From assembly GCA_964247055.1 (NCBI GenBank), contig OZ176057.1:5580001-5644000 (forward strand): 64,000 nt of DNA. Direction: 5' to 3'. The notes below the pieces were generated by a model. That model was not told the origin of the DNA and ran no database searches. It saw nothing but the letters and a program-made list of their open reading frames with translations. The translations under genes were made by a program, and so were the position numbers. Positions 1 to 64,000 of the stretch are shown here, one piece after another. The DNA comes from Paragordius varius. Lineage: Eukaryota > Animalia > Nematomorpha. The first letter of the stretch is position 1; the number at the start of each line of letters is the position of its first letter.

Positions 1-2221
1 ATTATTTTTTGAATCTTATTTTCCGCCAAGGTGTGAGACCGTAAAAATTCAATGAGGATTCCAGGTATTCCCTGTTAAAAGGCAAAAATTTTAGTCGTTC
101 TTATATATTGGCTGCTGGCTAAGGAGATACCCGCTAAAAACTGTCCCGTCATATCGAAATAGCGTCCTTTAGGGGCTAAATTTCAGAAAACCTATCAGGT
201 CATATGAGTTTAATAGGTGATTAGAATATTACCTGTAACAAGGCTTGAATTTAGGCCGTACGGTTTTTTAAAATTAGCCGTTAGTTAGGTCCTTCACCCT
301 GAAAAATGCGCTACCATAGAATAATTTTTTAGTTTTGAGGAAATTTTTCTTAAATAATGAGAGCATATGGAATCAATAATGCCATGTTTTCTCCGTAAAA
401 AGGCAAAATTTTTAATCAAGCGCTTTTTTGTATCAGTCTCTGGATAGGGAGCTACCCGCCTAAAACTGCGCCCCCATATCGAGATTGTGTTGTTTAGGAG
501 TTATTTTTCAGAAAAATTATCAGGCCCATATGTTAAATAAGGGCCTGAAATATTACCCGTAAAATGCAAATTTAGGTCGAGCGGTTTTTTTAAATTAGCC
601 GTTAACTAGGCCCTTTACGCCCTAGAAAATGCGCTATCATTGAACTATTATTTGGTTTAGAAGCAATTGTTCCAAAAACTAAAAGGAACATAATGAATGA
701 TTCCAGGTATTCCCCTATAATGGCAAAATTTTTATCGAACGTCTTTTTATATTGCCCTCTGGATAGAGACTACCCGCCTACAACTGCGTCACCATATCGA
801 TACAGCGTGTTGGAGGCAAATTTTAGAAATCTTATCAGGCCATATGATTTAAATTAGGGCTTGAAATATTACCGTAAAAAGGCAAAAATTTAAGTAAAGC
901 GGTTTTATTAAATTACCTTTTAATTAGGCCTTGCCCTGAAAAATGCGCCATTATACAATGATTTTTTGGTTTTGAGGCAAGTTTTCGAATCCCACGAGAG
1001 CATATGGAATTAATCATGATTCCATGTATAATCCGAATCAAGGCAAACATTTTAATCGAGCGTTTTTTGTTTCGCCCCTGGTTTAGGGGCTACCCGTATA
1101 AAACTGCGAAACCATATCGATACAGCATGCCTTTGGAGCCAAATTTCAGAAACCTTTGAGTTTAATAGAATATGGATTTCCTGATAATTCCAGATATTCC
1201 CCATATAAAGGCAAATTTGCCCAGAGCTTTTTTATACCTGTACCTGGGTTAGGAGTTACCCGCCAAAAACTGCGCCACTATAAGGAAATTGCGTTGTTCT
1301 AGAGATAATTTACAGAAAATTTATGAAGCCATATGAGCTAAAAGCTTGAAATATTACCCGTAACTAGGTAAAGGTCATGTGTTTTTTATTAGCTGTTAAT
1401 TTGGGGCCTTTATGCCCTAAAAATACATGCCATCATATAACAATCATTTACAGTCATGTATCTTTTATTTTATTAAAAATTTATTTTTTTTTGTTAAATG
1501 GGTATAAATATTTGGTAAAGAATGGAAAAAACAAGAGCTCTATGGTAATTCTTATACTTTTTTGATGAATATGATATTAATACCATAGAGCTCTTGTTTG
1601 TTCCATTCTTTACTAAATATTTATACCCATTTAACGACAAAAAATAAATTTTTGAAAATTAAATTATACATGACTGTAGCATTGAGGTATTTTTTTGAAT
1701 GACCCATGAGACGATGGTATCAAAGATGATTCCAAATGTTTGCCCTATAGAGGCAAAGAATTTAACTCAGCGCTTTTTTCATATAGGACTATGGATAGGG
1801 ATCCGGTTTAAAACTGAACGCCATACAAAAATAGCTTGGTTTTAGAGCTAATTTTCAAAAAACTTAAGCCATAGAGTTCAGTTAAACACATTTCTGGGGA
1901 ATTTGTATAATATCATTCTTTTCTTTAAAAAGGGACCCTAAAAGATTTACTTTTCATATCCCTTGATCCCAGCTTTGTGAACTCAAAATAAAACTTTAAA
2001 CCATGGTTTCGTAAAATGAAAAGAGGGACAGTTTTTTGTTCAATTTTCAGTAAACAATATTTGAGCCTATGCAAAACGTAAAAAAATAATTAAAGATATT
2101 CTTTTTATTAAATATGTTTTTTATTAATTTTTTTATCTCCGATTACCTCTATTTATTGCAAATTATTAGGAATAATTATCGGTGAGACTGCGTCACAGGG
2201 AAGCGTGACAGGGCCAGCTAG
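1..2221 (+). mobile_element. Non-autonomous Helitron, family H1 (5' end outside window), with about 8 diverged ~160-bp internal subrepeats at 1-1430
   Basis: Ends in hairpin GTCAC-AGGGAAGC-GTGAC followed by AGGGCCAG-CTAG|T (CTAG 2218-2221); near-identical 3' end at 13135-13164; internal sequence shared with 12385-13164. Confidence 0.8.
1451..1676. mobile_element. Palindromic Tc1/mariner-type MITE nested in the Helitron
   Basis: TA|CAGTCATG...CATGACTG|TA with long inverted arms; absent (single TA) from the homologous Helitron copy near 12670. Confidence 0.8.
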
Positions 2222-2580
2222 TATATTATAGATTTTTAATTTTGAGTCAGGTATCTAAAATTTTAAGTTGATGAGCCATCCAAAATCATCTATTTTACCA
2301 CAAGTTTAGCATAATGTTTTCAGGCATAATGCATAATAATTATAGAGCATTTTCTAATTTAATCAAACCTCCAACACAATTATTTATAATTGTTTATATA
2401 TTTTTCCTTATTTGAATCAAAATTATTTGACCACTTGGTGAATATCCCAAATTGCTTCACGTTTTACTATTCATATTCTTAGGAGCTCTTTTGTAGATTA
2501 AATAAAATGGGCAAAAAAACGTAACAACATATTATTATTTTTAATTGAATAAACATTACATTTGAAATAAATTGCCACTT

Positions 2581-2771
2581 TACAGATGAAGTATACATTG
2601 CTAGAAAGTTATTAATTATTGCCAAATAGCATGCATATAAAGGTCAGTATTATTGGCTAATAGTTATTTTTTCACTCCATACTATTATTAGCCAATAATA
2701 ATTCTCTTTGGTGCATATACTATTTGGCAATAATTAAAAACTTTCCAACAATTTATACTTACTCATACTGT
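2581..2771. mobile_element. ~190-bp palindromic MITE (family D, CAGTATGA-type ends); related copies near 6985-7350, 14895-15075, 39555-39750, 51027-51200
   Basis: Inverted arms (TTGCCAAATAG / CTATTTGGCAA), ends ...TCATACTG|TA, several dispersed copies. Confidence 0.7.
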
Positions 2772-3148
2772 AAATTAACTTTTAGCGTTTATGAATATAT
2801 TTAAAATTAAGATTTAACAATTTTAAACATTGATTTTAAATTTGTTAAAATATACCTTCATTTAATTTAAGGTATTTTTGTCATTTAATTGTAAGGCGAT
2901 AACAAATTGTTCATCGAGTTAGGAAGAAAATATAATAAATTTAAGATGTATATTTTTAGTATTTTATTTAATCTATCGCGATTACTTAATTGATTCACCA
3001 CAGGTGTTTAATTATAATATAATTAAAATTATATTTTTTTTTTACTAATTAAAGCCAAGAAATTATAAATTATTTCTGATTTAATACAATTGTGCGAAAA
3101 ATACATACGGTATAAATCAATTTTTAAATTAAGATTAACAGTAAATAC

Positions 3149-3792
3149 CGGGCTTGGAACCGGAACCCAATTCCTTATATTTCAAGAGCCGGTTCCGGTT
3201 TCACCTCCTAAATTAGTGGTTCCCATATATTTTTTATTATACAGTAAAAATTGCAATTATACTGACAAGTAATATAATATTTTTTCACAAAAAGATCTTG
3301 ATTTTTATTAATTATAACTCATTGTTTTCAATCTACACTACAAAGTATAATACAAAAATGTAATTTTCTAATACAATCAATTATATATTTACAATATTAA
3401 TTGAAAGTATATATAGGATAAATTAAGGTTTAACAAAGTATGGTTGTCTTTTGATAAAAAATTTTTTTAGATACCATCCTTGATTTAATTCTCATGATGT
3501 ACCCTTATACGTTTACATTTTCCTATTATATTTTTACATTTATGATGCTACACTATATTTTTTTCACTATATACATTTGGCAATTTATAATAAATTGTTT
3601 AATTTATAATTGTTAATATTTTGGTTGTATTAATAGTATAAAAAATATTTTGTAAGAAAATCATTTAATAAAAAGTTAGGAACCGAAAATGGAACCGGTT
3701 CTCAGTATAAAGAACCGGTTCCGGAACCGCTAAATTTATAAGGAACCGACCCAGTTCCGGTTCCACTTTTTTTGAGCCGGTTCCAAGCCCTG
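3149..3792. mobile_element. hAT-type MITE with GGAACCGG subterminal repeats; contains a nested family-A MITE
   Basis: TIR C(G)GGCTTGGAACCGG / CCGGTTCCAAGCCCTG; exact 8-bp TSD GTAAATAC at 3141-3148 and 3793-3800. Confidence 0.85.
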
Positions 3793-4252
3793 GTAAATAC
3801 GCTATTAATACCAAAAGAATTTATACATAATTTTTGGTAATTTTTCCTAAAACTTTTTCCTATTTTGTCATTACATACCTAATAAATATATATATATATA
3901 TATACATAGTTTTTATAATAATATTAGCTATATTTTTAAATCTGTCAAGTGTACCCTATTTACCACCCTTTCAAAATCTTCAAGTTTTACTTGATTATAT
4001 GATTTTTCATCACCTCCGAATCAAGTTTTCATGCTTGACTTTATTTCTCAAATGTTAAAATTTTTTTATCTCATGAGAACAAGCCATGACTTGAAAACTT
4101 GTAAGTCAAGTCAAAAAAAAATTTACCACCTCACCCATTATTTGCATTTATTGAATTTCAATTATTTGCCAAAAAAAATAATTTTTATTTTAACCCAAAC
4201 ATTTTTTAAAATTAATATGTGAACCGCAACATCATTTAGTAAAATTTTTATA

Positions 4253-4473
4253 CAGTAAAAATATAATTATACAGAATTAAAAATATAATGACAAATATTT
4301 TTTCCAAAAAACAACCTTTAAATTACATAGTTGATTGTGTTATTATATACACATCTATATAATTTGCAGTTGCATAAAAAACGTATGTAAAAAAGTACAC
4401 AGTGGTATTTTGAAAAAATAATTTATCTTTATATTTTTATGTTTAGCCTCCGTATAATTTTAATTTTTACTGT
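4253..4473. mobile_element. Family-A Tc1/mariner-type MITE (example copy); many further copies, e.g. near 8395, 8541, 10090, 34020, 35940, 40508, 41008, 42895, 45601, 46047, 52000, 52530, 54388, 55608, 56168, 56430, 61005
   Basis: TA|CAGTAAAAA(T/C)TGAAATTATACGGACAAAACG ... CGTTTTGTCCGTATAATTTCAATTTTTACTG|TA long TIRs recurring throughout the window. Confidence 0.8.
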
Positions 4474-4483
4474 TAAATTTTAA

Positions 4484-7400
4484 TCAATTTCTTGGTCGTT
4501 TGTAAACCGTGATATGCTCAGCCAGTTTTCCATCAACATAAATGTTTTTCAAGAAACTTATCTTGGGACTTGTTTGACTATACTCTTGATCTCTAATGGT
4601 AATATTACATTCACCTATCGGATCCTTGTAATATTGATTACAGGAGGGTAAAGTGTAATTAGTCATGTCAGATATCTTTGCAACTGTTTTCTTGGGGGTT
4701 TGAATGAAATTTATCTTATGGACAAGAACAGGATAAATTCCCTTCTTTGCAAAAATTGCAATATTTATATTTTCATCCATAAACCAAGTGTCGTCAATAA
4801 CATATTTTGGGTCGATCATGTGTCTGCCATTACGGAACCAAATGAAAAAGTCATCATTATTGAGTTTTTGATGAAAATAATCGTTTTTGTTAATTTCTAT
4901 GTGTATTAACTGGCCAACGGTTACAGATCTTGTTTCACGCAACTCTATCAGATTATAAATATAAAAATAAATTTATTCCGCTGCAATAATTAGTATTTAA
5001 AATAGCGGTGCTATATGATTATCAGATTAGACGAGCACGAGGCTTTATAAGCCGCAATAAAGAAAATAGTTGGCATCATTAAAACAATATTTTTAATTAA
5101 TACAATCTTAATTCAAGTTAGCAAAACCATCAATTCGCAACTTATTACTAGTTAATTAAAATTGATTAAAAAATATTGAATATATTAAATTAGGTTAATA
5201 ACAAGTTGTTAAACCCTTTATGAAAAAACTCCTAGTCCTTTTTCGTAATCTGTATTAATGGTAATTTTTTCAAAGAAAAATAAATAATTTTATTCTTTGA
5301 AAATAATCTGGAGAGAATATTTGAGAAATGATACATTCTCTCAAGTAGTATACAATTTTTGGTCAAAATCAAAATTTTTCCAATCACAACTTTTTATATT
5401 GTTTTACGCACAATCCATTCAACGTGCGCATCCTTTTACCAGGGGTCAAAAAACCGTATTTTGATAAAAAAAACATGTAATTATATAAGGAAATCAATTG
5501 TGTGTATATTATTTTAAATATTATATATACATAATATTTTTCACATTTCGCCCATCTCTTACGTAATATATGAATGCCGTGAAAGGATATCGATTTTCTG
5601 AAAGCCATTTGTCAAGTCATTTTCCAACATTTTTAAAATGCTACTTTGCAACGGTGTTTCCCATTAACCTAGTTGTAATGGTAAGATAGCGCCATGAGAG
5701 GAGAGTTTCGAAGATGCGAAAGAATTTTCTATCGTGATTATATGATGTTGTTCTCTAGTTTTATTTTGCTGTCTCCGAGGTTGTGTTTTAAAAGATAACT
5801 TACAATACCCTTCTTCCATTTGGACACGGATTTCTCGCCAGAGCAATTTGGCTTGGTGTTGATAGACCGGCTTGACAAGGTTCCGCTTTGGATTAACAAA
5901 AATCCAATTTTCGTCACCCGTCCCAATTGGATGCAAAAATGATCTTTTGCGGCGTTTAATCAGGATTTTATGAGTAAATTTGCGATCTTGTTACCCCTAT
6001 AAATCCTAGCTTAAAGTCAGATTTTTCTATGGATTTGACATTCATTCATTTGTACGACCAATCTACCGAGTTTTTTGGTTCTTCCCATTGCTTGTAGACA
6101 TCTATCGATTGTTTTTTGTGATACATGTAATGCTTCTGCCAATTGTTGTTAAGTTTGACGGGTTATTCAATAACTATTATACTTTAGCGTCTTGGCAGTT
6201 GTGCGGTCTAGAGCGCCCATACTCTTTTACTCAAGATTACAACATTTAATAATTTGAAACCATGTTGAACAAATGTCAATCGATGGAGGATGTTCACCAT
6301 AGGTTTCTGCCAGCAAACAAACCTTTTTCTTCTGATGGCAATGCATACCGAATATTATTTTCAGGCGCGAAATTTGACAGATAATTGAAGGATAAAAATA
6401 AGTATGTTGTGTGTGTTAGTAATTTATCGTCATATAAACAAAAGCGTTGTGTATACAGTATACTAATTGTCTGCGTATTCGCAGACTATTTTTCTTAAAT
6501 AAAGTAAACAAGTAAAGGGTGTAGCGTCAAATTGTCGGCCACCTCTGTCTAAGCATTCCCTACCCACCCATAGCGAGATTCAGACCGGAGAAAATAAGCC
6601 AGTAAAAACTTATGAGTACACTTGTACATATATTTAAATGATTATTTGTATATTTTTCTATATATATACCAATTCAAATATTTTAGCATGATTGTTAATT
6701 TCGTAAATTCGTATGTTATTGTAAAATGATAAGTTTTATGTTTGCTTATAGACAATAAGTGTTAAATAAAATTCGTTTACCTATGTATTTTACATTATTC
6801 CTCGTGCTGCAATATTCACAAACAAGCTTGTTATTATATGATTCAACATGCACATTATGTTGTTGAGTACAGTTGTATGGGGTAAATAAAACAATATGTC
6901 AAAATCAATCAATTTTTTTCTATCTTACAACAATAATTTTGTTTGTTTAATTTGGGCAATATTTGTTTGACATAAGGAGTAAGGATACATTGCTAATTTT
7001 TCATTAATTATTGCCAAATAGCATATACAGCAAAGGGCAGTATTATTGGCATATAATTGCCAATAATAATTCTCTTTGCGGCTGCATAAGCTATTTGGTA
7101 ATAATAAATTAAAAGCTAGCAATGCACACCTACTCATACTGTAAAACAAACGCTGCTATGTTAGAAATCAAACAATGTACATAGTTCAGCATAAATGTAC
7201 ATAATGTATTAGCTAGAAAACTAATTATTGCCACCAAATAGCATAAATAGCAAAGGGCAGTATTATTGGCATATAGTTATTTTTATCACTTTTTACTATT
7301 ATTAGCCAATAAAAATGCTCTATGTTTTATATGCTTGCTATCTGGCCATATTTAATAAAAAACAACTATATGTACAGTTTTACTCACATCATTACAACAT

Positions 7401-10400
7401 ATCAATAGGCATATCCAAATACTCTATGAGTCAAATATACATATAACTGCTGAATAACTAATATTTAACAAAATTGCTTATCAAAATTATCAAATTAATA
7501 ATTGATAAAATTCTACCCATCAAAAATATGCTCCCATATGCTATCAATCGGTTATCTACATGGAGGCAATACATGTCGTCAAAATCGATTTTCATTTTGG
7601 GTGCCATATCTTCAATTTCCTCGTGTGTTGCGTTAAATTGTATAGCAAAATTACTGAAAGTTAGTTTAACTTTTCGGCCATCATAGTAAGGAATTTCCTT
7701 GTTGAAAATATTTCCCCCAACAAAAGCCATGTGATCTATCTTTTGAGTTTTATTTTCTGTTGTGTAGGTATAAAATAAAAAAAATTTGAGTTAAAGTTTG
7801 TTACTAATTATTGGCCTTTAATTTACTCAAAATATAATTTTACCAAATTTATTTCAATAAAACTGAATATAATAAAAATGATAGAAGCGATACTTTAGTT
7901 CAGGAATGTACAGCACAAATGACTTCGCGGGCCGTATTTTTAATCAAAAGAAATGGGTTTGAAATTGGCATTTATATATTTTTTATGGATTTTAATCAGA
8001 TGATTGTGAATAAAAATATTCATACGATATATTTACGATTTATTTAACCACTATTCACCAGTTCGTAGCTTAAATTGTATAGATTTGGTGAAAAAATTGA
8101 TAACGATATATCTATTTTGCTGAAATTTGTAGGGATTTTAATTTTTCGAGGGCCACATGTTGACTCCTGATTTAGACATATGTGAATGAGCTTAAAGCTA
8201 AGTATTTCGGTGAATTCGACTCAAAAAACGCAAGCAAATGAATTAAAAATCAAATTTTTTTGTAAATGAATATATTATTATGAACCATCATTTATGTGCA
8301 ATTTCGAAATTATGAACTTTATACATATCAAAATATGAGGCACATATGGATTTTATAAAACTAAATTTCATGCCCTTTTATTTAAATGTTCTACAGTAAA
8401 AAAAATAATACGGCGAAAAACATAAAAATATAGAGACAAATATTTTTTATCAAAAAACAACCATACTTTTTAAAACGTGAAAATATACAATTCAATTACA
8501 ATTGTGAAATACCAATCTCATGCTTGCAGTTTAAAAACAATTACAGTAAAAATTGAATTTATACGAACAAAACGTAAAAATATAAAGACAAATATTTATA
8601 AAACGAACATACTTTTTTAAATATTAGTTTTTCTTATATAAAATAAAATTAATTACGCATGGAAAATATAAAATTGATTGTGTTAGTAATAGACATCTCT
8701 ATTTCATGCTTTGTGTATTTGAATAATGAGCTCTAATTTAAAAAAAAAATAAGATTTAAAAAGTATGGTTGTCTTTAGAAAAAAATATTTGTTTTTATAT
8801 TTTTATATTTTTCCCGTATAATTCCAACTTATTTATAGTAAAAATGTACAGCGGTTTTAAATATGCCATTTGCACTTCAAGAGCGCCCTTGAACAATTTA
8901 AGGTGGTTATTAAAATTTTTATATTTGAATTTAACCATAATTTTTGCATTGATTTTTTTATTTTATTACTTTTCAACCTAATTTGTTCATAATATTATTC
9001 ATTTAAAAAAATTTTCATTCAAAACTATTTTTTTTAAAATAAAATTTTCCAATTCAACAATATTATTAATTTAAAATTATTTTAATAATAAATTGGAAAT
9101 AATAACCCAGAAAACCCATATATTTTTTAACCTATATGTTAAAACCTTATTAATATATATACCATTTACAGATCTCATTCACCCTTGAACAATTCACACC
9201 CTTCGATTCAAAACTTTGTGTTTTTAAAAATTAAAAAATTTTATTTTATAATATTTTCAAAATATATAATTCTCTTTAAAATTAATATAATGATGGGAAA
9301 ATAATAAATTATGTCGAAAAAATATATTCGATATTAATGATGCGTTATATTACATCAAAAACACAAAATTTATTTATTGGGAGAATTTGAATTGTTTAAG
9401 GGTTAATTTGACTAGGGTGAATTGAATTGAAAATGGTATATAATATTTTTCAATAAATTATATAGATTGTTTCTATTAAAAGTTGATATTGATATTGATT
9501 TATGCCAAATAAGGAAAATAGGTTAAAAATGATAAAAATAGATGAATGATATACGATTTGATTATAAAATATAAAAAAAAATTGAAAAAAAAATGAAAGA
9601 CCAATTTCAAATGTTTTCAAGGAGACCAACTTAAAGTGTTTAAGGACCAATTTCAACTGTTCAAGGAGTCAACTTAAAGTGTTCAAGGACCAATTCAAGT
9701 GCAAATTGTATATTTGCCCATATAATTTTACACTATGTAGCAAAAACTATTATATAATATACACAAATAAATACCGATTATGATAAAATTATCTTGTCCA
9801 AACATCTTCTCTTTGTACATAAGCGTGATGATGCCATTTCGTTTATGTTGTAAAATTGGATGAAAATTTAAAAGTTTAACTCTCACAGCTGTATTGTTAA
9901 CCTTTTCAATCTCAAAATTTTCTTTATAATAAGTTGTGTCATTTATTTTTATAGTCCAATCTTCGGAAAGTTCATCGGATTCTGGAATTTCAAAAATTGC
10001 TTCCCAATCCCCACACCATACCCATTTATACGTTTCCCTAGCTAATAGTATATATATATATATATATGTCGAAAATAAAAATTATTTTGATATAAAATTA
10101 AAGTTATACTGACAAAACGTGAAAATATAAAGGCAAATATGATTTTTAAAGACTTCTGCGCTTTTGTATTCTTTTTTAATTGAATATAACTCATTGTTGT
10201 AAACAGCAAATTATAAAGTAAAAAGGTAAATGTAATAAAATCATTTATAAAGGAAAAAAGGTTATAAAAGTATGGTGGTATTTTTAACAAAGATTTTGTC
10301 CGTATAATTTAATTCTGTTTATGGGTATGCTAAAAAAACGATTATTATATTTATTTATACCCTTGATCAGAATTTCATATTTAATTGGTAGGTTCTCCCC

Positions 10401-10637
10401 TTTTCTCAAACATGTATACGATCCACTAAAATTGGCCCTTTTTGGTATGAGTATATTATTATTATTATTATTATGTTTCCATTGAATTGGATTACAGAAT
10501 TCGGCTTCGATCGCAATATATTGTGAAACATTTTCCGATTCGAAAATATATATAGGACGCCCTTTTAATACATAGATTTGTAATATTATTATTATAGAAA
10601 ATAGTAGTATGGATATACGGCATGATGGTTGCTTCAT
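4484..10637 (-). CDS. Spliced gene for a ~414-aa secreted protein with Ig-like/beta-sandwich signatures; exons 10637-10361, 10041-9775, 7756-7517, 4944-4484
   Basis: All introns GT-AG and phase 1; exon lengths 277+267+240+461=1245 nt form one stop-free ORF; hydrophobic N-terminal signal-like segment (RISILLFSIIIILQIYVLKG); Ig-like motifs IQWKHN...NFSGSYTC and VTVGQ...IWFRNG; several NxS/T sequons; no obvious TM segment. Confidence 0.8.
5520..6390 (-). mobile_element. Decayed mariner transposase in intron 3 of the secreted-protein gene
   Basis: Fragmentary translations match mariner motifs: AETYGEHPPS...TWF, QQLAEALHVSQKTI, KRSFLHPIGTGDENWI...NPKR, GIHILRKRWAKC; many stops and frameshifts; boundaries approximate. 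Confidence 0.8.
8863..9712. mobile_element. TATACCATTT-type MITE (B2) with a nested B-family MITE at 9158-9440
   Basis: Outer ends (TA)TGCCATTTGCACTTCAAG / CAAGTGCAAATTGTATA; inner ends TATACCATTTAC / AAATGGTATA; both carry ~21-bp subterminal repeats. Confidence 0.65.
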
Positions 10638-11199
10638 TATTTGATATGCGAAGTTAATCAAAAATTGAGAGAAATAATTTTAATATTATTGATACAACAC
10701 AATGTATTTCCAAAAAAATAAAGTGTATTTCTTGGAAACAATGTTTGTTTTTTATAAACAACGCATAAAAATAAATAGCTATCTGTAATTTTTATATTAC
10801 TAAATGATGTATAATTTTGATTTGTTATACAGGGTATTATAAATTATTTCTGTCTGGCCAATCATATCTATACAGCGCTATGTATGTTAACGTTTACAGT
10901 AGAGTATATTGTAAAACGATAATTTGGCCATAATAAATAAATCATAGATACATTTGTTAGCATGAATGATCTTAAATTGTAACGCATTTGTTGTTTTTTA
11001 CCATACGCCATTGTAATTGATTGGATATTTGAACCAGCTTGCAAAATTTTGAGCCATAAATAATGTATTAAGGTTTTTTTATAAATACAGTAAAAATTGT
11101 TATTGTAAAAACATAAGGATAAACATGTTTTTTAATAATCTGCTGTTCTTTGTTGGCTTTTGATTTTATTTCAATATAATTTATAAATTATAAAATATA

Positions 11200-11773
11200 C
11201 TAGCGTAAATCTCGTGCTGCTACGCAGCCCGAGGAAGTCCTTCGGACTTTGGGGGGGGGGGGGGGAGGGGGCTATTTGAAATAAGGGACAATAAAGAGAT
11301 CAGCATATGTGGATTATTTCGAAACATTATTTAATAGATATGATTTTATAGGAATTTTAAAACGGAGCATTCATACTAATATATTGTTTAATTGGGAGAA
11401 AAAAAATTATTTTTGTGGACGTTATTTTTTTAAAAAATGGCATTTTACGGGGGGAGCGGGTAAAAAGAGGGACTAAATTAAAAAAGCGAGATGACTATGT
11501 TCGGCGCAATCGAAAATAAGTAAACATATATCATATTTGAAATTGAATGATCCAACACGTTCCAGAAAATTGTCTCAAAGACACGATTTTTGTGGACTAC
11601 TGTTTTCAAAAAAAAACGTTTTTCACACGGGGTGGGGCTGAACAGGGGGCCTATTTCAAAAAAGGGCGAAACTATTGTCGGGACATTCATTAATGATTAT
11701 ATTTTTTTGAACTTTGGATTCGAATGGGTCTACCGGTTCTCACAAAGCCAGCATTTTCCACTTTTAATATAGA
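11200..11773 (-). mobile_element. Complete non-autonomous Helitron, family H2
   Basis: On the minus strand: A|TCTATATT 5' end (11773); 3' hairpin CTCGGGCTGC-GTA-GCAGCACGAG then ATTTACG-CTAG|T (11200); AT target; second copy at 63167-63579. Confidence 0.85.
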
Positions 11774-11822
11774 TTACCATAAATAATGTTTTATTATCCA
11801 TATATTTTTTAACATCCTATAC

Positions 11823-13374
11823 CAGTTCTTAAACTATGGGTCGCGACCCCATTTGGGGTCGCGTAGCAAAATTATGGGGTCGCGAGTGATAAAAATACAA
11901 TACAAAAAATGTTTTTAAATGTAAAATTATTGTTATAAAGAAAAATAACAATTAACGTATATAAATATATCCTAAAACCTTCTGGTTCGGAAAAACTGTT
12001 TATACCAGCAATTTTATATCGATCATTATAATTTATATATTTTTAAAATAGGAAAATGCTGGCTTTGTGATCTGTTTCCGGAAAACCGATAGACCCATTC
12101 AAATCCAAATGTCAAAAAATATCATTAATGAATGCCAAAGCTTCGTTCTTTTGAATTAGGCCCCCAGTTCGGGCCCACCCCGTGTGAAAAACGGTTTTTT
12201 TTGAAAACATGAGTCCACAAAAATTGTCTTAAAAACAATTTTCCGGAAAACGTGTTGGTCGATTTCAAATATGGTTTTTTTACCTTTTTTCGATTGCGCC
12301 GAACATAGTCGGCTTACTTTTTTAGTTTAGGCTCTCTTTTTACCCTCTCCGTAAAATGCTATTTTTTTCAAAAAATCTAAATTTTTTGCCCAGGGTATGA
12401 GACAGTTAAAATTCAATGAGGATTCCAGGTATTCCCTGTTAAAAGGTTTTAGTCTTGCGTTTTAATATTGGTTGCTAGGTAAACAGATGGCCGCTAAAAC
12501 TGGCCCACTATATAGAATTGCGTTGTTTTGGAGCTAATTTACAGGTATGAAACCATATGAGCTCATTAAAAGCTTGAAATAATACCCGTAACTAGGTAAA
12601 AATTAAGGTCGGGCTTTTTTATTAGCCGTTAATTTGGGGTCTTTATGCCCTCGCCATAATATAACGATTATTTAGTGAGTAGGTATTTTATTGAATAACC
12701 TATGAGACGATGGTATGAAAGATAATTCCAAATATTTGCCCCTTAAAGAAAAATTTTACTCAGCGCTTTTTCCATACTATGGGTAGAGGTCTACCCGTTT
12801 AAAAATGGCGTAGTTTTGGAGCTTATTTTCATAAAAACTTAAGCACCCATACGAGTTCAGTTAAAATCACTTCTGGATAATTTGTATAACATAATTCTTT
12901 CCTTTAAAAAGGGACTACAAATGATTTACTTATATCCCTTGATCCCAGATGTGTGAACACAATTTCAAAAATAAAAATCTTAAAATAAATCAATCCAATG
13001 AAAAATAAATATGACAGTTTAAATATGGTCAATTTCGAGTAAATAATTTTGAGCCCAAAGACATTTTTTATTATTTTTTTATCTCAATAAAATTATTTAT
13101 TGCAAATTTAAGGAAAAATTATCAGTGGGACTACGTCACAGCGAAGCGTGACAGGGCCAGCTAGTATCTTGCATAAATTTACTATGAATCAGAAAATGTT
13201 ATAGAAATTTATAAAAAATGTAGATTTATTTTTGTCTATCTCTTAAAACCGAAATAATCCCGATAAATATTATCAACAAAATTTCTAAGTGTTATTATTT
13301 TTTTCTTTTATATTTGTTGGGGTCGTTAAACGCCATCATAAATAGGGTCGGGAACTAAAGTTTAAGAAGCCCTG
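11823..13374. mobile_element. hAT-type MITE (GGGGTCGCG subterminal motifs) interrupted by a Helitron
   Basis: TIR remnants CAGTTCTTAAACT / AGTTTAAGAAGCCCTG; exact 8-bp TSD TCCTATAC at 11815-11822 and 13375-13382. Confidence 0.8.
12032..13164 (+). mobile_element. Helitron H1 copy nested in the hAT MITE
   Basis: 3' hairpin GTCAC-A-GC-GAA-GC-GTGAC then CTAG|T at 13161-13165; 5' part is homologous to the H2 5' region; 5' TC not intact so the left boundary is approximate. Confidence 0.75.
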
Positions 13375-13384
13375 TCCTATACAT

Positions 13385-14890
13385 ATGACAGATACTCCTT
13401 ACTCAGCAGCTATCATCAAAGAAACGCTTGATTAAAATTTTTGCCTTTTAACAGGGAATACGAAAAATCCTTATTGAATTTTTACAGTCTCATACCTTGG
13501 GCAAAAAAATACAATCAAAAAATTATTTTTGTGGACTTTGTTTTTTTGAAAAAAATGGCATTTTACGGGGGGAGGGGGTAAAAAAGGGCCTAATTCAAAA
13601 AAGCGAGACGACTATGTTCGGCGCGATCAAAAATAAGTAAACAAAAATTATATTCGAAATTAAATGACCCAACACGTCAGAAAATTGTCTCAAAGACACG
13701 ATTTTTGTGGACTTATGTTTTCAAAAAAAATCCGTTTATCACACGGGGTGGGCCTGAACTGGGGGCCTATTTCAAAAAAAGGGCGAAGCTATTGTCGGGG
13801 CATTCATTAATGATTATATTTTTTCGAACTTTGGATTTGAATGGGTCTACCGGTTTTCCGGAAACAGATCACAAAGTTACATGAGGAATCAGTTTTTAGC
13901 GGGTAGCTCCTTACCCAGCAGCTATCATCAAAGAAACGCCTGACTAAAATTTTTGCCTTTTAACAGGTTATACGTGGAATCCATATTGAATATTTACGTC
14001 ATACCTAGGGCGAAAAATACAATCAAAAAATTATTTTTGTGGACTTTGTTTTTTTTTGAAAAAATGTCATTTTACGGGGGTAGCGGGTAAAAGAAGGCCT
14101 AAATCAAAAAAGCGAGACGACTATGTTCGGCGCAATCGAAAATAAGTAAACAAAATCATATTTGAAATTGATTGGTCCAACACGTTCTCCGGAAAATTGT
14201 CCCAACCTGTTTTCTACACGGGGTAGGCCCAAACGGGGGACCTAATTTAAAAAAAGGGCGAAGCTATTGTCGGGACATTTTTTTATGTTTATATTTTTTC
14301 GATATTTGGATTTGATTGGGTTCACCGGTTTTCCGGAAACAGATCACAAAGTTACATGAGGAATCAGTTTTTAGCGGGTAGCTTCTTACCCACCAGCTAT
14401 CATCAAAGAAACGCTTGACTAAAATTTTTGCCTTTTAACAGGGAATACGTGGAATCCATATTATATATTTACGGTCTCATACCTAGGGCGAAAAATACAA
14501 TCAAAAAATTATTTTTGTGGACTTTGTCTTTTTTGAAAAAAATGGCATTTTACCGGGGGAGCAGGTAAAAAGAGGGCCTCAAAAAAGCGAGACGATATGT
14601 TCGGCGCAATCGAAAATATGTAAACAAAAATCATATTTGAAATTAAATGGTCCAACACGTTCTCCAGAAAATTGCCTCAAACACACGATTTTGTGGACTT
14701 TTGTTTAAAAAAAAACCAATTTTTCACACGGGGTGGGCCCAAACTGGGGGCCTATTTCAAAAAAGGGCGAAGCTATTGTGGGGGCATTCATTATAATTAT
14801 ATTTTTTCGAACTTTGGATTTGAATGGGTCTACCGGTTTTCCGGTACCAGATCACAAAGCCAGCATTTTCCATTTTTATAAATATATATA
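13385..14890 (-). repeat. Three tandem ~480-bp partial copies of the Helitron 5' region
   Basis: Marker CAGATCACAAAG recurs near 13865, 14340 and 14828; no 3' hairpin or CTAG end. Confidence 0.75.
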
Positions 14891-15558
14891 TATAACATGA
14901 GTAAGTATATATTGCTAGAAAATTATTAATTATTGTTAAATAGCATATGCAGGGAATTATTATTGGCTAATAATAGTAGAAAGTAAAAAAATAAATATAA
15001 GTTAATTATAATGCCCTTTGCTGTATATGCTATTTGGCAATATAACTCTCTAGCAATGAATACTTACACATGCTGTATTTTAAATACCGTTCTCTTCCTA
15101 AATACCATAAAACAGCCCATCTGTATGCATTTAAAAAATTTAACAATATATGCATTTAATATTTTTTGATGCCAGATACCAATCCTTAATTCCTAAAGAA
15201 TCTTGGCTTTGCTAATTGAAATATTCTAGTCCAGGATGGGACCAAAATTTTATAGATTTTGGACTACGCATTCAATAACTTTTTTATATTGTTTTGTTCT
15301 CTAAATATAGTAATATATGTATAAACGATATTTTTGTGATGGATTATTCAGCTTTGACCAAAAAAAATTTATTTTAACAGAATCTGCGCAAATTGTGCGA
15401 TTTTTGGATATGGAGCAAATATGTAAATAGGTTTCTCATACCACTCATAAGATTGAAAATCAAAAACACCAATAACCAATTACATATATCTATAATATAT
15501 GTATTTTAAAGATATTTTAGTGTAAATAATTATATAAATATTTATTTCGCATATAGGT

Positions 15559-15574
15559 GGCCCTAAAAAGGGCC
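15559..15574 (-). promoter_or_regulatory. Histone 3' stem-loop of H2A
   Basis: Minus strand CCCAAA-GGCCCTTTTTAGGGCC-ACC matches the metazoan replication-dependent histone stem-loop. Confidence 0.95.
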
Positions 15575-15649
15575 TTTGGGTGGGTTTTATTAACATGTAT
15601 ATTATTTAAAATGATACATTTCACGTTTGCTCCTTAGATACGAATACAC

Positions 15650-16023
15650 TCATTGACTAGTTTCAGATTTCTTGGGCAACAGGATAGCTTGAATGTTGGG
15701 AAGGACACCACCAGCTATAGTAACGCCCGAAAGTAGCTTATTGAGTTCTTCATCGTTTCGAATAGCTAATTGGGGATGTCTTGGGATGATACGAGTCTTT
15801 TTGTTGTCACGTGCCGCATTCCCAGCCAACTCAAGGACTTCAGCAGCCAAGTATTCCATCACTGCCGCTAAGTAAACTGGGGGGCATCTCCTCCAATTCG
15901 GCTGGCATAATTTCCTTTACGCAGCAATCGATGAATACGACCAACTGGGTATTGAAGTCCGGCACGATTAAATCTGCTTTTTGCCTTTCCCTTTATCTTT
16001 CCACCTTTTCCACGGCCTGTCAT
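15650..16023 (-). pseudogene. H2A: Histone H2A pseudogene (or mis-assembled copy)
   Basis: [39 protein letters not shown]...; +2 frameshift in the G6 run at 15879-15884; in-frame loss of the Gln of IAQGG; RHLQ changed to RHPQ. Confidence 0.9.
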
Positions 16024-16101
16024 TATTGTTGAATAATGTTTAAATTACGGTACAGAAGAAAAATAAAAAACGTGAAATGAAGTAAAATGTTAATGTGAAC
16101 G

Positions 16102-16127
16102 TTTATATAGCACTTATGTTTGCGCAC
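16102..16127 (-). promoter_or_regulatory. H2A promoter: TATATAAA box plus upstream GTGCGCAAACA motif
   Basis: TATA at 16102-16109, about 80 nt upstream of the ATG; the 11-mer at 16117-16127 is identical to 18363-18373 in the H2B promoter. Confidence 0.65.
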
Positions 16128-16214
16128 AAATTGTTAGCCATTAGAAAACAGGTAAAAATGTGCGCGTTTTTTGCTATATGTAATAAAATAGGTAGTTTGT
16201 TTTAGGCGCATTAA

Positions 16215-16786
16215 CACTTGGATACAACACATTCATTTTAGTCCTTCGATTTAAATTGGGGTAATTAGATACCCCAGGCCTGTTTAAAATTAAATTCTTT
16301 AAAAGATATGGAAGCAATCGAAACCATGGCAAAATTTTGCACTTATATAACATTAATTAACCGAAATACCTAAAAAAATTTATTCAAAAATAATTGATAT
16401 TAATTATTTTAAGCTAAAACTGGAAGGTAAAAAATTTGATAACGTAACATGTGTGCGATGGTATTGAAAAATATTACAAAATAAACCGCTTTTTCTATTT
16501 CTATCAATGTTAGATGTAATTTAAATAAAAAATTATTTTACTATTAAAATTAAATGAAGACGATATTTTGGAAAAATTTTGTAAAATAAAAATGGCGTCC
16601 AAGTAATTTGACATGGAACTTTTTTTCTAAAACAAAATTTTATTTAGATATTTTTGCATATTTATATAATTTTTATTAGGATAGACGCATAAATTTAAAT
16701 TGTGACCGTTTCCTTCAGTAGATTTTTAAAAATCCTAACTTATATTTAGTCTGGGGTATTTAGATACCCCAATTTGAATCGAAGTG
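16215..16786. mobile_element. 572-bp non-autonomous DNA transposon (family C; CAC...GTG ends, TTAA flanks)
   Basis: TTAA|CACTT...AAGTG|TTAA with subterminal IR TTCGATT(T/C)AAATTGGGGTA; full-length homologue at 58521-59095; partial inverted copy near 62770-62900. Confidence 0.85.
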
Positions 16787-17212
16787 TTAATACATAAAAA
16801 TGTAAAATACTTATTTTATATATTTGTTTTATAGTTATACAGCAATAATAAATGGGTAATATAAACGCAACATCCAGGATAAAAAATTTGATTCCGAATA
16901 ATAACCGTTTTTAGGATAATTAAATTATTTTAGTTCTTCTAATTCAGTGGTACTCAAACAGGAGTCCACGGGCCTCATTCGGCTCTAAAGCCCTTTTTTA
17001 AGGCCCTGTAATATTTTTTACAATAATGGGAGATTTTTTATATATTATAACTTTTAAATACCTACTTGAAATAGAATTAAAAAAATTTAAAATCCGGCCC
17101 ATCAACCCACTTTAACTAAGCCAGTCTCAACACTGCTAACAATTTGAGTTTAATGTGGAACATGGAAAACGGTTAATCCGATCATTTGAACAAATAAACA
17201 GCTATATGGAAT

Positions 17213-17454
17213 TAAGTGGGTGACGACGATAGGTTGTTAAATAAGATTCGTGTTAACGTCGGGAATAATGGAAGAAAATAAAAATAAATTTATTATATAC
17301 TCAAATTTTCGCCCAATGGCATCATCAGGAGTTGTTAATAGAATTTTCTTTGTTGTAATTTATTTTAAATTTTTTTTTATTAACAACTCCTGATGATGCC
17401 ATTGGGCGAAAATTTGAGTATATAATAAATTTATTTTTATTTTCTTCCATTATT
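17213..17454. mobile_element. 242-bp Penelope-like-element-derived insertion containing a perfect 77-bp inverted repeat
   Basis: 14-bp TSD CAGCTATATGGAAT at 17199-17212 and 17455-17468; arms 17264-17340 and 17378-17454 are exact reverse complements; each arm has a hammerhead core. Confidence 0.7.
17386..17419 (+). ncRNA. Minimal type I hammerhead ribozyme motif (mirror copy on the minus strand at 17299-17332)
   Basis: ACTC-CTGATGA-T-GCC(ATTG)GGC-GAAA-ATT-T-GAGT: conserved core, 3-bp stem II, 4-bp stem I, palindromic AATT stem III. Confidence 0.7.
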
Positions 17455-17807
17455 CAGCTATATGGAATATTTATATTGGCACTGTATAATGAATTATATC
17501 ATATGATACTTTTTATCAGGCATAGGGAAATGGTAATCAATATTAAAGGTTTCATTAACACTTTTTGTTGAAATATATATATTAAAAGTTGTACAAATAC
17601 TTAAATATAAATTTTATACGAGTTCATCTGCTTAAAATGTAGTTGAAACTGCAAAGCGAACTGACAAAATTGAAAACAAGGCGACTCGCTTTTATGTTAA
17701 AACATCTCCTATTCAACACGTTTGAAAGATTCAAAAACGTGTTATTTAAAAAATTACATACATACTGACAATAAAAAATCCATGTAATAAAAAAAATTTA
17801 TTTGGGT

Positions 17808-17823
17808 GGCCCTAAAAAGGGCC
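17808..17823 (-). promoter_or_regulatory. Histone 3' stem-loop of H4
   Basis: Minus strand CCAAAC-GGCCCTTTTTAGGGCC-ACCCA. Confidence 0.95.
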
Positions 17824-17923
17824 GTTTGGGTTATTAATCGTACAATTAATGTTGTTACGACATTTAGAATAATTTGAGACACAAGTTGGTTGAAATAAAT
17901 TAGCTGATGTGAATAAGGAGAAT

Positions 17924-18235
<312 letters not shown>

Positions 18236-18547
18236 TTTGTTTTATAAATTTGAATGAAATTTAAAACGAAAAAAGTGTGTAAGAAAAAAGGATACAGACA
18301 CGCCTTTATATACCTAGCGAGTAAAGAGAGGGAAATAATACCAATGTTTGATTGGCTCTAAAGTGCGCAAACACAAAACAATACAATATAAAAAAGGCGC
18401 AATTACATACATGTTATTGATTGGATAATGATATTAATTCATACATATTGTTATTTATTTTTATATAAATAGGTAGAATAAATTCTTGTATCATTATCGT
18501 CTTTTTTTAAGTTTACATTTTTCTTACCACGAACAAATTCATAAAAC
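18236..18547. promoter_or_regulatory. Bidirectional H4/H2B promoter
   Basis: 312-bp spacer with a TATA box for each direction (about 18305-18312 minus; about 18386-18393 plus), central CCAAT/ATTGG and GTGCGCAAACA. Confidence 0.75.
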
Positions 18548-18913
18548 ATGCCACCAAAACCAGCAGGAAAAGCCGTCAAGAAGACACATAAACCCAAAGT
18601 CGCTAAGGGAGATCACAAGAAAAGGAAATCGAGAAAGGAATCTTATGGGATTTACATTTACAAAGTATTGAAGCAAGTTCACCCTGACACAGGTATATCC
18701 AGCAAAGCCATGTCTATCATGAATTCATTCGTGAATGATTTGTTTGAACGGATTGCAGCTGAAGCTTCTCGCCTGGCTCATTACAACAAACGATCAACCA
18801 TCTCGAGTCGGGAAATTCAAACAGCTGTTCGTCTCCTCTTACCTGGCGAGTTGGCAAAACACGCCGTTTCCGAAGGCACCAAAGCCGTTACCAAATACAC
18901 TAGCTCTAAATAA
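18548..18913 (+). CDS. H2B: Histone H2B, intact, intronless
   Basis: 121-aa ORF with canonical [25 protein letters not shown]...KYTSSK. Confidence 0.97.
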
Positions 18914-18990
18914 ACCCTTTTGCCAGTATATTTACAATGTATTGACGATTATAATTGTTATGTCATTATAGACTAAAACAAACAACCAAC

Positions 18991-19006
18991 AGCCCTTTTT
19001 AGGGCT
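18991..19006 (+). promoter_or_regulatory. Histone 3' stem-loop of H2B
   Basis: CCAAC-AGCCCTTTTTAGGGCT-ACC. Confidence 0.95.
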
Positions 19007-19569
19007 ACCTATACATGTGTATTCAATAAATGTTTTGATTTTTTAATATTTGACTTATATCAATTTATATAATAGGTCTTGTGTTGTTAAGTCATATAGT
19101 ACATCATCTAATCTCTTTCTTTTCGGATTTCCAATCTCAATTTTACAAGTGTTCTTTTATTATCATAGTCTTCTGGAACTAAAATTTTTCAGAAAAATTC
19201 CTTAATATTTTAGCACGAATTACATCGTCAATTGTTCGTATTTTTTAGGTATTACCACTTATTCAATTGAAATGCATCAATATATATTGATGCGACATAC
19301 TGATAATAAAAGGGTTACGGGTAATCAACATTACAAATGAATAAATATTCTAGTTCGCATTTGAATGTTTAATAGAATTTAATTCTAGATAATAAAAATA
19401 ATTTTTATTATACTATTTTAAAATCACGCTTGAACAATTCATATTCACCCTAAAATAAATTATGTGTTTTTTATGATTAAATATTACCTATATTTTTTAT
19501 ATTATTGAAATTTCGTTTGAAATTAAAAATAATACTGAAATAATAATAAAATTAGCCATAAAGATATAT

Positions 19570-22240
19570 ACCATTTCACAGTCAATCGACACATTTTCCC
19601 AGTCAATAAAATAGGTTTGATAAAAATCAAAACAAGATACAAAAATAACTTTTACCATTATCAGCGTAATATTAGGATATTATATTTATAAAAACACAAT
19701 TATTGAATGACAATTTTCCCAAGTATATTCCAGTGCACAATCATTAATGACTTATTCTTTAAAAATGATATTTTTGGAATTTAAGATTTTTTTTAGAATT
19801 TTTTATTTTATTGATTGTTCGCATTAATATTTGCCGAATTCAAAACAGTTTTTAAACATGTCAAGTTTTTCCATAATATTGTCGGAAAAATATCTAAACA
19901 AAAAATTTTGATAAAATGTTTTTGATTAAAAAATATTTAATAAAAAGATATTTGACTAAAACAAGGTTGTCCAACTAAATGCCTTCGCGGGCCGCATTAC
20001 TCAAAAAGCACGGCATTCCGCATTCGATATATATACGGACATTCATAAATAATTTTTCGATTAGACGTAAGACTGTAAAATACAAAAATATAACAATTTT
20101 TTGTTAATTTACCAATATAATAGACTCATTCAGAATAATTGCGTAAGAAATATGAATATTACTAAGATTTTATGGGCATATTTTGCATATGGATTTCTAA
20201 AATGTTAGCGGGCCGCACAAAGATACTCGGGAGGCCACGAACCAAATGAGAAATAATATAAATTAGGTTAAAAATTATGTTTAACAATGGTTATTATTAT
20301 TAATTTTAATATTTATCCGTATCTCCTGATTTTTAGCCGCAAATAATGCGAACCATCAATAAAATAAAATTTTTTTATCTATACCATTTTCCAGTCAATA
20401 TAAACGTTTTCCCAGTCAATCGAAACATCTTCCCAATCAATCGAAACGTCCCAGTCAATCGAAACGTTTTCCCAGTCAATCGAAACATTTTCCCAGTCAT
20501 TAAAAACATTTTCCCCATCAATAAATACGTTTACCCAGTCATTAAAAACGGTTTTATTTTTGATGATAAATACACTTTTAACCATTATCAGCGTAATATT
20601 AGGATATTATTTTTTTATATAAAACACAATTATTGAATGACAATTTTCCAAATATATTCAGTGCACAATCATTAATGACTTATTTTTTAAAAATTATATT
20701 GGAATTTGAGATGTTTTTAAGATAATATTTTTTATTTTATAAATGGTTCGCATTAATATTTGCCGAATGCTTCAAAACAGTTTTTAAACATGTCAAGTTT
20801 TTCCAAATAAATCGGAAAAAATATCTAAACAAAAATTTTTTTCGATAAAAATGATTATTTAAAAATTTTTAATAAAAAGATATTTGACTAAAACAAGGTT
20901 GTCCAACTAAATGCCTTCGCGGGCCGCATTACTCAAAAAGCACGGCATTCCGCATTCGATATATATACGGACATTCATAAATAATTTTTCGATTAGACGT
21001 AAGACTGTAAAATACAAAAATATAACAATTTTTTGTTAATTTACCAATATAATAGACTCATTCAGAATAATTGCGTAAGAAATATGAATATTACTAAGAT
21101 TTTATGGGCATATTTTGCATATGGATTTCTAAAATGTTAGCGGGCCGCACAAAGATACTCGGGAGGCCACGAACCAAATGAGAAATAATATAAATTAGGT
21201 TAAAAATTATGTTTAACAATGGTTATTATTATTAATTTTAATATTTATCCGTATCTCCTGATTTTTAGCCGCAAATAATGCGAACCATCAATAAAATAAA
21301 ATTTTTTTATCTATACCATTTTCCAGTCAATATAAACGTTTTCCCAGTCAATCGAAACATCTTCCCAATCAATCGAAACGTCCCAGTCAATCGAAACGTT
21401 TTCCCAGTCAATCGAAACATTTTCCCAGTCATTAAAAACATTTTCCCCATCAATAAATACGTTTACCCAGTCATTAAAAACGGTTTTATTTTTGATGATA
21501 AATACACTTTTAACCATTATCAGCGTAATATTAGGATATTATTTTTTTATATAAAACACAATTATTGAATGACAATTTTCCAAATATATTCAGTGCACAA
21601 TCATTAATGACTTATTTTTTAAAAATTATATTGGAATTTGAGATGTTTTTAAGATAATATTTTTTATTTTATAAATGGTTCGCATTAATATTTGCCGAAT
21701 GCTTCAAAACAGTTTTTAAACATGTCAAGTTTTTCCAAATAAATCGGAAAAAATATCTAAACAAAAATTTTTTTCGATAAAAATGATTATTTAAAAATTT
21801 TTAATAAAAAGATATTTGACTAAAACAAGGTTGTCCAACTAAATGCCTTCGCGGGCCGCATTACTCAAAAAGCACGGCATTCCGCATTCGATATATATAC
21901 GGACATTCATAAATAATTTTTTGATTAGACGTAAGACTGTAAAAAAATATAACAATTTTTTTTAATTTACCAATATAATAGACTCATTCAGAATAATTGC
22001 GTAAGAAATATGAATATTACTAAGATTTTGTGGGCATATTTTGCATATGGATTTCTAAAATGTTAGCGGGCCGCACAAAGATACTCGGGAGGCCACGAAC
22101 CAAATGAGAAATAATATAAATTAGGTTAAAAATTATGTTTAACAATGGTTATTATTATTATTTTTAATATTTCATCCGTATCTATAGATTTTTAGCCGCA
22201 AATAGTGCGAACCATCAATGAAATAAAATTTTTTATCTAA
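19570..22240 (+). repeat. About three tandem ~930-bp units (left arm of X plus a hAT-like fragment)
   Basis: Identical ORF-track entries at 20346 and 21278 (offset 932); marker GTTCGCATTAATATTTGCCGAAT near 19817, 20747 and 21679. Confidence 0.9.
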
Positions 22241-22432
22241 AAACATCTGAAATCAAAAATATAACTTTTAAAGAATAGTCGTTAATGATTGTGCACTGGA
22301 ATATACTTGGAAAATCGTCATTCAATAATTGTTTATATAAAAAAATAATATCCTAATATTACGCTGATAATGGTTAAAAGTTATTTTAATATCTTGTTTT
22401 GATATTCACCATCAAAAATAAAACCGATTTTA

Positions 22433-25400
22433 TTGACTGGGAAAACGTTTCGAATGACTGGGAAAATGTTTCGATTGACTGGGAAAACGTTTCGAATGAT
22501 TGGGAAAACGTTTCGATTGACTGGGAAAACGTTTCGAATGATTGGGAAAACGTTTCGAATGACTGGAAAACGTTTCGATTGACTGGGAAAATGTTTCGAT
22601 TGACTGGGAAAACGTTTCAAATGATTGGGAAAACGTTTCGATTTGACTGGGAAAACGTTTCGATTGACTGGGAAAACGTTTCGATTGACTGGGAATACGT
22701 TTCGATTGACTGGGAAAACGTTACGATTGACTGGGAAAACGTTTCGATTGACTGGGAAAACGTTTCGATTGACTGGGAAAACGTTTCGATTGACTGGGAA
22801 AACGTTTCGATTGACTGGGAAAATGTTTCGAATGATTGGGAAAACGTTTCGATTGACTGGGAAAACGTTTCGAATGATTGGGAAAACGTTTCGATTGACT
22901 GGGAAAACGTTTCGATTGACTGGGAAAACGTTTCGATTGACTGGGAAAACGTTTCGATTGACTGAGAAAACGTTTCGATTGACTGGGAAAACGTTTCGAT
23001 TGACTGAGAAAACGTTTCGATTGACTGGGAAAATGTTTCGATTGACTGAGAAAACGTTTCAATTGACTGGGAAAATGTTACGATTGACTGGGAAAACGTT
23101 TCGATTGACTGAAACGTTTCGATTGACTGGGAAAATGTTTCGAATGATTGGGAAAACGTTTCGATTGACTGGGAAAACGTTTCGAATGATTGGGAAAACG
23201 TTTCGATTGACTGGGAAAACGTTTCGATTGACTGAGAAAACGTTTCGATTGACTGGGAAAATGTTTCGATTGACTGAGAAAACGTTTCAATTGACTGGGA
23301 AAATGTTACGATTGACTGGGAAAACGTTTCGATTGACTGAAACGTTTCGATTGACTGGGAAAATGTTTGGAATGACTGGGAAAACGTTTGACTGAGGAAA
23401 CGTTTCGATTGACTGGGAAAACGTTTCGATTGACTAGGAAAATGTTTCGATTGACTGGGAAAATGTTTCGAATGACTGGGAAAACGTTTCCTATGACTGG
23501 GAAAACGTTTCGATTGACTGGGAAAATGTTGTGAATGACTGGGAAAACGTTTCGATTGACTGGGAAAACGTTTCGATTGACTGGGAAAACGTTTCGATTG
23601 ACTGGGAAAACGTTTCGATTGACTGGGAAAATGTTTCGAATGATTGGGAAAACGTTTCGATTGACTGGGAAAACGTTTCGAATGATTGGGAAAACGTTTC
23701 GATTGACTGGGAAAACGTTTCGATTGACTGGGAAAACGTTTCGATTGACTGGGAAAACGTTTCGATTGACTGAGAAAACGTTTCGATTGACTGGGAAAAC
23801 GTTTCGATTGACTGAGAAAACGTTTCGATTGACTGGGAAAATGTTTCGATTGACTGAGAAAACGTTTCAATTGACTGGGAAAATGTTACGATTGACTGGG
23901 AAAACGTTTCGATTGACTGAAACGTTTCGATTGACTGGGAAAATGTTTCGAATGATTGGGAAAACGTTTCGATTGACTGGGAAAACGTTTCGAATGATTG
24001 GGAAAACGTTTCGATTGACTGGGAAAACGTTTCGATTGACTGGGAAAACGTTTCGATTGACTGAGAAAACGTTTCGATTGACTGGGAAAATGTTTCGATT
24101 GACTGAGAAAACGTTTCAATTGACTGGGAAAATGTTACGATTGACTGGGAAAACGTTTCGATTGACTGAAACGTTTCGATTGACTGGGAAAATGTTTGGA
24201 ATGACTGGGAAAACGTTTGACTGAGGAAACGTTTCGATTGACTGGGAAAACGTTTCGATTGACTAGGAAAATGTTTCGATTGACTGGGAAAATGTTTCGA
24301 ATGACTGGGAAAACGTTTCCTATGACTGGGAAAACGTTTCGATTGAGTGGGAAAATGTTGTGAATGACTGGGAAAACGTTTCGAATGACGTTTCGAATGA
24401 CTGGGAAAACGTTTCGAATGACTGGGAAAACGTTTCGATTGACTGGGAAAATGTTTCGATTGACTGGGAAAATGTTGTGAATGACTGGGAAAACGTTTCG
24501 AATGACGTTTCGAATGACTGGGAAAACGTTTCGAATGACTGGGAAAACGTTTCGATTGACTGGGAAAATGTTTCGATTGAATGTGAAAACGTTTCGAATG
24601 ACTGGGAAAACGCTTCCAATGACTGGAAAACGTTTCGAATGACTGGGAAAACGTTTCGATTGACTGGGAAAATGTTTCGAATGACTGGGAAAACGTTTCG
24701 ATTGACTGGGAAAATGTTTTGAATGACTGGGAAAACGTTTCGATTCACTGGGAAAACGTTTCGATTGACTGGGAAAACTCGATTGATAGGGAAAACGTTT
24801 CGATTGACTGGGAAAATGTTTCGATTGAATGTGAAAACGTTTCGAATGACTGGGAAAACGCTTCGAATGACTGGAAAACGTTTCGAATGACTGGGAAAAC
24901 GTTTCGATTGACTGGGAAAATGTTTCGAATGACTGGGAAAACGTTTCGATTGACTGGGAAAATGTTTCGATTGACTGGGAAAATGTTTCGAATGACTGGG
25001 AAAACGTTTCTTATGACTGGGAAAACGTTTCGATTGACTGGGAAAATGTTGTGAATGACTGGGAAAACGTTTCGAATGACGTTTCGAATGACTGGGAAAA
25101 TGTTTCGATTCACTGAAAAACGTTTCGATTGACTGGGAAAATGTTTGGAATGATTGGGAAAACGTTTCGATTGACTGGGAAAATGTTTCGATTGACTGGG
25201 AAAACGTTTCGAATGAGTGGGATAACATTTCGATTGACTGGGAAAACGTTTCGATTGACTGGGAAAATGTTTCGAATGACTGGGAAAATGTTTCGATTTA
25301 CTGGGAAAATGTTTCGAATGACTGGGAAAACGTTTAGATTGACTGGAAAAATGTTGTGAATGACTGGGAAAACCTTTCGATTCACTGGGAAAACGTTTCG

Positions 25401-28400
25401 ATTGAACTCGATTGATAGGGAAAACGTTTCGATTGACTGGGAAAATGTTTCGATTGAATGTGAAAACGTTTCGATTGACTGGGAAAATGTTTCGATTGAC
25501 TGGGAAAACGTTTTGATTGACTGGGAAAATGTTTCGATTGACTGGGAAAACTCGATTGATAGGAAAAACGTTTCGATTGACTGGGAAAATGTTTCGATTG
25601 AATGTGAAAACGTTTCGAATGACTGGGAAAACGCTTCGAATGACTGGAAAACGTTTCGAATGACTGGGAAAACGTTTCGATTGACTGGGAAAATGTTTCG
25701 AATGACTGGGAAAACGTTTCGATTGACTGGGATAAGGTTTCGATTGACTGGGAAAATGTTTAGAATGACTGGGAAAACGTTTCGATTCACTAGGAAAACG
25801 TTTCGATTGACTGGGAAAACTCTATTGATAGGGAAAACGTTTCGATTGACTGGGAAAATGTTTCGATTGAATGTGAAAACGTTTCGAATGACTGGGAAAA
25901 CGCTTCGAATGACTGGAAAACGTTTCCTATGACTGGGAAAAAGTTTCGAATGACTGGGAAAACGTTTCGATTGACTGGGAAAACGTTTCGATTGACTGGG
26001 AAAATGTTTCGATTGACTGGGAAAATGTTTCGAATGACTGGGAAAACGTTTCCTATGACTGGGAAAACGTTTCGATTGACTGGGAAAATTGTGAATGACT
26101 GGGAAAACGTTTCGAATGACGTTTCGAATGACTGGGAAAATGTTTCGATTCACTGAAAAACGTTTCGATTGACTGGGAAAATGTTTGGAATGACTGGGAA
26201 AACGTTTCGATTGACTGGGAAAATGTTTCGATTGACTGGGAAAACGTTTCGAATGACTGGGATAACATTTCGATTGACTGGGAAAACGTTTCGATTGACT
26301 GGGAAAATGTTTCGAATGACTGGGAAAATGTTTCGATTGACTGGGAAAATGTTTCGAATGACTGGGAAAACGTTTAGATTGACTGGGAAAATGTTGTGAA
26401 TGACTGGGAAAACCTTTCGATTCACTGGGAAAACGTTTCGATTGACTGGGAAAACTCGATTGATAGGGAAAACGTTTCGATTGACTGGGAAAATGTTTCG
26501 ATTGAATGTGAAAACGTTTCGATTGACTAGGAAAATGTTTCGATTGACTGGGAAAACGTTTTGATTGACTGGGAAAATGTTTCGATTGACTGGGAAAACT
26601 CGATTGATAGGGAAAACGCTTCGATTGACTGGGAAAATGTTTCGATTGAATGTGAAAACGTTTCGAATGACTGGGAAAACGCTTCGAATGACTGGAAAAC
26701 GTTTCGAATGACTGGGAAAACGTTTCGATTGACTGGGAAAATGTTTCGAATGACTGGGAAAACGTTTCGATTGACTGGGAAAATGTTTCGATTGACTGGG
26801 AAAATGTTTCGAATGACTGGGAAAACGTTTCCTATGACTGGGAAAACGTTTCGATTGACTGGGAAAATGTTGTGAATGACTGGGAAAACGTTTCGAATGA
26901 CGTTTCGAATGACTGGGAAAATGTTTCGATTCCCTGAAAAACGTTTCGGTTGACTGGGAAAATGTTTGGAATGACTGGGAAAACGTTTCGATTGACTGGG
27001 AAAATGTTTCGAATGACTGGGAAAATGTTTCGATTGACTGGGAAAATGTTTCGAATGACTGGGAAAACGTTTAGATTGACTGGGAAAATGTTGTGAATGA
27101 CTGGGAAAACCTTTCGATTCACTGGGAAAACGTTTCGATTGACTGGGAAAACTCGATTGATAGGGAAAACGTTTCGATTGACTGGGAAAATGTTTCGATT
27201 GAATGTGAAAACGTTTCGAATGACTGGGAAAACGCTTCGAATGACAGGAAAACGTTTAGATTGACTGGGAAAACGTTTCGATTGACTGGGAAAACCTTTC
27301 GATTCACTGGGAAAACGTTTCGATTGACTGGGAAAACTCGATTGATAGGGAAAACGTTTCGATTGACTGGGAAAATGTTTCGATTGAATGTGAAAACGTT
27401 TCGAATGACTGGGAAAACGCTTCGAATGACAGGAAAACGTTTAGATTGACTGGGAAAATGTTGTGAATGACTGGGAAAACGTTTCGATTGACTGGGAAAA
27501 CTCGATTGATAGGGAAAACGTTTCGATTGACTGGGAAAATGTTTCGATTGAATGTGAAAACGTTTCGAATGACTGGGAAAACGCTTCGAATGACTGGAAA
27601 ACGTTTCGAATGACTGGGAAAACGTTTCGATTGACTGGGAAAATGTTTCGAATGACTGGGAAAACGTTTCGATTGACTGGGAAAATGTTGTGAATGACTG
27701 GGAAAACGTTTCGAATGACGTTTCGAATGACTGGGAAAATGTTTCGATTCCCTGAAAAACGTTTCGGTTGACTGGGAAAATGTTTGGAATGACTGGGAAA
27801 ACGTTTCGATTGACTGGGAAAATGTTTCGAATGACTGGGAAAATGTTTCGATTGACTGGGAAAATGTTTCGAATGACTGGGAAAACGTTTAGATTGACTG
27901 GGAAAATGTTGTGAATGACTGGGAAAACCTTTCGATTCACTGGGAAAACGTTTCGATTGACTGGGAAAACTCGATTGATAGGGAAAACGTTTCGATTGAC
28001 TGGGAAAATGTTTCGATTGAATGTGAAAACGTTTCGAATGACTGGGAAAACGCTTCGAATGACAGGAAAACGTTTAGATTGACTGGGAAAACGTTTCGAT
28101 TGACTGGGAAAACCTTTCGATTCCCTGGGAAAACGTTTCGATTGACTGGGAAAACTCGATTGATAGGGAAAACGTTTCGATTGACTGGGAAAATGTTTCG
28201 ATTGAATGTGAAAACGTTTCGAATGACTGGGAAAACGCTTCGAATGACAGGAAAACGTTTAGATTGACTGGGAAAATGTTGTGAATGACTGGGAAAACGT
28301 TTCGATTGACTGGGAAAACTCGATTGATAGGGAAAACGTTTCGATTGACTGGGAAAATGTTTCGATTGAATGTGAAAACGTTTCGAATGACTGGGAAAAC

Positions 28401-30262
28401 GCTTCGAATGACTGGAAAACGTTTCGAATGACTGGGAAAACGTTTCGATTGACTGGGAAAATGTTTCGAATGACTGGGAAAACGTTTCGATTGACTGGGA
28501 AAATGTTGTGAATGACTGGGAAAACGTTTCGAATGACGTTTCGAATGACTGGGAAAATGTTTCGATTCCCTGAAAAACGTTTCGGTTGACTGGGAAAATG
28601 TTTGGAATGACTGGGAAAACGTTTCGATTGACTGGGAAAACGTTTCGATTGACTGGGAAAATGTTTCGAATGACTGGGAAAATGTTTCGATTGACTGGGA
28701 AAATGTTTCGAATGACTGGGAAAACGTTTAGATTGACTGGGAAAATGTTGTGAATGACTGGGAAAACCTTTCGATTCACTGGGAAAACGTTTCGATTGAC
28801 TGGGAAAATGTTTCGATTGAATGTGAAAACGTTTCGAATGACTGGGAAAACGCTTCGAATGACTGGAAAACGTTTCGAATGACTGGGAAAACGTTTCGAT
28901 TGACTGGGAAAATGTTTCGAATGACTGGGAAAATGTTTCGAATGACTGGGAATACGTTTCCTATGACTGGGAAAACGTTTCGATTGACTGGGAAAATGTT
29001 GTGAATGACTGGGAAAACGTTTCGAATGACGTTTCGAATGACTGGGAAAATGTTTCGATTGACTGGGAAAACGTTTCGAATGACTGGGATAACATTTCGA
29101 TTGACAGGGAAAACGTTTCGATTGACTGACAAAATGTTTCGAATGACTGGGAAAATGTTTCGATTGACTGGGAAAATGTTTCGAATGACTGGGAAAACGT
29201 TTCCTATGACTGGGAAAACGTTTCGATTGACTGGGAAAATGTTGTGAATGACTGGGAAAACGTTTCGAATGACGTTTCGAATGCCTGGGAAAATGTTTCG
29301 ATTCACTGAAAAACGTTTCGATTGACTGGGAAAATGTTTGGAATGACTGGGAAAACGTTTCGATTGACTGGGAAAATGTTTGGAATGACTGAGAAAACGT
29401 TTCGAATGCCTGGGAAAATATTTTGAATGAATGTGAAAACGTTTCGATTGACTAGGAAAACGTTTCGAATGACTGGGAAAACGTTTCGATTGACTAGGAA
29501 AACGTTTCGAATGACGTTTCGAATGACTGGGAAAATGTTTCGAATGACTGAGAAAACGTTTCGATTGACTGGTAAAATGTTTCGAATGACTGGGAAAACG
29601 TTTCGAATGACTGGGAAAACGTTTCGAGTGACGTTTCGAATGACTGGGAAAATGTTTCGAATGACTGGAACAACGTTTTGAATGACTGAGAAAACGTTTC
29701 GAATGACTGAATGTTTCGATTGACTGTGAAAACGTTTCGATTGACTGGTTAAATGTTTCGAATGACTGGGAAAACGTTTCCTATGACTGGGAAAACGTTC
29801 GATTGACTGGGAAAATGTTGTGAATGACTGGGAAAACGTTTTGAATGACTGAATGTTTCGAATGACTGGGAAAACGGTTCGATTGACTAGGAAAACCTTT
29901 CGATTGACTGGGAAAACGTTTCGATTGAGTGGGAAAATGTTTCGAATGACTGGGAAAATGTTTCGATTGAATGGGAAAATGTTTCGATTGACTGGGAAAA
30001 CGTTTCGAATGACTGGGCAAACGTTTCGATTGACTGGAAATGTTTCGAATGACTGGGAAAACGATTCAAATGACTAGGAAAACGTTTCGATTGACTGGGA
30101 AAATATTTCGAATGACTGGGAATACGTTTCGAATCACTGGGAAAATGTTTCGATTGACTGGAAATGTTTCGAATGACTTGGAAAACGTTTCAAATGACTG
30201 GGAAAACCTTTCAAATGATTGGGAAAATGTTTCGATTGACTGGGAAAACGTTTATTTTGACT
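22433..30262 (+). repeat. 7.8-kb satellite of 21-bp monomers (consensus TTTCGATTGACTGGGAAAACG), roughly 370 units, with higher-order repeats
   Basis: Direct reading; variant markers recur at 829, 1040 and 818 bp. Confidence 0.97.
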
Positions 30263-31333
30263 AAAAATGGTATATTTCATATTAATAATGAGTATCAGCC
30301 CGAAAACATAAATTATTTTTAGGGTCTACTTGAATATTTAAAGGGTGAATTTAAATTGTTAAGGATGAATTTGAATTGTAAATGGTATACATAAACTTAT
30401 ATCAGTGATACTCAAATAACGGCCCTAAAAGTGCGCTATTTCATGGCCATTTAAATTTTTAAGTTAGTAGTACTGCCTGATACCATTACATACCAAGTTT
30501 CCATCTTACACCTTAATTTTTATTGGTAAATTATTATTATATTTAGGAATTTCAACTTCAATTAGAATTAGAAAAAATAATTGAAATCACATTATTTTAT
30601 TTATTTGAATTACTTGACAAGATTTAAGCATTTATAAATGTATATAATTTAATGATATTTATGTGATTTTTAATAATATCTCATTAATTTCCCGAATAAA
30701 ATAAGATGGAGACATATATTACTAATTTATAATTATGTATAATTCATATTTTCGGTTACAGAAGTAATTCTACAAAAAAATGATTTAGAAGATGTCTGAC
30801 GATGTTTTAATAATAATTTGTATTATACAATATGCACATTTATATGTTGAATTCACTTAATGTGGGCAAAGTTATAATACAGTAGCGTATAGTATAAAAC
30901 AAAATTCATCCACAATTAAATAAACAATGGCCAAAAATAATTAAAATTGGTCTACCTACACAAATGAGCATACTGTAATTTTTTAAAATTACAGTAGCGG
31001 CATAAAACAATATTATTCCATAAAATAAAGTGTTTTTTTAAAAAAAACAAGGGGATATTATGGATATGTATATATACAACAAGGCTTGTTTTTTTAACAA
31101 ACATTTTTTATTATTTTATGGACTAATAATGTTTTATGCATACGCCAATGTATTTTGCACACAAGTTTTTTAACAATAAACTGCATTCAAAAATGTTTTC
31201 GCCAAGTCAAAACGGCACATGGAATTAGGAAATTGTTATAGAAAGATTAAAATTTTAATAGAATGGTCGCACGTACTCAATTGTATTTTTATATCTTAGT
31301 TTTTTATAAACCATACATCGTTAAAACCAATAT

Positions 31334-31680
31334 TATACCATTTACGAAATTCAAATTCACCCTTGAATAATTTAAATTCACCCTCGTCAATTTAAATTTA
31401 CCCTTGAACAATTTAAATTCACCCTAAAAATATATGTATTTTGGGGATAATATAACTCATCATTAATATGAAATATATTTTTATGACATTTCTTATTTTT
31501 TCAGATATTAATTTTAAACAGAATTTCATATTTTAAAATATTATAAATTAATGGAAATTTTTGATCTAATAAAACACATAATTAATTTTAGGGTGAATTT
31601 GAATTGTTTGAGGGTGAATTAGAATTGTTCAAGGGTGAATTCGATTTGTTCAAAGGTGAATTTGAATTGTAAATGGTATA
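31334..31680. mobile_element. B-family MITE (paralogous copy 44304-44653; others near 39950, 51413, 57125)
   Basis: TATACCATTTAC...GTAAATGGTATA ends with 3-4 copies of AATTCAAATTCACCCTTGAAC per arm. Confidence 0.8.
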
Positions 31681-31683
31681 TAA

Positions 31684-32935
31684 CACTGTGTGCAAAAAAG
31701 AGGGCCATTTTGATTTAATGAAAAATTTTTTTATTCATGAGATAGCTTATGACCAGCGTATTCATTGGCCCCAAAAATTTTTATTTGTGGACAACTTAGT
31801 TTTTGAAATATTGAGAGAAAATCGAAATCGGGCAAAAAGTGAAAATTAAGGATAATTAAGGATAATTCAAAAAATAATGATAAAATCTGAAATATTATCG
31901 TTTATTATCATTTTAGGAGATATTTTTATATAAATAGCTTAAAACATATAGTTAGGGTTTCTATAAAATTTCAGGTCAAAAGATGGCGTTTTTCTTTTAT
32001 CACACTTAAAAGACCAAAAAAGTTTAATGAAACTATATTAAAATAATTTTTTTATTTATTTACTACCTAAACTCACTATTAAAATCTTAAATATTTTATT
32101 CAGTAAAATAAACTTCTAAATCAAAATAAAACCAAAAATATTGTTTTTTTATTTTTGCATTTTTTTGTCATCCGGTTTATGAGTATATAAAAAATTTGTA
32201 CTGTTTTATTTTGGATTCTTAGATGATTAGGCATTATTTAGTATATAATTTATGCAAAATAGGAGTTAAAATTAGCGGAATATCAACCAACAATCCTTAC
32301 GATTTCCTGTAACAAGTCTGTTTTATGACAAATTAATATTTGTATTGCGATTTGTACGGATTGTTGGTTGATATTCCACTAATTTTCAATCCATTTTTGC
32401 ATAAATTATATACTTAATAATTCCCACTCATTTAAGAATCCAAAATAAATTATTTATACACTCATAATTCAGATGACAAAAAAATGCAAAAGGTTTTATT
32501 TATGATATAAAAGTTTATTTTCCTGAATTAAATATAACTGTTAAGATTTTAATAGTTGTTTTAGGTAGTAAATAATTAAAAAAAATTATTTTAATATAGT
32601 TTCATCAAATTTTTTTGGTCTTTTAAATGTGATAAAAGAAAAACGCCATCTTTTGACCTGAAATTTTATAGAAACCCTAACTATAAGATTTTAAGCTATT
32701 TATATATTGAAAATATCTCCTAAATGAGAATAAACGATAATATTTCAGATTTTATCATTATTTTTTGAATTATCCTTAATTATCCTTAATTTTCACTTAT
32801 TGCCCGATTTCGATTCGCTCTGAATATTTCAAAAACTAGGTCAAAAATAAAAATTTTTGCAGCAAATGAATACGCTGGTCATAAGCTATCTTATGAAAAA
32901 AAATTTTTTCGTTAAAATTTTTTTTGCACAGAGTG
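31684..32935. mobile_element. 1252-bp foldback element with CAC...GTG termini and 3-bp TAA TSD (CMC/Chapaev3-like, non-autonomous)
   Basis: About 600-bp inverted arms around a short spacer near 32310-32350; TAA at 31681-31683 and 32936-32938; empty site with a single TAA at 44654-44656. Confidence 0.85.
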
Positions 32936-33352
32936 TAATATGAGCGGATACTAAAAACTACATAATCTATAATGTGACCTCCTTATACTACTATTTTTAT
33001 AACACACTAATATTTGTTTAAATAAGGGTAAACAAGCCACATTAAAGTACATATAGGTTAAAATAAATTAATATTGTTATTTCAAAAGGTACAGTAGCGT
33101 ATGGTAACAAACAACAAATGCTTAAAATGATCATCATTTTTCTCTATGTTTTACATAATTTTGTATATATTTAGTTATAAGCAAACGTTGTTTTATGCCA
33201 TACGCTACTGTATATTATGTTAAATCAATTTAACGGATATGAACTCACATTATGTGTTGTTTGTCCTATAAATATATATATAGAGGATTATATATGCTTT
33301 AAATTTGTGGTTTGCTAGCTAATATATTAATCTAAAAATTTAAAAAAGCACA

Positions 33353-36300
33353 ATGCAAAAAATCAGATTTTTATTTTAATCATTATCTCAATCATTCCAA
33401 ACACCGTATGTGTTGCAATAATTACAGGTAAATTTGACATTATATTTTGACTATTGATAATTTTTTTACTTTATATGAGATTAGTATGCCCTTTAAGACC
33501 AGAGGCGTAGGAGCGGGGAAAGGGCGTCACTGTTGAAAGGGTGCCGAATTTTAAAATTTTTAATTTTATTTAAAAAAATAGGTATTTCAAATTTATTATT
33601 TTAACCCTTTATGAGTGGTTATGACCACGGTTTAATGTTTAAGAAAAATTAGCCTTTTTATCAAGAGTTAATAATTCCATTTGAGGGGTAGTTGTAATTT
33701 CGAGCGGAATACATAAAAAATCATCATATATATTATATAACGAGATAAATTTAAAAACGTGCTTTTGGGTGTGTATAAAAATATTTTTAAAAAAAAGTAT
33801 TTTTAGCCGTCAAAATTATTACTTTTTATATTTTTATGTGGCGAAATAAACTGGCATTCAATGTAATATTGTTATGAATAATTCATTTTAATTTAACAGC
33901 AAGCTTCCGATATTCTTTATAAATTATTTTTAAACTTAATTAAAATTTATATAAATCGTTGTAATAAAACTATATTATATATTTATATTTATATATATAT
34001 ATATATATATAGTATAAATTAAAATTATACGGACAACACGAAATACAAAGATATATATTTTTTACACCATACTTTTTAAAACCTTAATTTTTCTCATATA
34101 AGCTATTTATTTACGATTGTAAAATATAAAATTGATTGTGTTAGTTTTATATATCTCTATTTCTGGTTCAACCATTTAAAACAATGAGTTTCATTGAAAT
34201 AAATTAAAATTTAAATAGTATGGTTGTCATTTAGAAAAAAATAGTTGTTTTATATTTATACATTTTGGTATAATTTTAGTTTTTACTCAATCTATATAAT
34301 GTAACATAATTATATATTATTTTATTAGGTACTGTAACCAAATTTAGTCAATCAACTACGTTTTTGCTGGAATCTCAAAGAGATATAAATTTAACAAATA
34401 GCGAACATAGATCTTATAAATTGGTAAGCTTTAAAGTAAATTAATAATTTATTAAAACCATAAAGATATCAGAAATTATAGTGATATCAAGAACGAATAA
34501 AAAACTAAAACTACAATTTTATTATGATCTTTGGGGTAAAACAAAAATTTAAATGGTAAAATACGTAATTTTTTATTTTACTGTTGTAATCGATTGATTG
34601 GTTTACTATCAAATGAAAAAGGCGAAAATCATGGTTATCATTAAAAAAATATGGTTATTTATGATGTTTATAATTATAGAAGGGGAATCCTGGTGAGGTT
34701 TGTACTGGACAATAGATGTTAATCATAATCCAATAATTAACTTAAAAAAACCCTAAGGAAATGCTAAACAGCAATTGGATATTAAAAAAGATTTATAAAA
34801 TTCCACAAGCCTAAACAGTTGGCTTTCTAAAAAGATATTTGAATAGGATTTAACAAAGTAAAAGTCTTTTATCATACATGTTTTCTTATCAGAAAAAATT
34901 TTCATTTCATAGCTAATTCCGATAATAAGAGTTTTCACAATATGAGATACTCTAACTGTTCTCTTTTAACACTCTACTACATTTTGGGGTAGTTTTGTAT
35001 CATAGAGCCATTTGAAATTTGAATATTTTAAAAATATTCAAAATTACGGCGAATTTATAAATATGCTTTCTTTGGTCTTTTAAGCGCATTTCTGTCGCCA
35101 TTTTATTCTAATTTTTTTAAATCTCTAAAACAGGCAAATAAATGTATATTATGGTTATAAAATGTAAATAATTAACTTTAGGAAGCTTTCAAGCTACATT
35201 TTAGAACCAAAAACTTAAATATATTTTGCCTTTAATATCAGCTGTTCGTTTGAGTCGTGTTTTGTGTCCCAATTTAAGACTTTAGTAGTCACAAAACTGT
35301 GAAAATATAAGCTTTGAGTTAAATGACTAAAATTCAAAAAGTTCATTTATAAAATTGATTTCTGAGATACTAAACTATCCCAAAAGGTAAACTAGGACAA
35401 AAAAGTAAAAAGGTGATAAAGTGTATATCAATATAATTGCAAAATCAAAAAATGAAAAATTGTATTTACTCAACAATTTGTAGCCTCCGAATCCAATAAT
35501 AATTATTTTATTTGAAAAATGAGGAAGAAATCCCTGCTAAATTAGTAAGTTTATCCTCACAATACATAAATTTTTTTATGATATAACACTTAGTTGGCAA
35601 AATATGGATTCCATGGTTTTTAGCGCATTTACATTTTTTTAAAATATTATTTATGAAACATCGAATTAAAACCTTCAATTTTTATTTTACATTGCAAAAA
35701 ACTTTTTATTTCGCTTCATAAATCTTTTGGAGGGACAATTGACAATTATTTTTATAAGTGTTTGTTAGAGTTACAGGGCTATTAAATCGCCTATAAAATA
35801 AGTTTATTAGATTTGTAGCTAAATTATTTTATTATTTATAAACCAGCCTCTTGGATTTAATATAAAATCTCACAAAAAATAAAACCATAAATGCTTATTT
35901 ATTATATCACCATCTTTATTTTTATTTATGCAATAAAAACTGAATTAACGGACAAAATGTAAAGAGATAAAGACAAATTTTTGCTGAAAACAACCTCATA
36001 CATTTTAAAATCTTGATTTTTTAAAAATAACTCATTGTTTTAAATTGCAAAGTATGAAATCGATGAGTGTCTTTGTAAAACAATCTATTATATATTTTAT
36101 AGTTGTGCTTTATAAATTATACGAAAAAATTATGGTTTAAAAAGTAAGGGTGAAAAAATGTGTTTTAATATATTTACGTTATGTCCGTATAATTTTAATT
36201 TTTCTCCATATAATGGTAACCAAAAAGAAATTAAATTGTTTTGACAGTTTCTTAATTATTTAAAATAACCTCATTTGCAAAATAAAAAACAGATATGCAA

Positions 36301-39300
36301 ACAACAAACCTAATTATATATACCACAATTTGAGACATAAGAAATATGAATGGTATTTAAAAATACAATTTAATTAAATAATAAAATTAATTTAAAATTT
36401 CATATAATATGTTTTTTCTAAGTTTTATAAAAATAATTTTAATTTGTAAATAAAAATTTGGATAAGAGAAAGAACACGTGAATACCTCTCTATAAATAGC
36501 GCACCGAAGTATAAGTTGGTTCTTTATTTATATATTATTTTTTATCTGTAAAAAAACGGAAATAAATAAATTTAAATATAAGTACCCAAAGTGACTTGTG
36601 CTACACAATCTCTTAATAAAACGTTAAATTTTATGGTTAAAAATAGACACTCTCATAATATAGCTGCGCTCTATTTATCAATATAAATTTATACAAATAA
36701 TTTACATATATTAAATTAAAATAATTTTGCCCAATTTATAATTGCTTCCGATTGCTGTTTTAACAAATATAATTTTTATGAAAAAGGCTCGAAATGCACC
36801 ATTTATACGATTTACACTTCAAAAATATCCTTAATCATGTCTAGATGATCCTTGAACATTTAAGACAAATTTATTTTGTTAACTTTTATTAATAAAACAT
36901 GTAGGGATATAAACAAAACCGTTTTTGGTTTCACCTTTAAAGATTTTTAAGTTTAGTTATTTGTAATTTGCGTTTATCAACTGATAACCTACTTAATATC
37001 TTGAATATATAAAAAAGGAAAAAAGAGAGATTTAAAAAAAACTATTATTTTAAAATGAATGTTCATTATAAAATTGCAAGTTTTCCAATTATCTCGTTTC
37101 CGCAATATACGGATTCTATTAGATGATGTGTTGATAATGATTATAATATTCGAAACTGTTATTGTGTTTTGTTTTAAAAATAATGCCATGTATTATAATA
37201 ATCTTAATTTTGATAATCTATTGAAAATTTATTATTTTTAAATGAGTTTAGATCGGGGATGCTGAATATGCGGCCCTTTGAGACTTTATGTGCAACCTGC
37301 GAAAAATCTTGATATCCATAATTGATACGAAATGAGCTTATAAAATCTTAATAAAATCAACATTTTTTAAACAATTTTTCTAATTTTGCCCATTCTAATG
37401 GAAGAATTAGAAAAAGTTGTTTGTTGAGTTTTACAGTTATTATATATTTCAAATTTATTATATAGTGCCCATATATTTAAATGCGGCCCGCCAAGCCATT
37501 TGTGTTGGATATCCCTGATTTAGATAATACTTTTCATTTTTCTTATCCTATATTTTATAATATTAGCAATCGAAATGTGCAAAATATTCTAAACAAATTC
37601 AAAGATATACTAAATGCACAAAAAGGTTAGTAATTTGCCTCATCTCAATAATTTTTTAGACTTACCCTAAAATCGGTTTCCAAAGAGTTATTGTATCCTG
37701 TACTATCAAAAGGTATTTTTTATTTGGAGGTGAAAATAAAATTATAAAAACAAAACGTAAAAAATAAAATGCTAATATTTTTCCATTTGATATATATATG
37801 ATTGCTATGTAAAGAATTATATTCACATCCTATTGTGCATAAGCCAAACGATATTTTATTATGAATCAAGATTTAAAAAAATATGTTTGTTTTATTACAA
37901 AATAACAAAGTTTTTACCTTTTGCGTTTAGTTTGTATAATTTAATTTATTTATTGCAATTTATTTCAATAACGAAAGCGTATCTGAATTTGTTTTAGGCA
38001 AACCAACTTTTATTGTTTGGAATGATTCACGCTTCATCCATTATCCAAAGGGAAAAGGAAAAACCAAAGTAAAAAATTTTTTTTTATTCCCATTATTAAA
38101 ATGATGGTTTAGTGAAAGGAATTATTTTTTACAAAAAATACTAAATAAAATCGTTTTTAAACAAATTAATAAATGAATATTTTATTTTGTCTACAAATAA
38201 CTTAAAACTCAAGTTTTCTCTTTGATTTGATTCCCAATTATTCAGTAATATGTAAAATATGAAACTACTATCGTCGCCAGTTCCTATCAAAAAAGCGTTC
38301 GAAAAAAACCTTATATAAAAAATTTAAAAATAAAGTTTTTGAAAGTGCATAAAAATCAATATTATTCATATACTAACTAAAATATCATTATTAAACAGCT
38401 ATAAATAAATATAACAAAAAATATTTCCCTGATTAAAAATGTAAATTAATATTTTGCTGCATAGTTATGCCCGAAAATTTCACTTTTGCAATACAATGTT
38501 GGCAATCATAGTATGTGCCGATTAACTCAAGAAACGGGGAAAACAATCAATAAGGGAATTGTTAAAGTCAAAATCCATAATTTACAACATTTTCTTCCCA
38601 AGTTATTATATTAAATATTCCTACACCTCAAACTCTTAAAAGTTTATATTCCCTAACAATTTGAATTCACCCAAAAATAAATATATGTTTTTGGGATAAT
38701 ATAACTCATCATTAATAAGATTAATTTCTTTATGCATAGTTGATTATTTTTCAGTATTAAATTAATTTAAAACAAATTTTTATTTTTTAAATTCATAAAA
38801 TAGGTGATTTCTAATATTTAAAAACACATAATTAATTTTAGGCTGAATATGAATCGTTCAAAGGTGAATCGAATTGTTCGAGGGTGAATTTGAATTGTTC
38901 AAGAATAAATTTGAGGTTTAAATGGTATATGTAAATAAATTTTAAAATTGCCTTAAGTGGTGTCGCTAAAATTATATATTACTATGTTTTAAATAAATAC
39001 TTAATCGTTTTTAATAGTATGGTATAATACATTGCCAACTTTTCATTAATTACTGCCAGATAGCATTATTTATATTTCAATGCGTAAAATACTATTTACA
39101 TTATATATTTAATGGTTGCTTATTTAACAGTATAGTTGGACAATCTGAAAAACAGTAGCGTATGGAGAAAACAACAAAATGTTAAAAAAAAATTTTTTTC
39201 TTTCTTTTTTTTCCATACACTACTGTGTTGCATATTGCCCAATATAGTGTAAAATAAGCAACCATTAAAATGCATATTGTAATAAAAATAGTTTTAAGTA

Positions 39301-42300
39301 CACAGCTGTATTGAGGTTAATAAACTTCATAATCAACCTCTTTTAATGTTATAACAAGTGTAAAAATGTTTATTTTAAAAGAAAAACTAGATTTTAACCT
39401 TATGAATTTTATTTTATACGGGTTTAAATTGTAATTAATAAATGAATGATATTAATGATTTGGTGGGTGAATATTTTAAAATCTTTATAAAAATATACTA
39501 GAATAGGATATTTTGCATATTTTATGGAAATCAATGATTGTAACCAATAAGTGATTAATTTTAGTGATGATGATATACAGTATGAAGCTAGAAAGTTATT
39601 AATTTCATTGTCAAATAGCTTATACAACAAAGGGCAGTATTATTGGCTTATAATTATTTTTTTCGCTTTTTACTATTTAATAAGTCAATAATACTCTTTG
39701 CTGCATATGCTATTCAATTAATAACTTTCTAGCAATATATACTTACTCTTATTTTTTAGCTCAATCTAATATAGGATGAAGTAGTTTATTTGAAGATATA
39801 CCTACATAGTTTCTAACATAATATATTTCTATAAATACAGTGTTGCAGGTAGTTCATAACTTTTATTATATTATATTTTTATAAAAATATTTATTTAATA
39901 AACTGTTTTAAATTATCATGTATTTTTATAAAATTAAACTCTAATTTTATAATATACCATTTACAGTTCAAATTCACCATGGAACAATTTAAATTCACCC
40001 TCGGACAAACCAACCCTAAAATAAATTATATGCTTATTAATGTTAAAATAATATTTTTAAAAAATAATATTTTTTTAAATTATTATAATACTGAAAAAAT
40101 AATAAACTGTACTATAAAAATATATTTTATATCAATAATGAGTTATATTAGCCCGAAAACACATAATTTATTTTTAGGGTGTATTTGAACTGTAAATGTA
40201 ATACCATACAAAAAATTTTAAGCTGTTTTTAAACGGAAAAATATTTTCTTTGTTCGATAAGAATCGACCAAATTCATATTTATAATTATTATATTACATA
40301 TTCCATGTAGCAAATATTTATATATTAAATAATACTTATTTTAGCCGAACATTATAAAGTAACTAACTATAAGTTGATTTAAAATTTTTAATCAACGAAA
40401 AAAATAATTATAAACTATTATAAAAAGATTCATTTAGCTTGCAATGAAATCGCCGCAGCCAATACAATGTGGCCTAATTGTAGAATCCCAGATGTTGAAA
40501 AGTAAACTACAGTAAAAATTGAAATTATACGGACAAAACGTATTAAAAATAAAGACAAATATTTTTTTATAAGAACGTCTTACTTTATAAACTGTTTTTT
40601 TTATAAACACATTTTTTTAGACTGCAAATTATGAATAGACGTATAAATTAGTGACACAATTAATATTTCAAAACTGTAATAAACAGGTTATGTGGTTAAG
40701 ATTAAAAAAGTATGGTCGTCTTTCGAAAAAAATTGTCTTTTAAATTTTACATTTTGTCCGTATAATTTCAAAATTTATCATTTTTAATTAACATTCATTT
40801 TCTTGTCTTTTTTTCAAAATTATAATTAATAAGCGATTTGTTAATAATTTAAAATAATTTTTATGTTTCTCAATTTTAATAAGAATTTTAAATTTTGCAC
40901 CGGGGCAAAATATATGCATATTTTAGTTATATTCAACAAAGATTAAATTATTTAAAATTATCAATGAGCCTATTAGTTCATATGAGAAAATCTATTTTAA
41001 ACGTTTTACAGTAAAAATTGATATCATACTATGGACTAACGTGAAAATATAAAGACAAATATTTTTTTCAAATGACAACCCCATACTTTGACAAATCTTG
41101 CTTTTTCCATATAAGCCATTTAATGTAAAATATGTAATGATTGTGAGTAATATACATTTCTATTTGACACTTGCAATATTAAATAATGAATTTTATTGAA
41201 AAAAATAAGATTTAAAAAGTAGTATGGGGTTGTCTTTTAGAAAAAAATATTTGTCTTTATATTATTACGTTTTGTCCGTATAATTTTTAAAATTTTTACT
41301 GAAAATTTCAATTGTAATTATATAATGATTGGGTTCCAATTTATTTCTCTATAATACTTTACAGTTTAAATTATATGGAAAAGAATTAGTTTATGGCTGT
41401 TTAAAAAAACATTTTTACATTCTGTGTGTACCTTAAAATTTTACAGTATGCATTTTAATGGTTGCTTTTTCACACTATAATTGGGCAATTTGCAACACAG
41501 TAGTGTATGGAAAAAAGAAGGGAAATAATTGTTTATTCGACATTTTGTTGTTTTTTCCATTCATTACTGTGTGCTGTTAAAAATAACCCTACTACAGTGT
41601 AAAATAAGCAACACTATTAAAATGTATACTGTAATGTAAAATACACCGATTTTTATTGAGACAGAATGAATGAAACAAATTGGTTGCAAATCATAACTTC
41701 GATCGTGACAGCTGATGATTTAAGTAAAAATTTTATTTTATACAGAGCTTATATTTAAAAAGTATGGGCCAAGTCAATTTTACCCCTAAATCTTTAAATA
41801 CACGATTTCCAAGGGCTGAAATCAATAAAAAAATTAAGATATTTTGCAAACATACATTAAAAATTATAGACATAAAGAGTGAAAAATTAATATATAGTTG
41901 TGTAAAAAAAGCCTAAAAATTGAACGATTTTTTTATTCTATAAAATTATCACAGGGATGTCCAACGCAAATCGTGTCGCAATTCGCCTTTTTAACTCAAA
42001 GAACCCGACAGGCTGCATTAAAAATATATATATGGGCATTAATTTTTTATCAATATATCATTTTTATCTAATTCAATGCCAATGGATAAATGTACACAAA
42101 TTTGTTAAAGATATCAATTTTACTGAAAATTTGTAATATTTATGCGAGCCTCATGTTGAATACCCCTGGTTAAATAAGCCCTTAGAATTCCTAGATTCCA
42201 ATTTAAATTCCTATTTTGCTTTTTTGAAATAGGAATATTAGATAACTATTTTAAAACATATTTACATAATAATACTCAAAATTATAAAACCATGTGTTTC

Positions 42301-43475
42301 TATGTTTTACGATATAGATAAAACTAGGATAATTGGGCGAAATCGAGACATGAAAACGTTAGAATTCCCATTTTATGTATGTATGATAATATATTTAATT
42401 TAACTTTTTAGTATTAAATATAAGTTAGAAATTATATAGATAAAAGGTCTAAAACATTAAGAATATTTTTTAAAAACAACCCCATACTTTTAATTTCTTG
42501 ATTTTTTCTAATATAACTCATTGTTTTAATTGGCAAATTATAAAAAAGATAATGTATATTGGTACATAATAAATAATATATTTTGTATTAAATGACTTCC
42601 ATAAAAAAAATTCGCTTCAAAATGGTTGTTTTTTGAAACCAAAATTTTTGTTTTTTTATTAGTAATTACAAGTTTTATCCGTATTATAGTGTGGATTTTA
42701 ATGAATGGTTGCTTATTTCACACTATAGTATGGCGATTCGCAACATAGGAATGTATATGGAAAAAACAATCAACAAAATATTTAAAAAACAATTTATTCC
42801 TTTTTTTTTACATACAATCCTACTAAATACACAACTATTGTGTGAAATAAGCAACCATTCATTAAAATGCATACTGTGTAATATATAAATTTTTACAGTA
42901 AAAACTGAAATTATAATACGGAGAAAACGTAAAAATATAAAGAAAAATATTTTTTTCTAAAAGATAGACATACTTTTTAAATCTTGATTTGTTTCAATAT
43001 AATTCATTTTTTAAATGGCAAAGTATGAAATAGAGATATATATATATATATATATTACTAACACAATCGATTCTAGATTTTACGATTGTAACTAAATAGC
43101 TTATAGGGAAAAAATTAAAGGTTTAAAAAGTATGGTGGTTGTTTTTTAGAGAAAAAAATATTTGTCTTTATATTTTACGTTTTTTGTCCATCCGTATAAT
43201 TTCAATTTTTACACTGTACTGTATTTTCACTTATCTAGCTTTGTCCAGCCGCCAAGTTAATTACTTATGAAATATATTGCGTCCTGGGTATTTTTCGTAA
43301 TAAAGAACCCATCTATATAAAAAATTACACGCATTTCCAGGATATGTTTAAACATATTGTACCGTATGGGACGAATGAATATATCGAATTGCAAAGTACA
43401 CTTAAAAAACAGTCTCAACACAAATACAATGCCATCGATAAACTCTTGAATGAATGGGGAAATAAATTAACATAA
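33353..43475 (+). CDS. Paralogue 1 of an unidentified secreted-protein gene; exons 33353-33427, 34329-34423, 37567-37625, 37660-37712, 37998-38068, 38465-38601, 39841-39848, 40438-40501, 41665-41723, 42318-42376, 43239-43475; 1-nt deletion in the A-run after the ATG
   Basis: The nine 3' exons are phase-compatible and stop-free, with mostly synonymous differences to paralogue 2; exon 1 is 75 nt vs 76 nt (recent lesion or homopolymer error); the exon 2 to exon 3 link is inferred. Confidence 0.65.
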
Positions 43476-43974
43476 TATTATGATTAAATATAAATATATT
43501 TTTTGGGACAATTTAAACTATTTTTTCATTAAAAAAATAGATCAATTATACCATGAAGAGAGTGAGTGTTTATAATTTCGTATATAATTGTTAATAAATT
43601 ACCAAATATTTATATTAAATTCCTCAAACGTTAACCAATGTCCGGTTAAAATAAAAAGTTAACTACAAATATTTTAAAAACAAGTGGATTTTCAACTACA
43701 TAAAACTATGTAATTCTTAATTATATGTTTGAATATATAGATTCAACCCCATTTCATAACCCAAAAGAATATTAAAAATTACGTTCCGTATAATTTTAAT
43801 TTAAACTGTATGTCGTCGTTTTGTCTTTCCATATAATTTCAATTTTTAGTATACCATTTGCACTTCAAGAGTGTCTTTAACACTTCAAGTTGGTCGTTTA
43901 AAATTTCTAAATTTTGATTTAACCATAATTTTTGCCTGTATTTTTTTATTTATAGATTAAAATAAACACCCAAC

Positions 43975-43990
43975 AGCCCTTTTTAGGGCT
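43975..43990 (+). promoter_or_regulatory. Orphan H2B-type histone stem-loop with no histone CDS upstream
   Basis: About 43950-44140 aligns to the H2B 3' flank (about 18965-19170), including AGCCCTTTTTAGGGCTACCTATACATG and AATAAA; preceded by a B2 MITE end (43851-43950). Confidence 0.9.
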
Positions 43991-45080
43991 ACCTATACAT
44001 GTACATTCAATAAATGTTTCAATTAGTTAATATTTGTTTTACACCATTTATATAATAAGTAGTCTTGTGTTTGCTAAGTTATCTAGTACATCTGTTCGTT
44101 CTCTTCCTTTATCGGATTTTGAACCTTAAGTAGTCTTCCGGGATAACAATAGAATGCATTCAAAAATGATTTTGCCAACTATCAACGGCACATAGAATTA
44201 GGTAATTGTATAGAAAGATATAAAGTTAAAGAATGGACATACGTACTCAGTTGTGTTTTTATTTCTCAGTTTTTTATAAATCATAGATTGTAAAAACCAA
44301 TATTATACCATTTACAAAATTCAAATTAACCCTTGAATAATTCAAATTCACCCTCAACAATATAAATTCACCCTAGTCAATTTAAATTCACCCTAAAAAT
44401 ATATGTGTTTTGGGGATAATATAGCTCATCATTAATATGAAATATATTTTTATGACATTTCTTATTTTTTCAGCTTATATTAATTTTAGACAGAATTTCA
44501 TATTTTAAAAATATTATAAAATAAAGGAAATTTTTAATCTTAAAAAACACATAATTAATTTTAGGGTGAATTCGAATTGTTTGAGAGTGAATTGGAATTG
44601 TTCAAGGGTGAATTTGATTTTTTCAATGGTGAATTTGAACCGTTAATGGTATATAATATGAACGGATACTAAAAACTACATAATCTATAATGTACACTCC
44701 TTATACTACTATTTTTACAATACACTATTTGTTTAAATAAGGGTAAACAAGCCGCATTAAAGTACATATAGGTTAAAATAAATTAATATTGTTGTTTCAA
44801 CTTGTACAGTAACGTATGGTAACAAACAACAAATGTATAAAAATAATCATCATTTTTCCCTATTATTATACAATTTTGATATATTTAATTATAAGCAAAC
44901 GTTGTTTTATGCCATACGCTACTGTATATTATGTTAAATCAATTTAACGGATATGAACTCACATTATGTGTTGTTTGTCCTATAAATATATATATATATA
45001 TATATGTTTATACAGGATTATATATGCTTTAAATTTGTAGTTTGCTAGCTAATTATTACTCTAAAGATTAAAAAAGCACA

Positions 45081-46002
45081 ATGCACAAAAACCAGATTTT
45101 TATTTTAATCATTATCTTAATCATTCCAAACACCGTATGTGTTGCAATAATTACAGGTAAATTTGACATTATATTTTGAGGATTATTTGATAATTTTTTT
45201 ACTTTATTCAAGAATTAGCATGCCCTTTTTAGCCCAGAGGCGCACAGTTGAAAGGGTGCCGAATTTTAAAATTGTTTAATATTATTACAAAAAATAGGTA
45301 TTTCAAAGTTATTATTTTATTTATGAGTGGTCATGACCACGGTTTGAAGTTTAAGTCATATTAGCCATTTATATCAAGTGTTAAATAATTTCTTTTAATG
45401 GGTATCTAATTTCGAGCGGATAACATATAAAAATCATGATATATATTATATAATGAGGAGACAAATTTAGAAACATGCATTCTATCAATTGGGCGCGTAA
45501 TTCAATTAAAAATATTTTTTACTAAAAGTTAGTATGCATCTCAATCTACCCGCCAAAAATAATACTTTTGATTTTATTATGTGGCGAAAGAAACTGGCAT
45601 ATACAGTAAAAACTGAAATTATACAGACAAAACGTAAAAATATAAAGACAAATATTTTTTTCTAAAAAATAACCATACTTATTTAATCTTGATTATTTAT
45701 ATAAAACTCAATTTTAAACTCTAAAGAATAGATGTATATTGGTAACACAATTAATTACATATATTACGATTGCTATTGATTGATTATAATAGGATAAATT
45801 ATGGTTGTCTTTAAAAAAAGTCTTTATATTTTTAAGTTTTGTCCGTATAGTTTCAATATTTAGTGTAAGGTATTTTATTAAAAATATAATTAGTAACTAG
45901 TAAATATTTTGATTCTACTTTGACACCAAACTTCCGATAATAATTTATAAATTATTTTTTAAATTAAATTATAATATCTATAAATCGTCGTAATAATAAC
46001 TC

Positions 46003-46050
<48 letters not shown>

Positions 46051-49000
46051 TAAAAATTGAATATACGGACAAAATGTAATAAAGACAAAACCACACTTTT
46101 AAAACTTTAATTTTTCTCATATAGGCTATTTAATTATAATTGTAAATCTAGAATTAATAGTGTTAGTAAAATAACTCTCTATTTCTGGTTCAACCATTTA
46201 AAACAAGTTACATTGAAAGAATACAAAATTTATATAGTATGGTTGTCATTAAGAAAAAAATAGTTGTCTTTATATTTATACATTTTGTCCGTATAATTTT
46301 AGTTTTTACTCTATCTATATAATATAACATAATTATATATTATTTTATTAGGTACTGTAACAAAATTTAGTCAATCAACTACGTTTTTGCTGAAATCTCA
46401 AAGAGATATAAATTTAAATAGCGGGCATAAATCTTATAAATTGGTAAGCTTTAAAGTAAATTATTAATTTATTAAAACCATAAAGATATCATAAATTATA
46501 ATGATATCAAGAAGGAAAAAAAACTAATACTAAAAATTTATTATGATCTTTGGGGTAAAACAAAAATTTAAATGATAACCACTCAATTTTTTATTTGACT
46601 TATATAATCGATTGATTGGTTTATATAATAAACGGAAAAATTAGAGACAAATTATATGATTATCATTAAAAAAATATGGTTATTTATGATGTTTATGATT
46701 ATAGAAGGGGAATACTGGTGAGGTTTGTACTGGACAATAGATGTTAATCATAATCCAATAATTAACTTACAAAAACCCTAAGGAAATGCTAATAAGCAAT
46801 TGGATATTAAAAAAGATTTAAAAAATTACACAAGCCTAAACAGTTGGCTTTCTAAAATGATATTTGAATAGGATTTAACAAAGTAAAAGTCTTTTATCAT
46901 ACATGTTTTAATATGAAAAAAATTTTCATTTCATAGCTAATTCCGATAATAAGAGTTTTCACAATATGAGATACTTAAACTGTTCTCTTTTAACACTCTA
47001 CAAACATTTTGGGGTAGTTTTGTATCATACAGCCATTTGAAATTTGAATATTTTAAATATATTTAAAATTACGGCGAATTTATAAATATGCTTTCTTTAG
47101 TCTTTTAAGCGCATTAAATTTTTTTTAAAAATGCAAAATTGTATAACATCATCTCAAACTTTTCTGCCGCCATTTTTTTCTAATTTTTAATCGCTAATGA
47201 AACAGGCAAAAATATGTATATTATGGTTAGAAAATGTAAATAATTAACTTTAGGAATTTTTCAAGCTACATTTTAGAAGCAAAAACTTAAATATATTTTG
47301 CCTTTAATATCAGCTGTTCGTTTGAGTCGTGTTTTGTGTCCTAATTTTAGACTCTAGCAGTCACAAAAGAAAACATTAGCTTTAAATTAAATTTTGACTA
47401 AATTGACATTCAAAACTGTAGTTAATTTATAAAATTGATTTCTGGGATACTAAACTACCCCAAAAGGTAAACTAGGACAAAAAAGTAAAAAGGTGATAAA
47501 GTGTAAATCAATAAAAATGAAAAATTATATTTACGCAACAATTTGTAGCCTCTGAATCCAATAATAATTATTTTATTTGAAAAATGAGAAAGAAATCCCT
47601 GCTAAATTAGTAAGTTTATCTGCCTCACAATACATAAATTTTTTTTTGATATAAATAACACTTACTTGCTAAAAATATGGATTCCATGGTTTTTAGCGCA
47701 TTTACATTTTTTAAAAATATTATTTATGAAATACCTAATTAAAACCTTCAATTTTTATTTTACATTGCAAAAAACTTTTTATTTCGCTTCATAAATCTTT
47801 TGGAGGGACAATTGACAATTATTTTTATAAGTGTTTGTTAGAGTTACAGGGCTATTAAAACGCCTATAAAATAAGTTTATTAGATTTGTAGCTAAATTAT
47901 TTTAATATTTATAAACCAGCCTCTTGGATTTAATATAAAATCTCACAAAAAATTTGGCCTGAAAAACCATAAATGCTTATTTATTATATCACCATCTTTA
48001 TTTTTATTTATGCAATAAAAACTGAATTAACGGACAAAATGTAAAGAGATAAAGACAAATTTTGCTGACAACAACCTCATACTTTTTAAATCTTGATTTT
48101 TTAAAAATAACTCATTGTTTTAAATTGCAAAGTATGAAATCGATGAGTGTCTTTGTAAAACAATCTATTATATATATTTTGTAGTTGTAGCTTTATAAAT
48201 TATACGAATGGTTTGAAAAGTAAGGGTGAAACAATTTGTTTTGATATATCTACGTTATGTCCGTATAATTTTAATTTTTCTCCATATAATGGTGAATACC
48301 TCTCTATAAATAGCGCACCGAAGTATAAGTTGGTTCTTTATTTGCATATTATTTTTTATCTGTAAAAAAACGGAAATCAATAAATTTAAATATAAACACC
48401 CAAAGTGACTTGTGCTACACAATCTCTTAATAAAACGTTAAATTTTAACAACGTTAATAAAAAATCTTCATAATAGAGCTGCCCTCTATTTATCAATATA
48501 TAATTTTTACAAATAATTTACATATATTAAATTAAAATAATTTTGCTCAATTTATAATTGCTTCCGATTGCTGTTTTAACAAATATAATTTTTATGAAAA
48601 AGGCTCGAAATGCACCATTTATACGATTTACACTTCAAAAATATCCTTAAACATGTCTAGTTAATCCTTGAACATTTAAGACAATTTTATTTTGTTAACT
48701 TTTATTAATAAACCATGTAGGGATATAAACAAAACCGTTTTTGGTTTCACCTTTAAACATATTTAATTTTAGTTATTTGTAATTTGCGTTTATCAACTGA
48801 TAACCTACTTAATCTCTTGAATATATTAAATATGAAAAAAGAGAGATTTAAAAAAAACTATTATTTTAAAATAAATATTCATTATAAAATTGCAAATCCA
48901 ATTATCTCGTTTCCGCAATATACGGATTCAATTAGCTGATGTACTGATAATGATCGTAATTTTAGATTCGAAACATTAGTTATTGTGTTTTATTTTTAAA

Positions 49001-52000
49001 ATAATGCCATGTATTATAATAATTAATATTGTGATAATCTAATATTGTAAATTTATTATGTTTAAATGAGTTTAGATCGGGGATGCTGAATATGCTGCCC
49101 TTTGACACTTTATGTGCGGCCTGCGAAAAATCTTGATATCCATAATTTATAGGACATTTGCTCATAAATCTTAGTAAAACCAACATTTTTTAAACAATTT
49201 TTCTAATTTTGCCCATTCTAATGGCAAGAATTAGAAAAAGTTGTTTGTTGAGTTTTACAGTTATTATATATTTCAAATTTATTATATAGTGCCCAATATT
49301 TGCGGCCCGCACCATTTGTACAATACTTTTCATTTTTCTTATATATCATTTTATAATATTAGCAATCGAAATGTGCAAAATATTCTAAACAAATTCAAAG
49401 ATATACGAAATGCACCAAAAGGTTAGTAATTTGCCTCATCTCAATAATTTTTTAGACTTACCCTAAAGTCCGTTTCCAAAGAGTTATTGTATCCTGTACT
49501 ATCGCAAGGTATTTTTTTCTATTTAGAGATCCAAAATTAAAATTATAAAGACACAACGTAAAAATGCTAAAAAAAATTCCATTCGATTTATATATATATA
49601 TATATATATATATGATCACTATTGTAATTGACTGTTTACCATACAATCCATATCCTATTGTACAAGCCAAACGATACTTTAATCAAGATTTAAAAAATAC
49701 GTGTGTTTTTATTACAAAATAACAAAGTTTTTACCTTTTGCGTTTAATTTATATAATTTAATTTATTTATTTCGTTTTAGGGAAACCAACTTTTATAGTG
49801 TGGAATGATTCACGCTTCATCCATTATCCAAAGGGAAAAGGAAAAACTAAAGTAAAAAAATTTTTTTACTCCTGTTATACTAATTTTTTAAATTTAATGA
49901 TGGTTTAGTAAAAGAAATTATTTTTTAAAAAAAATACTAAATAAATAAACAAATTAATAAATAATTTTATTTCGTCTACGAATTCCTTAAAACTCAAGTT
50001 TTCTCTTTGATTTGATTCCCAATTATCGCTGCCAATTCCTGATCTGTAATAAGCGTTCAAATAAACTTCATATAAAAAATACAAAATAATAATGCCCAAA
50101 TGTTTTTGAATGTGCAAAATCAATATTTTCCATATTCTAACTAAAATACCATTATTAATCCCAGTTATTTTAGCCTGTTTATTTAAATATACCCAAAAAT
50201 AACTTTTAACTCTATTAAAAATTGCTGATCAATATTTACTCCATAGTTATGCCCGAAAATTTCAATTTTGCAATACAATGTTGGCAATCATAGTATCTGC
50301 CGATTAACTCAAGAAACGGGGAAAACAATCAATAAGGGAATTGTTAAAGTCAAAATCCATAATTTACAACAATTTCTTCCCAGGTATTAATTTTATTATT
50401 AGTATTATACTTAAAAAATACCTAAAAAGAATTAACAAAATTATATTATTAAATACTTAATTATTGTATTTACACTATTAGTAAATTAAGATTGCCAACT
50501 ATTTACAAATATTGCCAGATAGTATTATTAATATTTCAATGCGAAAAATACCGTTTAAAGTATGCATCTTAATGGTATTCCACACTATGAATGGACAAAC
50601 TGCAACACAGTAGTGTATGCAGAAAACAACAAAATGTTAAAAAAATAATTTTTTCTTTCTTTTTTTTCCATACACTACTGTGTTGCAAATTTCCCAATAT
50701 AGTGTAAAATAAGCAACCATTAAAATGAACAATGTAATAAAAATAGTTTTAAGTACACAGCTGTATTGAGGTTAATGAACTTCATAATCAACCTTTTTTA
50801 ATGTTATAACAAGTGGAAAAATTGGTTTATTTTGAAAGACAAAAATTTTAACCTTATGAATTTTATTTTACAAGGGTTTTAATTGTAATTTAGAAATAAT
50901 TATTAACGATTTGGTGGGTGAATATTTTAATATCTTTATAAATATATAATAGAATAGGATATTTACATATTTTATGGAAATCAATGATTGTAATCAATAA
51001 GTGATTAATTTTAATGATATTGATATACAGTATGATTAAGTATACATTGCTAAAAAGTTATAAATGATTGTGCCAAATAGCATATACAACAAAGGGAAGT
51101 ATTATTGGCTTTTAGTTATTTTTTTCACTTTTAAACTGAATAATACTCTTTGCTGCATATGCTATTTAGTTAATAACTTTATAGCAGTATATAATTACTC
51201 TTATTTTAAATCTCCATCTAATATAGGATGAAATAGTTAATGACTATTTTATTTAAAAATGTACATACATAGCCTTTTTAATTATAATATTTAAACCAAT
51301 ATAGTGTTGCAGGTATTCTCATAATTTTAATTCTAGGTTTTACATATTTATTTTGACAAACTGTTTTAAATTATTATGTATTTTTATTAAATTTAACTCT
51401 AATTTTATTCTATACCAATTCTTCAAATTCACCCTTGAACAATTCTAATTCACCCTCGAATAAACCGAATTCACTATAAAGTAAATAGTGTTTTTAAAAG
51501 TAAAAATTTTTTAAGAAAATGAAATTTTTTTAAATTAATATAATACTGAAAAAATAATAAACTGTGCCATAAAAATATATTTCATATCAATGATGAGTTA
51601 TATTCGCCCGAAAACACATAATTTATTTTTAGGGTGAATTTGTATTTCGAGGGTGAAATTGTTCGAGGGTGAATTTATACAAAAAATTTAAGTTGTTTCT
51701 AAACGGAAAAATATTTTTTCCTTCGATAAGAATTTAGCGAAATCCTATTTATAATTATTATACTACCTATTCCATGTAGCAAATATTTATATATTAAATA
51801 ATACTTATTTTAGCCGAACATTATAAAGTAACTAACTATAAGTTGATTTAAAATTTTTAATCAAAGAAAAAAATAATTATAAACTATTATAATTTTTTTT
51901 ACAAAAATCACATAAAAAGATTCATTTAGCTTGCAATGAAATCGCCGCAGCCAATACAATGTGGCCCAATTGTAGAATCCCAGATGTTGAAAAGTAAACT

Positions 52001-54957
52001 ACAGTAAAAATCAAAATTTTACAGACAAAACGTAAAAAATATAAAGACAAATATTTTTTTTTATAACAACGCCTTACTTTATAAACTTGATTTTTTTTAA
52101 ATATAATACATTTTTTTAAACTGTAAAGTATGAAATAGACGTGTGAATTGGTAACACAATTAATATTTTAAAACTGTAAGTGAAAAAGGTTTATATGGGA
52201 AAAGTTAAGGTTTAAAAAAGTATGGTTGTCTTTCAAAAAAAATTGTCTTTTAAATTTTACATTTTGTCCGTATAATTTCAAAATTTGTCATTTTTAATTA
52301 ACATTCATTTTCTTGTCCTTTTTTCAAAATTATAATTAATAATCGATTTGTTAATAATTTAAAATAATTTTTATGTTTCTGTTTCTCAATCTTAATAATA
52401 ATTTTAAATTTTGCTCGGGGCAAAATATATACCTATTTTAGTTATATTCAACAAAGATTAATTATTTTTTGAAATTCTCATGAGCCTATTAAGTTTTCAT
52501 ATGAGAAAATCTATTCTAAACATTTTACAATAAAAATTGATATCATACTATGGACGTAAAGACAAATATTTTTTAAAAGACAACCTCAAACTTTTTCAAA
52601 TCTTGCTTTTTCCTATATAAGCTATTTAATGTAAAATAAGTAATAAATGCCTTAACTAATATATATATTTATATTTACCACTTGCAATATTAAATAATGA
52701 ATTTTATTGAAAAAAAAATAAGATTTAAAAAGTATGGCGTTGTCTTTTAGAAAAAATATTTGTCTTTATATTTTTACGTTTTGTCCGTATAATTTTTAAC
52801 AAATTAAATGAAAATTACAATTGTAAAATATATAATGATTGGGTACGAATTTATTTCTCGATAGTACTTTACAGTTTAAATTATATGGAACAGAATTAGT
52901 TTATGGCTGTTTAAAAAAGAATTTTTCATTCTGTGTGTACTTTAAGATTTTACAGAATGCATTTTAATGGTTGCTTTTTCACACTATAGTTGGGCAATTT
53001 GCAACATAGTAGTGTACGGAAAAAAGAGAGGAAATAATTGTTTATTCAACATTTTGTTGTTTTTTCCATACATTACTGTGTGTTGTTGAAAATAACCCTA
53101 CTACAGTGTAAAAAGGCAACACCATTAAAATGCCAACTGTAATGTAAAATACACCGATTTTTATTGATGCAGAATGAATGAAACAAATTGGTTGCAAATC
53201 ATAACTTTGATCGTGACAACTGATGATTTAAGTAATTTTATTTTATACAGAATTATTATGTTAAAAAGTATGGGTTCAGTCTAATTATTTTAACGCATAT
53301 TTTAAATACACGATTTCCAAGGGCGTAAAAAAATACTTTTTGATATTTTGCACATATACAGTAAAAATAATAGACATAAAGAGTGAAAAATTAATATATT
53401 TAGTTGTGTAAAAAAAGCCTAAAAATTGAACGATATTTTACCATATAAATTTATCACTGGGGTGTCCAACGCAAATGGTGTCGCTATCCGCATTTTTAAC
53501 TCAAAGAACCCGATCGAGCTGCATTACAAATATATATATGGGCATTAAATTTTAAACACAATATAACATTTTTATCTAATTCAATGCCAATGGATAAATG
53601 TACACAAATTTGTTAAAGATATCAATTTTACTGAAAATTTGTAATATTTTTGTGAGCCTCATGTTGGATACCCCTGATTAAAAAAGCCCTTAGAATTCCT
53701 AGATTCCAATTTAAATTCTTATTTTGCTTTTTTTTTGACATAGGAATATTAGATAACTACTCTATAATATAAAATTTTTTTAAGGATATTACAATTTATT
53801 ATTTTAATGTTTTACGATATAGATAAAACTAGGATAATTGGGCGAAATCGAGATATGAAAACGTTAGAATTCCCATTTTATGTATGTATGACATATAGTT
53901 TAATTTAACTTTTTAGTGTCAAATATAATTTAGAAATATATAGATAAAACGTCTAAAACATTAAGAATATTTTTTAAAAACAACCCATACTTTTCAAATC
54001 ATGATTTTTTCTAAAATAACTCATTGTTTTAATTGCAAAGTATGAAATAAAGATTTATATTGACGCAATCAATAATCTTGTAATTTAAAATGATGAGTTA
54101 TATTAAAAAAAAAGTCTTAACAAGGTATGCTTTTCTTTTGAAACCAAAATTTGTTTTTTTAGTAGTAATTACAAGTTTTGTCCGTATTATAGTATGCATT
54201 TTAATGAATGGTTGCTTATTTCACACTATAGTATGGCGATTCGCAACATAGGAATGTATATGGAAAAAACAATCAACAAAATATTTAAAAAACAATTTAT
54301 TCCTTTCTTTTTTTCCATACAATCCTCGTGTGTTGCAAATATAAGCAACCATTCATTAAAATGCATACTGTGTAATATATAAATTTTTACAGTAAAAACT
54401 GAAATTATACGCGAACAAAACGTAAAAATATAAAGATAAATATTTTTTCCTAAAAGACAGTCATACACGTTAAATCTTGATTTATTTCAATATAACTCAT
54501 TTTTTAAATGGAAAAGTGTGATATATATATATATATTACTAACACAATCAATTCTATATTTTACGATTGTAAGTAAATAGCTTATAGGAGAAAAATTAAA
54601 GGTTTAAAAAGTATGGTGATGGTCTTTTAGAGAAAAAAATATTTTTCTTTATATTTTACGTTTTTTTGTCCATCCGTATAATTTCAATTTTTACACTGTA
54701 CTGTATTTTCAATTATCTAGCTTTGTCCAGCCGCTAAACTAATTACTTATGAAATATATTGCGTCCTGGGTATCTTTCGTAATAAAGAACCCATCTATAT
54801 AAAAAATTATACGCATTTCAAAGATATGTTTAAACATATTGTACCGTATGGAACAAATGAATATATCGAATTGCAAAGTGCCCTTAAAAAACAGTCTCAA
54901 CACAAATACAATGCCATTGATAAACTCTTGAATGAATGGGGAAATAAATTAACATAA
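45081..54957 (+). CDS. Paralogue 2, ~304-aa putative secreted glycoprotein of unknown family; exons 45081-45156, 46352-46443, 49363-49421, 49456-49508, 49781-49851, 50247-50383, 51305-51312, 51930-51993, 53173-53231, 53823-53881, 54721-54957
   Basis: Signal-like MHKNQIFILIIILIIPNTVCVAIITG; GT-AG exons join in phase (915 nt); terminal exon differs from paralogue 1 at 8 synonymous vs 2 non-synonymous codons, and the GKPTFIVW exon at 4 synonymous vs 0; the direct splice from 46443 to 49363 is inferred from phase only. Confidence 0.72.
46006..46047. repeat. (TA)n microsatellite abutting a family-A MITE; shorter tracts near 33990 and 49587
   Basis: Direct reading. Confidence 0.9.
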
Positions 54958-55949
54958 TATTATGATTAAATATTTATATATTTTTTGTGCCAATTTAAAA
55001 TTTTTTTCATTAAAAAAAAATGAGCAACTCCATGTAAAATAGTTAAGTATTCGCATAGAAGGTTTCCAATAAATTACAACATATTGATATCAAATTCCTT
55101 AAACGACGTTTTAATTAACCAATGGTTAGTTAAAATAAAAAGTTAACTACAAATATTAAAACAAGTGGATTTTCAACTCCATAAAACTATATAATACTTA
55201 ATTATATGTTTGAATGTATAGATTCAAACCCCTTTTCACAACCCAAAAGAATATTAAAAATTACGTTTTGTCCGTATAATTTCAATTTTTACTGCAAATC
55301 AAACCAACGATTTATAAATTTTAAAATACTTTATAGATTATATATACAGGAAAGATTGATATATGGAGAAAACGTAAAAATAAAAATATAAATATTTTTT
55401 TAAAAAGGCAACCATACTTTTAAAATCTTAAATTTTTAATATAACTCATTGTATAAAATGGCAAAATATGAGATAGAGTTATATATTAATGATACAATCA
55501 ATTCTATATTTATAATTGTAATTAAATAGCTTATAAAGAAAAATTAAGATTTAAAAAAGTATGAGTTTGTCTTTTGAGGCCAAAGTAATATTTATCTTTA
55601 TATTTTTACAGTAAAAATCGAAATTATACTGACATAATGTAAAAATATAAAGACAAACTTTTTTTTCAAAAGACAGCTCCATACTTTTTTAAACCTTAAT
55701 TTATCATATAAAAAACATTTATTTACAATCGTAAAATACATATAATTGATTCTGTTACCAATATTCATTTCTATATTATGTTTTGTAGTCTAAAACAATC
55801 AGTTATATTTAAAAAAATTGAAATTAAAAAAGTATGGGATTCTCTCTTTGAAAAAAAATATTTGTCTTTATATTTTTATCTTGTTTTGTCCATAGTATAT
55901 AATTTCCACAATTTTTACTCAATGCAAATGGTATATATAAATAAATAAT

Positions 55950-58433
55950 TTATTTCAATTTTTGCAAATAATTTTTACAGACAAAAAATGTTTCAGATGA
56001 TTCTTTGCGTGAACTTGGAGGTTTGAAAGTTTTTACAAAGGCAAATCTCTTTGTTAAATCACGTTTAAAGCCATGTGAATTCTTACCATCCCAAATCTAA
56101 ATAAAAAGATATAAAAAGATTTGTGTTCATTATTAAATACTACATTACAAAAGAGTTTTAAACAATTACAGTAAAAACGTAAAAATATAAGACGAACATT
56201 TTTTTTCTAAAAGACAACCAACCAGATATTTTTATTAAAGTTTCTCATATAAGCTACTTAGTTCCAATTGTAATAAAGGGAATTGATTGTTTTAGTAACA
56301 CATATCTCTATTTTAGACTTTGTCAATGAGTTATATTTAAAAAGTATGGGGTTTTCCTTTGGAAAAAATATTTGTCTTTATATTTTTACCTTTTGTCCGT
56401 ATAATTTCAATTTTTACTGTAATTAATATGATTAAACAATTACAGCAAAAGATGAAATTATACAGACGGACAAAAGGTAAATAAAAATATAAAAACAAAT
56501 TTTTTTTTCTTCAAAAGACAACACCATACTTTTTCAAACCATAATTTATCTTATTAAAAACATTATAACAATCGTAAATTAAGTAATTAATTGCATTACC
56601 AATAAACATCTCTATTTTATACTTGGAGTTTAAAACAATGTGTTATATTTAAAAAAATCAAGATTTAAAAAGTATGGTTGTTGTCTTTTAGAAAAAATAT
56701 TTGTCTTTATATTTTTACCCTTTGTCCGTATAATATCAATTTTTCTTCTATATAAATAAGTTTAAATTAAATATAAAAAAGATAAAAAGACAACCCCATA
56801 CGTTTTAAATCTTGATTTTTTTAATTATAACTTATTATTTAACAATTTTATATCTAACATTCGTAATTAAATAGCTTATAGAGGAAAAATTTAGGTTTAA
56901 TAAAAATTATGGTTGTTGTCTTTTAGAAAAAAATATTTGTCTTTATATTTTTACGTTTTGTCGGTATAATTTCAATTTTTACTGTAAATAATTATCATAT
57001 ATAGGATAAAATATTATATTATAAGAATAAAAATGTAAAAATCCAATATTTTTATATAAACTATATATTTGCATTTTAAATTTATCAAAACCTATAGATT
57101 AAAACTGTAAAAAAAATTATAAAATATACCATTAATTAATTCACCCTTGAACAATTCAAATCCACCCTAAAAATAAATTATAAGTTTTCGGGCTAATATA
57201 ACTCATTAACAATATGAAATATATATTTACGACATAGTTTATTTTCCAGCATTTAAATTTTAAACAAAATTTCATAAAAATATTAATATAAGTTATATTT
57301 AATAATCTTTAAAATACTCATTTTATTTTAGGGATTTGAATTGTTTAAGGAATTTAAGTTGAAGAGTAAAATTAAATTCTAAAATATAAAATCAATTCTG
57401 ATACCAATAATCATCTCTATTTCATTTTTCCGTTTTAAAAAATGAGTTTTACTTAAAATAATTATATAAGTATGGTTGGTTGTCTTTTAGAAAAAAAATA
57501 TTTGTGTATTTACGTTTTGTCCGTATAATTCCAATTTTTACTGTAATATATTCAATTTTAATCACAATATTAAATACTATTTCTCATTGATTACTTAAAA
57601 CTTAAAAATTCATAACACATCAGTATTTATAAAATTAAAAAAATTTATAAATTTTGTTTTTATAAAATTATGTCCATACTTTGCAAACAAAGTTGCCCCC
57701 AAAATACAAAACTTTAAGTGATAATTGGAAAGCAGAATAAGCCAATTGCATTATGAGATCATGGTCACAGTTTCGATCACCTGTTTTATATCGGAATAAA
57801 ATTAATTTATAAAGACAAAAAATACCCCAAGAAAAAATGGAAAAAATGTAAATGTCTTTATAAAACCTGTGGCATTTGGTGCCATATCACTCAAGACAGT
57901 ATGGAAAAGATTATTCTCTTTATCGTTTAAAGATGTTTCAGGCAAATTATTTCCATTTTCTTTAGCATTGCAATTATAAATAATTTGATGGAATTTTTCC
58001 AAAAGACCGGGATCATTTATGTCTTGATGATTTAAACAAACAACTCCATCAATTGGTGCTATGCTAGATTTATCGAATGCGATAACTTTTACACTATCTT
58101 TATGGTTAAATACATATTAATATACTTTGGGGGTGGATTTGTTTTATAACTTGGGCCCATGAACCTGGAGCGGCTCCGCAATCCAAAAATCTTAGGCTTA
58201 GGGGTTCAAATTTAGCCTCAAAATGGGTAAGGACATTAAATTTTCTTTCAATGTCTAGTAATTTAAAAGCACTGCGAGCTCGAAAATTCTTTTGTTGAGC
58301 AAGTTTAACAAATGGATCAGTAGTATGCCTAATTTTTACATTTTATAATTAACCTTATCATCCATTGTTTTGAGGAACGGGTAAGTTTAATTTTTGCCGT
58401 AACTTTCTTGCCAATCTCTGGAAAATGATTCAT
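55950..58433 (-). CDS. MRM2: RrmJ/FtsJ-family rRNA 2'-O-methyltransferase, mitochondrial MRM2/FTSJ2 type, ~253 aa; exons 58433-58354, 58328-58126, 58097-57867, 57780-57680, 56096-55950
   Basis: Motifs QWMIRHTTDPFVK, FRARSAFKL, LDCGAAPGSWAQV, VLSDMAPNATG, CDHD, GGNFVCKIW, KPPSSRKESSE; K-D-K-E catalytic tetrad present; 762-nt spliced ORF; start codon choice less certain. Confidence 0.92.
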
Positions 58434-58520
58434 AAAATTTTATGAAATCAAAGCACATTGCCTCCCAACACAAAAATGCATTTCTACTTGTTTTTTTTAA
58501 AAAAAAATAATTTAAATTAA

Positions 58521-59095
58521 CACTTGGATACAACACACTCATTTTAGTCCTTCGATTCAAATTGGGGTAGTTAAATACCCCAGGCCTGTTTAAAATTAAA
58601 TTCCCCAAAATGGGAAAATCGAAACCATGGCAAAATTTTGCACTTATATAACATTAATAAACCGAAATATATAAAAAAATATATTTAAAAATACTTGATA
58701 TTACATTTTTTAAGCTAAAACCGAAAAATAAAAATTTAGTCAACGTGACATGTGTGCAATGGTAAAATTAAAATGATACAAAATAAATAGCTTTTTCTAT
58801 TTCCATCAATGTTAGATGTAATTTAAATCAAAGATTAGCTTTGATTTTACCCTTAAAATTATATGAAGACGATATTTTGCAAAAATTTTGTAAAATAAAA
58901 ATGGCGTCGAAGTGGTTTGACATGGAACTTTTTTTTCAAAACAAAATTTTATTTAGATATTTTGGCATATTTATATAATTTATAGTAGGATAGAAGCATA
59001 AATTTAAATTCGGACCGTTTTCTTCAGTAATTTTTTAAAAATCCTAACTTAAATTTAGTCTGGGGTATTTAGATACCCCAATTTAAATCGAAGTG
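58521..59095. mobile_element. Family-C element, second full-length copy
   Basis: TTAA|CACTTGGATACAACAC...TCGAAGTG|TTAA; collinear with 16215-16786. Confidence 0.85.
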
Positions 59096-60374
59096 TTAAA
59101 AAAATGATTTAAATTAGGCAAGAAATGGTAATAAAATGTGACGAAACTGTCGATTATGCCTAAAAAACCTATGTCCAATTAATATATTCTCTTTTTAAAA
59201 TACATTCTTATAATTTTGGCTCGACGTATCTATATTTTGTGATGGCAGCTAATTATTTTGGGCCTAATAAAATATGCTATAAGGTCTCGTCTTAATATCT
59301 ATGTCTGGTTTGAATTTTGTGATAAACTAAGGAAATATTTGAATTGTTTTATTTTATTTGGAGGAAACATTGTTCCAAAGTTAATATGCCTACTAAAAAT
59401 TTAAGGTTCCATAAAAGGCTCAATATATCCATGAAGCTCAACATTCATATAATTATAAGATCTATTAACATTTAGGGGAGGTTACAGGGCGTAATGGTTG
59501 GATTATAAGATTTTCTGTTTTAATTTAAATACGACTTTTGTGAATAGTTTATATCCCACACCGATTTGAATATTTTAGAAAGTATTTATTTCTTTATTTT
59601 TAAGGCGCATAAGAATTTTGAAAAATTTAATAAGCTTTTTGCCACCATTTTTCCTAAATTTTATATTCCTTAAATAAACTAATACTATAGTGAAATGTTA
59701 AATAACTTTTTTACAAGCAAAAGCTTGATATTTATTGATATTAAATTCCTTTGTTTATTTCAATCATGTTTCAAGTTGTCGCTTCTACAAATTATATATT
59801 ACAAGATTAAGTTTTTTACAAAACTACCCCAGTTATCGCAGACAAAAAACTGAAAAGGTTAAAGTTTAAGAGCTAAATGGCATTGAAAAAATATATCTTA
59901 ATTTTATATTTTAAAAACAATTTATTTTGTATCATGCGCGTAAAAGTTAAATATAATAATATTCTTAAATTATGCTAATAATATTAATATATTTAAATGG
60001 TTATGAGTTTAAAATACTTTAAGGGTTATAAAGCGTTAGATATGACAGTTTTTTTACATGTTTTCGGCCCTGGAACTAAAAAAAGTCTAATAAGTATTTT
60101 ATACAATGCATTAGATTTTCCGAAAAATTACTATATATTTAATAGTCAACTAGTTGTCAATTAATAAAAGAATCTTAATTTCAGGCTTTAGGATAAAGAA
60201 AAGTTTTTCAATTCACAAATGTAGGATAATCCTGATTAACCAAAATTAATATAACATGGATTAATTTTTTTCATTATATATTAAAAAATTGAACAGTTAG
60301 AAGCAATTAGCTTTAAAATAACCATCATTAAAATGTTATATACCATTTATTCAAATTGCCCCTTGAAAAATTCA

Positions 60375-60710
60375 TGTTCACCCTAAATTGGCGGTTATCG
60401 AGTATCGGTAACAGGTCAAGCTTCTTTCTACTAAACACTTAAGGATATTCAAATTTCAATGTATCCATTAGTTTCCATCTCAAATCTAGCTATTGCTTCA
60501 TAATACTTCGAGAAAGTTGGGCGGTTTTCGAGTATCGGCATAAATCGAGCATTCTTAAACACAGATAATTCTTGCTGATTTCCAACATCCTATTAATAAC
60601 TAACAAATCAATTTCATCATCAATCAACCTCTTAATTCTCATTTTACCGAGTAAGTTTGGCGGTATATGTGTATCGGTATAAAGTCGAGTTAAACCAAAA
60701 AGATAACGAT
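60375..60710. repeat. Three copies of a ~45-bp motif at ~140-bp spacing
   Basis: TTGGCGGT...(TCGA)GTATCGG...TC(G/A)AG near 60378, 60518 and 60657, with unrelated spacers. Confidence 0.6.
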
Positions 60711-63166
60711 ATCGAAGTTAGAGTTTATACCCTAATAACCTCTACGATTTTATTAGAAACCAATTCAGCTTTATCAATAATCGACCTATTAACTCTACGC
60801 CATGGTGGCACATCAGGTCCAAATTCAATTACAAAATAATATTATATTTATAGAATTATGAACTCAACTAGTGTTGTATCAGAATTTTCCCCAAGATTAT
60901 TGGACAACTTTGTTTTAACTCCCAAGATGTTTCATATAATTAATGCCCATCTCAAAACATACCAGTTTGATCAGTAGAGAATTAGCATGACATATAAAAA
61001 TTGAAATTATACGGACAAAACGTAAAAATAGAAAGACAGATATTTTTTTAAAGACAACCATACTTTTTAGACCTTAATTTTTCTCATATAAATTATTAAC
61101 TACAATTGATATATAATTGATTGTACCGATACACATATCTTTCATACTTTGCAGTTTAAAACAATGATTTATATTTAAAAAAATGAAGTTTAAATGAGTG
61201 TTGACTTTTTAAAAAATATGTCTTTAACGTTTTGTCCGTATAATTTCGGTTTTTTAGCATATTTTATTGTTTACAAAGATAATTTATTTCGATATAAAAT
61301 ACAATATATCAAAATTATTTTGATTGGAATTATTTTAAAATGTTTTACGAATTGAAATAAAGTTTAGGCGATAAGCTGGTGTATTGAGGAAGGTAGAGAA
61401 GCAAACTGTTTAAGGTTTGACTTGAAATAAAATTTAGAATTATATATAAACACACAAAAAATATCCTGATAAAATATATATGTTCTAATATAAAATGTAT
61501 CAGGAATATATTAGCGCTTTTGGTATTGACCTTTACGATTGTAAAAAATTTTGACCTTTGTGGTCTGTGCTTCAAAAAAATGGCAAATTCGCACAATTTT
61601 TATAAATTATTTATAAAGGCTTAATGTTTTATTTTAAAAATTAACTCTATATTATAAGATGTGGGCTACGACAATCCAAATTTCGCTCTTCTAAAATGTA
61701 TAGTTCTTTTAAAATTAATGCAAAAATGGATTACCCAAGATAATATTAATCTACATGCTATATTTTACTATAATCTAATATTTTTTAGGCAAAGTATACT
61801 ATATAAAAATTAATTTTGCAAAATCTTGTTGAAGCGTACTCCATACTATTATAAGGGTGAAATTTTGTTAAACACAATTTTAGGATAAATCGGAAAGGCA
61901 AACGAATAAATTAACTTAAATTCTGATGTGATAGAAATGTTTTACAATATCTTAAAGAGTATTTATACTGTTTACATCATGCCCAAAATATTGTGAAATG
62001 CCCTTCAACAAAATTTTGCTTAAAATTAAAATTTTGAAAAAAGTTTGCCTAATATTTTCGTGGATCCACGATTGGGCATATATTTAAAATCATATATCCG
62101 GGCATTTTTACGTTATTTTATGAAAAATAGCCCATTTTAAAAGAAAAGTAACATTTGAAATTTTCGGAGGCCACATCGTAAAGTTACAATCTTTAAAAAT
62201 ATTGTTTTGATTTTTGCTTGTAGTTTTTTATATTTGTGAATTTTTGCAATTAAGCATTTAGCTTTCACCATAAATATATAAAAAAATGTGCACAAATCAT
62301 TCTATCTATATATAGGCAATTACCCAATAGTTTCACTTTCTTATAAGGGCCAAACATACGCACCATGATAATTCTGATACATTTTTCGAATTGATTATAT
62401 ATTTTTTCTGGTTCCAACTTCAGATACCTCCAAAAAACTATGGAAACAAACAGCTGAAATAGAAAAGAAATTCATTCTATAATTGTAATTTAAAAGCTTT
62501 ACATAAACCATGGGAAACATTAATTTAACTGATATATCGCGAATAAAAAATAAAAAATGGGGGTAAAAAGTTGGAGTTGAGGTTTTTTTTACATTAGATT
62601 ATTTAAAACAATTTTTGTAACATGCGAAAGGATGAAATTATATTTTAAATTCGACCAATGCTGATGTCCTGGGATAAAATATACCCCAAAACTCATGAAA
62701 AGGTAAACGCCTATCATATGTGCCACTGTAATTTTAAAAATAAAAGTTTAATAATAAATTTTGACATCTATTTAACGCTTTAATTCAAATTGGGGTATTT
62801 AAATACCCCAGACAATTTTTAAGTTAATTTTTAAAAAAACTACTGAAAGACACGGTTACAATTTAAATTAATGCTTCTATCCCAATAAAATTTATATAAA
62901 TAAACCAAAATATGTATGAAAGGAGCTAGAGCCGACTTCATAATTACTTATTTTACACCGGTCTTACTCGAGATCCTGAATAAAATGAGTAAGAATAATT
63001 TAGTTTAATCTGCAGATGTATCGAAATACAGTGTCTAAATGTTAAAAATTAAAAATTCTTATGAAACGCGAATAAACCGTGTTTATACCCTATGTTTTTA
63101 TATATAACGAGATTAAAGATAATTGGTAAAGAACATTACATCATAAATTTACCTATTATAATAAAA

Positions 63167-63579
63167 CTAGAGTAAATCTCGTGCTGCTACGCAGCCTTAG
63201 GAAGTCCTTCTTTTTATAGACTTGATTTTTTTGAATAAAAATGGCATTTTGCGGGGAGCGGGTAAAAAGAGGGCCTAAATTAAAAAAGCGAGCCGATCAT
63301 GTTCGGCGCAATCAAAAATAAGTTTAAAAAAAACATATAATCGAATAGTCTAACACGTTTTCCGGAAAATTGTCTCAAAGACAGGATTTTTGTGGACTTG
63401 AGTTTTCAAAAAACCATTTTTTACACGGAGTGGGCCCGAACTGGGGGCCTAATTCAAAAAAAGGGTTTATTGTCGGAGCATTCATTATTGATTATATTTT
63501 TTCGATATTTGGATTTGAATGGGTCTACCGGTTTTCCGGATCACAAAGCCAGCCTTTTCCATTTTTATGAATATATAGA
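63167..63579 (-). mobile_element. Complete Helitron H2, second copy
   Basis: A|TCTATATATTC 5' end, GCTGC-GTA-GCAGC hairpin, CTAG|T 3' end. Confidence 0.85.
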
Positions 63580-63699
63580 TTATACACAAAAAACCAAGGT
63601 TTAAAACAGTAAAACCGATATTTTTTAAAAAAATTGTATTTTATTTTAATTTTTGTTTAATAATATTTCTACTCTATTTTTTTGTAGACTATACTAAAC

Positions 63700-64000
63700 C
63701 GTTTCCCTTCCTTAGCCCATTATCCTTGTCAAATGAATCAACTTTACATCAAACTCCGTCAGAATTTCAACACTTACAGTGTTGATGGTTCAACTAATCA
63801 AAATATACCACCCTCTAAAGCTAAAATCACTCCAACTGTTAGTAATAATCTTACACTCAATTGCCTATTAATAAAGATTCACCAGACCCTGTAAAAAAGT
63901 CTAAGGCTTTATCTGATTTTGATTCAATTGATATTACAAATACTTCTAAGGTGCTCCCTGAATGGCATTTATATGGCCAAAACTTTTTATAGATCAAAAT
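63700..64000 (+). other. Coding-like, frameshifted S/P/T/N-rich stretch, possibly a decayed retroelement ORF
   Basis: Higher complexity than its flanks; three short offset frames; no recognisable motif. Confidence 0.25.

Follow-up and report, generated by a model that had tools for sequence, protein, structure and literature searches.

Probable one-sided, in-place expansion of a subterminal 21-bp repeat to a 7.8-kb array within a Tc1-like element of Paragordius varius

The window analyzed here is a 64,000-nt stretch of the Paragordius varius genome (contig OZ176057.1, positions 5,580,001 to 5,644,000 of the forward strand). A histone H2B gene (18548 to 18913, forward strand) is followed by a B-family element that is split in two, with its left part at 19417 to 19568 and its right part, which has its own 21-bp repeats and a AAATGGTA end at 30380 to 30387, at 30273 to 30387. 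Between them lies an element of 10,704 bp (19569 to 30272) that begins with TACCATTT (19569 to 19576) and ends with AAATGGTA (30265 to 30272). The target TA closes the left part of the host (19567-19568) and its duplicate opens the right part (30273-30274); the stretch from 19000 to 31500 contains no N. These TA-flanked boundaries are exact, as an earlier note on this DNA had described them, and its statement that they interrupt a B-family element is borne out by an empty site. The left part aligns contiguously with eight uninterrupted B copies, the two flanks joined through one TA align to these copies unbroken over the junction at 79 to 82% identity, and all eight carry a single TA at the insertion point. 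B-family elements, with ~2,300 first-look candidates in the genome, share their termini and period with the family of the inserted element but differ from it in unit sequence.

The left half of the inserted element is triplicated with a 932-bp period. Copy 1 (19569 to 20379, forward strand) has the degenerate outer terminus TACCATTT, two repeat units, an inner arm and core; copy 2 (20382 to 21311, forward) and copy 3 (21314 to 22239, forward), the last of which runs on into the rest of the element, each have about eight units, at 20387 to 20555 and 21319 to 21487 (8.2 each by Tandem Repeats Finder). The unit counts of 2 to 8 given previously for "left-arm copies" hold, although the copies in question are three tandem left halves. 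A joint TA follows copy 1 (20380-20381) and copy 2 (21312-21313), and the target of both joints is a native internal TA at 22238-22239. Beyond it lies the inner right arm, free of repeats (22240 to 22431, reverse strand), inverted with respect to the left inner arms and 90 to 91% identical to them over aligned positions. The remainder comprises the array into which the 21-bp subterminal repeat has expanded (22432 to 30253, reverse strand) and a right terminal unit ending in AAATGGTA (30254 to 30272, reverse strand), whose outer repeat core is mutated by a 1-nt loss and substitutions.

Tandem Repeats Finder reports 372.9 copies at period 21 for 22432 to 30253 (79% matches, rising to 85% at period 42), in agreement with the ~370 units and 7.8 kb claimed earlier for the inverted right arm. 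A two-unit 33-mer, allowing up to two mismatches, matched the window 238 times and 100 shuffles not once. The commonest unit of the array is the family repeat consensus. About 357 units fall into 84 types, 53 of them singletons, derived variants recur 10 to 12 times each, and there are length variants of 16 to 41 nt. On top of the two-unit sub-period, exact-word diagonal chaining revealed higher-order blocks of 0.2 to 1 kb, exactly duplicated and non-periodic in order. The youngest large duplication (26834 to 28640) spans 989 bp at an 818-bp lag with 99.9% identity; two others are perfect, 22728-23234 with 23536-24042 (507 bp) and 23191-23517 with 24020-24346 (327 bp). Ungapped autocorrelation of the array returned only the 21-bp ladder and no longer period, because indels blur longer periods, and in a permissive self-BLAST all segments align to all others at ~85%. 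Since the array is composed of exactly duplicated blocks, we infer that it grew through repeated out-of-register exchange or slippage. Open reading frames of up to 417 amino acids cross the array; they were rejected as coding sequence, being a by-product of the in-frame 21-bp unit, and the repeat arms translate as IDWENVS-type repeats.

The element belongs to a family with 644 first-look candidates genome-wide, of which at least 40 are near-full copies with 75 to 84% identity to the copy at 19569 to 30272. Complete copies measure 1,133 to 1,537 bp (median 1,372 bp). Their inverted arms are ~390 bp long, and ~210 bp of each consists of about 10 direct 21-bp repeats; no copy lacked the unit in either arm, and each copy examined lies between two TAs. 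An autonomous partner was identified at L065:492-2962, a TA-flanked element of 2,471 bp with 11 units in each arm and the family's termini. Its 316-aa open reading frame (L065:1071-2021, minus strand) matches Pfam DDE_3 (E 1.3e-17, 64.4 bits where the cut-off is 28.6), and there is a weak match to HTH_32. Within the DDE_3 match, the motifs LDE (D162), MDNA..H (D242) and NPIE (E277) were found by eye, with 34 residues between D242 and E277; comparison of this transposase with solved structures gave no match. Non-autonomous copies have both whole arms in common with the L065 element, at 77 to 87% identity, but not the core, and several further DDE_3 matches sit between paired repeat arms. A genome search for the mariner-type Transposase_1 (PF01359) returned only decayed fragments unlinked to the family. 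With TA duplications and ends in common with an element encoding a DDE/D transposase, features of the IS630-Tc1-mariner group, the family is best explained as a Tc1-like, putatively DD34E-type cut-and-paste transposon. The copy at 19569 to 30272 is, to judge by its sequence, an old, non-coding, non-autonomous member.

Other labels suit the family in part. MITEs are usually under about 800 bp. The term had been applied to this element, and its non-coding nature, the hundreds of copies and the ends of an autonomous element agree with it; the median of 1,372 bp exceeds the usual size. The family also has the structure of foldback elements, with long inverted arms built of subrepeats, unequal and variable in length, and little or no coding capacity. 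The 8- to 10-bp target duplication of Drosophila FB and Mutator-related elements is absent, however, the duplication here being TA, so the likeness to FB is that of a structural analogue only. Because the 21-bp repeats contain the CCCAGTC core of the terminal sequence, they are most likely transposase-binding sites. The different unit of the B family, with the same termini and period, fits awkwardly with one transposase recognizing one site.

The ends of the expanded element had been called intact. This is true of the terminal 8 nt; beyond them, each outer repeat carries mutations at sites that are strongly conserved across the family. The outer left end has eight mismatches to the family consensus in its first 40 nt, and over the same length the right end reads TT in place of CCC (a 1-nt loss) and has one substitution, as against 0 or 1 mismatch in 55 of 69 other family ends. 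On account of these mutations mobilization is unlikely, contrary to the earlier suggestion that the whole array could be carried as cargo; the left end, moreover, retains only two repeats, and no other sampled copy is as diverged (best identity 83%).

In 99 other family arms there are 2 to 18 units (median 10), so that an increase from ~10 to ~373 units in the right arm at 19569 to 30272 would be an amplification of about 40-fold. Unequal arms occur elsewhere too, with 9 and 18 units in L067 and 3 and 21 in the B-family copy L069. A 2-kb piece of the array used as a genome query gave no match longer than ~470 bp elsewhere among the best ~40 of 537 to 644 first-look candidates that were scored, a sampling under which a second array is conceivable in principle. 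A 30-mer diagnostic of the array has 27 of its 35 genome occurrences here, the other eight lying at seven places. The two-unit pattern occurs 1,148 times forward and 840 times reverse in the genome, and 236 times forward and twice reverse in the window; outside the window it is strand-balanced, which argues against a second large array. The array holds about 12% of the genome's well-conserved repeat dimers. At its far end it still bears the terminus and the TA of the verified empty site. The range of the other arms, the lack of another long array in these searches and the near-private variant unit together support the view that the 21-bp tract expanded where it stands and in one arm alone, out of the subterminal repeats of the element itself, as the earlier note had proposed. 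That note had also spoken of the birth of a satellite. Satellite DNA forms long homogeneous arrays, usually at several loci and with a measurable share of the genome; here there is a single 7.8-kb locus of 21-bp units without sign of spread. By unit and array size the array is minisatellite-scale and at most a proto-satellite.

The expansion had been placed after a segmental duplication, in which 31171 to 43808 recurs at 44144 to 55294 with 83 to 88% identity. The duplicate is preceded by a copy of the H2B 3' flank (18966 to 19130, repeated at 43950 to 44119 with 82% identity), and the array has no counterpart there. Copy B of the duplication is also missing ~1 kb around the B element that is not repeat sequence, so a deletion or complex junction is required in any case, and the missing counterpart at 43950 consequently gives no date. 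The proposed order stands for the latest steps only: with blocks 99.9 to 100% identical, against 83 to 88% for the segmental duplicates, the last steps of expansion appear younger and recent, and block identity dates only these.

The triplicated left half has a history of its own. Its joints read exactly ATC|TA|TACCATTT, and the native sequence is ATC-TA-AAAAC, which rules out a TATA duplication. Copies 1 and 3 differ by ~15 to 20% over the first ~400 nt and by ~3% over the remainder. The first ~600 nt of copy 2 are those of copy 3 (no differences in alignment columns 0 to 614) and its final ~430 nt match copy 1 without a difference (from column 500 on); copy 2 is thus a hybrid of copies 1 and 3, formed apparently by unequal crossover.

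Taken together, the observations are probably best accounted for by a Tc1-like derivative inside a B element, whose right-arm tract grew in place by block-wise exchange or slippage and whose left half was triplicated. A non-autonomous derivative would have inserted at a TA within the B element. Its right-arm tract would then have grown from ~10 to ~373 units by out-of-register exchange or replication slippage, as sister or homologous tracts misaligned and multi-unit blocks of 0.2 to 1 kb were copied. A longer tract would make the next misalignment likelier, giving a one-sided runaway, while the left tracts remained at 2 to 8 units. In the left half, a transposase-type joint between the element end and the internal TA may have produced a dimer of left halves, and an unequal crossover between the two would have yielded the third, hybrid copy. 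The length of the array and the triplication are taken as assembled.

A variant of this explanation, compatible with growth in place, is possible though doubtful: nested or adjacent family members, with the second sitting in the first at its central TA, may have seeded the expansion. Recombination between the two right-arm tracts, direct repeats ~0.5 kb apart, would have removed one right end and left a single, fused tract prone to misalignment. The joints are indeed exact TA|TACCATTT junctions at a native TA, the divergence of copies 1 and 3 over their first ~400 nt is about that between family members, and at another place (L021:2952-2955) family members adjoin with just one TA between their ends. 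A scan of the array for relic internal termini (AAATGG or TACCATTT), however, found none. The right inner arm matches neither copy 1 nor copy 3 preferentially, since the two left arms have different deletions and neither of these is present in the right arm, and the near-identical right parts of these copies would demand additional gene conversion. Moreover, sister-chromatid ends, or a left-end cut repaired onto the internal TA, would yield the same joint with no deletion.

Other readings fare less well. That transposase itself drove the growth is unlikely; under such a scheme, with the left end crippled, transposase would cut again and again at the right terminus alone, out-of-register sister repair would ratchet the tract upward, and the array would then act as a transposase sink for a family still active. 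If this were true, the 373-site tract could titrate transposase locally. An assembly artefact, with a short tract over-expanded or mis-joined and perhaps the 932-bp triplication as well, seems improbable too. Tandem arrays with exact internal duplicates of 0.5 to 1 kb are hard to assemble, and left-half copies 2 and 3 are identical over ~600 nt, but the diversity of unit types, the length variants and the non-periodic blocks are not those of a collapsed consensus. The locus is free of gaps, both flanks fit one empty site and the hybrid unit shows a clean single-crossover pattern; the assembly, 44 contigs for 110.6 Mb, suggests long reads. Far less probable than either is a pre-existing 21-bp satellite that adjoined the transposon or was captured by it, as has been proposed for tandem repeats in the Tc1/mariner MITE miDNA4 of Xenopus (PMC12628747). 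This is already contradicted by the data, for the unit is a subterminal repeat native to the family, present in the autonomous element as well, the array sits within the terminus and the TA duplication, and the genome searches, among the ~40 candidates scored, found no free-standing arrays.

IR/DR elements such as Sleeping Beauty and Bari3 have two to three spaced repeats per end, whereas this Tc1-like family has ~10 to 11 contiguous 21-bp repeats as putative binding sites. Reports on that group (PMC5224488, PMC4120734) describe a Tc1-like transposase, a TA target and long inverted repeats with direct repeats that contain the terminal-site core and serve as transposase-binding sites, a layout like that of the present family. 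Close in architecture is Tetris of Drosophila virilis, a non-autonomous, foldback-like element with tandem repeats in its inverted arms that vary in number between copies, and in which TIR-220 repeats were amplified into kilobase-size arrays (Dias et al. 2014, PMC4079207). Unequal crossing-over was invoked there, with large arrays believed to inactivate Tetris (PMC4079207). Tetris differs in its 220-bp unit, at most 66 copies and many heterochromatic loci, compared with 21 bp, 373 copies and one locus beside histone genes, and in its 8- to 10-bp target duplications, suggested Mutator superfamily and lack of a known autonomous partner, compared with TA and a DDE_3 partner. Galileo of Drosophila likewise has long foldback-like arms of variable length with internal tandem repeats, which carry extra transposase-binding sites whose binding was shown experimentally (PMC3688188, PMC3573991). 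It belongs to the P superfamily (THAP/P element), and for the present family binding is predicted from sequence; a one-sided expansion to several hundred copies is not described in the abstracts of the Galileo papers. The miDNA4 element, reviewed together with Xstir of Xenopus in PMC12628747, has a tandem repeat in one to many copies, and its long internal arrays are proposed to become classical satellites once the ends decay. Its repeat is thought to be captured and internal, unlike the element's own subterminal direct repeat seen here, where the ends are just starting to decay. A literature search for foldback elements of Tc1 type whose arms hold many subterminal repeats found none, nor was any such transposon-repeat expansion found reported for this animal lineage.

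The locus is a new example of a known route, from transposon-internal repeats towards satellite DNA, as in Tetris, Galileo and miDNA4. It adds a Tc1-type case with an identified transposase to a set of examples in which foldback and P-type elements of Drosophila have so far been foremost. The accepted picture is unchanged, and a concrete locus is now at hand for measuring array-length polymorphism. One assembly shows which family donated the repeats and what its autonomous partner is, along with the insertion site, the usual repeat range and block-by-block growth, a legible snapshot of a tandem array starting from repeats already within a transposon.

The expanded element lies where the earlier note had placed it, with its left terminus TACCATTT (19569 to 19576) preceded by a TA (19567 to 19568) and its right terminus AAATGGTA (30265 to 30272) followed by another (30273 to 30274). 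It is 10,704 bp long, of which 7,822 bp are array, and N is absent throughout the region. The genome is that of an animal, AT-rich, with 110.6 Mb in 44 contigs. For an empty-site test, the left flank (19417 to 19568) and the right flank (30275 onward) were fused with one TA. Over the junction, the fused flanks aligned in one piece with eight uninterrupted members of family B, a second, abundant transposon family, at 79 to 82% identity, and all eight read ATATA/TTT with a single TA at the junction point. The expanded element is therefore a genuine insertion, with TA duplication, into a B-family copy that now flanks it on both sides (19417 to 19568 and 30275 to 30387). Family B has the TACCATTT terminus in common with the expanded family, its right end is AAATGGTA followed by TA, and its subterminal repeats have exactly the same period of 21, in unrelated sequence. 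Other B-family tracts occur in the window (31348 to 31670, 38840 to 38914, 44344 to 44639 and 51422 to 51676) and elsewhere in the genome (L069:1245-1686). Further short families in other loci examined also start with TACCATTT.

With the left half and inner right arm as query, we found at least 40 near-full copies, distributed over all large contigs, at 75 to 84% identity. Complete family copies, all TA-flanked, measure 1,133 to 1,537 bp (median 1,372), and in each arm of about 390 bp a tract of 2 to 18 of the 21-bp units (median 10, for 99 distinct arms) adjoins the terminus. Some pairs on different contigs are 98.9 to 99.6% identical, so the family has moved recently; the window copy is its most diverged member sampled (best match 83%). 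At several loci, Pfam DDE_3 matches lie between paired repeat arms. The best autonomous copy (L065:492-2962, at G000:C10:2709091-2711561) is a TA-flanked element of 2,471 bp with 11 units in each arm, apparently intact, and its ORF of 316 aa has a DDE_3 match (E 1.3e-17), a weak helix-turn-helix match and motifs that suggest a DD34E arrangement. The short copies have both whole arms in common with this element (77 to 87% identity), around an unrelated core of about 560 bp. The window element thus derives from a Tc1-like transposon and is itself foldback-shaped and non-autonomous. At L021:2952-2955 (G000:C1, ~11,124,730), two members lie end to end with one shared TA (...AAATGGTA, TA, TACCATTT...), and at L035 a copy and its flank are tandemly duplicated (1,454 bp), with TAACGC after both right ends.

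To our knowledge, described Tc1-like IR/DR elements have only two or three spaced repeats per end. In contrast, the L065 element carries about 11 contiguous 21-bp direct repeats per arm of about 390 bp, an end architecture that may be unusual for the superfamily. The internal repeats contain the same CCCAGTC core as the terminal sequence. Sleeping Beauty-type Tc1 elements likewise have long inverted repeats with direct repeats that share a terminal core, and there these are bound by the transposase (PMC5224488, PMC4120734). By analogy, the 21-bp unit is a putative transposase-binding site.

Tandem Repeats Finder reports one array (22432 to 30253) of period 21, with 372.9 copies and 79% matches, rising to 85% at period 42; the C/T alternation underlying this sub-period is found in ordinary family arms too. 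A two-unit 33-mer, with up to two mismatches, matched the window 238 times versus 0 in 100 shuffles. About 357 units were parsed into 84 sequence types, 53 of them singletons. The family consensus unit is the commonest, with 63 copies, and derived variants, among them one of 18 nt and several with substitutions, recur in identical form 10 to 12 times each. Internal duplications span 507 bp at a lag of 808 and 327 bp at a lag of 829 (both 100%), and 989 bp at a lag of 818 (99.9%), and many further blocks of 150 to 330 bp are duplicated at other lags. Given these recurring variants and exact duplications, the tract grew by repeated copying of multi-unit blocks, as out-of-register exchange or replication slippage would produce, and not by amplifying a single unit that then decayed for a long time. 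The array also contains ORFs of up to 417 aa (e.g., 22617 to 23870, minus strand, plus other stretches), because the unit is in frame and stop-free in some frames; their translations consist of 7-residue repeats, and it is almost certain that they are not genes.

Genome-wide, the two-unit pattern has 1,148 forward and 840 reverse matches. The window holds 236 and 2 of these, and the remaining 912 and 838 are balanced, as expected of dispersed inverted arms. A 2-kb piece of the array gave no match longer than about 470 bp beyond the array among the best 40 of 537 candidates, and 27 of the 35 genome occurrences of a 30-mer diagnostic of an array variant (...CGAATGACTGGG...) are in the array, the other eight being in seven other places. 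The expansion in place that the earlier note had proposed is borne out, in that large arrays unlinked to the element arms were not found among the best-scored genome candidates. Among the other tracts sampled, the longest is one of 18 units at L067, where the opposite arm has 9; the B-family copy at L069 has 3 and 21. From such moderate asymmetry, repeat-number instability is general in both families, and the expanded locus is its extreme.

The left half (terminus, repeats, inner arm and core) is present three times, with starts at 19569, 20382 and 21314. Both joints read ...ATC, TA, TACCATTT, and the equivalent site in copy 3 reads ATC-TA-AAAAC before the right arm, so the target duplication is TA, not TATA. 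Exact fusion of an element end to an internal TA has the signature of a transposase-made joint, and the first dimer may have arisen by one of several candidate routes: nested insertion, an event using sister-chromatid ends, or repair of a cut end. Copy 1 has two repeat units only. Copy 2 is identical to copy 3 for its first ~600 nt and to copy 1 for its last ~430 nt. Such a hybrid is what one unequal crossover involving copies 1 and 3 would be expected to leave, and it is very recent.

Directly upstream is a histone cluster (15650 to 18913) with an H2A-like ORF (15650 to 15862, minus strand) and H2B (18548 to 18913), whose stop codon lies 656 bp from the element start. Tandem Repeats Finder also reports duplications at 13741 to 14674 (475-bp unit, two copies, 90%) and 178 to 1152 (320-bp unit, three copies, 72%). 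Positions 31171 to 43808 and 44144 to 55294 do form a tandem segmental duplication (about 12.6 kb, 83 to 88% identity), and the H2B 3' flank repeat (18966 to 19130 versus 43950 to 44119) is real as well; the flank copy, which includes a histone stem-loop-like motif, precedes the second duplicate without the H2B gene. The second copy lacks the expanded element and its B-family host, and from the missing counterpart the earlier note had placed the expansion probably after the duplication. Its emptiness cannot date the expansion, because about 1 kb of surrounding non-repeated sequence is missing there too. What stands is that the latest steps of growth are much younger, since identity is 99.9 to 100% for the blocks of the array and for the hybrid left copy, whereas the segmental duplicates differ by 12 to 17%; the expansion as a whole is not so dated. 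Nor are the ends intact, as had been supposed, beyond their terminal 8 nt: the outer left end has 8 mismatches to consensus in its first 40 nt (55 of 69 other family ends have 0 or 1), and on the right a base is lost and others are changed inside the outer repeat core. With mutated ends, a size of 10.7 kb and a two-repeat left end, mobilisation appears unlikely. The term satellite overstates what is one minisatellite-scale locus without spread.

That transposon-arm repeats give rise to kb-scale arrays is already known. In Tetris of Drosophila virilis, tandem repeats of foldback-type arms were amplified to that scale; the mechanism put forward was unequal crossing-over, and arrays of large size were thought to disable the element (PMC4079207). 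Galileo has internally repetitive arms of very variable length with extra transposase-binding sites (PMC3688188, PMC3573991), and a 2025 review describes miDNA4, a Tc1/mariner MITE with a variable satellite, and summarises the Xstir system (PMC12628747). The expanded element fits the pattern of Tetris, Galileo and miDNA4, an array derived from transposon-carried tandem repeats. To this, Paragordius varius adds a Tc1-type family whose transposase is identified, a 21-bp unit native to the element as its direct repeat, and a verified empty site together with a readable history of growth.

What the first reader, a model, noticed from the sequence alone, without database searches (positions are those of the whole stretch)
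58098..58353. 25-nt and 28-nt spliceosomal introns in a conserved housekeeping gene
Seen: the MRM2 frame is restored only by removing GTTAATTATAAAATGTAAAAATTAG (58329-58353, 25 nt), which rejoins QWMIR/HTTDPFVK, and GTATATTAATATGTATTTAACCATAAAG (58098-58125, 28 nt). Both, like the 34-nt intron, are 3n+1 and create an in-frame stop if retained. They lack a clear polypyrimidine tract. Known: introns this short are typical of ciliates, nucleomorphs and a few reduced parasites such as dicyemids, and are well below the usual minimum in model animals; stop-containing non-3n tiny introns are linked to NMD surveillance in Paramecium. Inference: an animal-type, TE-rich, non-compact genome whose spliceosome handles about 25-nt introns alongside kb-sized introns and microexons, which suggests modified splicing machinery.
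Basis: partly seen in the sequence, partly recalled or inferred. Interest (0 to 1): 0.85.

Follow-up and report, generated by a model that had tools for sequence, protein, structure and literature searches.

The report
Tiny 25/28-base introns, hairworm MRM2
An ordinary mitochondrial housekeeping gene of a horsehair-worm-like animal is interrupted by two introns of only 25 and 28 bases, one of them where a related hairworm has an 11,480-base intron; published work reports introns this short in only two other animal groups, but I could obtain no RNA to show them being cut out.

Summary
Confirmed at DNA level. The minus strand carries an intact five-exon MRM2 gene (253 aa) with GT-AG introns of 25, 28, 86 and 1,583 nt, in that order. 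Its nearest relative is the hairworm Gordionus (tree support 98/94). The 28-nt segment sits at the same codon and phase as an 11,480-nt Gordionus intron, and five other bilaterians have a phase-1 intron in that loop: an ancient intron, shrunken. The 25-nt segment is the only cut that restores a gap-free match to Gordionus, at a site intron-free in all eight other species checked: probably a gain. Both occur in DNA of three samples, so they are not assembly errors. Exon variants favour silent changes (14:11, p about 1e-4), arguing against a pseudogene. No RNA was available, so splicing is inferred. Not supported: the NMD argument (in-frame stops arise by chance in 86% and 61% of shuffles), a 34-nt intron in this gene, and any need for altered machinery (myxobolids keep U2 and U2AF). 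The scan has noted this intron class repeatedly on other DNA of this genome. I found no paper reporting it in hairworms.

The parts
58354..58433 (-). MRM2 exon 1 (coding part; the ATG at 58433 is provisional, an upstream exon ending at the acceptor-like TTTTCCAG at 58418 is not excluded)
   Evidence: 8 of 11 residues identical to Gordionus MRM2 157-167
58329..58353 (-). Intron 1, 25 nt, GT-AG, phase 2, context AAG|GTTAAT...TTAG|G; no branch consensus, A-run at -9..-5; position absent from 8 other species, probable gain
58126..58328 (-). MRM2 exon 2 (SAFKL lysine, SAM-binding DCGAAPGSW motif)
   Evidence: Pfam FtsJ 1-41, E 3.9e-9; best PDB match MRM2, E 3e-11; best of 1.84 billion representatives is Gordionus MRM2
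58098..58125 (-). Intron 2, 28 nt, GT-AG, phase 1, candidate branch site TTAAC with A at -9; same codon and phase as the 11,480-nt Gordionus intron; ancient bilaterian position
57867..58097 (-). MRM2 exon 3 (SDMAPN catalytic aspartate; about 20-residue insertion also present in Gordionus)
   Evidence: Pfam FtsJ 47-103; best local match Gordionus; alignment
57781..57866 (-). Intron 3, 86 nt, phase 1; same position in Gordionus (4,138 nt) and the fungus Conidiobolus (56 nt)
   Evidence: 1-nt indel variants fall here
57680..57780 (-). MRM2 exon 4 (VCK catalytic lysine)
   Evidence: Pfam FtsJ 107-138; MRM2 residues 163-194
56097..57679 (-). Intron 4, 1,583 nt, phase 0, filled with dispersed MITE-like repeats, clear T-rich tract; same position in Gordionus (886 nt) and Conidiobolus (47 nt)
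55950..56096 (-). MRM2 exon 5 (KPPSSRKESSE catalytic glutamate) with stop codon
   Evidence: Pfam FtsJ 140-181; MRM2 residues 196-237

Best explanation
The locus is the working MRM2 gene (mitochondrial large-subunit rRNA 2'-O-methyltransferase) of a nematomorph-like animal, and both segments are genuine introns removed by the major (U2-type) spliceosome. I2 is an ancient intron shrunk to 28 nt (shown: same position and phase in relatives). I1 is probably a lineage-specific gain at an AG|G proto-splice site (shown: absent in 8 species; inferred: gain rather than repeated loss). Inferred mechanism: recognition across the intron. U1 pairs with a short donor helped by exonic bases (AAG|GUUAAU, AAA|GUAUAU). 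U2 pairs with a branch adenosine only 5-9 nt before the AG (UUAAC in I2, an A-run in I1). Low G+C marks the intron and there is no polypyrimidine tract, as described for myxobolid and dicyemid tiny introns. Retention would truncate the protein, but that follows from length and base composition and is not evidence of selection for NMD.
For: Exons 2-5 tile the FtsJ profile in order with the K-D-K-E residues. I2 lies in the same alignment column and phase as the Gordionus 11,480-nt intron, and Lottia, Chamberlinius, Saccoglossus, Limulus and Centropristis have a phase-1 intron three columns away in the same gappy loop. I1 is the only frame-restoring cut and gives a gap-free match to Gordionus SSRKWMIRHLKDPYVK. 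Both segments are present at unchanged length in contigs of 3 samples from 2 studies. Listed exon variants: 14 synonymous to 11 non-synonymous where 20% synonymous is expected, p=9.5e-5, no nonsense; exon indels are 3 nt, intron-3 indels 1 nt; no listed variant touches a GT or AG. Intron-like composition. Precedent in animals (PMC13644364, PMC6543705).
Against: No RNA run holds the sequence and no contig shows a spliced joint; all four runs look like DNA. Only 40 of 83 variants were listed, and haplotypes are not independent. I1 has no positional homologue and no branch consensus. I2 boundaries have three in-frame alternatives. A second MRM2 copy elsewhere in the genome was not excluded, and degenerate H2A and H4 copies lie in the same window.
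Confidence: 0.86

Rival explanations
1. The gene is a pseudogene or dying copy, and the 25-nt segment is a disabling insertion that happens to begin with GT and end with AG.
For: A GT..AG bridge arises in 14% of shuffles at I1; I1 has no homologous position; nearby H2A and H4 copies are broken; haplotypes differ by up to 6%.
Against: Excess of silent changes, only 3-nt indels in exons, no nonsense variant; catalytic residues intact; I1 is present in every contig laid across it in 3 samples; no second copy in the window.
Confidence: 0.05
2. The introns are real, but I2 is cut at other boundaries (16, 28 or 40 nt, using donor 58113 and/or acceptor 58086), or both introns are often retained, as for microsporidian tiny introns.
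For: Four in-frame solutions exist for I2; weak signals; microsporidian short introns splice at about 25% efficiency (cited in PMC13644364).
Against: Donor 58125 matches the Gordionus position exactly and has the better exonic context; acceptor 58098 has a branch-like TTAAC at -9. Paramecium introns of 23-26 nt are mostly spliced efficiently (PMC12862383).
Confidence: 0.12
3. The lineage has a structurally altered spliceosome (changed U2/U6 or lost or replaced U2AF, SF1, SF3b parts) that is required for these introns.
For: The donor-to-branch distance is only about 16-20 nt, far below the roughly 50 nt needed in mammals (own knowledge). An unchecked scan note reports a U2 gene with a lengthened linker (s1-373685). 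RBM17/SPF45 replaces U2AF for some human short introns (10.1101/784868).
Against: No splicing gene lies in the window. Myxobolids keep a canonical U2 branch-pairing region and U2AF1/2. The same machinery must also handle the 1.6-kb intron with its normal T tract. This rival concerns the machinery only and is compatible with the introns being real.
Confidence: 0.25
4. The segments are removed or bypassed by a non-spliceosomal route (somatic DNA excision as with ciliate IESs, ribosomal bypass), or are assembly errors.
For: They are short and AT-rich like IESs; adult hairworm DNA may be germline-rich (own knowledge); contigs drop rare variants.
Against: No joined form in any DNA contig, and the segments are in two independent studies; GT-AG ends; I2 at an ancestral spliceosomal position.
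Confidence: 0.02

Closest known systems
Ultra-short introns of myxobolid myxozoans (median 22-27 nt; Hadjez et al. 2026, PMC13644364)
   Same: Animal parasite; GT-AG; under 30 nt; at conserved positions; reduced donor; no polypyrimidine tract; A residues shortly before the AG; short introns next to short introns.
   Different: Different phylum (ecdysozoan-type, sister to Gordionus in the tree). The region is repeat-rich and not compact, the same gene has a 1.6-kb repeat-filled intron with a normal T tract, and a relative has 11.5 kb at the same site. RNA support exists for myxobolids, not here.
Dicyemid tiny introns (Dicyema; median 27 nt, two thirds under 30 nt; PMC6543705)
   Same: Length range and canonical ends in conserved genes.
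   Different: In dicyemids most introns are tiny; here lengths rise 25, 28, 86, 1,583 nt along one gene.
Ciliate tiny introns (Paramecium 23-26 nt, Stentor 15-16 nt)
   Same: AT-rich, minimal signals, low G+C as a mark.
   Different: Ciliates are unicellular with uniformly small introns; the Paramecium stop/3n bias cannot be shown here (stops at chance level).
MRM2/FTSJ2 (RrmJ/FtsJ family, Pfam PF01728)
   Same: All four catalytic residues and the SAM motif; best solved-structure match is MRM2, ahead of SPB1 and TRM7.
   Different: Short N-terminus if the ATG is right; two loop insertions shared with Gordionus; extra intron I1.

Membership tests
U2-type spliceosomal intron | GT...AG ends | tested here: met
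   no listed variant in the terminal dinucleotides
U2-type spliceosomal intron | Removal restores a conserved reading frame | tested here: met
U2-type spliceosomal intron | Position and phase shared with introns of orthologues (I2) | tested here: met
   Same column and phase as Gordionus; same loop and phase in 5 other bilaterians
U2-type spliceosomal intron | Position and phase shared with introns of orthologues (I1); supportive, not required for a gained intron | tested here: not met
   No intron there in 8 species
U2-type spliceosomal intron | Branch-point sequence | tested here: inconclusive
   TTAAC with A at -9 in I2; only an A-run in I1; such motifs are common in AT-rich DNA
U2-type spliceosomal intron | Absent from mature mRNA; lariat formed | not testable with these tools
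   No RNA run holds the stretch; the four runs laid behave as DNA
U2-type spliceosomal intron | Present in genomic DNA of independent samples | tested here: met
   3 samples, 2 studies
U12-type intron | Donor RTATCCTT and branch TCCTTAAC | tested here: not met
   Donors GTTAATTA and GTATATTA
MRM2/FTSJ2 | FtsJ domain with K-D-K-E and GxAPGxW motif; closer to MRM2 than to SPB1 or TRM7 | tested here: met
MRM2/FTSJ2 | Mitochondrial import and rRNA methylation | not testable with these tools
   Start codon provisional
Nematomorpha (host identity) | Groups with a known hairworm | tested here: met
   Sister to Gordionus at 98/94, 47% identity against 38-41% for others. One gene, one hairworm, both long branches, and no named nematode or priapulid in the tree; species not identified
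NMD-visible tiny introns (Paramecium type) | Excess of stop-containing or non-3n introns over chance | tested here: inconclusive
   Stops expected in 86% and 61% of shuffles; n=2

The most novel reading that the evidence does not exclude
A hairworm lineage is a third independent origin of sub-30-nt introns in animals, but in a transposon-rich, non-compact genome. A 5'-proximal class of introns was both shrunk from kb size (I2: 28 nt against 11,480 nt in Gordionus) and newly gained at tiny size (I1), while downstream introns stay large. This would imply a distinct, position-dependent recognition mode working beside the normal one, and would uncouple tiny introns from genome reduction.
Probability: 0.4. 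Interest if true: 0.8.

Novelty: new variant of a known kind. Interest (0 to 1): 0.58.

Why it matters
A September 2026 survey of 51 animals found sub-30-nt introns only in myxobolids and Dicyema, linked them to genome reduction, and predicted further cases (PMC13644364; whether it sampled a hairworm I could not check). This is such a case, in a repeat-rich genome, with a relative carrying a 400-fold longer intron at the same site. That makes the limits on intron size, and the supposed link to compaction, testable within one phylum and one gene. Practically, gene finders and aligners with minimum intron lengths above 28 nt would call such genes broken, which could inflate reported gene loss in this group (inference).

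Tried and rejected
RNA evidence: no RNA holder was found. Runs X1-X4 gave no joints; several loose ends fall at or beside GATC, one forming GATCGATC, which suggests Hi-C-type DNA libraries. H2B did not identify the organism (best full-length matches about 87%; not in the collection). An exon-2 word search found one weak fragment. The metagenome scan found nothing. P0124 and P0132 proved to be intronless metagenome genes of other organisms. Portunus had no locus on record. I first read the introns I3 and I4, shared with Gordionus, as hairworm-specific; rejected, because the fungus Conidiobolus has both. I1 and I2 are not copies of other window sequence (best matches 19/25 and 20/28). No paper on short introns in Nematomorpha was found, and two hairworm genome preprints never mention introns. 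As the operators required, all database searches were run exon by exon by reference and the search with the joined protein was left out; exons were joined only inside local scripts, for frame checks, alignment and trees.

Full report
Observation. With two more introns, 57866-57781 (86 nt) and 57679-56097 (1,583 nt, full of dispersed repeats), five exons give an open frame of 253 residues; retaining I1, I2 or I3 stops it at 34, 100 or 192 codons. I found no 34-nt intron in this gene. Shuffling the junction regions gives a frame-restoring GT..AG in 13.6% and 8.1% of trials, and the inner bases are much poorer in G+C than the exons (p=1e-4). I1 has exactly one frame-restoring solution; I2 has four, of 16, 28, 28 and 40 nt.

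The gene. Searched exon by exon, exons 2-5 match Pfam FtsJ positions 1-41, 47-103, 107-138 and 140-181 in order. The best solved-structure match is MRM2 rather than SPB1 or TRM7, and exons 4 and 5 abut at residues 194/195. The K-D-K-E residues and the SAM motif are intact. The ATG at 58433 is provisional; a MITE begins 83 nt upstream.

The organism. A histone stem-loop and histone genes mark it as an animal. The best match to exon 2 among 1.84 billion representatives is MRM2 of the hairworm Gordionus, though only narrowly by score. The whole protein is 47% identical to it against 38-41% for other bilaterians, shares two loop insertions, and is its sister in trees (SH-aLRT 94; 98/94). This is one gene, one hairworm and two long branches, so 'nematomorph, not G. 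montsenyensis' is likely but the species is unknown. Published hairworm genomes are 200-300 Mb and transposon-rich, which fits the window (AT-rich, MITEs, a satellite, an 11.7-kb duplication).

Are they real DNA? Contigs from four runs (three samples, two studies) span both segments without indels and show no joints. The runs behave as DNA, and loose ends at GATC suggest Hi-C. The assembly-error refutation therefore fails. No RNA run holds the stretch, so splicing was not observed.

Is the gene alive? Among the listed variants, exons carry 14 synonymous and 11 non-synonymous changes where 20% synonymous is expected (p=9.5e-5), no nonsense change, and only 3-nt indels, whereas 1-nt indels fall in intron 3. 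Variants in I1 (+4, +14) and I2 (+9) spare the GT and AG. Caveats: 40 of 83 variants were shown and haplotypes are related.

Intron history. Mapping each protein on its own locus shows Gordionus introns of 11,480, 4,138 and 886 nt in the same alignment columns and phases as I2, I3 and I4. Lottia, Chamberlinius, Saccoglossus, Limulus and Centropristis have a phase-1 intron of 120-3,468 nt in the same loop as I2, three columns away in a gappy stretch. The fungus Conidiobolus has introns at the I3 and I4 sites. So I2-I4 are old positions and I2 is an ancient intron at 28 nt. At I1, none of eight species has an intron; Gordionus has the same 11 bases up to the cut and continues in frame. I1 is best read as a gain at an AG|G site; loss in all the others is less parsimonious but not excluded. 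Lengths rise 25, 28, 86, 1,583 nt along this gene and fall along the Gordionus gene; one gene cannot establish a positional rule, though unchecked scan notes report one elsewhere in this genome.

Mechanism (inferred). The ends are U2-type, not U12. I2 has TTAAC with the adenosine at -9; I1 has only an A-run at -9..-5; neither has a real pyrimidine tract, unlike I4. This matches the description of myxobolid and dicyemid tiny introns: reduced donor, bare AG, weak A residues upstream, with the U2 branch-pairing region and U2AF1/2 conserved (PMC13644364). The likeliest route is recognition across the intron by a largely standard major spliceosome, with exonic bases helping U1 and low G+C marking the intron (low G+C goes with efficient splicing in Paramecium, PMC12862383). 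Altered machinery remains possible (about 25%) but nothing here shows it. The NMD argument carries no weight: shuffled introns contain an in-frame stop in 86% and 61% of trials.

Novelty. Sub-30-nt introns are known in animals from myxobolids and dicyemids. I found no report for Nematomorpha in the held library, which lacks most subscription papers. The variant here is the setting: a non-compact genome, kb introns in the same gene, a 400-fold length difference from a relative at one site, and an apparently gained 25-nt intron. The scan has recorded this class many times on other DNA of the same genome; those notes are unchecked and were not used as support. Verdict: real at DNA and comparative level, splicing inferred (0.86); new variant of a known kind; interest 0.58.

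Noticed in passing
window 32936-43808 and 44654-55294 (+): Tandem duplication of about 11.7 kb at 83-88% identity. It seems to hold an unidentified multi-exon gene on the + strand, with a candidate 42-nt intron at 34424-34465 that ends like MRM2 intron 2 (AACCATAAAG) and a possible 13-nt microexon near 34680.
   Followed up: partly
window 15650-16031 (-), 17924-18235 (-), 18548-18913 (+): Histone cluster: H2B is intact; H2A has a 1-nt frameshift in a run near 15885 and other lesions; H4 has an in-frame stop near 18155. Both broken copies keep their 3' stem-loops. Degenerate copies or assembly errors.
   Followed up: no
window 58516-59099 and 16210-16790: Two copies (88% identical) of a 580-nt MITE-like element with short terminal inverted repeats; one sits 83 nt upstream of the provisional MRM2 start codon, in the promoter or an unrecognised first intron.
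   Followed up: partly
window 4484-4972, 7461-7790, 10284-10661 (-): Three exon-like frames; the last has a signal-peptide-like start and an immunoglobulin-like stretch. No significant Pfam match. Possibly a lineage-specific secreted protein gene.
   Followed up: partly
window 19569-30300: Long GC-skewed tandem satellite with a unit of about 21 nt, already noted by the scan (s1-257572).
   Followed up: no
window 57600-58500, runs X1-X4: Haplotypes differ by up to about 6%, including in-frame 3-nt indels in exons 2 and 3, which implies very high heterozygosity or pooled or cryptic lineages.
   Followed up: partly
L004 (Gordionus MRM2): The annotated protein has an N-terminal extension of about 135-150 residues, and an isoform that reads into the 11.5-kb intron (P0122); these may be annotation artefacts.
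   Followed up: no
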